Source of the DNA: Mobula hypostoma
Lineage: Eukaryota
Assembly (NCBI RefSeq): GCF_963921235.1
Contig: NC_086108.1
Coordinates: forward strand, 42,224,001-42,288,000
DNA: 64,000 bases
Direction of reading: 5' to 3'
Position numbers and translations under genes: made by a program. Shown piece after piece: positions 1 to 64,000 of this stretch. Numbering within the stretch: the first letter of the stretch is position 1; every line of letters starts with the position of its first letter. A model generated the notes under the pieces. It made no database searches. It was given only the letters and a program-made list of their open reading frames with translations, and was not told the DNA's origin.

Positions 1-200
1 TAACCTGCAAGTCACCCTTAGGTAAGGTGTAGCACCTACTTAGCCCCCCAATCAGGGTTTCGCGAAGCCAAGCAAGCAGTTGGCGGATGGTCGTATGAGC
101 ATTTGGTGCATGTTTCAAGTCCAGGTTATGCGACCAGTGGCACCAGGCAGACAATCGCTGAAGAGCATTGATACGGCTGGGGTCACCTGTCTTGTAAATT
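1..200 (+). repeat. Partial interspersed repeat (SINE/RTE-associated non-autonomous element, truncated by window edge)
   Basis: GC-richer island that ends abruptly against AT-rich DNA. Resembles chondrichthyan SINE/RTE-tail sequence by recognition only. Confidence 0.3.
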
Positions 201-649
201 TGCAGAATATAATATCAGGCCATCCATAAAAATAGGAAAATCAAAAAGTTCAGGAGATTGGTATTGTTTTACTTCGAGTATTCTTAGCTTTGTTTAATAT
301 ATTGTACAGATACTTATATACAGCCATTGTATTGCATTTGGCAATTGCAACATAGAAGTATGTCAGTGTATTCACAACTCTGAGCTACTGTATTCTGCTC
401 ATTCACTGATCCTTTTTATTAAACCTCTGAGGAACAGCCAGGTAAAAGTAGCCTTTTACCTACCCTCCTTTCATTTCATTCAACCTTTTTTAGAAAAAAA
501 CTTAATTCATCCATATAGACACACGACACCGACTACAAGAGTTGGAATATCATGTTGCAACTGCACGTTAATTGAAATAGATGATCTTGTTTGGCAGACA
601 TATATATGGGTCCCCTTCTGCGCTGTATCACTCTGACCTGCTGAATATT

Positions 650-1500
650 TAGAACATAGAACGGTATAGCAGAGTATGGGCCTTCTGACACTATGTTGTG
701 TCAACCTATATAAGCATACATCATAGTCAATCTAACTCTTCCCTCCTATACAATTCACAGCCCACTATTTTTTCCACATACACATGCTCTGTCTAAGAGC
801 CTTTTAAATATCCCATTTATTAGCCTCTACCAACCCCCCCCAGCAGTGTTTTCCATGCTCCCACCACTATCTGTAAAAAAAAATAATCAAATCCACCTCT
901 GACATCTCCCGTAAGCTTCCCTCCACCACCTTAAGTGGATGTCATCTAGTATTGGCCATTGCAGCACTGGGAAAATGGTATTGCTTATCTACTATGTCGC
1001 TCATAATCTTGTATTCTACTATCAAGTCGCTTCTTATCTGTCACCCCAAAGAGAAAAGCCCGAGCTCGCTCAACATTTCCTCATGAGGCATATTCTCTAG
1101 CATTCCAGTAAATCATCTCTGCACCCCCTTTAAAGCTTCCACATCTTTCCTATAATGATGTTACCAGAAATGAACAAAATACTCCCAAGTGTGGTCTAAC
1201 CAACTGCAACATTATCTTGTAGCTCTTCAGATTAATTTATTTATCACAGGTACATTGGAGCTTCGTTTTCGTTAACAACCAACACAGCCCAAGGATGTGC
1301 TGGGGGGTAGCCCTCATGTGTTGCCGTACGTTCCAGCTCTTGAACACAATTACCCAACAAATGAAGGCTAACACATCACTGGCTTTCTTAACCACCCTAT
1401 CAACTTTCACAGCTCCTTCGAGGGATCTTGCACCCTAAGATCCCCCTGTTCTTCCACACTGCTGTGAATCACACCATTGACCTTTTACTTTGCCTTTTGA
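650..1500 (-). mobile_element. CR1 LINE 3' fragment (decayed), with a small nested insertion at 1228-1334
   Basis: AGAACATAGAAC tail at the left end and reverse-complement similarity to the CR1 3' ends at 8690-9157 and 38850-39375. The nested piece is flanked by AGCTCTT at 1221-1227 and 1335-1341. Confidence 0.7.
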
Positions 1501-2707
1501 ACAATTTCTAATTCTATTGCAGATTTCCACTGTTAGTGGTCTTTTATCATCTCACAACAATGCTGAAAGAACTTTCATTTTCTATTCTATTCAATTTTGT
1601 AAGCTGTGATTCCTCATCCTAGATATGTCTACTGTTTAGAAAAAAAAACATTTTTTCATTCCATGTTCTGTTTTCCTTAATTGAAATATTTGTGTTACAA
1701 ACCATAGCTGGCCCATTATTCTACAGATAAAAAAACAGGGTTTTCAACTCAGTCGTTGTCTGATATGAGGCTACACAAGAACAATGTTAAAGTAAATTCC
1801 TTCTGTATTAAAATTTAGTTATCTTTCCCAAAGTCTGGATTACATGATTACAGGAGGTGCTCTTAAAATCAGCTTAATCTGAGGTGTTGCCCTTATAGCC
1901 TGTACATGTACACACCCAAATGTAACTCGGGATTCGGAGATTGACATTCTGTGATGCAAGCCATTCTGTTAGATTATGGTAGACCTGAGTCTGAACTCCA
2001 TTCTTCCACCTTGCTTCTGTAACCCTTAATTTCTCTCGCCTAAATGAAAATCCATGAATCACAGTTCTCAATTTTGTTTTTGACAGAACATTAATGAGTT
2101 AGTTAAGTGGAGTATCATAATTTGAATTTGCTTTGGAAGAAAATACGTATACTGATCTAATTTCTGATTAACTTTCATGTGCTGGAGTCACATGCAAGAG
2201 GAAATGGCTTCTTCCCCTATCAGTACTGTTTCACTAGGTCATTCTCTTCTTATTCTGCTCGTTTGAAGGGAATATAAGCTTCAGGTATACAAGCTGTCCT
2301 TCTGATTCTGGTAAGCCTGTGATTCAGTCTTACCATAAGATGCCTTCAGCATCCTTAACATGACCTCTATCTCTTGTATTTCATCCCTCTTGGGTTAAAG
2401 TGTTTCCTGTTAGTAGCCTTTTGATCTGGCCAGAACATTTTTTCCAACTCCCCTTCCACAAACCAAATTAATTTTATTCATGGAATGTTTACAATTGTTA
2501 TTTGGATTTACTTGCATTGATTTCAGTCCATCACTTTTTAAACCATTTTCTTGGATCCTACCAATAACCATTGTAATTGACTTCGGTGGTCTTCGTAATT
2601 TTCATTTCCCAATCTGGCTCTTTTATACATGGTACCCCAGAAATGAATTTGTGTGCACACCACTATCTACATAGAACTTCTGTGAAAAATTGTCCTGAAT
2701 TTTTATT

Positions 2708-2914
2708 TGCAAACAACAGGAATTCTGCAGATGCTGGAAATTCAAGCAACACACATCAAAGTTGCTGGTGAACGCAGCAGGCCAGGCAGCATCTATAGGA
2801 AGAGGCGCAGTCGACGTTTCAGGCCGAGACCCTTCGTCAGGACTAACTTCTGACGCCTCTTCCTATAGATGCTGCCTGGCCTGCTGCGTTCACCAGCAAC
2901 TTTGATGTGTGTTG
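2708..2914. mobile_element. Penelope-derived short insertion with inverted terminal duplication
   Basis: Perfect 62-bp inverted repeat at 2746-2807 / 2854-2915. 14-bp direct repeat CCTGAATTTTTATT at 2694-2707 and 2915-2928. Sequence matches the 3' terminus of the Penelope copy at 17425-19128. Confidence 0.85.
2808..2845 (-). ncRNA. Minimal type I hammerhead ribozyme (intact core)
   Basis: Minus strand reads UAGUC-CUGACGA-AGG(GUCUCGG)CCU-GAAAC-GUC-GACUG. This gives stem I UAGUC/GACUG, a CUGANGA box, a 3-bp stem II, GAAA, palindromic ACGU in place of stem III, and a GUC cleavage triplet. Confidence 0.8.
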
Positions 2915-5758
2915 CCTGAATTTTTATTGTCTGTTTTCAGGCTTGCAATAAATTTTTAATTCAGGTTGCCACCATCATTATCGTTCTCACCCCATTCAGC
3001 ATCCTCACCACTATAATGACATTCCCATTATTCTTATCAAATAAACCATAGTTAGGAATCCTCATTTCTACAGTCTATTTCATTATGCCATCTATCATGC
3101 ATGTTATGCCAGGCAGGCAGATCTACTAAAAGAATGGTCCCAAATGCTGAGACATTCTACCGCACCAAATGCAAACGCTATCTCCTTGGCAATGCTGTTA
3201 GTAACAAACTGACTTGTGAGTAGACTTGTTCAGAGTGAATGCTGTACTTTGCTCAATTGCCAAAACTACCAGATTTCATATTAGCCAGTGAACATGTCTA
3301 TAAGATAGACCAATGAAAGTAAGTTCAGTGAAAAATTACCCTTGTTGTTTCAAGGCAAGTTTTTTTTTGTACAGTTGTTTCTACCTGGAGACTTTAATAT
3401 AGTTATGTTCAGCATTTCCGTTCTCTTCTCATCACTTTACTCAGCCTATTCTTCTGCAAACTATGTGAAAGGAAAATGATATGTGGCCTTTATTAATTAC
3501 ACTCAGCTGTTCATGATGAGTCACTGTCTTCTTTTCCCTTCTTCCAACATGTGTGCCACCAACTCACCTTCCCAGATCCTCTTGTTCTTTGCTGACATGA
3601 GAATTTGATCCTAAGTCAAGACATAGGTAGAATTTTAAAGTCGCCCATAGTACATCACAGTTTGATACATTGCAATCAAATCCTCAAAAAATTTCCCTTT
3701 CCTATTTTTTTTTGTGATTTAGTTTTGAAATCTACTGCAGTGTCTTTGGCAAGGTGATGGACCATCAATGACATTATATAAAAGGCCTACTTTAAATATT
3801 TAATTGAACGAAATGTAGAGGTCTGTGTATCTGAAGGCAAAGCAGCTTCTTACAGTAACCTGAGTACAGTACAGACATTGTCAGACCAATGGTAACAGAA
3901 TTCTGAAAGTGATTTATGTATGTATACAGTATGTGGTATTTATGCACCTTTGGAATTTTATTCTGTGGGTGTCCCATTTTTCACCAGTGAGTAATTGTAG
4001 GTTTATTTTTTATAACATAGTCTGAGGTGTTTAACTGGTTACTGGGTGGAGATACTTGCCAGATCTAGTTTAAAAACAAAGAAAGGATCTGATAGGAGCT
4101 AATGAAAACATGTTTGCTTAGAAAGCTACCAGGTGCTGTTAGAATTGAGTGGTAATTAGTGAGAGGGAGGTGATTTGGGCACAGAGCAGTAATTTTGCTA
4201 TGTTGATTAAAAAAATAGATGTCCTCATGCATTGTGTTGCCACAGCCACCTCTTGATGTTTTTTTTTCTTCAGACCAAATAAGGACACATTTGAGCTTGG
4301 CTGGGGTAAAATGAGCAATTACACTTCCTGCATGAGAAATCAGAGGTTAGGTAGCATTTGTGGAAGCAAAATCTTGTGCTGTGCAATTTTTTGCCCAGTG
4401 ACGACAACATGTGCGCACTGAATAATTTCCTCAATAAAAACAGTATAAATAAGCCCATTCTAAAATCTGCCCGACAAATCATCGCAAACTCCACGTTGTC
4501 AACTCTGTCCGCTTCAGAAACTGGAAAACAAAATGTGTTTGTGTACAGTAGTGAAATATACTTAACATGCCAATGAGATAGAGGGTGACAGCCTTTTGTG
4601 CACAGTCTAAACTCCTTTGTGTGCTGGTAGCAAAAGATGTGTTTGCACGCACACCTTAGAGGGAATGTTGTGTAGAACTATAATGCTGCATGAAACCAAA
4701 ACTCAAGAAGAGGCGATAAAGAGGGTTTTTTTTTATAACTTCGTGAATCAGTGTCAAATCAAGCTGATTACAAAACACAGCAAGCAAAAAAGGCATGTCT
4801 TGACAGACTAACCCACTAACATGCTATGGAATACTGTACTATATATATATATAAAGTTGTTTGAGTGTCTGTGTGTTGGGGGGAGTTGCTGCATGTGTGT
4901 TTCATATGGGATTCTTTAACTTCGGTCCATTAATTTGCATGTTGAAAGTCAACTCAGCCACAAAATTTTGACAGTTTATTTTTTTAGAATTAATACTTTG
5001 CAAGGTGAGGATTTAAAAAAAAGTTTAAAAAAGTTTCCCAGTTTTCCTGTCTCACAAGTTAGTTCTTCGCCAAAGCAGACTGCTGGACACATGCCAGACT
5101 GACAGCCCCATCCAGAAAAGACCTGCTTGGGTGATATATGTGGTGGGTCTCTCAGCAGATTTTTTTGTGTGGAGAAGGCACAAAAGTTAATGCTAACCTT
5201 CCAGTCCTGCCCCACTGCATAGTGGAATTGTTTGTTATGAAATAACCAGAGAGGATTTGTGGTAAGGGTGAAGTTGCTTCTCCAGAGAGCCAGAAGAAAA
5301 CTCAGAGAATGGGGCAGAAAATATTTTGTGAGCTTCTGAGTAGCCAGGTTAGGGGATAGGATTAGCAGACGCTGTGAAACAAACTTTGGAGCCTGCATTT
5401 GGAAGCAACAATTTTAAGTGGGGGAGCATTCAGTTCTTAGTCTGAAGAGCTGTGAATTATTTTTATCTTAAATCTCTTCAAATATATATCCATCTAATAT
5501 ATGTAGGAAATTAGAACTGCTTTCGTGTGACATAGTTGCCAATGCTCATGATAGCTGAGGGAATACCTTTGACTGAAAGTAGATTTCTACATGAACACCA
5601 TTAGTAGCTGACATGCATTGGCAAAGATGGGTAGGTCAGTCTGAAGATTTGAAGTACATTGATTCCAGTTAATTGGGACACATCGGGACTAGTACATTTT
5701 GGCTTAATTAAGTGGCTGTGCCAATTAGCCAAAGTTTCATGGAAATAGTTTAAAAGGT

Positions 5759-8700
5759 ATAGGTAGGAAAAGGGAGGAGGTCCTGAAAACATAGTACAGG
5801 GAGTTAGGAAAGAAGCTGAGAAGCAGGACCTCAAAGATAGTAATCTCGGGATTACTGCCTGTGCCACGCGACCCTGAGTATAGGAATAGAGTGAGATGGA
5901 GGATAAATGCGTGACTGAAGGATTGGAGCAGGGGGTAGGGATTCAGATTTCTGCATTGTTGGGACCTCTTTTGGGGCAGGTGTGACCTGTACAAAAAGGA
6001 TTGGTTGCACTTGAATCTCAGGGGGACCAATATTTTAGCGGGGAAGTTTGCTAAGGCTATTAGGAAAGTTTAAACTAGAATTGCTGGGAGGTGGTTGGCT
6101 CACAAATAGAGAAAGCTTGTAGACAGTATCAGAGGGAGGATAGGCAGGTGATAGAGAAGAGATACACTCAGACATGGTTTGAGATGTGTCTATTTTAATG
6201 CAAGGAGTATTGTGAACAAAGTGGATGAGCTTAGAGCGTGGATCAGTACTTGAAGCTATGATGTTGTGGCCATAACAGAGACTTGGATGGCTCAGGGGCA
6301 GGAATGGCTACCTAGAGTGCCAGGCTTCAGATGTTTCAGAAAGGACAGGGAGGGAGGCAAAAGAGGTGGGGGCATGGCACTGTTGATCAGAGATAGTGTC
6401 ATGGCTGCAGAAAAGGAGGAAGTCATGGAGGGATTGTCTACTGAGTTTCCATGGATGGAAGTTAGAAATAGGAAGGGGTCAATAACTCCACTGGGTGTTT
6501 TTTTTACAGACCACCCAATAGTAACAGGGCCATCGAGGAGCAGATAGGGAGACAGATTCTGGAACGGTGCAGTAATAACAGGGTTGTCATGATGGGAGAT
6601 GCATCTCCCTAGAGCAAGGGGTTTAGATGGGGTGGAGTTTGTTAGGTGTGTCTAGGAAGGTTTCCTGACACAGTATGTAGATACAAGAGGAGAGGTTGTA
6701 CTTGATCTGGTATTGGGAAATAAACCTGGTCAGGCATCAGATCTTTCAGTGGGAAAGCATTTTGGAGACAGTGTTCACAGTTCTATTTACTTGACCATAG
6801 CATTGGAGAGGGACAGGAACACAAATTAGGGAAGGATTTAATTGGAGTAAGGGGAAATATGAAGCTATCAGGCAGAAACTTGGAAGCATAAATTGGGAGC
6901 AAATGTTCTCAGGGAAATGTACGACAGAAATGTGGCAAATGTTCAGGGGATATTTACGTGGTGTTCTGCATAGGTACAGGGAAAGGATGGTAGGGTACAG
7001 GAACCGTAGTGTATAAAGGCTGTTGAAAATCTACTCAAGAAGAAAAGAAAGGCTTACGAAAGGTTCAAAAAACTAGGTAATGATAGAGATCTAGAAGATT
7101 ATAAGGCTAGCAGGAAGGAGTTTAAGTGAAATTAGGAGAGCCAGGAGGGGCCATGAGAAGGCCTTTGCGAGTAGGATTAAGGAAAACCCTAAGGCATTCT
7201 ACAAGTATGTGAAGAGCAAGAGGATTAGACGTGCAAGAATTGGACAAATCAAGTGTGACAGTGGAAAAGTGTGTATGGAACTGGAGGAGATAACGGAGGT
7301 ACTTAATGAATACTTTGCTTTAGTATTCGCTATGGAAAAGGACTTTCATGATTGTAGGGATGACTTACAGCGGATTGAAAAGCTTGAGCATATAGACATA
7401 GAGAAAGTGGATGTGCTGGAGCTTCTGGAAAGCATCAAGTTGGATAAGTTACTGGGACCGGACAGGATGTACCCCAGGCTACTGTGGGAGGTGAGGGAGG
7501 AGATTGCTGTGCCTCTGGCAATGATCTTTGCATCATCAATGGGGATGGGAGAGGTTCCGGAGGATTGGGAGGGGGTTGCAGATGTTGTTCCCTTATTCAA
7601 TAAAGGGAGTAGAGATAGCCCAGGAAATTATAGATCAGTGAGTCTTTCTTCAGTGGTTGTTAAATTGATGAAGATCCTGAGAGGCAGGATTTATGAATAT
7701 TTGGAGGGGCATAATATGATTAGGAATAGCCAATACGGCTTTGTCAAAGGCAGATCGTGCCTTATGATCCTGATTGAATTTTTTGAGGATGTGACTAAAT
7801 GTGTTGATGAAGGTAGAGCAGTATATGTAGTCTGTATAGGCAACGTAACTTCATTGGACATATGATTAGGAAAGAGGAGTTAGAATGCACGGTAATTATG
7901 GGAAAGATTGAAGGGAAGAAAGCAGGAGGAAGACAAAGACAAATGATGATGGAGACAGTAACCAGAGAACTGGAAATGAATACCAATGAATTGATCTACC
8001 TGACCCGAAACAGGAGTGTGTGGGCCATGGCAGTCACAGCACCTGATGATGATGGTGATATGGATTTTATCAAGGCCTTTGATAAGGTACCCCATGCAAG
8101 GCTTATTGAGAAAGTAAGGAGGCATGGGATCCAAGGGGACCTTGCTTTGTGGATCCAGAACTGGCTTGCACACAGAAGGCAAAGAGTGGTTGCAGATGGG
8201 TCATATTCTGCATGGAGGTCGGTGACCAGTGGTGTGCCAAATGGATCTGTTCTGGCACCCCTTCTCTTCATGATTTTTATAAATGACCTGGATGTGGAAG
8301 TGCAAGGATGGGTTAGTAAATTTGCTGATGACTCAGAGGTTGGGGGTGTTGTGGATAGTGTAGAGAGCTGTCAGAGGTTACAGTGGGACATCGATAGGAT
8401 GCAAAACTGGGCCTAGAAGTGGCAGAGGGAGCTCAAACCAGATAAGTGTGAGGTGGTTCATTTCGGTAGGTCAAATATAGTCGCAGAATATAGTATTAAT
8501 GGTAAGACTCCTGGCAGTGTGGAGGATCAGAGGGATCTTGGGGTCCAAGTCCATAGGACACTCAAAGCTGCTGCGCAGGTTGACTGTGTGGTTAAGAAGC
8601 CGTACAGTGTATTGGCCTTCATGAACCATGGGACTGAGTTCAAGAGCTGAGAGGTAATGTAATAGCTATATAGGACCCTGTTAAAATTATAGAAAGGGTG

Positions 8701-9157
8701 CAGAGAAGATTTACGAGGATGTTGCCTGGATTGGCGAGCATGCTTTATGAGAATAGGTTGGGTGAACTTGGCCTTTTCTCCATGGAGCAACGGAGGCTGA
8801 GTGGTGACCTGACTGAGCTGTATAAGATGATGAGAAGCATTGGTCATGTGGATAGTCAGAGGCCTTTTCCCAGGGCTGAAATGGCTAACACGAGAGGGCA
8901 AGTTTTAAGGTGTTGGAAGTAGGTGCAGAGGACATATCAGGGTTAAGTTTTTACCAGAGAGTGGTGAGTGCGTGGAATGGGCTGCTGGCAACAGTGGTGG
9001 AGGCAGGTATGATAGGGGACTCCTGGATAGGTACATGGAGCTTAGAAAAATAGAGGGCCATGGGTAACCCGAGGTAATTTCTGAAGTAAGTACATGTTCG
9101 GCACAGCATTGTGAGCTGAAGGGCCTGTATTGTGCTGTAGGTTTTCTATGTTTCTAT
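5759..9157 (+). mobile_element. CR1 LINE: 3' end of ORF1 (SGNH esterase-like) plus disrupted ORF2 (APE endonuclease + RT)
   Basis: ORF1 remnant ISGLLPVPR...LHLN..GTNIL; endonuclease AITETW, RKDREGGKRGGG; RT PGNYR.VSL, YGFVKGRSC, DF.KAFDKVPH, SGVP.GSVL, KFADD; TTCTATG-type tail. Many stops and frameshifts. Confidence 0.95.
7839..8057 (+). mobile_element. RTE (BovB-like) LINE 3' fragment nested in the CR1 RT domain
   Basis: Interrupts CR1 motif VY|MDF. Encodes FIGHMIRKEELECTVIMGKIEGKK.GGRQR, typical of the RTE ORF C-terminus, and ends in a (TGA)n tail. Confidence 0.8.
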
Positions 9158-9278
9158 AAAAAAGTCAAACTACTGTTTAGCTGAGTAACAAATTATATAT
9201 TTAAATAAAATACAGAACAAATTGAAGCATTACCCATACTACCACAATACTATAAAACTGTGAATTAGTTTCTATTAG

Positions 9279-9960
9279 ATTATGAGAACACTCAGTCCTC
9301 TTTTATTGTCATTTAGAAATGCATACCTGCATTAAGAAATGATACAATGTTTCTCCGGCGTGATATCACAGAAAACAAGACAGACCAAAGACTAACACTG
9401 ACAAAGCCACATAATTATAACATATAGTTACTGCAGTGCAAAGCAATAGCATGATTTGATGAAGAACAGTCCATAGGCACAGTAAAAAAAAAAATCTCAA
9501 AGTCCCGAGTCGATCGACTCCCGAGTCCCCAATAATGGCGGTAAAAGGGAGAAATTCCCTGCCATAAACCTCCAGGCACCGTCAACTTGCCGATACCTTG
9601 GAAGCAGCCGACCACAGCTGACACTGAGTCCATCCGTCCGAAAACTCCAAGTTTCCAAGCAACCTCTCCGATACAACCTCCCGAGCGCCATCCTCTGCCG
9701 AGCGCCTTCAACCTGTCCCCGGCCGCTGAAACACGCAAAGCTGAGGATTTCAAGGCCTACAGCTCCAGAGATTCTGGTTACCACACAGTAGCAGAGATAG
9801 CAAAGCAGACACTTCAGTAGTTTTCCAGATGTTCCGCTATACACTCACATCTGTCTCCATCAAATCAGGACTGTGCACGGTCCCCTACTTGACAGATAAC
9901 AGATATTCATCACCGGAGAGGCCGCGCGCACTGTCATCACGCCGCCATCTTCTCCCGTCG
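9279..9960 (-). mobile_element. Non-autonomous retroelement with 5' AAGATGGCG start, nested in the Tigger element
   Basis: CpG-rich island. Minus strand begins GGGAGAAGATGGCGGCG and ends AATAAAAGAGGACTGAGTGTTCTCATAATC. Candidate TSD TATTAG at 9273-9278 and 9962-9967. Confidence 0.6.
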
Positions 9961-11649
9961 ATATTAGTTATCGACGAAAGAATTCATCCAGTGTATGCTG
10001 CTGTGTTCTCTTGATTGACTGTAAAGGAACAAAATCAGCGCAAACACCTAGTGCAGAAAATGGACTGCTTTCATGCAATGCTTTCCACAGTTGCATCCTC
10101 CAAATCTTCATTTTCATTGTAATGTTCGTGATGTTTGTCAATACCTTTCAATTCTTCGTAATTCCTAACTTGCTGAAGTAGTGAAAACATTTCATTTTCA
10201 TTCCCAGCCGTTTCTGTCTTCTCCAAGCTTGAGTACTTGAAACCGCAGTGATCAAAACAGTTTTGAATTTTCTCACTGCTTACTTCTTGCCAACTATTAG
10301 TGACAAAAATCTCTGCTTTTTGAACACAAACATACACAACTGACACTCTTTGTAAACTGTTTGATCGAAGTATGGTGCCGTGCCTAACGGCCACACAAAT
10401 GCACATAACTGATGCTGTTCGTCAGTAGTCTCCTGTCACAATTAAGTAGCATTGTGTCCCAAGTAAGCAGCTGCCCCAGTTAACCGATTGCTCAATTAAC
10501 CAGAATCCACTGTATTGTAGTGGTGCAGCTCTGAGCTATCAGCCCAGCAAGCTCTTGTTTGTTTCATTTAGTTTCTACACACACTGCAGGGTCAGAGTAG
10601 TGCACAACAGAACACCAACTCCCTCACTGGTGTCATTTTCAGAGACTGTGGCTTGTACATGTTCTGCTGCTACTGGGACAAAAAGGCTGCATTCCTTCAT
10701 ATGGCAATCTCACCTCAAGCTAAAATGGGAAAGAAGTGAAACAGGTGTGACCAAGATATTTCTAACATTGATATTTTAAATAACCTCAGTGCTTTGAAAG
10801 AAAAAAAAATGAGGAATGTATCCTTTACAAGGAACTTCCTTGATGAGTAGGATATGCTACCTGTCATCCAAGTTGTTTGTGTCCACAGACGACAATTAAC
10901 AGGAAATATGTTTATTGATGAATTCTTTCAATTCCAGATCTATTATCCATGTAAGCTAAGTTTAATACAATAAGGCTATAAAACACATTTTTCTAGTCCT
11001 GGTGCTGAGATGTGGTTAGATTTTGTTCCATTGTTGGTTGTGACACAGTTTTGATGGGTAATTCCTTTAGGCATAATCTGGGAAGCCTGAGTTGCAAGCC
11101 AGAAATTGTGAATTGCTTCAAGGCGGTAATCTAGAAATGTCTAAATACCAGCATAGGACAACTCCATTAGATGTAACATGTAAGTGATATAGAATTGTTC
11201 CCTTATCCTCTTCCTTCCCTTTGTAGGAAGCTTGTCAGTCAATATTGAGCAAAGTAAATGCAGTGGAAGATAATTTGCCTCAGGAATTCTGCTAAACTAC
11301 TGTTAATCTGAATTACGCTGTGCCGAGTAGGTGGACATACAGTATTACATCTGCAATGAAATTTCCTCTGACCTCATTGTGTGAAACTATGAGAAAGTCT
11401 TCACATCACATATGCCTCAATATGAATAGGCACCCAAAGCTCTTTTCACTTGTTCCACCCATTGTAATTAACTGCAACAGCCAATTCATAAGGAGCATTG
11501 ATGGTCCAGCTCAAACAAAATCAACCATAACTTTGGGCACTAAGCAAAAGCAGTAAAACATCCAGAGTATATTGTAAGTTATATCTATCTATTGAGTGAC
11601 TTTGTCTCGTGGATTTTACAACACCAGAGTTGTTGGTAAAAATCTCAAG

Positions 11650-12748
11650 CTGTGGTGAGGAGGTGTTTGGAAGAGAGATGGTTAAGCTGGTTGAGTGGTG
11701 TTGCACAGCAGCCTCACATTCCATGTTAGCAACACCAAGGAATTGATTTCAGGACTTCAGGAAGGGGAAGAAGGGGAAAGGCACACCATTGAGAGTTCAG
11801 CAATGGAAAGGATGAGCAAGTTTCTGGGTGTCAGCATCTCAGAAGGTCTATCCTGGACCCATCACATTGCTGCAATCACAAAGAAGGCAAGCCAGCACCT
11901 GTACCTCATTAGGAGTTTGAACAGCTTTGGTACATAACCAAAGATTTTTGCAAAAATCTATAATGTATGGTGGAAAGCATTCTGATTGGTTGTATTATAC
12001 CTTGGTATAGAGGCTTCAATGCAGAGGATTGCAAGCGCTACAGAGGGCATTGCGGACCTCTTTAAGAGATGGTACTTCAAGAAACCAGTATCCATCACTA
12101 AAGATCATCATCGTATAAGGTGTGCCCTCTTCTTTAATACCTTTAGGGAGGAGGTACAAGAGCCTGTAGACCCACACTCAACTATTTAGGAACAATTTCT
12201 TTCCCTCAACCATTAGATTTCTGAACAGTCTATGAATGCTACTTAATTATTCCTTTTTATGAATTTGTATTTAGTAATTTCTAGTCGTTTATGCCCTTGC
12301 ACTGTACTGTTGCTGGAAAAAATACATTTCTCATCACTTCTCATTCTCATCAGCATCATCCATTGAGCAATATCATGAAGGATCCCACCCATCCTGCTTA
12401 TGGACTGTTTGTCCCACTTCCATCAGGGAAGAGACTACGCAGCATTCATGCCACTACCAGTAGATTCAGTAACAGTTACTTCTCCGAAGCCATCAGGCTG
12501 ATCAACACCTCCACCCATTGACTCATCCACCCCCCAGCACTACATGCTATATGTATATAACAGTTACTTGTACATTGTGTTATATAACATTGATTTCAGT
12601 GTGTTTATTTATGTTTTTTAATTGTGTTCTTTATGCTTATTGAGTTTTTTTTTAAAAAGCTGCATCAGATCCAAAGTAACAATTATTTTGTTCTTCTTTA
12701 CGTCCATATGCTGAAGAATGACAATAAGCAGTCTTGAATCTTGAATCT
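11650..12748 (+). mobile_element. Rex-Babar-type LINE 3' fragments (two pieces)
   Basis: Remnants NTKELI, KFLGVSISEGLSWTHHI..ITKKASQHLY and IMKDPTHPAYGLFVPLPSGKRLRS; (CTTGAAT)n tail at about 12733-12748. Confidence 0.7.
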
Positions 12749-12828
12749 TACCAATTAGTGACAATAAATCGGATTCTGATATATGCTAGAATTATGGCTG
12801 TTTACAAAACAATATATAAAATTACTTT

Positions 12829-13214
12829 GCAAGCAACACACATAAAAATTGCTGGTAAACGCAGCAGGCCAGGCAGCATCTCTAGGAAGAGGTACAGTCG
12901 ATGTTTCGGGCCAAGACCCTTCGTCAGGACTAACTGAAGGAAGAGTGAGTAAGGGATTTGAAAGTGGGAGGGGGAGGAGGAGATTCGAAATGATAGAAGA
13001 AGACAGGAGGGGGAGAGATGGAGCCGAGAGCTGGACAGGTGATAGGCAAAAGGGGATACGAGAGGATCATGGGACGGGAGGCCCAGGGAGAAAGAAAGGG
13101 GGAGGGGGGAAGCCCAGAGGATAGGCAGGGGGTATAGTGAGAGGGACAGAGGGAGTAAAAGGAGAGAGAGAAAAAAAGAATGTGTGTATATAAATAAATA
13201 AATAACGGATGGGA
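12829..13214 (-). mobile_element. Penelope 3' UTR/terminal fragment
   Basis: Reverse complement of the Penelope pyrimidine-rich 3' region. 11-bp TSD AAAATTACTTT at 12818-12828 and 13215-13225. Confidence 0.8.
12895..12932 (-). ncRNA. Minimal hammerhead ribozyme (core intact, AUC triplet)
   Basis: Minus strand: UAGUC-CUGACGA-A-GGG(UCUUGG)CCC-GAAAC-AUC-GACUG. The ACGU palindrome is changed to ACAU, consistent with CpG decay. Confidence 0.7.
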
Positions 13215-13329
13215 AAAATTACTTTTTCTTCACAGTGAACTCAGTGGTAAACTGTAGAGATGCCTTGATGCCCTTTCAGTTGCCTGTTTTATTAATGAAC
13301 ATTTTTAGCTACTGTAGTAGAAGCACTAT

Positions 13330-14040
13330 ATTCAGAATCAGGTTTATTATCACTGACGTTAGTTATGAAATGTGTTGTTTTGTGGCAGCATTACAATGCA
13401 GGCCTAAGTTACTGTAAGTTACAATTTAAAAACAAGTAGTGCAAAAGAGAAATAGTGAACATTCATTAGTTTATGGGCCATTCAGAAATCTGATAGCAGC
13501 TGGGAAGAAACTGTTCCTAAAATGTTGACTCTGGGTCTTCAGGCTCATGTACTTCCTCCATGAGTGTGATAATGAAAAGAGGGTCCTGAGTGGTGAGGGC
13601 CCTTCATAATGGATACTGCCTTTTTGATGTACTCTTTTGAAGATGTCTTCATTGGTAGGAGGCTTGAGCCGGTGAAGGACTCCTGAATCAACAACCCTCT
13701 GCAGAATGTTATGATTCTGTGTATTGGCTCCTCCATAGAGTATTAGATGGCATACCTGATCTCCTCAAAGTTGGAATGGTATAGTCACTGGCATGCCTTC
13801 TTCACGATTGCCTCAATATGATGGACGCAGGATAGTTACTCTTGAGATTTTCACACCCAGGAGCTTGGAACTGACCCCTTCATAAGAATTGGTACATGCT
13901 CACTCAACTTCCCCTTCCTGAAGTCCACAATCAGTTCTTTAGTCTTGCTGACATTGAGTGCAAGGTTGTTATTGTGACACAATTCAACCGGCAGATCTAT
14001 TTTGCTCCTGACCCACCACCTCGACATCATTATTCCAGTA
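13330..14040 (-). mobile_element. Rex-Babar-type LINE 3' fragment (decayed)
   Basis: TTCAGAATCAGGTTTATT tail at the left end; remnant KKAVSIMKGPHH; similar to 24755-25945 and 52325-53420. Confidence 0.65.
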
Positions 14041-14239
14041 ACAAGTAATTTCTTGTACTTGTTTCATTCTGCTAATTGTATTAAATATGCATCGCTCATT
14101 TCCACTGACCTTACCTGTTTTGCGTTTAGGAATCTTTGTAAAATTAAAACTTACGGAAGTTAAGGAGAAACGTCTCTGCTGGCCAGAGTCAAACATGACA
14201 GAAAAGGGTGGCTGTGGTTGTTGGTGGCTAATCAGCTCT

Positions 14240-17145
14240 GTTCTGAATTAGGCCATTTGGGTCATTGAGTCTGCTCTGCCATTCTCCTGCCTTCTCCCAG
14301 TAACGTTTGACACCCTTAAAATCAACAGCCTATCAACCCCTACTTTAAATATACCTGGTGATGAGGCCTCCACGGCCATCCATAGCAATGAATTCCACAG
14401 ATTCACCACCCTCTGGCTAAAGAAATTCCTCATCTCTGTTCTAAAGAGACTGGTCCTAGACTCCCCCACTATCAGAAACATCCCCTTCACGTCCACTCTA
14501 TCTTGGCTTTTCAGTATTCGAAAGAATTCAATAAGGTCCTCCCTCATTCTTCTAAACTCCAACAAGTACACAACCAGACTGATCAAATGCTCTTTTTACA
14601 TTGCTATCATTATCAGCTTCTGCCAGCATCTCTTCTGGTAGTCTATTTTGGGCCAAAAAAAAATCTTCTTTAAACTTTACTGCCCCAGTTTAAATCTATC
14701 TCCATTAGTATTTGCCACTTCCATCCTGGAAAAAAAGTTCTTAATATCTGCTCTATCCCTCTAATAATTTTGTATACTTATGACAGGCCTTCTATCAGAC
14801 TCCAGTGCTCCAGAGAAAACAACAGACATTTGTCCAACCTCTCCTTGTAGCAAACACCCTCCAATAAGCAACATCCAGGTGAACCTCTTCTGTACCACCT
14901 CCGAAGCTTCCACATCCTTTCTATAGTGTGATGACCAGAAGTGCACAAAATGGTGCAATAGTGGCCAAGCAAAAGTTTTCCACCACTGCACCATGATTTG
15001 CTACCTTTTTTATACTCCATACCTTGACTAGTCTTTGTAGATGATACAAAAATAGGTTGGGGAACAGGTAGTGTTGAGGAACCAGGGAGCCTGCAGAAGA
15101 ACTTTGACAGATTAGGAGAATGGACAAAGAAGTGGCAGTGTATGGCCATGCACTTTGGTAGAAGGGAAAAAGGCTGAAGGTATTTTCTAAATAGGGAGCA
15201 AATTCAGAAATCAGCGGTGCAGAGGGACTTAAAGTTTTTGTGCAGGATTCCTTGAAGGTGAACCTATAGGTTGAGTCAGTGGCAGTGAAGGTAAATGCAA
15301 TGTTAGTATTCATTTTGAGAGGACTAGAATATACAAGCAAGAGTGTATTATTGAGGCTTTATCAAAGTGTAGTTGGAGTGTTGTGAGCAGTTTTGGGCTC
15401 CTTATCTAAGAAAGGATGTGCTGCCATTGGAGAGGGTCCAGAGAAGGCTCATGAGAATGATCCCGTGAATGAAAGGTTAAATGAGGAGTCTCTGGGTGTG
15501 TACTTACTAGAGTTTAGAAGAATGAGAGGGGATCTTATTGAAACCAGTTGAATATTGAAAAGCTTAGATGGAGTGGATGTGGAGAGGACTAGAGGGCACA
15601 GCCTCAGAATATAAGGATGTCCCTTTAGAACAGAGATGAGGATGAATTTCTTAAGCCAGAGGGTGGTGAATCTATGGAATTCATTGCCACAGATAGCTGT
15701 GGCGGCAAGATAGGTATATTTAAAGAGGAGGTTGAAACGTTCTTGGTTAGTCAAGGCGTCAAAGGTTAGGGGAGAAAGCAGGAGAATAGGGTTGAAAGGG
15801 GTAATAAAGCAACTGTGATGGAATGGCATAGCAGAATCGCTGAGCCAAATGGCCTCACTCTGCTCCTGTGTTTTTTGGTCAATGAAGCCAAGCGTGTAGC
15901 AAGCCACCTTAACCACTTTATCTAATTGTGTTTGAGGGAGCTGTGTACTCGCACCCCAGGATCCCTCTGTACATCAGTGCTCAAGGGTACTGCCATTTAG
16001 TGTATTTACTTTTGACCTCCCAAAGTACAACACCTCACATTTGTTCAAGTTAATCTCCATCTGCCATTTATCTGTTCACATTTCCAATTGATACTGTCAT
16101 ATCCTTTGACAACCTTCTTCACTAGTTGCAGCTCCACCAATTTTCCTGTTATCTGTAAAATCACTTTATCAGGCCACTTATATTTTAATTCACATCATAG
16201 TACAAACAACAGATTTCTCAGTATTGATCCTTGCAGAACACCACTGGTTATAGACCTCTAGTCAGAATAACATCTTTCCACTACTGACATCTGTTGTCTG
16301 TGACAAAGACAATTTTGTATCCAACCTACGAATAGCTGGGAATCTCAGGCAATTCAATCCTCTGGACCAGCTCAGTATGAGTCCATGAACCACAGCTCTT
16401 TTAAACTCTTGTTAGACAACACTTGGAGTTTTGTGTTCAGTTCTGGTCACCTCGTTATTAGAGAGGAAACAGAGGAGATCCACCAGGATGCTATCTAAAC
16501 CAGAGAGGACACCATATGAAGAAAGGTTGAACAAGCCAGGGTCCTTCTCCCTGGAGCAGAGGATGAGAGGTGAGCTGACAGAGGTGTACAAGATGATAAG
16601 AGGCATTGATAGAGTTCACAGCCAGAGTTCTCAGGTGATTGAAAGAGAGTGTAGGGGGAGATTTCAGAGGCAGGCCCTTCTACACAGAGAGTGGCAGGTA
16701 GAGTCAGATACATTAAGAACGTTTAAGAACCTCTATGCTATAGCCTTCAGCCGTCAGGCTTCTGAATCCGCTTCACTCATCCTTGTGGCTGAGGACACAC
16801 TTTCACGGACTCTGCGGTTAATGCTCTGTGTGCTATTTACTTTTTTTTGGTTCTTGGCTTGGTTTGTTCTTTTGTTTTCACACATTTGCTGTTTAACAGT
16901 TTATTGTGTCAAGTTTTTGTATGGGTTCTATTGTGTTTCTTTGTTCTGTGGCTGCCTGCAAGAAGATGAATCTCAAGGTTGCAGGTAGTGTACACACTTC
17001 GATAATAATTGAACTTTGAAACTCTTAGGCATACGTGGAGAGCAATGTGGGAGGGAAATTTACATTGATCTTGGTGTAGGTTGAAAGGTGGGTACAACAT
17101 TATTGGTCAAAGTGCCTGTACTGTGCTGTATTGTGTAGTGTTCTA
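14240..17145. mobile_element. Cluster of CR1 3' fragments in both orientations (about 14240-14600 -, 14640-15000 -, 15030-15870 +, 15880-16380 -, 16410-17145 +)
   Basis: Translated remnants LEFRRMREDLIE, NFFSQRVVNLWNSL, FWSSHYRKDVEA, YEERLNK..FSLEQRMRGELTEVYKMIRGIDRV. Confidence 0.8.
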
Positions 17146-17424
17146 TAACCCTAATCACTGACTCAGGATGTTAAGGAATTTTGACTTGTCACTGAACACT
17201 CTCAGAATCATGATTGTTTGCACCAAATGGAGTTTATTGTCATGTGCACAAGTCCATGTGTGCATTGGTGCAATGAAAAACTTATTTGCAGCAACATCAC
17301 AGGTACAAGGTATTGGAGACACAACATTCATATGGAAAACATAAATTAGACACAATATTTATAAGAAAAACAATAGAAAACAAAAAATACAACCCCTATA
17401 GTCTGCCTGTTTATCGGCAATACT

Positions 17425-19128
17425 ATTCACTTCCATCCCTCACCAGGAAGGCGTCAAAGCTCTCCATTTCTTTCTGGACACCAGACCCATCCAGTTCCCT
17501 TCCACAACCACTCTCCTCCACTTCAGAACTTGTCCTCACTCTAAATAATTTCTCTTTGGCTGCTCCCACTTCCTTCAAACAAAGGGGGTAGCCATGGGCA
17601 CTCACGTGGGACCCAGCTATGACTGTCTGTTTGTCGGCTACATGGAACAGTCTTTGTTCCAAGCCTGCACTGGTGACCATCCCGCACTTCTCGTACACTC
17701 GTCGACGACTGCATTGGTGCTGCTTCCTGCACCCGTGCTGAACTCGTCAATTTCATCCACGTTGCCTCCAGCTTCCACCCTGCCCTCAAATTCACCTGGT
17801 CCATTTCCGACACTTCCCTTCTCTTTCTCGATCTCACTGTCTCTATCTCTGGAGACAGCTGATCCACTGATGTCTATTATAAACTAACAGACTGTCACAG
17901 CTACCTGGACTAGACCTCGCCCCACCCTGCCACTTGTAAAAATGCCACCCCCTTCTCTCAAATTCCTCCATCTCTGCCACATCTGCTCTTAGGATGAGGC
18001 TTTTCATTCTAGAACGAAGATGTCCTCCTCTTTCAATGAAAGGGGCTTCCCTTCCTCCACCATCAATGCTGCCCCCAACCTCATCTCTTCCATTTCATGC
18101 ATGTCTGTTCTTGCCCCATCCTCCAGCCACCCTACCAGGGGTAGGATTCCTCTTGTTCTCACCTACCACCTCACCAGACTCCACGTCCAGCACATAATTC
18201 TCCAAAATTTCCGGAACCTCCATCTGGATCCCACCACCAGGCATATCTTTCCCTCCCCCCCCCCCCCACTTTCTGCTTTCCGCAGGGATCACTGCCTACG
18301 CGACTCCCTTGTCCATTCGTCCCTTCCCACTGATCTCCCTCCTGGCACTTATCCTTGCAAGTGGAACAAGTGCTACACCTGCCTTTACACCTCCTCCCTC
18401 ACTACCACTCAAGGTGCCAAACAGACCTTCCAAGTGAGGCGACGCTTCACCTGTTAGTCTGTTGGGGTCAAATACTGTGTTTGGTGCTCCCAGTGTGGCC
18501 TCCTGTATATCGCTGAGATCCGACTCAGATTAGGAGACCGCTTTGCTGAACATCTACGCTCCATCCGCCAGAAGAAGCGGGATCTGCCAGTGGCACCCAT
18601 TTTAATTCCACTTCCCATTCCCATTCTGATATGTCCATCCATGGCCTCCTCCACTGTCACACTTAGGTTGGAAGAGCAACACCTTATATTCCATTTGGGT
18701 AGCCTCCAACCTGATGGCATAAACATCGATTTCTCAAACTTCCAGTAATGCCTCCCCCACTTCACTATTTCCCATCCCCTTGTCCCTCTCTTATGTTATC
18801 TCCTTGTCCACCCATTGCCTCTCTCTGGTGCTCCTCCCCACCCCCTTTTTTCTCCCATGGCCTTCTGTCTCTTTCACGAATCAACTTCCTAGCTCTTTGC
18901 TTCATCCCTCCCCCTCCAAGTTTCACCTATCGCCTGGTGTTTCTCTCTCCCTTCCCCCCACCCATCAAATCTACTCCTCAGGTTTTTTTCTCCAATCCTG
19001 CTGAAGGGTTTCAGCCTGAAATGTCGACTGTGCTTTTTCCCATAGATTCTGCCTGGCCTGTTGAGTCTCTCCAGCATTTTGTGTGTATTGCTCAGATTTC
19101 CAGCATCTGCAGATTTTCTTGTGTTTGC
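17425..19128 (+). mobile_element. Penelope-like element (Neptune-type), 5'-truncated: RT + Cys-rich linker + GIY-YIG endonuclease, disrupted
   Basis: LVLTLNNFS, KGVAMGT..GPSY.CLFVGY.E, FHPALKFT, PLVLTYH, linker C.WNKCYTC, endonuclease VKYCVWCSQCGLLYIAE..R..RF.EHLRSI...RLEEQHLIFHLGSLQPDGINIDFSNFQ* (stop 18746-18748). Pyrimidine-rich 3' UTR with a degenerate hammerhead at 18993-19030. Confidence 0.92.
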
Positions 19129-20109
19129 AATCCCTGTTGTGCAAAGTAGTCACAATGTTGCTATACTGAGATAGTAATTAGGGTTGTGCCAGTTGGTTCA
19201 ATAACGGAATGGTTGAAGGGAAGGATCTGCTCCTGAGCCCAGTGGTGTGGGACTGTACTTCCTGCCAGATGGGAATTGGTCATTTTCTAGTATGGCAATT
19301 TGAATGTTCAGGAACACAAGACCCTACAAAGAGTAGTGGACTCTGCCTAATATATCACAGGCATATCCCCCTCTCTATCAATATCTGCAGGTGATGTTGA
19401 CACAAGAAGGCAACATCCATTATCAAAGCATGATACAGGCCATGTCATCTTCTCACTGGTACTATTGGTTCCTCTATGAGGTTAACTTAATATAAATTAT
19501 CCTTTGCATATGATTCAAGAGTTCTTTTCTTAAAAATTGGAACAGCAGCAAGGGAAGATGTTGTAACCAGTTGACCAGCTTCGAAGTCACTATTTAAAAC
19601 TTTTCACTGTTTCAACGATGACAGCGCGTGCCTATGAGACTCCTCTGGTGACTGAATTTCAGAGATCGATTGGTAGCTGGCCTATTGCATCTTGTCCATG
19701 TGCAGAGTGCTCCAGGGGTTAACATTATTCTTGACGCTTACTTCTCTCAATCAATAATAATGGCAATTATAAAATAATTGAATTTTAATAGACTGAGTGA
19801 TGGAAGCCACTTTATCTGTTAGAAGCAATCATTGTTTTATTTCTATTCACTCTACATACAAATGATGGGATATTTTATGTGTTTCAGTAGTGATCATTAG
19901 ACAAGCTTAGTGCTATCAGTTACCTGGTTATGGAATGCTGTGTAATTTGTGTCATGCCTACCTTCCTTATTGGAGCAGTTTTAATCTGAATGTGCTTCTG
20001 AAGCACTGCCCAAGATATCATCAATGATTTACAGCCATGATCTCTTTTATTAGTGTCTTCAATTCTATTAGAACAATTATTAACACATCCTTTGAAACAG
20101 ATGCCTTCA

Positions 20110-21042
20110 AAATTGTAACTTCAAGCCCATACTTAAAAAGCCAAACCTTGATAATGAGATACTAGCGTACTACAGGCCTGTATCAAGTCTTCCCTTCCTG
20201 GGCAAGACTTTTGAGAAAGTCAATTTCAGCCAACTCAATAGCTTTCTGAATGAGAACGATATTCTAGAAAAGTTTTAGCCTGGTTTCATAGCAAACCACA
20301 GCATGAAGATGACCCTTACCAAAATCAGCACTGATGCCAACAGTGATCTGATTCTCCTTGATCTAAGTGCTGCTTTTGACACAATTGACCACAACATTTT
20401 CCTAGGTTGCCTCGAGAATCGGGTGGCCCTCTCTGATTGGTTTATTTGTATATCTTAGAGAGAATTTATTTTGTCAGTCTCGGAGAACAAATTTCTAAGA
20501 GATAGGACATGCCTTTAAGTGTTGCTCAGGGAAACTGTTTTGTTCTCTTACTCTTCTCCTTGTACACGGTCCCCTTAGGATATATCATTAGAGAGACTTT
20601 TAACACAAACCAGGATGAGGGAGCATTTCACTCCCATCCGAACTACTCTGTATTGGGCTTCCTGTATCATTTAGATTTGATGTTAAAGTTACCTTACTTG
20701 TTGTTAAAGCTCTCAGTGGTCTGGGATTGGAGTTCATCACAGGATCACTCTCATTTTATAGTCCTGCTTGAGCTCTCAGGTCTTCTGCTGGTCTCTTAAA
20801 TTTAAAGAAAATTGACAGGTCAGCTTTTTGTTTGAACTATGCTCCTAAACTGTGGACTTAATACTCAAGGTTATAAGGGATGCAAACTTAGTTGACACTT
20901 CTAAACGCCAGCTCAAAACCTATTTATTTAACCTTGCTTTTAACTAATGTCTTTTCTTGTCTTTTATTTTCATACTTGCACTCTATCCCATTGTAAAGCA
21001 CTTTGTGTGAAAAGTGCTCGATAAATCAGTAATAATAATAAT
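20110..21042 (+). mobile_element. L2 LINE fragment (RT region and 3' end, internally deleted)
   Basis: LKKPNLD....YRPVSSLPFLGK.FEK and LLDLSAAFDTIDH motifs; L2-type terminal stem GTAAAGCACTTT..AAAAGTGCT followed by (TAA)n. Confidence 0.85.
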
Positions 21043-21100
21043 AGATTTTCTTACATTGTGAAAGGAGGTCATTGGGTCAATCATGTCCTTGCTTGGATCG

Positions 21101-21973
21101 GAAGAAGGTGCTAGCAGACAACGTGACCAAGGGCGACATTCTTAAGACGGTGCACGAAACTACTTATTGTATGTCTTCTTCTTATTTCGAATGTGGTCCT
21201 GCTACTGTTGGAGCCTGTGATCTACATCTTAGTGGGGGTTTTTTGGGCCAATTGCTGCTTTGCTATCTCTGAGAAGGTTCCATGAGGTTTTGAGTGAAGC
21301 GTGTGGCTTGGAGGCCACGAATCCTGGAGACTGGGTGTAAGTCCACGATCAACTCTGTTTCTTGCCCATCTCGTTGATTAAAGCGCCGGGAAAGATTGAA
21401 ATCGTTGCGTGAGCAGAAGGCGAGCTGGTGTTCAGTGCCATCCACCAGCCTCTCACTAGATGGTGTCTGTATGTGACGGTCTCTCTCTCTCACTGTCACT
21501 TGCTGCTCCCAGCAGAAGGGCCCTGCATTCAAATGGTGTCTCTCTTCCCTCGATGCTGTCGGAGGATGGTGCTTGAGTCCTGGATCCTGGGCAAGGTTTA
21601 ATTAACATGGTATATGGATTGGACTCTGTAGTTCATATAATGATGTGTTTCTGGCTTCTGGTTGCTCCTTTATTTTTGTTGCTATATTGGGTAATTTTGA
21701 ATTGGGGTGGCCTGCTAATTAGAAACACTGAGCTGAACTGAATATGCCTGGACTCTTTTGATTTTAATTTTGTATTCTGTGTTTTTTGCTCGTTTTTTAA
21801 CATTGCCATTTGCACATTTTTTTTTGTTTTGCAAGTGGGTGGGTTGATGTTTTTCTTTGAACGGGTGCCATGGTTTTCATTGTTTTGGAGCTGTCTGTGG
21901 GGAAGAAGCAGTTCAGGGCTGTGTGCTGCAATACACACTCTGATACTAAATGTACTGTGAATACTTGAATCTG
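21101..21973 (+). mobile_element. Non-autonomous retroelement (family shared with 29518-30336)
   Basis: 5' GAAGAAGGTGC...GACATTCTTAAG matches the reverse complement of 30290-30336. Shares ACACTGAGCTGAACTGAA internally; TTGAATC tail; no LINE-like coding remnant. Confidence 0.65.
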
Positions 21974-22139
21974 AGTTGCAGAGATAACTTTTAATTCATT
22001 GTTAGTAGAAATACCTTGGACATTGTTTTATCTTTGAGCTTTATTTCCAAAAACAATCCACTTTTTAAAAATCTCTTTCTTCATACCTGCCAACAGCCTA
22101 TGAAGGTAACAACAATAAATTCACTGTCCAATCTAACAA

Positions 22140-22380
22140 TATCACACGGAGTGATAGAGTTATACGGAATAGAAATGGGCCCTTGGGCCTACTGCTATGC
22201 CAGCCGTCATGCCTAACTATACTAATTCCACTTGCCTGCATTAATTGCACATTCCCGCTATGCCCCGCTCAGTGAAGTACCCGTTCAGAAGCCGTATACA
22301 TGTTGTTACTGTTCCTGCCTCCACCACCACCTCTGGCAGCTCATTCCCGATACTAACTACTTCCTGTGCGAAAAATTTAA
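22140..22380 (-). mobile_element. CR1 3' fragment
   Basis: Remnant FFAQEVVSIGNELPEVVVEAGT. Confidence 0.65.
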
Positions 22381-24249
22381 ATTTCTTTTCCCTCTGCATA
22401 AACAGATGCTCGGTCAATTTAGACACCCCTACAGACTCTGGCAATCTATCCTACTACTGCCTCTCGTGCATACATTTCATTTCTGATTTCAACAGTGGAA
22501 GTTCTGGTGGTGTTGTCCATTTATGTATTTGCATTAGATGTTTGTACAATGCCAGCTATTGATTATAGGTGTCATCCTCTGCTGGTGTGAATTGAATGTT
22601 CAGCTTCTTCCAGCTAACAGCTTGTGAGGTCACGTGAATGGGTTTTCTTTGTGGAAGATTGAAGGGGCAAGATGGGGGAAGGTGACATTGTTTTTCCTAT
22701 TGAATTAGTTGGAGGAACGTATGTACAAATCAACGGAATCAAAGATCAGGCAAGTTGAAAATGAGCACCAATTTTTAGAAAAATGACAAAGACCTGCTTC
22801 AGTATGCACCCATCCCCACAGCAACAGAAACAACCCTTTCTGGTGTTCCACAGCCCTAAGCTGAATTGGTTTGTTTCCATGGTGATTGATTTCACCACTC
22901 TGAAGGAAGGCTGCCCCTAGAATCCATCACTGATGGTGTTCAACATTAAAGATGCTGGCATGTCGCACAATATCACTGTTGTTAAAGAAATACTGATTAA
23001 CATTGCTTGCAAAACACAGTTTAAAATTGATTCCATGTTGTATTTTCTGTTTCTTATTAATGTCACATTTTGCAGTGGCCATCTTGACCTGTGATTAACT
23101 CTAGTAACATAGTCAATTTTTTTTTCAGTTGCTATTTAAAATGCCTGTTTTTTAGTGCATTTGTTTACTTTCCAATTTCTTCCAGTAAACTGGTATTACT
23201 TGCAGTTATTTACAGTACTGCATTTGCATATTTCTGTGGGTAAAATGTATTTTTTGTCATTACATGTAAATCAATTTCAGATCATTCTCAGTTCATTAAT
23301 GTGGGAACATTGCAACTTTCAAAAATGTTCAGGACATATTAAAATAATCTATACGGTTGAGATGTATTTCTGAATACTTGATGTCCTCAATTCATGATTT
23401 TAGTTTCATTATTGTACGTCTCAACACTGACTATTCCACATAACTATGAAATATTCCTTACATTTTATGTTATATAATCTCTGTAGTTTCGTTTTCTCGA
23501 CATATTCCTAGTTAACATAAAGTTAAATCTAATGGCATGATGATCTTGTAGCTTACTGTTTAAATAACATATGTATGTTTTTAAAAGCAAAATAGGAAAA
23601 ATCAAAAATGGAAATTGTAAATTGAGTTGAACTCTCACTGTATTCAGGGCTTTAATAGCCACTTTTATTACTGGTGTGTGACTGTATTTCCATTAAGATT
23701 ACCAAATTATGCCAGCAGTAGCTCAGATTGGAATAAATTGCGAGTTAAGATTTCCTTATGTCATCATTGCATCCTCTAATCAAAATCGAGCATTAGGCGG
23801 TGCAGAAATCAATTAAAGTATTGCAGAGAATAGCATAGTTTTTATGTACAGTATGGTATGTCAGCACAGACACCAGTCTTAGTGACGTGTAACTGCTTGC
23901 AATCCATAATGTAATATGAGTTGTTTTTCTGTATGTGTTATAAATAGCCTTCTGTGTTTCCTGATCCAAGTTCTGTAGAGGCATGTGCTAGTTAAGAATG
24001 AAACCGCTATGAATTTGTTAATTATTGTTATAGTCATTAACACCAAATTGTCTGAGTGCTTTTAGGTTAGCTGTCAGCAAGTTAGAACAGCTACAGTGTC
24101 TGGAACTCTTTGGAAATATTGGACTCATGCAGTAGTTATTCACAACCACTCCTGTATTATGTTTTAGGAGTACTGTTTGTAACTTTCCACCTGGGTAAAG
24201 AACTTTGGAATGATTATTTACTTGAAATGAGCTACGTAATTTGTTATAA

Positions 24250-24710
24250 ATACAAGAGATTCAATTCAAGCTGATGCTGAAAATCCAGAGCAACACACAT
24301 AAGATGCTGGAGGAACTCAGCAGAATCTATGGAAGTTAATACACAGTTGATGTTTTGGGCTGAGACTCTGCATGAGGACAGGAAAGGAAGCGGGAGAGGT
24401 AGGAATACAAGCCGGAAGGTGATAGCTGAAACCAGGTGGGTGGGGGGAGGGAGGATGAAGTAAGATGGTGGGAGGAGACAGGTGGAAAAGGTAAAGGGCT
24501 GAAGAAGAAGAAATCAGATAGGAGAGGTGAATGGGCCATGGGAGAAAGGAGAGGAGGAGGACCACCAGGAGCAGGTGAAATGTAGATGAGGAGAAGAGAC
24601 TAGGTAAAAAGAGGGCCGGAGTGTGGAATTCAAGAAGAGCGAAGGGGAGGGGAAAGTTACTGCAAGTTGGAAAATACAGTGTTCATGCCATCATGTTGGA
24701 GGCCACCTAT
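24250..24710 (-). mobile_element. Penelope 3' fragment with degenerate hammerhead at 24344-24381
   Basis: Reverse complement of the Penelope end (QHDGMNTVFSNL, purine-rich tract, GATGCTG..CAACACACA terminus). Confidence 0.75.
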
Positions 24711-24754
24711 TCTGAGTTATGTGAATATAGCAGATATTAATTCAAGCAAGAACC

Positions 24755-27700
24755 AGACTTGAAAGTAAATTTATTATCAAAGTACCTAAATGTCACCATA
24801 TACAATCCTGAGATTCATTTTCTTATGGGCATTCTCAATAAATCCCTAATAGAATAATATTCATATTAGAATCCATGAAAGACTGCACCAACTCAGTCAG
24901 TTTGCAAAAGACAACAAACTGTGCAAATACAAAAAGAAAGAAATAGTAATAAAAATAAATAAGCAATAAATATTGAGAAATGAGACGACGAGTCCTTTAA
25001 AGTGACTCGATTGGTTGTGGGAACATTTCAATGAAGGGGCAAGTGAATTTATCCCCTTTGGTTCAAGAGGCAGATGGTTGAAGGTGATAACTGGTGGTGT
25101 GAGTCCTGATTCTTCTGTACCTTCTTTCTGATGGCAGCAGCAAGAAGAGAGCATGTTGTGGATGGTGGAGTCTCTCATGATGGATACTGCTTTCCTGTGA
25201 CAGTGTTTTGTGTAGATGTGCTCAATGGTGAAGAGAGCTCTACTTGTGATGGATTGGGCCGTGCCCTCTACTTTTTGTGGAATTTTCCATTCAAAAGTAT
25301 GGGTGTTTCCATACCAAGCTGTGATGCAGCCAGCCAATATACTCCCCACTATAGAAGTTTATCAAAGTTTTAGATGTCATGCCAAATCTTCACAAACTCC
25401 TAAGGAAGTAGAAGTGCTGCCGTGCTTTCTTTGCAATTGCACTTACGTGCTGGGCCCAGGACAAGTCCTCTGAAATAATAACATTGAGGAGTTTAAAATT
25501 GCTGACCCTATCCGCCTCTCATCCTCCAATGAGGCCTTGCTTATGGACATCTGGTTTCCTTCTCCTGAAGGCAATAATCAGTTTCTTGGTCTTGCTGGCA
25601 TTGAGTAAGAGGTTGTTGTTATGACACCACTCAGCTAGATTTTCAATCTCCCTCCTATATGCTGATTTATTACCAACTTTGATTTGTCCAATGACACTGC
25701 TGCCATCAGCAAACTTGAATATGGCAGTGGAGCTGTGCTTAGCCACACAGTCGTAAGGGTAAAGCGAGTAAAGCAGGGGACTAAGCACACAGCCTTGTAG
25801 TGGAGATGGTGGAGGAGATGTTGTTGCCGATCCTAACTGAAGAAATCAAGGATCCAGTTGCACAGGGAGGTATTGAGGCCAAGGTCTTGGAGCTTATTGA
25901 TTAGTTTTGAAGGGATGATGATATTGATTGCTGAATTGTAGGTGATCCTATTTAGTGTTATTATTTCTGATGACCTGTCCTGGGCCTGGCACGTAAGTGC
26001 AATTGCGAAGAAAGCACGGCAGCATCTCTTACTTCCTTAGGTGTTTGTGATGTTTCAGCATGATATCTAAAACCTTGACAAATTTCTATAGATGTGTAGT
26101 GGAGAGTATATTGACTGGCAGCATCACAGCTTGATATGTAAATACCAATGCTCTTGAATGACAAATCCTACAAAAAGCAGTGGATAGAGCCTAGTCCATC
26201 ACAGGTAAAGCCCTCCCCACCATTGAGCACATCTACATTGAATGCTGTCTCTGGAAAGCAGCATCCATCATCACGGACACCCATCACCCAGGACATGCTC
26301 TCTTCTCACTGCTGCCATCAGGAAGAAGGTACAGGAGCCCCGGGACTCACTCCACCAGGTTACTAACCCTGAACCACCAGCCTCTTGAACCAAAGGAGAT
26401 GACTTCACTCAACTTCAGTTGGCCCATCATTGAAATGTTCCCACAACTAATAGACTCACTTTCAGGACTCTTCATCTCATGTTCTTAATATTTATTGCTT
26501 ATTAATTTATTATTATTTCTTTCTTTTTGTGTTTGCACAGTTTGTTGTCTTTTTCACACTGGTTGAATGCCCAAGTTGGTGCTCTCTTTCATTGATTCTG
26601 TTACGGTTATTACAATTTATTGAATATACCTGCAGGAGAATGAACCTCAGGGTTGTATATGGTGACATGTATGTATTTTGATAAATTTACTTTTCACATT
26701 CAACTTTTGAACTTGAAAGTGCAATCCTGTTGTATGTATCTTTATTGTCCGGATGTTTCAGGGTTGAGTGAGGAGCCAATAAGATGGCTTCAGCTGTGGA
26801 CCTGTTGCCCTGTAGGAAAATTGGAGCAGATCCAAGTCACTTCTCAGGTAGGCGTGGATGTGTTTCATCACGAACCTCTCAAAACTCCATCAGTGATTGT
26901 AAGTGCTGCTAGATGATAGTCATTGAAGCAGGTTGCCAAGTTCTTCTTGGGCACCGGTATAATTGATGCCTAATTGAAGCGGGTGGGTAACTCAGGCTAC
27001 CGAAGTGAAAGGGTAAAGATCTCAGTGAACACTCCAGCCAGTTGATCAGCATAGGTTATTAGTTCTTGGCCATGTATCTCGCCTGGGTTGGATGCTTTTC
27101 ATGGGTTCACCCTCTTGAAGGCTGCTTGCACGTTGGCCTTAGAGACTGAAGTCACAAGATCATTGGGGCCTTTGGGAGTTCGTGATGGTTCCTCCATGTT
27201 TTGATGGTCAAACTGAGCATAGAAGGCATTCAGCTCATCTGCAAGTAAAACCCTATATGGCTTGATTTAACTTTACAAGAGGTGATAGTATTTAAGCCCT
27301 GTCACAAATCTTGAGCATCCTTTGTTGATTCAAGTTTAGTTTGCCACTTTGCCTGTGAGATGGCTTTCTAGAGATCATACCTGGACCTCTTGTAACTTTC
27401 TTGACCACCAGACTTTGACCTGGCCCTCAGCAGATTGTGGATCTTATGATTCATCCAGGGCTTCTGGTAGGGGAAAACTGAATGATTTTGTGGGGTACAC
27501 TCCTCTACGATTATTTTAATAAAGTCGGTGATAACCGTGGTGTATTCATTCAGATCCATAGATGAGTCCTTGATCACTGCCCAGTGCACTGACTCGAAGA
27601 TACCCCATAGCCGCTCCTCTGCCTCCGATGACCTCCTCTTTGTTGTCTTGATCGCTGAAGCTTTGTTCATTAGCTTCTACTTGTATGCAGGTAGGAGAAG

Positions 27701-27835
27701 GACAGCCATGTGATCTGATTTACTGAAATACGGTCCATGCATAGAATGATAGGCATTCGTTATCTTAGTATAACAGTGATCTCGTGCATTGGGACCTCTG
27801 CTGTTACAGATTGTATGCTGATGGTAATTGGACAA
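24755..27835 (-). mobile_element. Rex-Babar LINE (endonuclease C-terminus to 3' end), interrupted at about 25946-26715
   Basis: RGPN.RDHCYTKITNAY....PYFSKSDHMAVLLLPAYK, FP.QKPWM, LSPLLYSLY.YDC, KFAD, LLNASKTK. The RT reading DNKDTY..|I.YNSA.N.IIPSKL is continuous across the insertion. Confidence 0.85.
25946..26715 (+). mobile_element. Rex-Babar LINE 3' fragment inserted in opposite orientation into a related copy
   Basis: GV.ISDDLSWAWH, FYRCVVESILTGSITA, TPITQD/HALFSLLPSGRRYRS remnants; tail AAATTTACTTT...TTTTGAACTTGA. Confidence 0.85.
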
Positions 27836-28569
27836 TTCAGTTCTCATTGTAAATTGCAAGCAGTAAATTGAAGTTAAAAGCACAGGTTGCTCCACAGACT
27901 AAGAGATACAATTTGCAAAACGGCAACCATGAGATGTTTATATATGCTTCAGCCATTCTTTAAGACTATGGATTGTGTTAAATGACCTGTATCAGATAGG
28001 CAACATGGGCTAAGTTATTTGCATCATTGTGACTTGAGTTCAAGCTGGCAGACCAGACTGATGATGTTACTTAGCATATCAAACAACATGGTCACAGTTA
28101 TAAGCAAATAATAGTATTTTTGTATACTCAGAAACAGTCTTGACAACATTAATTTTGGGTGTCTGGAATTTCTGTACCCAGAAATTTGTAGATTATTTTG
28201 TGTGAATTACTTTGTGATGAAGTTATTTGAACCTTCAAGGGTGTCTGTCAGTGTAAATATGTAATTCAAAGGAAGCATTGTCAACCTAAAATATTGAAGT
28301 AAACGATATTATAGTAGCTATTGAAATTGTATTGAATCACCTGCTGTTACCTTTCATCTTCAGAGTATAAAGATGTGATGTACTTTTGAGTTTGTGAGGC
28401 TGTGTAGTTTGCCTCTGGAAGAATGCCTGCTTGTTGTGCTGAACAGCGACTTCTATCTCACCAGCTTCACTGTTTCATTCACAGTCACATTTAGGGGCCC
28501 ATCTGACCTACATTTGTGACCGTGTGTCCAGCAACTTAAGCATTTTAAGGTGATGAAAGGACCCCAACA

Positions 28570-29428
28570 GAGTGCTGCACCCACCCATTCACCTCCTCCC
28601 TCACCTTCATTCAGGATCCCGAAGAGTGCTTCCGGGTGAGGCAACACTTCACCTGTGAATCTGTTGGGGTCATCTGCTGTCTCCGGTGTTCCCAACACGG
28701 ACTTCTCTAGGTTGATGAGAGCCGGCATAGATAGGGCGACTGCTTTGTTGAGCACCTTCACTCCATCTGCAAAGGGCATGATTTCCTAGTGGCCAACCAT
28801 TTTAATTCCCATTCCCATTCCCACTCCCACATGTTAGTCCATGGCCTCCTCCTCTACTGCCACAGTGAAGCCACCCTCAGACTGGAGGAGCCTCCAACCT
28901 GATGGCATGAACATCGATTTCTCCAACTTCTTCTCTGAACAACACAGTTTTGCTTGGTGTTCCCAAATAAATTTCCTTTAGAAGTAGGTTTAATATCACC
29001 AGAATATGTCATGAAAATTTGTCAACTAAAACAATGAAACAAAAAACAGATTAATTGGTTACTCATTTCATTACAATTTATGGAGTTGTCTCTTCCCCTC
29101 ACTTGCCTATCACCTCTCCCTGGTGCCACCCCCCGCTTCCTTTCTCCCAAGGTCCACTCTCCTCTCCTATCTGATTCCTCCTTCTCTGGCTGTTTACCTT
29201 TTCCACCTATCATCTCACAACTTCCTATTTCATCCCCCCCCACTTGCCCACCCACCTGGCTTCACCCATCACCTTCTAGCTTGTACTCCATCTCCCCCCA
29301 CCACCTTATTCTGGATTCTTCCCCCTTCCTTTCCAGTCCTGATGAAGGGTCTTGGCCCGAAACATTAACTATTTCCATGGATGCTGCCTGACCTGCTGAG
29401 TTCCTCCAACATTTTGTGTGTGTTGCTA
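28570..29428 (+). mobile_element. Penelope GIY-YIG C-terminus and 3' UTR with degenerate hammerhead at 29334-29371
   Basis: FR.RQHFTCESVGVICCLRCSQ.GLL, ANHFNSHSHSH, PDGMNIDFSNF; CAGTC-CTGATGA-AGGGTCTTGGCCC-GAAAC-ATT. Confidence 0.85.
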
Positions 29429-29517
29429 AGTAATTTGTCGTTTTGACTCAGTAGTAGTTATACATAAATCTGTATGTTGCTATGTTATACATTAATCCCT
29501 CTGCTCCTTTAACTATA

Positions 29518-30336
29518 TTCAAAGATTCAAAGTAAGTATGGAGTACACAACCCTGAAATTCGTCTTCCCCAGACAGTCATGAAACAAAGAAGAATCACAA
29601 AACCAACCCATTCAAAGAAAAACGTCAAACCCCACTTCCCCATGTGAAAAATTGCATAAATGGTAACAAAAAAATTAGCAAAAACACTGAATATAAAACA
29701 CAAACTTAAAAGGCATATTTCAGTTCAGTTCAGCTCAGTGTTCATTATCTGCAGGCCACCCCATTCAAAAATCGACCAAAAATAGTAACAAAAAAACGAT
29801 TATAACTGTAAGAACTAGAGCACATTATAAACTGGAATTAGTGTCCAAGTGTACTATCCACGTCAATTAAACCTTGTTCTGGCCCCATCCACCGACGCCC
29901 ACCATCAAGGGAGAGAGAGATCACTTGAATGCAAGGAACGAGGGAACTTTCCCTCAGGAGCAGCAAGAGACCACCACATGCAGACACCTTCTCCAGCACC
30001 AGAAAGCGAGAGGCTGATAGATGGCGCTGAACACTTGCTCACCTCAGTGATTTCAGTCCTCCTTGGCGCTTTAATCGGCGAGAGACGAAGTCGATCATGG
30101 GCTTGCAGCCCCATCTCCTGGTTTCCTGGGCACCATGCCGTGCTTTTTGATAAGAGCCTCCTGGCACACTCTTGGAGACAGCAAAGTGCTTGATCACACT
30201 GCCAGAATGTAGATAATAGGCTCTAATAGTAGCAGAAACATATCTGAAATAAAAAGATGTAAAAGAAGTGAAAGGAATTGTTTTGTGAACCTTGAGGATG
30301 TCACATTTGGTAGTGTTGTTCACTGGCACCATCTTC
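29518..30336 (-). mobile_element. Non-autonomous retroelement (family shared with 21101-21973)
   Basis: Minus strand begins GAAGATGGTGCC and ends in (CTTTGAAT)n; similar throughout to 21101-21973. Confidence 0.65.
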
Positions 30337-30447
30337 TTCTGAATAAGAAGTAAAAATAAGAGTTACCTATTGCCTCAAAAACTGAAGAAAGCTCATTTTC
30401 TAATTTTGCATTAACAGATTGCTTCAACATGCAGTCAGTTTCTTTTT

Positions 30448-31392
30448 TCATAGTCATAGTCATACCTTATTGATCCCAGGGGGAAATTGGTTTTTGTTAC
30501 AGTTGCACCATAAATAATAAATGGTAATAGAACCATAAATAGTTAAATAGTAATATGTAAATTATGCCAGTAAATTATGAAATAAGTCCAGGACCAGCCT
30601 ATCGGCTCAGGGTGTCTGACCCTCCAAGGGAGGAGTTGTAAAGTTTGATGGCCACAGGCAGGAATGACCTCCTATGATGCTCTGTGCTGCATCTCGGAGG
30701 AATGAGTCTCTGGCTGAATGTACTCCTGTGCCCACCCAGTACATTATGTAGTGGATGGGAGACATTGACCAAGATGGCATGCAACTTAAACAGCATCCTC
30801 TTTTCAGACACCACCGTGAGAGAGTCCAGTTCCATCCCCACAACGTCACTGGCCTTGCGAATAAGTTCGTTGATTCTGTTGGTGTCTGCCACCCTCAGCC
30901 TGCTGCCTCAGCACACAACAGCAAACATGATAGCACTGGCCACCACAGACTCGTAGAACATCCTCAGCATCGTCCGGCAGATGTTAAAGGACCTCAGTCT
31001 CCTCAGGAAATAGAGACGGCTTTGACCCTTCTTGTAGACAGCCTCAGTGTTCTTTGACCAGTCCAGTTTATTGTCAATTCATATCCCCAGGTATTTGTAA
31101 TCCTCCACCATGTCCACACTGACCCCTGGATGGAAACAGGGGCCACCAGTACCTTAGCTCTCCTCGGGTCTACCACCAGCTCCTTAGTCTTTTTCACATT
31201 AAGCTGCAGATAATTCTGCTCACACCATGTGACAAAGTTTCCTACAGTAGCCTTGTACTCAACCTCATCTCCCTTGCTGATGCATCCAACTATGGCAGAT
31301 ACATCCGAAAACTTCTGAAGATGACAAGACTCTGTGCAGTAGTTGAAGTCCGAGGTGTAAATGGTGAAGAGAAAGGGAGACAAGACAGTCCA
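30448..31392 (-). mobile_element. Rex1/Babar LINE 3' fragment (relatively young)
   Basis: TVLSPFLFTIYTSDF...LQKFSD.SAIVGCI, LQLNVKKTKELVVD, SHPLH, RSFLPVAIKLYN; (ATGACT)n tail. Confidence 0.88.
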
Positions 31393-33310
31393 TGACACCA
31401 GGGGGAGAAAATGTAGTAATCATTGCATTAACACTAACTGGAATGAAATGAATAACCAATTAATCATTTTTTTTACTGTTTTAGAAGGACAATTATTTGG
31501 GGACACCATGCAATGCTGTGCTCAATGATACTTAGCATGCAATTTAATCAATAGAACAGAAAGGTTGGAATTTGGTTTAGTGCTTCAACCACATACTTTT
31601 TCAACAGGGTGAAGAGATTGGAATTTGGCATAGAGGTGGAAATTGATTTGTTATTTATGTTTTTTTTAAAAAGGAAGATAAATTTATAGGAAACAGTGGT
31701 AGTAACCAAATCTAGAGTTTAAAGTAAAAGTAAGGAAGAAGAAGTATAATGTTACTGGAACATTGGAAAGCAGGAAGTTATTTAGATGCTGAATAATGTT
31801 GATCCCTTTTCTCTCTAAAGGGGACTTTGTCCTATTTTGTAGTAACAATAACAAGATCATTCAATCCATTGGGTTATTGTCAGCTCCTAGGCAATCATAC
31901 TCTCAGTCCTCTTCCCCCTCTCATTATTTACCTGTTCCTCTGCATTTTATTCTCCTGCATATGTGCTCATTTACTTTGTTTTTTTGCGACTAACCTGTGC
32001 TAGAAGGTAACTTATTGTAGCCTGAATGCAGCATTTATATCAAGATGGAGGAACTGATGTCACTAGTAGTAATAATGAGTATGATCTGACTGCTTTACAA
32101 AGACATTACTTAATGATACTTTGAAATATAGTTAATGGGGGGAGAGGGAAGGATGACATCAAGACCAAACAGAGAAATGATTTTTGGAAGATCAAGATGT
32201 AGGATCAGTTGGGAAGGAGACAAAGGATGCTGGGAAAAGAAGGCAATGCTTGGGATAGTTTGCATCTCTCCTAACAAGGGCTATTATATAAAACAAAACA
32301 TAGTCAAGAAATAGTGTGTGGCTTCAATCACATATGCCAAGTTGGCAAAGGTAGTTATGTAAACAAATATGTTGTGCATTTATGACAGATTGTAAGAATA
32401 ATGCATTGTAGAGTGTATGAGAGTAGAGACTATTTTAGATCTGGTCATGTATATAATAGAGCAGAATTTATTAATCATTTAATTTGAAAGGATGCATAAT
32501 GGAATATCATAACGTTTCAGAATTTCACAGTCAGTCTGAAAGTGAGAAATTATGGCCTGAAAGCTGTGACCCGAACTTAAATTAAGGCAGTTAGAAGTCT
32601 GAGATGAATAAACTGGCTTGGGAAGATAAAATATTTACAAAGTATTTTATAATTCTCATCAAAATTACCTTGCACTGAGAACTAAAGGAATGGACGATCC
32701 ATATGTAGTGAAACTAATGAAGGAAGAAGTCAAATCAAAGAAAAATGCATATAATATTGTGAAAATTTGTTGACCAGAAAAATTAGAAGACATTGAAACC
32801 AAGGAGAGATGAGTAAAAAGGCAACTAGGAAGAAAATAGATTTTGAGAGTAAACTGGCAAGAAATACAAAATCAACAGGTAATGCTTCTAAAAGCCTCTT
32901 AAAAGTAAGATATTAGCTAAAGTAAATTTTGATCCCTTTGACACTGGGAATTAAAAAAAAATGTAAGGAAGGAATAGCAGATATCTTGAACAAAGGCTCC
33001 AAAAAACACCTCAATAAAGCACAAAATCATGGAGCGAAAGGGAGAGAGGAACTTAAACCATGGGATCCAAGGTGAATTACAAGTTTGGATTCAGATCTGG
33101 CCTGCCCATAGAAGACAGAGACTATAAGGCTGTTATTTTAGCTGCAGATCTGTGACTAGTTGTGTTCTGCAAGGGTTGGTGCTATGATCACTATTGTTGG
33201 TAGGGTATATCAATGATCTGGAAGAAAACGTTGATTGCCGGTTTAGCAAGTTTGCAAATGACACCAAGACTGGCAGAGTTGTGGACAGTGCAACCGTCTA
33301 TCAAAGGATA

Positions 33311-33829
33311 CATAGAAACGTAGAAAACCTACAGCACAATACAGGCCTTTCGGCCCACAAAGTTGTGCCGAACATGTCCCTACCTTAGAAATTACTAGAC
33401 TTACCCATAGCCTTCTATTTTTCTAAGCTCCATGTACCGATTCAAAAGTCTTTTAAAAGACCCTATTGTGTCTGCCTCCACCACAGTTGCCGGCAGCCCA
33501 TTCCATGCACTCATCACTCTCTGCGTAAAAAAAACTTAACTCTGGCATCTCCTCTGTCCCTACTCCCCAGCACCTTAAACCTGTGTCCTCTTGTGGCAAC
33601 CATTTCAGCCCTGGGAAAAAGCCTCTGACTATCCACACGATCAATGCCTCTCATCATCTTATACACCTCTATCAGGTCACCTCTCATCCTCCTCCTCTCC
33701 AGAGAGAAAAGACAGAGTTCACTCAACCTGTTTTCATAAGGCATGCTCCCAAATCCAGGCAACATCCTTGTAAATCTCCTCTGCACCTTTGCTATAGCTT
33801 CCACATCCTTCCTGTAGTGAGACGACCAT
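33311..33829 (-). mobile_element. Young CR1 3' fragment
   Basis: ORF 33514-33804 VQRRFTRMLPG..YENRLSEL.LFSLERRRMRGDLIEVYK; CATAGAAAC tail. Confidence 0.9.
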
Positions 33830-34261
33830 GGGATACACAGTAGTTCTGTTACAGAAATGGGCAGAGAAGTGGCAGATTGAATTTAATTGGGCAGGTTTGA
33901 GGTATTGAACTTCAGCAATGAATGGAGAAAGTAAACTGTTAATGGTGGACCTTTAATAGCATTGAGGTATAGAGGGATCTTGGGATCCAGGTCTATAGTT
34001 CACTGAAAGTGGCTGCACGAAGGAGTAAGGTGGGAAAGAAAGTGAATAGCATGTTTGCCTTTGTTGGTCAGGGTGATAAATATAAGAGTAAGGAAGTTAT
34101 GTTGTAGCTGTATGAAACTTTAACCAGAACATCCTTGTAGTATTATATACATTTCTGGTTGCCCCATTGTAGAAAGGACGTGGAGTCAGTGAAGAGGGTG
34201 CAGAAGAAAATTACCAGAGTTCTGCTGGGATTAGAGGGTCTGAGCAATATGAGAAAGGCTG

Positions 34262-34922
34262 ATCAAACCTTTACATCTTCTCACCCGCCTATCACTTTCC
34301 CCTGGGCTCCCTCCTCCTTCCCCTTTTCCTTTGGTACACTCTCCTCTCCTCCTATCAGATTGATTTTTCTCCAGCCCTTTAACTTTCCCACCCATCTGGC
34401 TTCCCCATCACCTTTCAGCTAACCTCCTCCCCCTCCCCCCCCCCCACTTGGCTTCCCTTATCACCTTTCGGCTAGCCTCCTTCCCTCCCCCCTCCAACCT
34501 CCCTGGTTACCTGGCTTCCCCTATCACCTTTCAGCTAGCCTCCTTCCCTCCCCCTCCCCCCAACCTCCCTGGCTACCTGGCTTCTCCGATCACCTTCCAG
34601 CTAGCTTCCTTACCCGCCCCACCCCCCCTCCAAAACCTGGCATTCCCCTATCACCTCCAGATCTTCCAGCTAGTCTCCTTCTCTCCCCCCCCCCCGCCCA
34701 CCTGGGTTCCCCTATCACCTTCCAGCTAGCCTCCTTCCCCTCCCTCCCCCCAACAATTATATTCTGGCATCTTCCCTCTTCCTCTTCAGTCCTGAAGAAG
34801 GGTCTCAGCCCGAAACTTCGACTATTTATTCATTTCCCTAGATACTGCCTGACCGGAGTTTCTCCAGTGTTCTGTGTGTGTGTTGCTTTGGATTTCCAGC
34901 ATCGACAGCCATTCTCATGTTT
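34262..34922 (+). mobile_element. Penelope 3' UTR with internal ~50-bp tandem expansion and near-intact hammerhead at 34787-34824
   Basis: About six imperfect copies of CCTGGCTTCCCCTATCACCTTCCAGCTAGCCTCCTTCCC(C)n at 34390-34750, then CAGTC-CTGAAGA-AGGGTCTCAGCCC-GAAAC-TTC-GACTA. Confidence 0.8.
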
Positions 34923-35425
34923 GAAATTTATGTTGTTACCTATAGAGTGTTGGAGGATGAGGGGAGACCAGATTGAAGAGTCTATACTTACCAGAGTGAT
35001 AGATGGGGTAGATGGTCAGGATCTTTCCCCTGGGTAGAAATATAAAACACCAGAGGACATGTTTTTAATGTTGGAGCGGGGAAGTTTAAAAGTGACCTGA
35101 GGGGCAAGTTTTTTACACAGAGAGTAGGTTCCTGGAGTGGGTTACCATGGGTAATAGTGGATGTAGCCAATTTAGTGGAGTTACAGAAGCTTTTAGATAG
35201 ACACATGAATATGAAGGGGATGGATATTGATACACAGGCAGAAGACATTTGGTATAAATTGGCATCAAGGTCAGCATGAGATCATGGGCCGAATGGCCTG
35301 TCCAGTGCTTTACTGTTCTATGTTCTCAAATCAATTACTCTCACCAAGAAAAATGCCAGGACAACTAATTGGACTAAGTGCTGAAGAGTTCCATGTTTTA
35401 AGAGAATTAGCTGCAGATATAGTAA

Positions 35426-37660
35426 ATATAATTATGGAGAAGGATAGGTCTGGATCCAGGGTTGAGATTTTTGATTGGAGAAAGGCTAACTTTAAGGAGA
35501 TGCGAATGGATTTAGAAGGAGTGGATTGGGACAAATTGTTTTATGGGAAGGATGTAATAGAGAAATGGAGGTCATTTAAAGGTGAAATTTTGAGGGTACA
35601 GAATCTTTATGTTCCTGTTAGGTTAAAAAGAAAAGTTAAAAGTTTGAGAGAGCCATGGTTTTCAAGGGATATTGGAAACTTGGTTCAGAAAAAGAGAGAT
35701 ATCTACAATAAATATAGGCAGCATGGAGTAAATGAGGTGCTCGAGGAATATAAAGAAAATACAAAGAATCTTAAGAAAGAAATTAGAAAAGCTAAAAGAA
35801 GATACGAGGTTGCTTTGGCAATTAAGGTGAGAATAAATTCAAAGGGTTTCTACAGTTATATTAATAGCAAAAAGATCGTGAGGGATAAAATTGATTCCTT
35901 AGAGTATCAGAGTGGACAGCTATGTGTGGAACCAAAAGAGATGGGGGAGATTTTGAACAATTTCTTTTCTTTGGTATTCACTAAGGAGAAGGATATTGAA
36001 TTGTGTAAGGTAAGGGAAACAGGTAGGGAAGTTATGGAAACTATGATGATTAAAGAAGAGGAAGTATTGGTGCTTTTAAGGAATATAAAAGTGGATAAGT
36101 CTCCGGGTCCTGACAGGATATTCCCTAGGATCTTGAGGGAAGTTAGTATAGAAATTGCAGGGGCTCTGACAGAATTATTTCAAATGTCATTAGAATCAGG
36201 GATGATGCCAGAGGGTTGACGTATTGCTCGTGTTGTTCCATTGTTTAAAAAGGGTTCTAAGAGTAAACCTAGCAATTATCAGCCTGTAAGTTTGACGTCA
36301 GTGGTGGGTAAATTGATGGAAAGTATTCTTAGAGATGGTATATATAATTAACTGGATAGACAAGGTCTGATTAGGAACAGTCAACATGGATTTGTGCGTG
36401 GAAGGTCATGTTTGACAAATCTTATTGAATTTTTTGATGAGGTTACTAGGAAAGTTGACGAGGGTAAAGTGGTGGATATTGTCTATATGGACTTCAGTAA
36501 GGCCTTTGACAAGGTTCCACACGGAAGGTTAGTTAGGAAGGTTCAATTGTTAGGTATTAATATTGAAATAGTAAAATGGATTCAACAGTGGCTGGATGGG
36601 AGACACCAGAAAGTAGTGGTGGATAACTGTTTGTCAGGTTGGAAGCTGGTGACTAGTGGTGTGCCTCAGGGGTCTGTGCTGGGTCCAATGTTGTTTGTCA
36701 TATACATTAATGATCTGGATGATGGGGTGGTAAATTGGATTAGTAAGTATACAGATGATACTAAGGTAGGTGGCATCGTGGATAATGAAGTAGGTTTTCA
36801 AAGCTTGCAGAGAGATTTAGGCCAGTTAGAAGAGTGGGCTGAAAGATGGCAAATGGAGTTTAATGCTGACAAGTGTGAGGTGCTACAAATTTGGTAGGAC
36901 TAATCAAAATAGGACATACATGGTAAATGGTAGGGCATTGAAGAATGCAGTAGAACAGAAGGATCTAGGAATAATGGTGCATAGTTCCCTGAAGGTGGAA
37001 TCTCATGTGGATAGGGTGGTGAAGAAAGCTTTTGGTATGCTGGCCTTTATAAATCAGAGCATTGAGTATAGGAGTTGGGATGTAATGTTAAAATTGTACA
37101 AGGCATTGGCAAGGCCAAATTTGGAGTATTGTGTACAGTTCTGGTCACCGAATTATAGGAAAGATGTCAACAAAATTGACAGAGTACAGAGGAGATTTAC
37201 TAAAATGTTGCCTGGGTTTCAGCACCTAAGTTACAGAGAAAGGTTGAACAAGTTGGGTCTTTATTCTTTGGAGCATAGAAGGTTGAGGGGGGACTTGATA
37301 GAGGTATTTAAAATAATGAGGGGGATAGATAGAGTTGACGTGGATAGGCTTTTTCCATTGAGAGTAGGGGAGATTCAAACAGGACATGAGTTGAGAGTTA
37401 GGGGGCAAAAGTTTAGGGGTAACATGAGGGGGAACTCCTTTACTCAGAGAGTGGTAGCTGTGTGGAACGAGCTTCCAGTAGAAGTGGTAGAGGCAGGCTC
37501 GATATTGTCATTTAAAGTAAAATTGGATAGCTATATGGACAGGAAAGGAATGGAGGGTTATGGGCTGAGTGCAGGTCAGTGGGACTAGGTGAAAGTAAGA
37601 GTTCAGCACGGACTAGAAGGGCCGAGATGGCCTGTTTCTGTGCTGTAATTGTTATATGGT
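35426..37660 (+). mobile_element. Young 5'-truncated CR1 LINE, ORF2 nearly intact
   Basis: Long ORFs 35227-36219, 36394-36897 and 36863-37588 with KSPGPD.I.PRIL, YMDFSKAFDKVPH, SGVPQGSVLGP, KYTDDTK, QFWSPNY. One TGA at a Trp position (36217-36219) and one frameshift near 36885. Confidence 0.95.
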
Positions 37661-38849
37661 TAAAATGTTCTTGATTCTGCAAAGTGAGCGGATGAAATGA
37701 ATTGATGTTAATCCTTGGCTCTCTGGCCATGGTCAGATTCATAGCAATGCTGACATTTCAGTAGCTGGTTTCTTCATTATGTTGCTTTCAGAACATGCTG
37801 GCCATTTTTTCCTCTCTGATTTTATCTAGTTTTCTTCAACATAATCTTCATTTCCAATATTTTATGCTTTGTTGCACAGAATTGTATAGTACGTATTGGG
37901 CAGAAACAGGCCTTTCTGGTCCACGTTGCTGTTTATCCTGTATATGAGCTTCTTTGCACTTTCTTCTCAACTACTACTATAATCTGCTAATACGCTTTCT
38001 CTGTCACATACGTCTCCAGTTTCCCCTCTAGTGCACTTGTGATGTTCACTTCAAGCATGGCACCAAGTTCCATATTCTCAACACACCTTGAGTTTGTCTA
38101 TAGGTTCTACTTTGATTGAGGAGAGTAACTCAGTTATATGCTTCTGCTAATTCATATTTCAGAAATTGTGGCGAAGGAATTCGTTACTTATATCCTCAAA
38201 GGATATCCTTGAGATACAAAATTAGCATAGTTTGCCTCACATCTGTGTGGAGTTGGGCCTCAAGCCGATAGTGTATTACAAAATTTCTACAGGGTACATG
38301 TTCTGATTCAATGAAAGTTCACGTTGGGCTTTTACCCCAGCATGGTGTTTAGAGTCAGTTCACTGATGATACTGCTCAAAAACACACAGCACAGACACCG
38401 AGCAGTGAATCGCTGCAGATCCTGTTTTAAGTATTGTAGGCTTTTGTCTCAGATAATGAGGTGAGCATGTTTGGAATCTCAGCAGGATTCTTTCTACGCC
38501 CATCCTTGTTGTATAAATAAGTATACTTGTTTATGTAGGCTCTCTGCCAGTACTTAACACTATATTACTGTCTCTGCAAAACTTATCAGAAAAAGCAACA
38601 GCTTTAAAAGTGGAAGTAACAGCTGCACATCCACCTTCTCAAGCTCAATTCAGGATTTTTGCTGGAGGTTTCATTGTTCTTCAGCTGTTGTGAGCTGCTT
38701 TTCCTCGGTGTGCTTAAAGATGTTAATATATTTTCTCCAGTTTCTTGTGATTTTGAACTCAGAGTGTCCTGCTGAATATTCTGTTTGCTCCAGGCTTCAG
38801 GCTTCCCCTTCAGTGATAATGTATTGATGTTTGGGAGTTACTACCCTGG

Positions 38850-39375
38850 AATGTTCTCCCTTCTGGTCGCCTCACTACAGGAAGGATGTGGAAGCCATAG
38901 AAAGAGTGCAGAGGAGATTTACAAGGATGTTGCCTGGATTGGGGAGCATGCCTTATGAGGATAGGTTGAGTGAACTCGGCCTTTTCTCCTTGGAGCGACG
39001 GAGGATGAGCGGTGACCTGATAGAGGTGTATAAGATGATGAGAGGCATTGATCGTGTGGATAGTCAGAGGCTTTTTCCCAGGGCTGAAATGGTTGCCACA
39101 AGAGGACACAGGTTTAAGGTGCTGGGGAGCAGGTACAGAGAGGAGATGTCAGGGTTAAGTTATTTTACTCAGAGAGTGGTGAGTGCATAGAATAGGTTCC
39201 GGCAACAGGGGTGGAGGTGGATACGATAGGGTCTTTTAAGCGACTTTTAGCTAGGTACATGGAGCTTAGTAAAATAGAGCGCTATAGGTAAGCCTAGTAA
39301 TTTCTAAGGTGGGGACATGTTCAGTACAACTCTGTGGGCCAAAAGGCCTGTATTGTGCTGTAAGTTTTCTATGTT
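38850..39375 (+). mobile_element. Young CR1 3' fragment
   Basis: ORF 38831-39190 FWSPHYRKDVEAIERVQRRFTRMLPG; near-identical to the reverse complement of 33311-33829. Confidence 0.9.
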
Positions 39376-39394
39376 TCTCATCACATATCATATC

Positions 39395-39970
39395 AAGGAG
39401 CACCTCTGTTCCTTCTGATAAAAGCAAAGCTTCCCAGTGGCCAAACATTTTAATTCCCATTCCAATGTGTTGGTCCATGGCCTCCTCTTGTGACAGGATG
39501 AGGCCTCCCTCAGAGTGGAAGAGCAACACCCAGTACTGTTTTCTGTCTGGGTGGTCTCCAATCTGATGGCATGAATATGTATTTCTCCTTCTGGTGAACA
39601 AATTTCCTTCCCTCTTCTTTATTCTCCACTCTGACCTTTCACTTCTCACCTGCCTACTACTTCCCCTAGGTCCCCTCCTCCTTCCCTTTCTCCGATGGTC
39701 CACTCTCCTCTCCTATCAAATTCCTTCTTCTCCAGCCCGTTAGCTTCCCTACCTACCTGCCTTCACCTATCACCTTCTAGCTATGCTCCTTCCCTTCCCC
39801 ACCTTTTCATTCTGGTGTTTTCCCCCTTCCTTTCCAGTCCTGAGAAATGGTCTTGGCCCAAAATGTTGACTGTTTATTCATTTCCATAGATGCTGCCTGA
39901 CCTGCTGAGTTGCTCCAGCATTTTGTGTTTGTTGCTTTGGAATTCCAGCATCTGCAGGATTTCTTGTGTT
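39395..39970 (+). mobile_element. Penelope 3' fragment with degenerate hammerhead at 39835-39872
   Basis: PVAKHFNSHS, RVEEQH, QSDGMN remnants; pyrimidine tract; terminus GATGCTGCCTGACCTGCTGAG...CAGCATCTGCAG. Confidence 0.8.
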
Positions 39971-40570
39971 TACTTATACATACGAGAAGCTGACAGTACA
40001 GTATGCAGATTGATTTTTATTAGTGGCTAGTAAATATTGCTCTGACTGTGCAGGACTGGTTCAAACTAGCATGGTGATACAGTATGCATTTTAACAATAT
40101 TTTACTCAGAAATGCAAATTAGTTCATATTTTCTCACTAAGGACAAGATGGTTCATTTGAACGTTTTGGCCAAGCTCATTGTGATAATATTTAAATGTAC
40201 AAGGCCCTGTTGCCACAAGAGACTCTCAATTAATGATTACTTATTGCTGTGTAGGAGAGCCTTGGGGGGATCTGTTAAGGGAAAGATTAGATGTTGTGTA
40301 TTTTCCACAGGTTTGTGGACACTGGAAGAAATTCTGGGCCACAGCCACTTTCTTATATTTCCAAATCTTCTGCTTCAGTGTATCTATTTTCCTCATGTGA
40401 TATTGTCTGAGTGATGTCTAATGTTTCTAAAACAATTTTGATGCATGCAAATCTTCTGATCTTCAAGATATTAGGTCACATAAAGTACCCAAGAAGTCCA
40501 ATCCTGGTGCTAATCTATTCTGGAAATAATAATGTGCAATCTGTACTCTATAAGGATAATATATAAGTAA

Positions 40571-40574
<4 letters not shown>

Positions 40575-40628
<54 letters not shown>
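40575..40628 (+). repeat. (GT)27 microsatellite
   Basis: Pure dinucleotide run read directly from the sequence. Confidence 0.98.
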
Positions 40629-40632
<4 letters not shown>

Positions 40633-40633
40633 A

Positions 40634-43600
40634 TTCTTCTAATAGGAGGTCCGTCCGGAACGACGATGATGTCAGTGACGCCTCTGATGAGAGCGAAGCC
40701 CGAATTGGGAAGTGCAGGTGTGCCCACAGGTTGGGTATGTTATGGCCATTGAAGGGTCAGATCGTCTCTCCTTGTGGTCCTGGTGCTTTTGACTGAGGTC
40801 CTTTAGATGCGGCTCTTCGAATGTGCTGCTGCCTTTCGAAGACAGGCGCCAAGCGTTGCGGTCTTTGGCCAAAGCCTCCCAACTAGTCACAGGGATACCA
40901 CGTGCCTTCACGTACGCTTTCACACAGTCTTTACAGCCTCCCTGCTTTCTGATGCCATGTGCCAGCTCGGAAAAGGATACCATCTTTGGAAGGTACGTCC
41001 ACATGATCACTGTTTCTGTACCAGAGCACTCAGCCCTTAGTAGCACTTCTGTCGTGGGGACACTGTCTTGCCACGAGATGCCCATGATCTTGTGAGTAGA
41101 GCTGGTCAAGCATCTTGATGTGCCTGTGGTATGGGGTCCATGTTTCACAGCCGTACAGGAGAGAAGTCAGGAAGACTGCTCTGTAGACTGCCATCTTGGT
41201 CTTCAGCCGGATGCCATATTCTCCCCACACGCGTGTCCATGGCCTGCCAGAGGATGCCCCAGCTTTGGCAAGTCTGTTTGAGACCTCTCGATCTAGACTG
41301 CAGGAGGAGGTGAGGCAGCATCCCAAGTAGGTGAAGGCTGCCTCACCTAGTTGAGCAGTGTGCCTTCAATCTCAATTATGGTTCCGCAAGATTGGTATGG
41401 AGTGCGGGCTGAGGTAGAACTTCTGTCTTCTGCAGGCTGATGGTTAGGCTGAATTTTCTTGCTGCCACAGAGAGACAGTCAGTGAGCCCCTGCAGGTCCC
41501 TTTCCCTGTGTGCTGCAAGAGCGCAGTCATCTACAAAGAGGAAGTCTCGTACTATTGCTTCCAGCACTTTGGTCTTGGCCATGAGGTGTTGCAGATCAAA
41601 GAAGTGTCCATCAGTTCAGTAGTGAATTGTTATTCCCGCATCAGTCTGTGAGAGAGCAGAGAACAGCATCATGACAAACAGCAGGCTGAACAGAGTAGGC
41701 ACGAGGACGCAGCCCTGCTTGACACCGTTAGTTACAAGGAAGGGGTCAGAGGTGCAGCTGTTTTTGATAACCCTGGACATCATGCTGTTATGGAATGACC
41801 TGACAATGCTGATCAGCCTTGGGCGACAGCCTGACTTGGTAAGGATGAGCCAGAGGCCCGTGCGACTGATAATATCAAATGCCTTTGTCAGGTTCACAGA
41901 GAGGATGTGGAGATTCTGGTTCTGTTCCTGACACTTCTCCTGGATCTGTCTGACAGCAAAGATCATGTCACTGTTCCTCTGTTAGATCTGAAGCCACATT
42001 GGCTCTCTGAGACAACGTCATCAAGGAGGTGAGAGGTAATCCTGTTCGGTTTGATACGGGCCCTCATCTTCCTGGCTATGCTCAGGAGAGATATGCCTCT
42101 GTGGTTGTCACAGAATGCCCCGTCTCCCTTGTTCTTGTACAGGTGGATGATGTTTGCATCCCTGAAGTCCTGTGGTACACAGGCTTTCTCCCAACACTGC
42201 TGCATGAGCTCTGTCAGCCTCTGAAGAAGGGTTTTACCACCATCCTGAAGACTTCTGGGGGGACCTCATCCAGGCCAGAGGCCTTACCCGGCTGCAGCTG
42301 GTTGACTGCCTTCATAGCTTCTACTAATGTGGGGGAATCATCAAGGGCCTCCAAGACTGGGTGCTGGGGCATGTCTTGTGTGGCCTAGTCATCTATCTGG
42401 ATTGAGCAGCTGGTTGAAGTGGTCTGCCCAGCTTTGGACAATGTCGCCTTTGTCAGTGAGGAGTGATCCATCCAAGGAGAGGACTGGTGCCGTGACGTTG
42501 GAGGAAAGTCCGTACACTGCCTTTAGACCATTGAAAGACTTCCTTGTACTGGTCAGTGTAGTGCTGAAGCTCTGCTGCTTTGGCCTCCCACACTGATCTT
42601 TCATTTTCTACAGCTCAGCCTGGACATAACCACGGCAGTGCTTCGAGCGGTCATGTTTGGAGGTTGACTGCTTGTCACTGAGCCAGCTTGCAAAGGCTTC
42701 CTGCTTCTGCTTGAGGAGGGTGACGATATCAAAGTTGTTCTCATCGAACCAATCCTGATGCTTCCTCTTGGGGTGCCCGAGAACGGTACTTGCAGCGCTG
42801 TACAGGGTGTCTCTGAGGGCAGCCCATGCTGTTTCTGGGTCTGCTTCCTCAAGCAGTTGCTCAAGTTATTGCTCCAGTTTGCTGATCAGCTCTTCTTTGA
42901 TGTTGGGGTCAGCGAGCCATTGAATGTTCAGCTTCTGCTTGGTGTCAGCCTGCTGGTGCCTGTACGCCTTGCCAATCTGAAATGACAGCTTGCTTCTCAA
43001 TAGGATGTGGTCAGTACAGCAGTCTGCACCCCTCATCGCTCCAGTGATGATCACATCCCTGATGTCCCGGCGCCTTGTGATCATGTAATCAATCAGGTGC
43101 CAGTTCCTGGACAGCGGGCGCATCCAGGTTGCCTTGTGGATGTCTAGAAGCTGAAAGAGGGAGTTGCTGATTGTCAGCCATTTTCTGCGCAGAAGGTGAG
43201 TAGTAGCTGCCCATCTGAATTCCCTTTTCCAAGGCCATGCTTGCCAATGACTTCCAGCCAAAACTGATGGCCACTGCCTACTTGGTCGTTAAAGCTGCCA
43301 AGTAGCAGGATCTTGTCATCTTTGGGGACCAAGTGTAGTAGCTGGCCAAGCTGCTGGTAGAACAGTTCCTTCTGTTCAGAGGTGTAGGTCATGGTGGGTG
43401 CGTAGGCACTGATCAGAGTCAGATGAGTCGTGGCTTTCAGAGGTAGCCTCATTATCATGAGGTGATTGTTGATGCCTCTAGGGAGGGACTCCAGGTTCCT
43501 GACAATTGTGGTCCGGATGGCAAAGCCAACTCCAGCTTCTCTAGCCTCCTCCTTTCCCTTGGCATTCCAGAAAAGCATGTGACCAGCCCCTAGTTCTGTG

Positions 43601-44840
43601 ATTTCACCAGTCCAGGCCAAGTGTGTCTCACTGAGCGCTGCGGTGTCGATGTTGTACTTCTGAAGCTTGTGTCCTACAGGTGCAGTTTGCCTTTCTGGTC
43701 TGTTCCTGCTCTTGTCCATAAGTGTCCTGACATTCCAGGCTCCAACACAGTGTTTGCTCAGCTTTCTGGTGGTTCCTCTTTCCTTTGTGATTTTTGAGGT
43801 AGTTCGACCGCGAAATAGGTGTCCAGTCAGCTGTGGTATGATGACAGGATAGGGTGAGGCAAGCTCTCTGTAGGTCACCTTTTCTAGACCTTCTCCCATG
43901 AGGGGAGAGCAGTGCAGTCCTTGAAGAGGGTTGCTCCGTCACTGAGGTGGCTGCCAAATACTGCCGTTGCCTTGTGAGACGAGAGCGATATCCTACCTAG
44001 CAGCCTTGAGTGCAGGTCTGTGACTAGTGGCACTCAGTACCATCTTGTGCCTGCCACTGTCACCATTCACCCATCTCCCCAGGTCTTGTGTTGGTTGTGG
44101 AGATTGGCATCAGCAAATCTGGGCAGGAGGTGTATGAAGACCATGAGTTGCCCAAGCTTCAGGATCCCCTTCTCGGTCCAGACACTGATGTCAAAAACGA
44201 CGCCAGGCATAATGTTTTGACAACGGCTGAACTGCAGGAACTGCCAGAATGATGTTGAATCAACATCAATTTGCCTTAGGGGCTCTGACTACGGATTTCT
44301 GTCGTCATTCACCCATCGCCCCAGATCTTGTGTTGGTTGTGGAGATTGGCATCACCAAATCTGGACAGGAGGTGTATGAAGCCCAGGCGTCGTGATCCCC
44401 TTCTCGGTCCAGACGCTGATGTCAAAAAGGACACCAGGCATAACGTTTTGACGACAGCTAAACTGCAGGAGCTGCCAGAATGACGTTGAATCAACATTAG
44501 ATTGCCTTAGGGGCTCCAACTCCAGATTTCTTCCTTGGGGTTTATTCCCGAAGCCTTTCCCATGAGTATAGGAAAGGTATGCCACAAGGCAACGGAGGTT
44601 TGAAGTCAGAGTTTTCCTTCTCCTAGGTGTGCTTCCCAGGCTAACAAGCCCCACCTGCCTGAAGCAACTGATTTTAAAGCGCCAGTGACCCGTTTTTGCC
44701 CCTTCTCCTGTCTGTGTAAACAGTTCTGCCATGTGAAGGCCAGGATTTGAACTTGGTTGTCAGAGGCTCATTAGAGACACATGCCTTTGGGAGCACTTTA
44801 TCGGTAGTGGGAGCTTATCCCCACTACCACCCCGGCAATG
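40634..44840 (-). mobile_element. Near-full-length RTE-clade LINE (5' UTR, APE endonuclease, RT, C-terminal zinc-finger remnant), frameshifted
   Basis: VGAWNVRTL..RPER.TA....YNID.AALSET, LISAYAPT, WHLIDY, CDNHRGISLLS, QCGFRSNRGT, GVKQGCVL.PTLFS, FVDDCAL, LLYGCETWT, PTCGHTC.SQFGLRSHQRRH; short AAG-type tail. Confidence 0.95.
44706..44753 (-). ncRNA. Candidate HDV/CPEB3-like ribozyme in the RTE 5' UTR
   Basis: Minus strand AGUUC-AAA-UCCUG-GCC-UUCACAU-GGC-AGAACU-GU-UUACA-CAGA-CAGGA. This gives P2 UCCUG/CAGGA, P3 GCC/GGC, L3 UUCACAU, J4/2 CAGA and a possible P1 AGUUC/GAACU. Confidence 0.5.
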
Positions 44841-45993
44841 ATACACACACATATATAATTTATTAATGAATATGTTTATGTATTATGAAGTCTATAAATG
44901 ATACATACACAAGTTATGGGGAGAGAGTAAGAAAGTGGTACCAAGATACAGAATCAGCTGTTGTCCTTTTGAAAGGCAGAAAATGCACAAAGGGCTAAAT
45001 TTTCCACTTCTATTTTTCTAGCTTTATTTTGACCTAAAGCAGAGCAGGGATATCTTCCAAGAAAGAGGCACCATCAGTGGTTATCTTTGATGTGGTTTCT
45101 CCAAGGCCTTTCACATGTAAGAGATACTCCACAGACTTGTAGGTCATTTCAGAAGTTTTGTTTTTCTAACCATCTCTGCCCTTTGTACCTCTATTTATAG
45201 AGTATACAAACAAAGAACCATTATCAATCATTGCTCAGAACTTGAATGCATATTGTGTCCATTTCTGGGCACAACATTTTTGAGGAATGTAAGGGTGGAG
45301 AGACTTTGTACTGAATTATTTCTGAGGGTAGAGAACTGGAGTTCTCTTGGGAGATGGGAACAGCTGGAATCGCACTCCTTAAATACAGAAGAGTTCATAT
45401 GATCTGAGAGGAGTGTTCAGAGCTGGGAGGGGATATGAAATGTATAAAGAGTTATTTCCATATCACAGTAGGTGACTTCAGAACAAAAAATTAAGATGGC
45501 CGGACATAGAGAGTAGGTAAAAAGAGTAAATGTTGGTGGTCTTTAATGCATTGCCTAAAATATTGCAGAAGTAGATTCTGTTATAACTTATAAACGAGAA
45601 CTGGATAAATACTTAAAAATAAAAGATAAACTGGCTGACTATAGAGAAGGGAGGAAATGGAAGCAGGTGTAATTTGGTGAGAATTTGTCACTTTGTCAGC
45701 ATTGCTGACTATATGAGCAGATTATCATTGACCAAGTCGACAAAAGTTTGTGCTAAATGCAAGTACCAATAGGAATTTCTGGTGTGTAAAAGTCTCCGTA
45801 CATTAAAGATGTCAGAAGAGATAATGCAGCAGATCAATCTGTGCAAGACCATATACTCCTTGATTGTGACTCAAGGTAGCTGTACTCTTGTTCGATGGTA
45901 AAGTCTGAATGCTTTCATTGTGTCAAGATGGTGGCACTCTGCTATAGGTTAACCATATTTATATATTTGGGCACTCTGTCTTATCTGGCCTTT

Positions 45994-46608
45994 TTTTAAA
46001 ATTTTATTTTTATTTGGATAAGGTATTCACAAGTAATCCACAAACTTTTTTTTACATATATAACCTTTTCCATTTTTTATGTGAGTAAATCTATATTAAT
46101 TTGTACATTCACAAGTGCACATTGAGATAATATGGAAAATAATTAGACACTCAAATAGATGTTTATGTGCAATTGTAATTCCACTCTATTAAACTTAATA
46201 ATGATAATAGTTGTTATAAAAATATTAATAATAGTGGTTGAATACTAATTTCCATCTATCTCTTTTGTTCCATTTCTTTCTGGTCCAAAATTTCCCCAGA
46301 TCTTTTCTTTACTTGTGTTATTTCCATATTTTCCAAAAAAAAAGAACAGTAAACATTCGAGCCAAGGGTGCTTATGTTAACACTATTACTATGTTGGTGA
46401 AGCAAACAGTATAAACCATTAGGAGAGTCATCTAAAGTCTGCTCACTCTGGGGTTATAAATTCAATCCATTTATTCCAAATTTGATGAAATTTTTCCTTT
46501 TGAATTCTCAGTGAATAGGTCATCTTTTCCATTTTAAATATTTCCAAAATGATTTCATACCAATCTTCTAATGTAGGTGATGGATTTAACCACTTTCTGG
46601 TGATTGAT
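45994..46608 (-). mobile_element. L1-clade LINE 3' fragment with 15-bp TSD
   Basis: Minus strand encodes ITRKWLNPSPTLEDWYEIILEIFKMEKMTYSLRIQKEKFHQIWNKW (L1 ORF2 C-terminus); A-rich tail. TSD TCTTATCTGGCCTTT at 45979-45993 and 46609-46623. Confidence 0.85.
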
Positions 46609-48381
46609 TCTTATCTGGCCTTTCATTGCAAAACTGACGCAGTACTCCACTGGCTGAGATGCCATCATCTGACTGAGGCGTTACAGAGAAGCCCTGCATA
46701 CTTTCTCAAATGTGCATAAAAAGTAGCCTTTTGCTTCTGATAGTTGTACTTAATTTAGAATCAAAATATTGCTTTGACACAGATGAAAGGCATTTATGCT
46801 ATTAAGTTTGTGCCAACTCCCGGTATGAAAACCTTTTCAAAAGAAGACTGTCAAACACCCAATGTGAAGGGAAAAAAATCAGATTGTGCAAACAATAGAA
46901 GAAAGCAAATAACATTCAAAACTGAAATTCAGAAAAGAGAGTCCAGAGCCATAGCCAATCCAGGAGCCCATTAGTTGCAGGCCACAGTTCAGCACAGAGA
47001 CAAGTAAACCTCGTGAGCAATGAGTCGAACACTGGCCTGTCCCTTGCATCCGGCCCCAACACACTAGCCTTTGTAATAATATGTCAAGCAGTTCTCTACC
47101 CCTTGTATGAATTCCCTTCTTACCCTCTGCACTTGATAGAAGCTGCACAGTCTATGTTACTGGAAGTCACTTTCCATGAGGATCTCACATTCTGACCCCA
47201 CGATAGTAACTTCACTTCTTGCTAATGGCCAACTTAACTATGGAACTCATGGCAATTTATCATTAGTAACTTAAGGGTGAGAAATTCGAACAGCAAAACT
47301 TCAATCAATCTAGTAACAGGTATCTTGCTCGTAAATTCCTATTGGTAGGTACTGACCTCCATGGAAACTGAACTCTTCACTATGCTTAAACCTCAGATAA
47401 CAAAAAATATTCACTTATAAGTTGCATTACCTTTTGGAATCTGTAATCGCAACTAAGTCAAAATAACATTTTAAAAGAATCCGTGGGTGATTTGCAAACC
47501 TGTGGACCTATATTCAAAGCTACATGTCTAAGTTGTGCTATGATCTGAAGCGAAGGTTACCTAATTTTAGATGAATGCATGTGCTGTACCATTGAGAGTT
47601 GAGATGGAAACTGGCATCAACTCTGCTGCTATTACAGGATGTGTGTTTTTCATCATTCATGCCGATGCTTTATTCAAACATTTGGGGAGTTGAAACAAAT
47701 CTAATTTACAACCTGCCAGGAAATAGTACCAAAATTAATCCCATGAGTCACTATTTCTTATTTCTCTTCAACTGACACTGACAGCTGCTGAATTGAATAT
47801 TCACAAAATTTTGGTAGGGAATACGATGAGATCTCAAATTGAACAACAAGAATTTAGTTTTTCTGTGCATTCCTTGTTTGGTTTTCTCCATTTCTGTGTA
47901 CTGTACATTTTAAATACTCCAGTGTCTTCACCACTTCTGCATGCACATTTTGAAACCTATGTTCAGCGTTCTGAAGACAAAATATACATTTAGCATGACT
48001 ATCATTTTTTATAGAGCATTGTCATTGAAGGATAAGTAAAACTAAGCTACTTTCCTGAGTATACTTCTGTGATTTTTTTTTACCTTTATTATGGTAAACT
48101 GAAAAATAAATTCAAGCTGTACATTTTGGAAGTAGAGTGAAGATCCTTGCTGGAGCTTCAGTTTACTTTCTTAATAATTGCAATTTTTATCTTTAATGTT
48201 TTAATGGATATCCACATACACAAATATCACTTTGTTAAAAAGGTCATAACATAGAAAACTGAGAATTCTTGTTTAGTTTTCCTGGGTTTGAGCGTTTATA
48301 ATGAACTTCTGTTGCAACAGACATTCTACTGACTAAATCTTCTAAACAGGCAGTAAGGTGCATAGTATAAGAAAGATAAGA

Positions 48382-48548
48382 GTCTTGGCCTGAAATGTCG
48401 ACTGTTTATTAATTTCCATGGATGCTGTTTATTAATTTCCATGGATGCTGTTTATTAATTTCCATGGATACTGTCTGACCTGCCAAATTTCTCCAGCATT
48501 TTGTATGTGTTGCGTTGGATTTCTAGTATCTGCAGTCTTTCTCGCGTT
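48382..48548 (+). mobile_element. Short Penelope terminal fragment with half hammerhead and 3 x 23-bp tandem repeat
   Basis: Begins GTCTTGGCCTGAAATGTCGACTG; unit CTGTTTATTAATTTCCATGGATG x3 at 48402-48470. TSD AAAGATAAGA at 48372-48381 and 48549-48558. Confidence 0.8.
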
Positions 48549-51319
48549 AAAGATAAGATGTGACTTTTTTATTGCTCACTTTATTTCACAAAGGTATACT
48601 GTATGTGCTGAAATACTGTCCGTCTGTGTTTTTGCTGTTAATCTCCCACTATTGAGTTGTAGTTCTTGATACGAGTTTATCTGAAGTACAGCATAGATAC
48701 TGGATTGATACCAATCCTGAGGGGAATATTGGGGAACAATTTAGAGTTATACCAATTTATGCTGCCCAGCTTGCACCAATCTCCCTGCATTCTAAATGAA
48801 CGCTGGTGTGATTCTGTTTTTCCCTGTCTTATTGAAGATTGCTTTGACCTTTTATCTTTCTTTGGCTTTAGTGAAAATTTATTGACATTTTGCCAGAGTT
48901 CCTGCTTGGAATTTGAAATATATATAAAGATATTTGAATACTAAATATTTTATATGGAATATTGAACTTAAAGTACTTTCTGGAGGTTGTTTCTGAAATT
49001 GAGTCATGCACAAAGGTAAAAGAGTTGTAATGACGTGGGGAAAAGTTGAGAATCAGATTCAGTAAATTGCTCTTTTGAATGGCCACGATTGACATGATGG
49101 ACCGTATATTTTTATTTGGTGTTCTACTATTGTATTTTGTGAGTCAATTTAGAGTTACATTTCTGATTCGCACAACATAGGAAACCGGTTGTGTCACTGT
49201 TAACTACACGTTAAAATCCACACTAAAATTTGTTTATTGGCTATTAGTTTGTTCCTAAGCTTAGATTTCGGCCAAATAAGAACAAAACTCATAACTTTTG
49301 AAATGTAATTGATAAGAGTTGGACAAAATTTATTTGACAAAATTAGTGAAATTGAGAGGTAACTTGCCCATTTCTGGAGATGTATGCTCATCTATCAATG
49401 GCAGCCTATTCAGCATTAAAAAAAACGCCTGCTGTTTTTCCTAAGCTACTTCCTGTCAAAAGTGTAACTTGGCTATGTTTCAAAGCAGGAACTGTCTATA
49501 GCTTGTTCTCAGGTGGAACCCGTTTTTTACTTGAGAGAAGATAGTGTTATAGAAACTCCACCAATGCCAGAATATTTGCCGCTATGTAGCGCTGATATTT
49601 ATTTTAGCTTTCTTTAAGTTAACCTTGCAAGCCTGCAGCACAGGAGCCCACATTCTGCTTCCTGAACTGCTGCAGGTATGGATATAAACCTGCTGTTGAC
49701 TTTACTAAAGCTTTATAACCATTTGTTCACAGGATGTCATTTTAGCTGGCCATGCCACCATTTATCCTCCTTCATGGATTGACTGCGAAATTTATTGGCA
49801 TGCTAGGCTCCTTCACAGGGAAGCTGTCAACCACATTGGGGGACTCATCATTACTGAGATTTACCCAGATTTAGTTCATTAATTGAACTTAAATTCCCGG
49901 GTTGCCATGTCTTTGTATTTGATCTGTTCTGGTACTGTATCTATAGTGTGTCACAGTGTGTATTCTGAACTTAAAAGGAAAAGTTAGTAGGATAAGTATC
50001 GGCATAGTTATCAGTTTGGCCCATTTGCGACTTTAGGAATTAAGGATGCGGGAAATCGTCACTTTTTGCTTTTTTTCACCATTTTTGTTTAAAATATATT
50101 TTTTGGAATGGTTGTATGAGTATATCAATGGTAATGTCACTTAATGTTGCTACAAGCACCTGTGGTAGGCACATTATCTGTGCATTGCATGACGGGTACT
50201 AGGGGGTACAGATAGATCATAAAAGCTTAAGAAATATGAAAGGGAGTGTGCCATTTGGCACTTCCTTCACAACCATTCATCAAGACCATGGCTGATGGTT
50301 ATCACAGCTTTGTTTTGCTTTACTCTCCTCATCCCTTCAATAACTCTCAACATGCTGAAATCTATCAATTCCTGTTTCAAATGAACTCGATGACTGAGCC
50401 TGAGGATAGAGAATTTCAAAGATTCACTACTTGGAAAAGAAATTACTCAGCTGAGCTGTTTGGTAGGGTTTTGCATTTTCTTATTGAAATACCCTTGTTG
50501 TTACCTTCTGATATTTTCATGGCATGGTTCTCCTTCTAAAACTTAGTGTATGACGTACGTATGTTATTATCATGTCCTGACAATGAAGCTTTAACAGCAG
50601 TTACTATTTATCTTAATTCTGTCTGGTATTTGTGCCTTTACTTCCTGCCTTTATACTTATAGAAAGTAATAACTGACTGCATCAATTGTCAGAGAGTTGA
50701 AAATTTCTCCCACCCTTTTCATGTGGAGTGTTTTCTACCATACAGCAAGTCTTCAAAGGCCTCATCAACTGTTTGGGCCTTAGCCATAGATTCTGTAACC
50801 TACAGTTTCTTTCTTCCTTATCTGTTCCCCTTACTGTCTTTTACACCTCAGCTGAAAATCTTCTTAACTCTAATTCAGAATCAGAATTGGGTTTAATATC
50901 ACTGGCATATGTTATTAAATGTATTAATTTATGCCTATTGCAACCTTCTTATAATCTCCTATATAGTCCATGGATTCCACTATCTCTCTGGTATACGTGT
51001 GCTGCATTCCCTTCAAAGTCATAACATCCTATCAGAGATCTGCTGTACAAAACTGAGTACAAGGAAGGGAGAGGACTTTCAAAGTAAGGAAATAGTTTGA
51101 GAACTTAAAACCTAAAGGCCTACCTGCCATCCACTAAATCTTCACTAGTAATACAATTCTGACAATATTTTGCTGTCAGCAGATTTTTGATTTTTTTTTT
51201 AAATTTCAGTTTCTAACTCAACATGAATGATTTAATACAATAGAGAAAAAATTAACCCCTAGAAACAAGTTATTTTTCCTCTGATCTCTCTTGTAATGAC
51301 ACAAAGCAATGATAAAGGC

Positions 51320-51622
51320 CCAGCAGAGACTGCAGATGCTGGAAATCTGGTTGCTGGAGAAATGTAATGAGTCAAGCAACATCTACGGAGGAAAATGAAC
51401 AGTCAACATCTTGGACCGTGGCTCCTCATCAGGACTGGAAAGTAGTGGGGGCAGAAGCCAGCACAGAAGGATAGAGAGAGGGGACGAGCAGGAGTTAGGT
51501 GAATCCAGGTGAGAGGAGAGATGGGGAGGGTAAGAATAATGTGATAAGCTGGGAGGTAATAGATGGAAGAAGGCAAAGGGATGAAGAAGAAAGAATCTGA
51601 TAGAAGACACCAGACTATGGAA
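51320..51622 (-). mobile_element. Penelope terminal fragment with degenerate hammerhead at 51400-51437
   Basis: Minus strand CAGTC-CTGATGA-GGAGCCACGGTCC-AAGAT-GTT-GACTG; purine-rich tract on +. Confidence 0.7.
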
Positions 51623-51766
51623 TTATTTTAAAACCACCTCTGAACAAAAGCTGCTCCTCAATATTTTCTGGGTTGATTTTGAAGGAGCAATGTAATGCAT
51701 TGCCAACTTGTAATTTCAATAACTTAAATTGAGGTCACAAATGTGAGATGTTACATACAATTGCGA

Positions 51767-51823
51767 AGAGATTTGAACCCATAATGTTCTGAGTTAGAAG
51801 CACGAGTGTTACCAGTTGAGCTA
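51767..51823 (-). repeat. Decayed tRNA-derived SINE head
   Basis: Minus strand TAGCTCAACTGGTA (A box) ... GGGTTCAAATCTC (B box). Confidence 0.5.
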
Positions 51824-52324
51824 AAATAGCATCTTTACTGTTAGCTTCGCTTATAAACTTCCCCCGAAGACAGCAAAAAATAGTATATTGAATAAATTCA
51901 CCATTTATTGTAATATGGCAAGAAGAATATAGGAATGGGTGTAGTCTGTTCCACCTTTCTTTCAGTTTAGTTAATTGAATCATAATTTTGTATATCTGAT
52001 TTGTCTCTATATTTTAAATTCATATCTTGAAGTTCACCAGACAAAAATTTCAATTGACACAGCCTGAACAATTTTTGTTGTGGTGATTTGGATCTAATTT
52101 TATACTGCTGTTTGTGTGAAGGATTGCTTATCTCTAATTCTATGATTATGTTTCCTTGCTCCAGATTTTACCAATATAATTGTTTCTTCCTGTCTAGGAA
52201 GATCAGCTCCTTGAAGTACTTGACAGGTCTTGAGACTGTAGTCCTGGAGCATGCAAAGGTCAACATTACATCAAGGCTTGCAGCATAGTTGTCCTTCATG
52301 TCTCTAGCCCAGAAAGGGAAAACT

Positions 52325-53420
52325 TGTTCAAGTTCAAGTTTGTTATTGTAGGCATACATATCCAGGGCAAAAGTGTCATGAAAGTTCACTTTTTGCAGCA
52401 GCAACATGGTACTTTATAATGATTAAATTATTTTAAAAGAAAGACATTACAAAGATCAATTACATAAATAAATTAACATAAAAACTTGCACAATACAATA
52501 AACAAAAATAACATAATTACATCAGTGCAAGTTGAGGGAAATATAGCCCAAGATAGAATCAAGAGTTTTCAAGTCCGTTCAAGAACCTGATAGGAGTGGG
52601 AAAGAAGCTACTGTTGAACATTGAGGTGTGGGTCTCCAAGCCACTGAACCTCCTGCCTGATAGCAGCAATTAGAAGAGGGCATTGGCAAGATGGTCAGCA
52701 TCCTTGATGAAGGATGTTGCCTTCCTGAGGCATTGTCTCTTGTAGATATCCTCAATGGTGGGGAACATTGTACCTGAGATGGATCTTGTTGAGTCCACCA
52801 CTCTGTGTAGCCTCTTGCTTTCCTGTGTATTGTACCAAGTCGTGATGCAACCACTCAGAATGCTTTTCACAGTGCACCTGTGGAAGGTTGTCAGTCTTCA
52901 GTGACATATCAAATCTCCTAAGAAAATGGAGACTCTGATATGTCTTCTTCATGTGTTGGACCTAGGATGAATCCTCCAAAATGTGACACTCAGGAACTTG
53001 AAGCAGCTCACCCTTTGCACCACAAACACTTCAGTGAGGATCGATACAAGTTTGCCTGACTTCCCCTTCCTGATGCCCACAATCAGCTCCTTATTTTTGC
53101 TGATTTTTATATAGGCATCCATTAGTTGCCCATGCTGAAAGTCTCCCTTCTCCACATCACCGATGTTGTCCAAGGGAAGGGCATTAGGACCCATACAGCT
53201 TGGCACCGGTGTCGTCGCAGAGCAATGTGTGGTTAAGTGTCTTGCTCAAGGACACAACACATTGCCTCAGCCAAGGCTCGAGCTAGCGACCTTGCTAGAC
53301 AAACGCCTTAACCACTTGGCCACGTGCCAACACTTTAGTGCAAGGTTATTGTTACAATACCATTCAACTAGCTGACATATCTTATTCCTGTATGCCTTCT
53401 ATGTCACCATCTGTGATGAA
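52325..53420 (-). mobile_element. Rex-Babar-type LINE 3' fragment with nested SINE
   Basis: SILSGCITTWY, RQCLRKATSFIKDADH, FKFL.V remnants; (AACTTG)n tail. Confidence 0.75.
53107..53333 (-). mobile_element. tRNA-derived SINE
   Basis: Minus strand GTGTTGGCACGTGGCCAAGTGGTTAAGGCG (A box) ... GCTCGAGCC (B box), then TGTGTCCTTGAGCAAGACACTTAACC core. Confidence 0.85.
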
Positions 53421-54139
53421 CAAGAAAAGCTAGATGCTAGATCAAGGTTCATCAAATTAATTTGTATGATTAGTGGCATAAGCAAAATTTCAGCTTTTAT
53501 TCTAGAACTTAACTTATTAAGTAGAATTAACAAGAAGGTTTGACTGAAGTGATGGTTAATTGAGCAATAACACATATGCTATTTGTGAGAATGTTGTCCA
53601 GGGTATGCTTTTAAGTATTTGCTGGCGGCTGCATGCTATTAGCATTCTATGTGGTGTTGCTTCCAAACAAATAAAATTCATTAGAGTAAGTAAATGGCAG
53701 AATGAAAGTACCAAGTGGTATCTGGTTGTAAAAATGTTGAGAATTATTTCTGTCAGAAATACTTAGATCAGATTGCATCTGAAATATATTGTCCTTTATT
53801 AGGCAATGATAAATATCTATGCAGTGATTAGCTGTAGAGGTTTTGACCTGTGGCAAATTTGAGTCATATGCAGGGCTGCAGAATCTGATTTCTCCCACCA
53901 GTGTGTCAGCTCACTTTGTTGCCAGTGCAACAGATTTTACTTTGCCTCCAGATTGGTCACCATGGAAATTACAAGATACATTTTCTTCATTGTTATTACA
54001 GATATAAAAATGTGATATTTGGAGAGATTGGTGGGGAGCAAAACATAATCTATATAAATATTTTTACAGCACAAGTTAACTTGAAAATAATGCCAGTGCA
54101 CAGGTTCAATATGGTTGAGAAACTTACATTGTGCTGATC

Positions 54140-54823
54140 CCCTTCATTTACTTGGGACACTATGCTGCTTAATTGGGGTAGCAGATTGTTGCCGAACAGG
54201 TTCTAACTAGAATCAGCCACGTGCACTTCTGTGGCCATTATATGCTACACTGTGCTTGGAGTGAACAGTTTTTAAATAGCAACAGTTACATTTTTTGGCA
54301 CTGATAGTTGGTGAAAAATAAGCAATAAGTCAATTCAGAACCGTTTTGTTCACCGCGGTTTCAAGCATTCACGCTTAGAGATGCCAGAAATGGCCGGAAG
54401 TGAAGATGAACAAGTTAGGAACTACAAAGAATTTGAAGGTATCGACAATCATCTTGAATGTTACAACGAAAATGAAGATTTAGATGATGCAAAGGAACAC
54501 TGTATGAAAGCAGTTCATCATCTGCACTGGGTGTCTGTTCTGATTTTGTTAATTTACAGTCAATTAGAAGAACATGGCAGCATACAATGGATGAATTCCT
54601 CCGTTGATAACTATTAGGAACTATACACAGTTCTGTAATACTGTAGTGGTATTGGTAGTGTTCTGATTTGTTCTGTATTTCATTTAAATACATAATTTGT
54701 TACTCAGTTTTTCATTTTTGTACTTTTTAACTATTTCCATGAAACTTCAGCTAATTGTAGCAACCACTTAATTGGGCCAAGATATACTGGTCCTGATGTG
54801 CCTCAATTAACCGGAATCCGCTG
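54140..54823 (+). mobile_element. Tigger/pogo-type deletion derivative (second copy, opposite orientation)
   Basis: Right TIR CAATTAACCGGAATCCGCTG + TA. ORF 54381-54617 QVRNYKEFEGIDNHLECYNENEDL matches ORF 10071-10406. Confidence 0.8.
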
Positions 54824-55635
54824 TACTAACTTCAATTGATCTGCATTTCAGAGATTTACACAAGGGAAATCCCAGTTACATGAATATCAGTGACTTGAGA
54901 CAATGCCTCCCCTCAAGTTTTAGGCCATATCTTTACCAATATATTACCAACAGTGTGAATTATGTGTTTTTTTGCATACTCAGTTGTTTGATCCCAGGGA
55001 AGTCTCAACTTAATAAACCTTCATCACTAAAGCCGATTATCTAATTGTTCAGTTTAGTGGTGGAAACGTTGGTTACTGTTATTTCTTAGCATGCCATGGG
55101 TTGGCTCACTTGGAAGGCAAATTTTTGACAGAAAGCTTATAATATTGTTCTAGCATCACTGCTTGTAACATTCTTTAACTACAATAATTAACCCAGTTCA
55201 TGAATTGATCTCTTTTTTGATCATATACTATAGAGACTCAAATGCAGAATGGTGAAAGAACAGAAAATCTGAATTGAAACTGTTAATTAAATCCTTAATC
55301 ATCATTTTGGCTTTAATAACACTATCTTCTATTTAGGTTGTTCTGATACCAGTTCAAAAACAAATCTACCTGTCAACATTGCAAAATAATTTGTTGCTTT
55401 TGAAACAATATACCATTTGCAATGTTCTCAAGTAGTAAGAAGTAAGTTCATACTTATATTTGGTGACTAAGGTGTCACTCATACAATAGTCATACCAAAT
55501 TTGTAGAGATGATTTTTTAATTAAATAAAAAGAGCTACCAGAGGTTTCAAAGTGTGACTGTGTAAATCTAGCAGGTACTTGTGCAATTTCAACTTTATAT
55601 GTCGTTGGTAAAACTGTGATATTTCTTGAAGGTTA

Positions 55636-55659
55636 CTTAAAATTCTTTTTTTTTTGCAG
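55636..55659 (+). promoter_or_regulatory. 3' splice acceptor (branch-like CTTAA, poly-T tract, CAG)
   Basis: TACTTAAAATTCTTTTTTTTTTGCAG immediately before the exon. Confidence 0.85.
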
Positions 55660-55821
55660 TCTGCCCATTTGGCCATGATTGACACACTGATGATGGCTTA
55701 CACTGTAGAAATGATCAGCATTGAGAAAGTGGTCTCCTGTGTCCAGCAGTTCACCAACTTCTTCCCAGCCACAGAACTTCCATATGACATTGAAGATGCC
55801 ATTGTCTGCTGGATAAATAAG
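55660..55821 (+). CDS. CAMSAP2: Internal coding exon of calmodulin-regulated spectrin-associated protein 2 (equivalent to mammalian exon 3), 54 codons, phase 0-0
   Basis: Translates SAHLAMIDTLMMAYTVEMISIEKVVSCVQQFTNFFPATELPYDIEDAIVCWINK between CAG| and |GTAAAA. SAHLAMIDTL and PYDIEDA fit CAMSAP2 better than CAMSAP1 as I recall them (SAHMAMVDAL, PYDLEDA). Paralog call is from memory, not a search. Confidence 0.9.
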
Positions 55822-56322
55822 GTAAAATGTCACAAATCTGATTAAATAGGATTGAAAAATGTGGTAACTATAAAAAGTTTGGAAATGAGATTGTTAGCTT
55901 CAAAAGCAATGAATGATACGAGTTGTCAACAGCTGAATATGCCACAGCTTACAGCAGCATACAAATAGCATACAAATCTGCACTTACACTTGTATCTCGA
56001 CTTCTCTCTCACTTCATGAATTCCTTTCACTCTGTTCTTGCATCTCCACTTTTCTTCCGGTTTCTTTCTCCATTGTTCTCCAAATGTATTTCTTCAGTTT
56101 CTAACCTTTCTTTCATCCCCAGTGCTGGAGTGTACCAAATTTTTACTGAGACACCGAGATCTCTGGCACCAAGGTGTGAAGTTTGTCAGATACTTTCTAA
56201 AACTGATTTATAAAGTGAGGTGAGAATTGAGCTTGAAATTACCTTGTGTTGATTAGTTCACACAAAGAGTTCACAAATTTGGGTAGCAGTGTGCCAGAAA
56301 TTTGAGACAGAAGTATGTATAT

Positions 56323-56868
56323 CAGGTGTGTGCCACTTAATGTCCATTTGGACAACGTCCGATCGCATATACGTCCCTAGTCCCGATCAGAGAATGTGAT
56401 GTAGTGGACGTAACCAATTTCATGTATCGCGTGTCTCTTGAGTGTAGTAGCGTTATCTCTCTGCTTAATTTTCTTTCGAAAATATTACCATAAAGTGCAT
56501 CGTGGCTTCCAAACGCAGGTTATTCGATCTGAAACTCTTCCAGTGGAACATTATGAGGAAGTTGAGAACAGTGATGTGGATGATCCTGATCATCTTTGCT
56601 AAATTGTGTGTGATATAGGCTAAGAAAGTGTTTATATGAAAGTTTAAAAAGTGAAAAAATTTTAAAAGATTAAAATGAAATAAAAAATATAGTGTGTCTA
56701 TGTATGTATTATAGTGTACAGTGCACAGTTTTAGTGTAAGTTCTTGGCTATTGAGTCAATACAGGGACACTACAGTACTCCATATAGGTTTGCTAAGTAT
56801 ATAATATGGTGTTCGCACAACGTTCGATTTCACAGAACGTATCGTGGATGTTAAGCGATGCATACCTG
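56323..56868. mobile_element. Tigger3/Golem-like non-autonomous DNA transposon (MITE)
   Basis: Imperfect 24-bp TIRs CAGGTGTGTGCCACTTAATGTCCA and TGGATGTTAAGCGATGCATACCTG; TA on the right and TATAT on the left. Confidence 0.7.
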
Positions 56869-56881
56869 TAGTTACTATTAC

Positions 56882-58452
56882 TAAAGAGAAGGTGCTTTGG
56901 AAACTGAAAGGTCTGAAGGTAGAAAAGTCACCTGACCAGTTGTATTAGACCCCAGAGTTCTGAAAGAGTTAGCTGAAGAGATCATGGTGGCATTAGTGGT
57001 AATTTTTAAAGAATCACTGGATTCTGGAATTTTTAGCCTAATTGGCAAGATGTTGGAGTCCATTATTAAGGATGAGAGTACTTAGAGGCACACAATTAAA
57101 CGGGATGAAGTCAACATGGTTTACTTAAGGGGCAATTTTGACTGACTTGGATTTTCAGAAGGCCATTGACAAGGTGCCATGCATGAAGCTGCTGAACAAG
57201 ATAAGAGCAAATGGTATTACAGGAAAGATACAAACATGGGTAGAATATTGGCAGAAGACAAAGAGTGGGAATAAAGAGGGCTTATTCTGGTTGTCTGACA
57301 GTGACTAGTAGTGTTCTGCAGGGGTTGGTGTTGGGTCCGCTACTTTTCATGTTATATGTTAATGATCTGGATGAAGGAATTGAGAGCTCTGTGACCAAGT
57401 TTGCGGATGGTACAAAGATAGGTGGAGGGGCATGTAATGTTGAGGAAGCAGGGAGTCTACAGAAGATATGAACAGTTTAGGAGGATGGGCAAAGTAGTGG
57501 CAGATTGTCATGTCTTGTCCGTACTGCACCAACTGCCGCCTCTGGGCTATAAACATACAGGAGTGATGTGTGGTTAAGTGCCTTGCTCAAGGACACAACA
57601 CACTGCCTCAGTTGAGGCTCGAACTCGCGACCTTCAGATCACTAGACCAACGCCTTAACCACTTGGTCACGCGCCAACACTGAATGTGTGATGGTCAGGC
57701 ACTTTGAAAGAAAGAATAAAGCTGTATATTACTTTCTAAATGGGGAGCAAGTTCAGAAATCAGAGGTGCAAAGGAACTTGGGAGTCCTTGTGCAGGATTT
57801 CCTAAAGGTTAACATGATGGTTGAGTCAGTAGTAAGGAAGAAAAATGCAATGTTAGCATTCATTTTCAGAGGACTAGTATATAAAAGCAAGGACGTAATG
57901 CTGAGATTTTATAACGCATTGTTCAGACTACCTTTGGAGCGTTATGAGCAGCTTTGGGTCTCGTATCTAAGAAAGAATGTGCTGGCATTGGAGCGGGTCC
58001 AGAGGAGTTTTTCAAGAATGATCCCAAGAATGAAAGGGTTTACATATGAGGAGAATTTGGTGGCTCTAGACTAGTACTCAATGCAGTTTAGAAGAATGAG
58101 TTAGGATCTCATTGCAATCTGCCAGATATTGAAAAACCTAAATAGAATGGACATGGAGAGTGTAGGACCAGAGGGCACAGCCTCAGAATAGAAGGGCATC
58201 TCTTTAGAACAGAGATGAGGAGGAATTTCTTTAGCCAGAGGGTGTTGCCTTTGTGAAATCCATTATCACAGTTAGCTGTGGAGGCCACGTCATTGGGTAT
58301 GTGTTAAACAGAGTTTGATAAGTTCTTGATTAGTAAGGCATCAAAGGTTATGGAAATAAGGCAGGATAATTGGGTTGAGAGGGAGAATAAAATTAGCTAA
58401 GATTGAATAATGGAGCAGAGTCAATGGGCTAATTCTGCTCCTATATCTTTGT
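56882..58452 (+). mobile_element. CR1 RT and 3' fragment (decayed) with nested SINE
   Basis: DFQKA.DKVP, VTSSVLQGLVLGPLLF.LYVNDLD, KFADGTK, LALERVQRSFSRMIP. Confidence 0.88.
57506..57680 (-). mobile_element. tRNA-derived SINE
   Basis: Minus strand GTGTTGGCGCGTGACCAAGTGGTTAAGGCG...GAGTTCGAGCC and core TGTGTCCTTGAGCAAGGCACTTAACC; short GACAA/GACAT tail. Interrupts the CR1 WQ motif. Confidence 0.85.
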
Positions 58453-58454
58453 CT

Positions 58455-59000
58455 TATGAACAGACTTGTGTTTGTGACACAATGTCCTCACCCAAAGTAA
58501 TGACATCAATTGTGAATGAGTGATTTGTGCAGCGCCTTATAATTACATCTTCCCATTCCAAAACAACCCTACTTTGATTTCTGTCTGCTAACCAATCCTT
58601 AGTCCATGCCAGTATCACACAGTGTCCAGATAATGTCTTCTGTGACGCTTTAACCAAAGCCTTCTGAAAAGTCCAAAAGAAATCACCTCTGCTGGTTCTC
58701 CTTACCTGTTCCGCTAATCACAATCTCAAATACTTTCAACAGATTATACATTTCCAATGCTACATGTTGTGTGTGTTGCTCAGGATTTCCGGCGTCTGCA
58801 GAGTCTCCATGTAACAGATTTGCCCAAATTGATTTTCCTTTCAGAAGCACATGTTGACTTTGCAGTCCTATTGTTATTTTCTGAGTGCTCCTTAATAGTA
58901 GTTTCTAGCATTTTTTCTACTGCTGATGTCAGGTTAACTGTGGTCAATGTTTTCTTTCTCCCTCCATTTCTATGATTATGTATGACTTACAGTTTCTGAG
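58455..59000 (-). mobile_element. Old CR1 RT fragment containing a tiny Penelope-terminal insertion (58746-58812)
   Basis: DFSEGF.KASQK, WTKDWLADRNQS remnants; the insertion is flanked by AACAGATT at 58738-58745 and 58813-58820. Confidence 0.55.
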
Positions 59001-60331
59001 GATCATTCTAGAATATTCAGAAATTCTTCAGTACTATTAATTTATACCAAACAATATTTTTGATTAACACGTATTTCTTTAAGCTGTTAATTGATTTTAG
59101 ACTAGTTCTGCGCTTTTACCAGGAGGTCCTCTGTGTCTTCCATGAAAACAGATATAACATTTGTTTTAATTTCGCTGGATGATTATTATTATTATTATCA
59201 TTATTTCCAATGTAATTTCCGCTGTCTCTGTCTACGAATGTTCCATATTAACTTTTGCCTTTTCTTGCCTTTGTACCTATCTATCGAGATTTTTTTCTTG
59301 CTTACTTTGTGTTTCTCTCTACTTTTCTCTGACATTCTACTTTTCCTTTCCTTGTTTATGTCGTGCTGAGTTCTACCATGCGCACAGATCTCAGATTTAA
59401 TGACAGATCTAGTGCAGGACTGCACCATTTGTATAATTGGTCCCTGGGGCGCATGAAATATCTCAATGTTTCACGAAAGTGACGTGTTCTTCATTCAGTA
59501 TCTTTCAGAAATCCAGTTGATATAATGAAAGTAGCTGTAGTTCTCCTTTCTAGCAATTATATCACTGTGTGAAAGGATCATAATGTTGTTCTGATTTGAT
59601 ACATCCAAGCTCTGTCCAAAATAGAAACCCACCAGTCAGGACTCTGAAAATCAAAGAAATCATAGCCTTCATGTAAAATATTTACAGGTCCTCATTGTCT
59701 CTCTGATAACTGCAGCCTTTTTAACAAGTTTTATTCACGTCTTTGCACTGTTCTTAACCTAAAATTCTCAGAGCATAAGGCTGTTCTGTGTTCAGTTGAG
59801 CAGAGTTGAAAGCAAGTTTCAGCCTCCTTTTTCCAAAAAAAAGAATTTGTGAGGGCACAATAGGAATTGTATAATTCACAACAATATAAGTATTTTAATA
59901 ATCATCAACTAAATACTGGTCATAATTACTGCTTTTTTAAATGCAGCTTTTCATAAACTGAGAGAGATGTTCTTGAGTTCCTCTGTGGTTAACTGTCTTC
60001 AAACAGTAAGCAATCAGAGCTGTTTACATATTCTGTCCATGCCAACAGCTAATAATCAGGTGAAATAATTAAAGGCTATTTGCTTAAGAATTCAACTTTA
60101 CTTTGAACTCAGAGTAAGAGTTCTGAGCTTAATGCAGGTTAATTTTATAAAGCAAAGAGCTTCAACAGTGAAATAATCAAGAATTTGTTTATTTTTCTCT
60201 TTCCTTCTCCTCCTGTTGCTTTAGCCCACTCTTTCTCCATTTGCTATCTACATTAATTCTGTCATCGGCCCTCTGCAGTTGTACCTAAAAACAGGGCCTT
60301 TCTGAAGCTTAAGATCAGTATTCTGGTACAA

Positions 60332-60762
60332 AACCATAAGACACAGGAGCAGAATTAGGCCATTTGGTCCATCGAGTCTGCTCCACCATTCCATCATGGC
60401 TGATTTATTTAAAAACGCAAACATGAGGAAATCTGCAGATGCTGGGGTCCCGGCCCGAAACGTCGACTGTATCTCTTCCTATAGATGCTTCCTGGCCTGC
60501 TACGATCATCAGCATTTTTTTTTTGTGTGGTGGCTGATTTATTACCTCTTTCAACCCCATTCTCCTGCCTTCTTCCCATAACCTTTGACACCCTTCCTAG
60601 TCAAGAACCTTTCAACCTCCACATTAAATATACCCAATGACTGGGCCTCCCCAGCCATCTGTGGCAAAAAAATCCACAGATTCATTGTCCTCTGGCCAAA
60701 GTAATTCCTCCTCATTTCTGTTCTACTGGGACGCCCTTGTATTCTGAGGCTGTGCCCTCTGG
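60332..60762 (-). mobile_element. CR1 3' fragment with nested inverted Penelope-terminal insertion (60410-60530)
   Basis: RGHSLRIQGRPSRTEMRRNYFGQR remnant; nested piece flanked by TGGCTGATTTATT at 60397-60409 and 60531-60543. Confidence 0.8.
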
Positions 60763-60899
60763 CATCACAGCTAACAAGATACTGATGCACAGTGGGAACT
60801 TTGGACTGCACGTATCAATTCAGCTTAGAGAATCACTGTGTTGGAGATGATGTCATGCCATAGCCTTTAGAGGACTAAGCGGCCTTCAACTAAAATTTA

Positions 60900-61285
60900 T
60901 TTATAGTATTGTAAGACATAGAAGTGCAATGCAGCTTTTATATATCACTCTGATGGAACCAGTGCATTACAAAAGCACTTCCAGGGAACATTGTCAAATA
61001 AAATTTGGCACAGTCAGAACGATATGGTGAGGCTGTAACTGCAGTCAGCAAAGAAGAGGAGTTTAAGGAGGAAAGAGAGCTGAGGGCAGGGAGGTTCAAC
61101 AATGGAATTCTAGAGATTAGTTCTTTGGCACCCAGTAGATGAATGACTAAGTCTGAGAATACTCCAGAGGCCAGAATTGGAGGAGGGCAGATCTTGTCCA
61201 AAGGTTAATAAGCTGGAGGACATCGTAGAGACTAGAATGGCAAGGCCATGGAAGGACTTAAAAGGAGGATAAAAATCTCAAAATT
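60900..61285 (-). mobile_element. Old L2-like 3' fragment
   Basis: Purine-rich pattern TTTAAGGAGGAAAGAGAG...GGAATTCTAGAG typical of antisense L2 ends; recognition only. Confidence 0.45.
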
Positions 61286-63389
61286 CACATGTGCTTCACT
61301 TGAAAGTGTTTACTGCATAATTATTTGAGGCTTGTATTGTCTTGCAGGACTTTTTCAACACTGGAGATTCTTCACTCTGACTCAGTCTTCAGAGACCATC
61401 CATGTTGTGCTATTCTTCTGCCCGTCCTCATCTGTTGTATTTTTAACAATAATAGTGAGGCATCTAGCAGCCTTTGAAACATCAACATGCAGTTTGTGCA
61501 TTCTTGCTAAGTCATTTGAATAGATGGTCTGGACCTAATTCATTGATATTCATAAAGGAATTTACCTGGTGTATATGCTGCGCCATGCTTTGAAATCTCA
61601 AACTTTCATTTCATATAGTAAATGAAGCAGGAGTATCAATACTTGCAAAACTCATTACCTTAAAGTTAAAGGAAATACCTAATTTCATTTTCAAACTGTA
61701 GAATCTGTGAATGATTATAGAATTGTGATTCTAACTACAACAAGTTACAACAGCGACAGCATTTTTGTTCCTAACAATCTCATCTACCTACTAGAGATCA
61801 GTCTTTATCGTACTCCTTTGTTTGGTTGTAGACTACCCTGATACTTATTATAATTTCTTGATTGTGTGGAGTCTTTTATGGATGAACCTTGGTATGTGTT
61901 CAGATTTGCTTTTAACACTAATTATGAATATCAATTTTAAGCTTAATTTTGATGATTTATCTAAAAATATATCTGACTGTAAGCTGTTTTATTGCTGAAT
62001 TCTCTGTATGCACAAGACATGCTTAAGTAGATGCAACGAGAATGTTCTTAAATCTACAAAAGCACAAAATGCAATATACCTTTACACAAATATAATCATA
62101 ATATCAAAGGTTATTGTTGCTTGAATGTTCAGAAACAGACTGGGAGAGATGATTGAAACTCAGTTAAGATATATGACACAAGAATAAATCATCTGCCTCA
62201 CCCTATACAAGGAGAGGCCTTTGTAATTTCAGGTCATAACTTGTTCAGAAGCATGACCTTAAAAAAGTGCTGTCACATATCAGCAGCATATTTAAAGAAT
62301 CTATCTTTTCCAAAGAATGCATCGTAATCACAGTTTCATTATCATGACAAGGTTGGCTAATTAGACTTTCTGCTATGATTTGCAAAGAAAGTTAGCTAAT
62401 AAAGAAATTCATTGAGTCTTTGTCATGAACTCAATTTGTCCCAAGCTTCTTTACAATTGATTAAATAATTAGGAAATGTACTCACTTTCACATGAAGGAA
62501 ACTCAACAGCAATATGTGGATTGCAGGACAAACAAACTGTTGTGTAAAAGTGTTAAGACTATTTATTTTGGTGATGTTGACCTGCTCTTCTTCAAAACTG
62601 TGCATGGGATATTTTCTGTGCATAGATGAAGTGCCAAGTGAGACCATCTAAGGCTCTGATTTGTGCAATATACATTAGAATTGAACTAAAAGGTGAAAGA
62701 ATAAAATGCAGCATTTACGTTCCTGTAATTGTAAGGTGAAATTGTGAGGTTCCCGTAACTGTACTCTGATTCTGCATTGCCTGTTAATTCACCTTGAAAT
62801 CTTATCTGCCAGGAAACATGAACTTGTCAGATACTGCAGTGTTAATTATTCTTCTATTATGAAGCTAATTGCTGCAAAAATGTGTAGATATTTTATGTGA
62901 ATCTAAAAACTAGAATTGAATCTCGTACCTTCATATCAAAAGATAACCGCCATTGGAGCCAAGCTCAAAATTGCTGTGGTCCTAAACCTAAAAATTCAAT
63001 GTTCTTTTAATTTTGTAGACTAACTTGAAGAAGCATCTATGAAGTAAATTTTCAAAAATAATGTGACTTAAGTCCAGGTTGATAAAACAGGATTTGAATT
63101 TTTAATACATTTGACAGGATAATTTCAATGAATCAATAATTCAATTCAAATTTTAATTAAAAAATTTGATAATTTCAATATCTGAATGAATGAATAAATA
63201 AATAAATTTGTGTTATTTTTATCTCTCCAATGCAGCTTTTAATTTCGAGTTTGACACAAGTAACAGGGTTCTGAACAGTACACTTTGAATTTCGGAACTA
63301 ATTACACCCTGGTCCCCCTTGCCTCATGATTAGTAACTGTTGTGTTTTAAGTACACTTTTCAAAATAGTTATGCAACAAGTGTTTTTGT

Positions 63390-63523
63390 CAAGACGAGAG
63401 ACTGCAGGTGCTGGAATCTGGAGCAACAAAGAGAAACTGTCAGAGGAATTCACCAGGTGGAAGGGGCATCTGCGGAAGGAAAGGCATTTTCAATGAGTCT
63501 GGTTGAAGCCCTGCATCAGGACA
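63390..63523 (-). mobile_element. Decayed Penelope terminal fragment with hammerhead remnant
   Basis: GAGACTGCAGGTGCTGGAATCTGGAGCAAC terminus; minus strand GTCCTGATGCAGGGC remnant. Confidence 0.55.
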
Positions 63524-64000
63524 TACTGTACAGCTATTTTATCTCCATAATCTTAGTTAATGGGTCAAAATTTCCCTAGGAGTTTCACAAAAATGAAGCT
63601 TCCCAATTCCTGCTTGTTAATGAGCCCACAGGAGCAGACTGATAAAATAATTCAAGGATCTGTAAAGGTAGTCTTCGCAGCAAATAGGCACGTAAGGGAT
63701 ATTGTGCTGAAGCTGAGGTAGGTTTTCTGAGGACAATTCAAGACAAATGAGGACACAGTCTAGGCAATTTTACCAGTTTCTAATCATTTTGTAGGATTCT
63801 GATTGCAGACATAGGTGTATAAATAAATAGACTATGATTTTGAGTATATTGGGAGAAAAGTGGAAGAGAATGTTCAGAAAATAGGTGAAACAGCAGAAAT
63901 ATGATGTCTGTGCTACAGTCTTCTGTGAGGCAGACCAAATGGTATATAATTAATCTGACTTTTAATTGGATATTTTTAGAAGTCAAAACATGGGTAGACC

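Follow-up and report, generated by a model that had tools for sequence, protein, structure and literature searches.

A 207-bp hairpin with a hammerhead motif in Mobula hypostoma: almost certainly a truncated Penelope-like insertion, probably primed from both target strands

The 207-bp hairpin that lies 2.8 kb into the window (the whole 64,000-nucleotide stretch of DNA analysed here) is almost certainly a severely 5'-truncated Penelope-like insertion, and it was probably formed by the end-joining of two cDNAs, each primed from a different target strand at one of two start sites. Its arms and its ribozyme motif are known traits of Penelope-like elements (PLEs), and the insert is the published insertion pattern of these elements in miniature. 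The locus itself is unremarkable among the very many truncated Penelope-like inserts, and its value is that of a clean, young and well-preserved specimen. The 2.8-kb copy, its empty site and a sister insert at 60.4 kb favour priming from both target strands at two start sites, and they bear on the origin of the Penelope inverted repeats and one-sided tail and on hammerhead use in vivo.

Anatomy of the insert

The arms at 2746–2807 and 2854–2915 are exact reverse complements by direct comparison (0/62 mismatches) around a 46-nt loop, as the first-pass annotation had claimed in describing a perfect 62-bp hairpin; a repeat finder, when extending the arms, gives 70 nt with one mismatch and the same 46-nt spacer. 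The insert is bounded by a 14-bp direct repeat at 2694–2707 and 2915–2928 (plus strand), base 2915 being common to the inverted arm and the right repeat, and 207 bp separate the two copies. It consists of a 141-nt tailed copy placed head-to-head with a tail-less inverted copy. In RNA sense, the inverted tail-less arm (2915 to 2854) is followed by a 5-nt filler and then by the direct copy, which starts at 2848 and runs through the hammerhead and the arm into a 38-nt extension (2745 to 2708). The last family bases upstream of the hammerhead are 2846–2848 on the minus strand, where identity to the copy at 12.9 kb ends; this is where the tailed copy is truncated on its 5' side, 36 nt beyond the predicted cut. 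The direct arm (minus strand) is identified by exact complementarity and family alignment as the pLTR sequence between hammerhead and tail. The inverted arm (plus strand) begins at the foot of stem I, 5 nt downstream of the cut, and extends to the second standard end of the family. The extension at 2708–2745 (minus strand) is the Penelope 'tail', present at one insert end only, with the outer reverse transcriptase (RT) start site at about 2708–2711; loose ends of contigs peak at 2709–2711 in the public runs X1 and X5 and at 2710 in X9 and X10. The identity of the tail and the coincidence of the inverted arm with a standard family end had both been overlooked in the first reading of this DNA.

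The filler at the head-to-head junction, delimited by sequence comparison to 2849–2853, looks locally templated from the host flank, where the octamer 2675–2682 (plus strand) is identical to 2845–2852 and is the candidate template. The chance of such a match is 0.3–0.6% for a fixed octamer within 25–50 nt, a figure to be read in the knowledge that the match was spotted post hoc.

In the accessible text of PMC8557442 and PMC3846280, a Penelope insertion combines an inverted 5'-truncated copy with a tail of 30–40 bp at one end, and the 2.8-kb insert has the 38-nt tail, the inverted 5'-truncated copy and the target site duplication (TSD) of insertions by endonuclease-bearing PLEs. The two standard 3' ends are family-wide: among 24 listed internal contig pieces, 11 carry at least 31 foreign letters on the tail side, five of them starting at 2709–2718 and six at 2741–2745 (tail ends were counted in 32 listed rows, beside 163,422 further rows). 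In PAc of the anole, according to the available portion of PMC11167929, two RT start sites delimit the tail, the element cuts and extends both target strands in vitro, and AT-rich targets are preferred. A second insert with the same architecture lies at 60397–60543 (no strand assigned), with a 13-bp TSD, an inverted tail piece and a direct tail-less piece that do not overlap, and the joint 2741 to 2858, found in X1 and X5, likewise joins non-overlapping pieces.

The parent family

To judge from sequence, the parent is a very abundant endonuclease-bearing PLE of the ray genome with a Neptune-type linker. The unit matches ten other loci of the window at E≤0.006 and one more weakly, and contigs matching it at ≥85% number 97,047, 40,698, 24,631 and 16,061 in the four runs. 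A long decayed copy at 17426–19129 (plus strand) carries an RT, a CX4CxxC linker, a GIY-YIG domain, a pyrimidine-rich 3' region, a decayed hammerhead and a tail; its end is 81% identical to the 2.8-kb unit, and upstream it runs into a decayed open reading frame. When a 154-aa piece of that frame was searched, it matched 15 proteins among 381 candidates, 13 of them from Mobula, Hypanus, Rhincodon or Stegostoma. One protein, P0009, aligns to 17426–18745 of the window (E 7e-97) and has a Pfam RVT_1 match below the cut-off and a GIY-YIG match above it. The top atlas matches for the parent protein are GIY-YIG with a score of 0.94, and four decayed window fragments searched on their own gave no Pfam match. 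The order of an RT followed by a C-terminal GIY-YIG is that of endonuclease-bearing PLEs, and a CCHH motif with two cysteines between GIY and YIG (YCxxCxxCGxLYIGE and downstream histidines) is present in P0001, P0009 and the window translation. The C-x4-C-xx-C linker, seen at 17993–18454 of the window and in P0001, P0002 and P0009, has the CX2-5CxxC form of Neptune, a form common to Neptune and Nematis in the accessible text of PMC8557442, and the assignment as Neptune-type rests on this motif. This parent copy, with its RT, linker and GIY-YIG, and the pattern of tail and TSD bear out the Penelope-like origin proposed earlier.

The closest relative in the window, at 12819–13225 (minus strand; 91.5% identity over 106 nt), is tail-less, has a 10-bp TSD and extends about 315 nt past the cut site, and a short tailed copy at 48372–48558 (plus strand), likewise flanked by a 10-bp TSD, has its start within the hammerhead, some 18 nt ahead of the cut. 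The parent subfamily looks young: at 2806, the share of depth with the non-T allele is 32% in X1 against 1.2% in X5. A Pfam scan of 78 of the 93 listed stop-free frames of 1–7000 and 9200–14200 revealed no host exon. The same scan found one LINE-type endonuclease at 6254–6544 and, besides it, one weak match below the cut-off.

Empty site and age

Contigs of the four public runs were aligned to 2300–3300. In X5, which has another organism label, one 2075-nt contig (record 17) joins 2693 directly to 2915 with one copy of the repeat, and in the flanks of this contig 13 of 763 bases (1.7%) are different, in addition to one 14-nt gap. The single copy at this empty site identifies the direct repeat as a true TSD, as first proposed for the ~207-bp insert, and the insert as young: the insertion is younger than the split from the X5 species, or was polymorphic at that split. 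The recent date given in the first-pass annotation is thereby supported, although the zero arm mismatches offered as its proof only bound the arm divergence at <4.7%. The contigs of X9 and X10 stop at the site, with no alignment to the element, and none among those listed bridges it, and the empty site is thus seen in X5 only.

The X1 contigs, which possibly come from the window's own sample, match the window without a difference across the two outer junctions, where the element runs in opposite orientations, so that an inversion inside the insert is required; no listed contig spans the central junction. That X1 record 1 is unbroken over the left junction is a weak hint that this sample lacks the empty allele. 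It is next to impossible that the hairpin is a palindromic chimera of the assembly: none of the listed contigs spans the whole insert, as such an artefact would allow, but the opposite orientations at the two outer junctions demand the internal inversion, and the TSD and the empty site in X5 agree with a real insertion.

The hammerhead motif

The minus strand from 2845 to 2808 reads as a minimal type I hammerhead, in terms of its core residues and of the Cervera and de la Peña definition in the accessible text of PMC4209133, with a 5-bp stem I, CUGACGA, an extra A, a 4-bp stem II, GAA, a palindromic ACGU in place of helix III, and C17. The predicted cut falls between 2813 and 2812, and the site (2812–2813, minus strand) is intact in the DNA. 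The features of a minimal PLE core are all present (CUGANGA, GAA, UC at the cut, a palindromic 15.1–16.1, an extra base after A9, and helix I), which sustains the earlier reading of a dimer-type motif with this cut. They are kept together in the 2.8-kb copy alone among ten window motifs. The stem II proposed earlier, AGG/CCU, is replaced here: the closing position is C in five other window copies, which mispairs in that register, and stem II is best read as an unpaired extra A followed by the 4-bp GGGU/GCCU. The C allele at this position accounts for 20%, 22%, 61% and 76% of depth in X1, X5, X9 and X10. The 2.8-kb copy thus has G10.1-U11.1 where the conserved pair is G-C.

The first-pass annotation had suggested a check with the Rfam covariance model, which gave no hammerhead match at gathering score across the window and none at E≤10 in 2500–3100 or 2790–2853. 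The hammerhead call consequently rests on the core residues, the family context and the published definition, and the missing score fits a motif without helix III. Rfam also returned microRNA matches, which were hairpin-driven and far below gathering scores and were discarded. An exact scan of metagenome contigs for the hammerhead motif found none.

By itself, the hammerhead of the 2.8-kb copy is probably inactive, as its single copy and G-U closing pair would lead one to expect. The ACGU duplex computes at −3.1 kcal/mol, and the computed fold of the monomer is a non-catalytic hairpin (z 0.08 to −1.24). In the accessible parts of the respective reports, minimal PLE hammerheads in vitro showed no cleavage as monomers and low cleavage as dimers (PMC4209133), the PAc ribozyme required protein to cleave (PMC11167929), and one of nine Xenopus retrozyme dimers was cleaved (bioRxiv 10.64898/2026.07.22.740005). 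In this insert the hammerhead is carried along passively as part of the terminal repeat.

Mechanism of insertion

In the mechanism considered probable, a GIY-YIG endonuclease would nick both strands of the AT-rich site 14 bp apart, a spacing taken from the TSD. The 3' end of the top strand would prime a cDNA at the tail end that runs 141 nt through the uncut hammerhead, while the 3' end of the bottom strand would pair with the RNA over 9 nt and start another cDNA from the tail-less site, which lies 38 nt inward of the first. This second cDNA would run 61–62 nt and stop at the foot of stem I, and end-joining would then unite the two cDNAs head-to-head, the short filler probably being copied from the nearby flank. 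At the right TSD copy, the bottom-strand 3' end can indeed pair with the element RNA just beyond the tail-less end (9 consecutive pairs, one of them a wobble), and 11 of the 127,960 window positions offer pairing of this quality. A second target end complementary to the RNA at an internal priming site is what twin priming predicts; capture of a folded-back cDNA would fit it too. Junction microhomology averages 1.86 nt in 14 inversion joints against 0.62 nt for random breakpoints (P 2.5e-5), with the proviso that short contigs may favour microhomology joints. These and the following joint statistics cover the 15 joints with most support out of 277, together with 12 of the 255 filled joints and 24 of the 1094 loose ends, with X1 incompletely counted. 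On the other side, both arms have the same lineage-enriched variant at 2806–2807 and therefore come from one template type, two cDNAs would have to share or displace one template, the identity of the arms is likewise predicted by fold-back, and the 9-nt match may have served for landing instead of priming. In a literature search that left most subscription journals outside its reach, no paper was found that states two-strand priming for PLE inversions.

The principal competitor is a single tail-primed cDNA that folded back near stem I and used its own arm as template, the target capturing it by way of the 9-nt match at the tail-less end. Self-priming is how Arkhipova et al. read the inverted junctions of rotifer Penelope elements in the available portion of PMC3846280, and it would explain arms without a mismatch in 62 positions. 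There are 4-nt self-complementary matches across stem I in the uninterrupted family cDNA, and indel rows at 2850–2855, although ambiguous, suggest that a few contigs of X1, X5 and X9 cross a similar turn. We nevertheless regard this origin as unlikely: the junction is not clean, having the 5-nt filler, and the arm ends at the ordinary tail-less end of the family. The non-overlapping pieces of the 60.4-kb insert and of the joint 2741 to 2858 could not have been made by fold-back at all. Still less probable, and in our estimate very unlikely, is the model of the first-pass annotation in which self-cleavage set the inversion point, the inverted arm being copied from an RNA with a hammerhead-made 5' end so that the RT ran off near 2812. 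The arm does stop 5 nt from the cut, and a joint in X1 has its end precisely at 2812 and resumes at the tail (one of 12 filled joints listed out of 255), but the stop is 5 nt short, and one of two ends would lie this close in about 19% of cases by chance if ends were uniform over 2741–2848. When 14 of the best 15 of 277 joints are read as inversions (2711/2744, on opposite strands, being left out), none has an end within 6 nt of the cut; the second pieces start 7–43 nt from it, and the first pieces end 7–71 nt short of it (11 joints) or 29–30 nt past it (three joints), although junctions with an end inside 2808–2848 may be under-represented among the joints listed. The best 24 of 1094 loose-end rows show no peak at 2812, none of six listed pieces with long foreign 5' sequence ends there (the table favours long pieces), and among the six piece ends of four TSD-bounded window inserts none is at the cut and one is within 5 nt. 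The tailed copy reads 36 nt through the site and its template was therefore uncut or re-ligated. Mutants of the PAc ribozyme leave insertion unchanged and no reads end at the cut, as far as the accessible text of PMC11167929 goes. The cut site mostly does not seem to set the inversion point.

A variant with differently processed RNAs, in which a cleaved RNA gave the inverted arm and an RNA that was uncut or re-ligated (circular) gave the tailed copy, is quite unlikely; if it were true, a minority of inserts would bear the trace of a minimal PLE hammerhead cleaving in vivo, an activity not reported in the accessible parts of the literature examined. The first reading had raised an active non-autonomous mini-element as a possibility; that the 207-bp hairpin is a mobile unit of this kind is highly improbable. 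The insert is young, keeps its tail and has the sole fully intact hammerhead core of the window, and in X1 the junction, with its depth summed, is covered about 100-fold more deeply than the flank, which would allow a few copies. Depth across 2852, however, is 0.019% of the family depth in X1 and 0.002–0.005% in the other three runs, so that at most about 0.02% of family depth crosses the junction, and X5, which lacks the insert at this locus, still has 40 times its flank depth there; ordinary copies are therefore the likely source of most of the junction depth. The junction has not been amplified and is hence not that of a mobile mini-element, and its octamer is identical to the adjacent host flank of this very locus. 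Nor are there tandem units: a retrozyme would have at least two, each with a hammerhead, whereas a single motif is found here and the next family motif, 10 kb off, has lost its palindrome. Two-strand priming, with its two cDNAs joined end to end, is the reading retained below.

Comparison with known systems

The comparisons that follow are confined to the accessible portions of the reports cited. The closest parallel is Pen2a_Av of Adineta vaga (PMC3846280; scheme in PMC8557442), which also has an inverted 5'-truncated terminal repeat beside a direct copy, a one-sided tail of 30–40 bp and a TSD around the unit. The copies of the 2.8-kb insert differ in being too short for any ORF, the hairpin measuring 207 bp, and in having a filler instead of a palindrome at the junction. 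PAc, a Poseidon element of Anolis carolinensis (PMC11167929), shares the two RT start sites that bracket the tail, the AT-rich targets, and a hammerhead shortly upstream of the start sites that is read through in inserts. It belongs to another clade, Penelope/Poseidon, without a linker Zn finger, and inverted inserts are not described in that text as products of two-strand priming. The minimal hammerheads of metazoan PLEs (PMC4209133) are likewise of type I and without helix III, with a palindromic 15.1–16.1, an extra base between 9 and 10.1 and a short helix I, and they too occur mostly as single dispersed copies and also as opposite-strand pairs; the 2.8-kb copy departs from them in its G10.1-U11.1 instead of G-C and in a helix II of 4 bp against 7–8 bp in Schistosoma families. 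Non-LTR retrozymes (PMC7229834; bioRxiv 10.64898/2026.07.22.740005) are similarly small, non-coding, PLE-derived and hammerhead-bearing, but they are tandem repeats with at least two ribozymes, whereas the insert is an inverted unit with one motif. In twin-primed L1 insertions (PMC9148063), a second cDNA is primed by the other target overhang, which anneals to an internal part of the RNA, and an inversion within the TSD is the outcome, as would be the case here. The second priming site of the Penelope-like insert differs in being a fixed site of the element only 38 nt from the first, and with start sites this close the two cDNAs would overlap and give rise to an inverted duplication.

Repeat content of the window

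Repeat density is high across the window. At 6254-9157, 35215-37588 and 40672-43938 there are long LINE-like ORFs, now decayed, that have endonuclease and reverse transcriptase motifs, and two pairs of related repeat fragments are in opposite orientation, 24762-25483 and 25956-26693 with 79% identity and 33314-33828 and 38864-39378 with 89% identity. No host exon was found by Pfam in the window frames scanned (78 of the 93 stop-free frames listed, covering 1-7000 and 9200-14200). The family of the main insert, at 2.8 kb, has a further inverted insert made of two pieces, located within another repeat at 60397-60543; it is flanked by a 13-bp TSD and shares the TSD end TTTATT with the main insert. 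Tandem duplications are present in other copies of the family. The 48-kb copy has a short internal triple one just downstream of its hammerhead (48400-48470), and the 34-kb copy has several in the pyrimidine-rich region that lies upstream of its own (34400-34750). The ORF of the parent Penelope-like element is also included in two ray gene models that carry host-gene names, P0004 and P0006, which are probably annotation fusions.

Sequence variation in and around the ribozyme motif

Just downstream of the hammerhead, the minus strand of 2790-2807 has a pyrimidine run followed by AG and then ATG, an arrangement that is retained in older copies and resembles the splice acceptor consensus. At position 2821, the G-U closing pair of stem II accounts for ~80% of the depth in public run X1 and in X5, a run labelled as another organism, and is not dominant in runs X9 and X10, so that a young subfamily with a weaker ribozyme may have spread. 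In the flank, X5 is without the 14-bp stretch 3023-3036, and X9 and X10 have a 6-bp insertion behind 3061.

Joints at the hammerhead in other copies

One X1 joint among those listed, 2812 to 2709, breaks off exactly at the predicted cut and resumes at the tail, which is what a template jump off cleaved RNA would be expected to give. Four other X1 joints among those listed go back (2843 to 2806, 2844 to 2808, 2848 to 2816 and 2848 to 2818), and represent tandem duplications, in other copies, of the hammerhead or a part of it. Such duplications could be a source of cis dimers or the seeds of retrozyme-like arrays.
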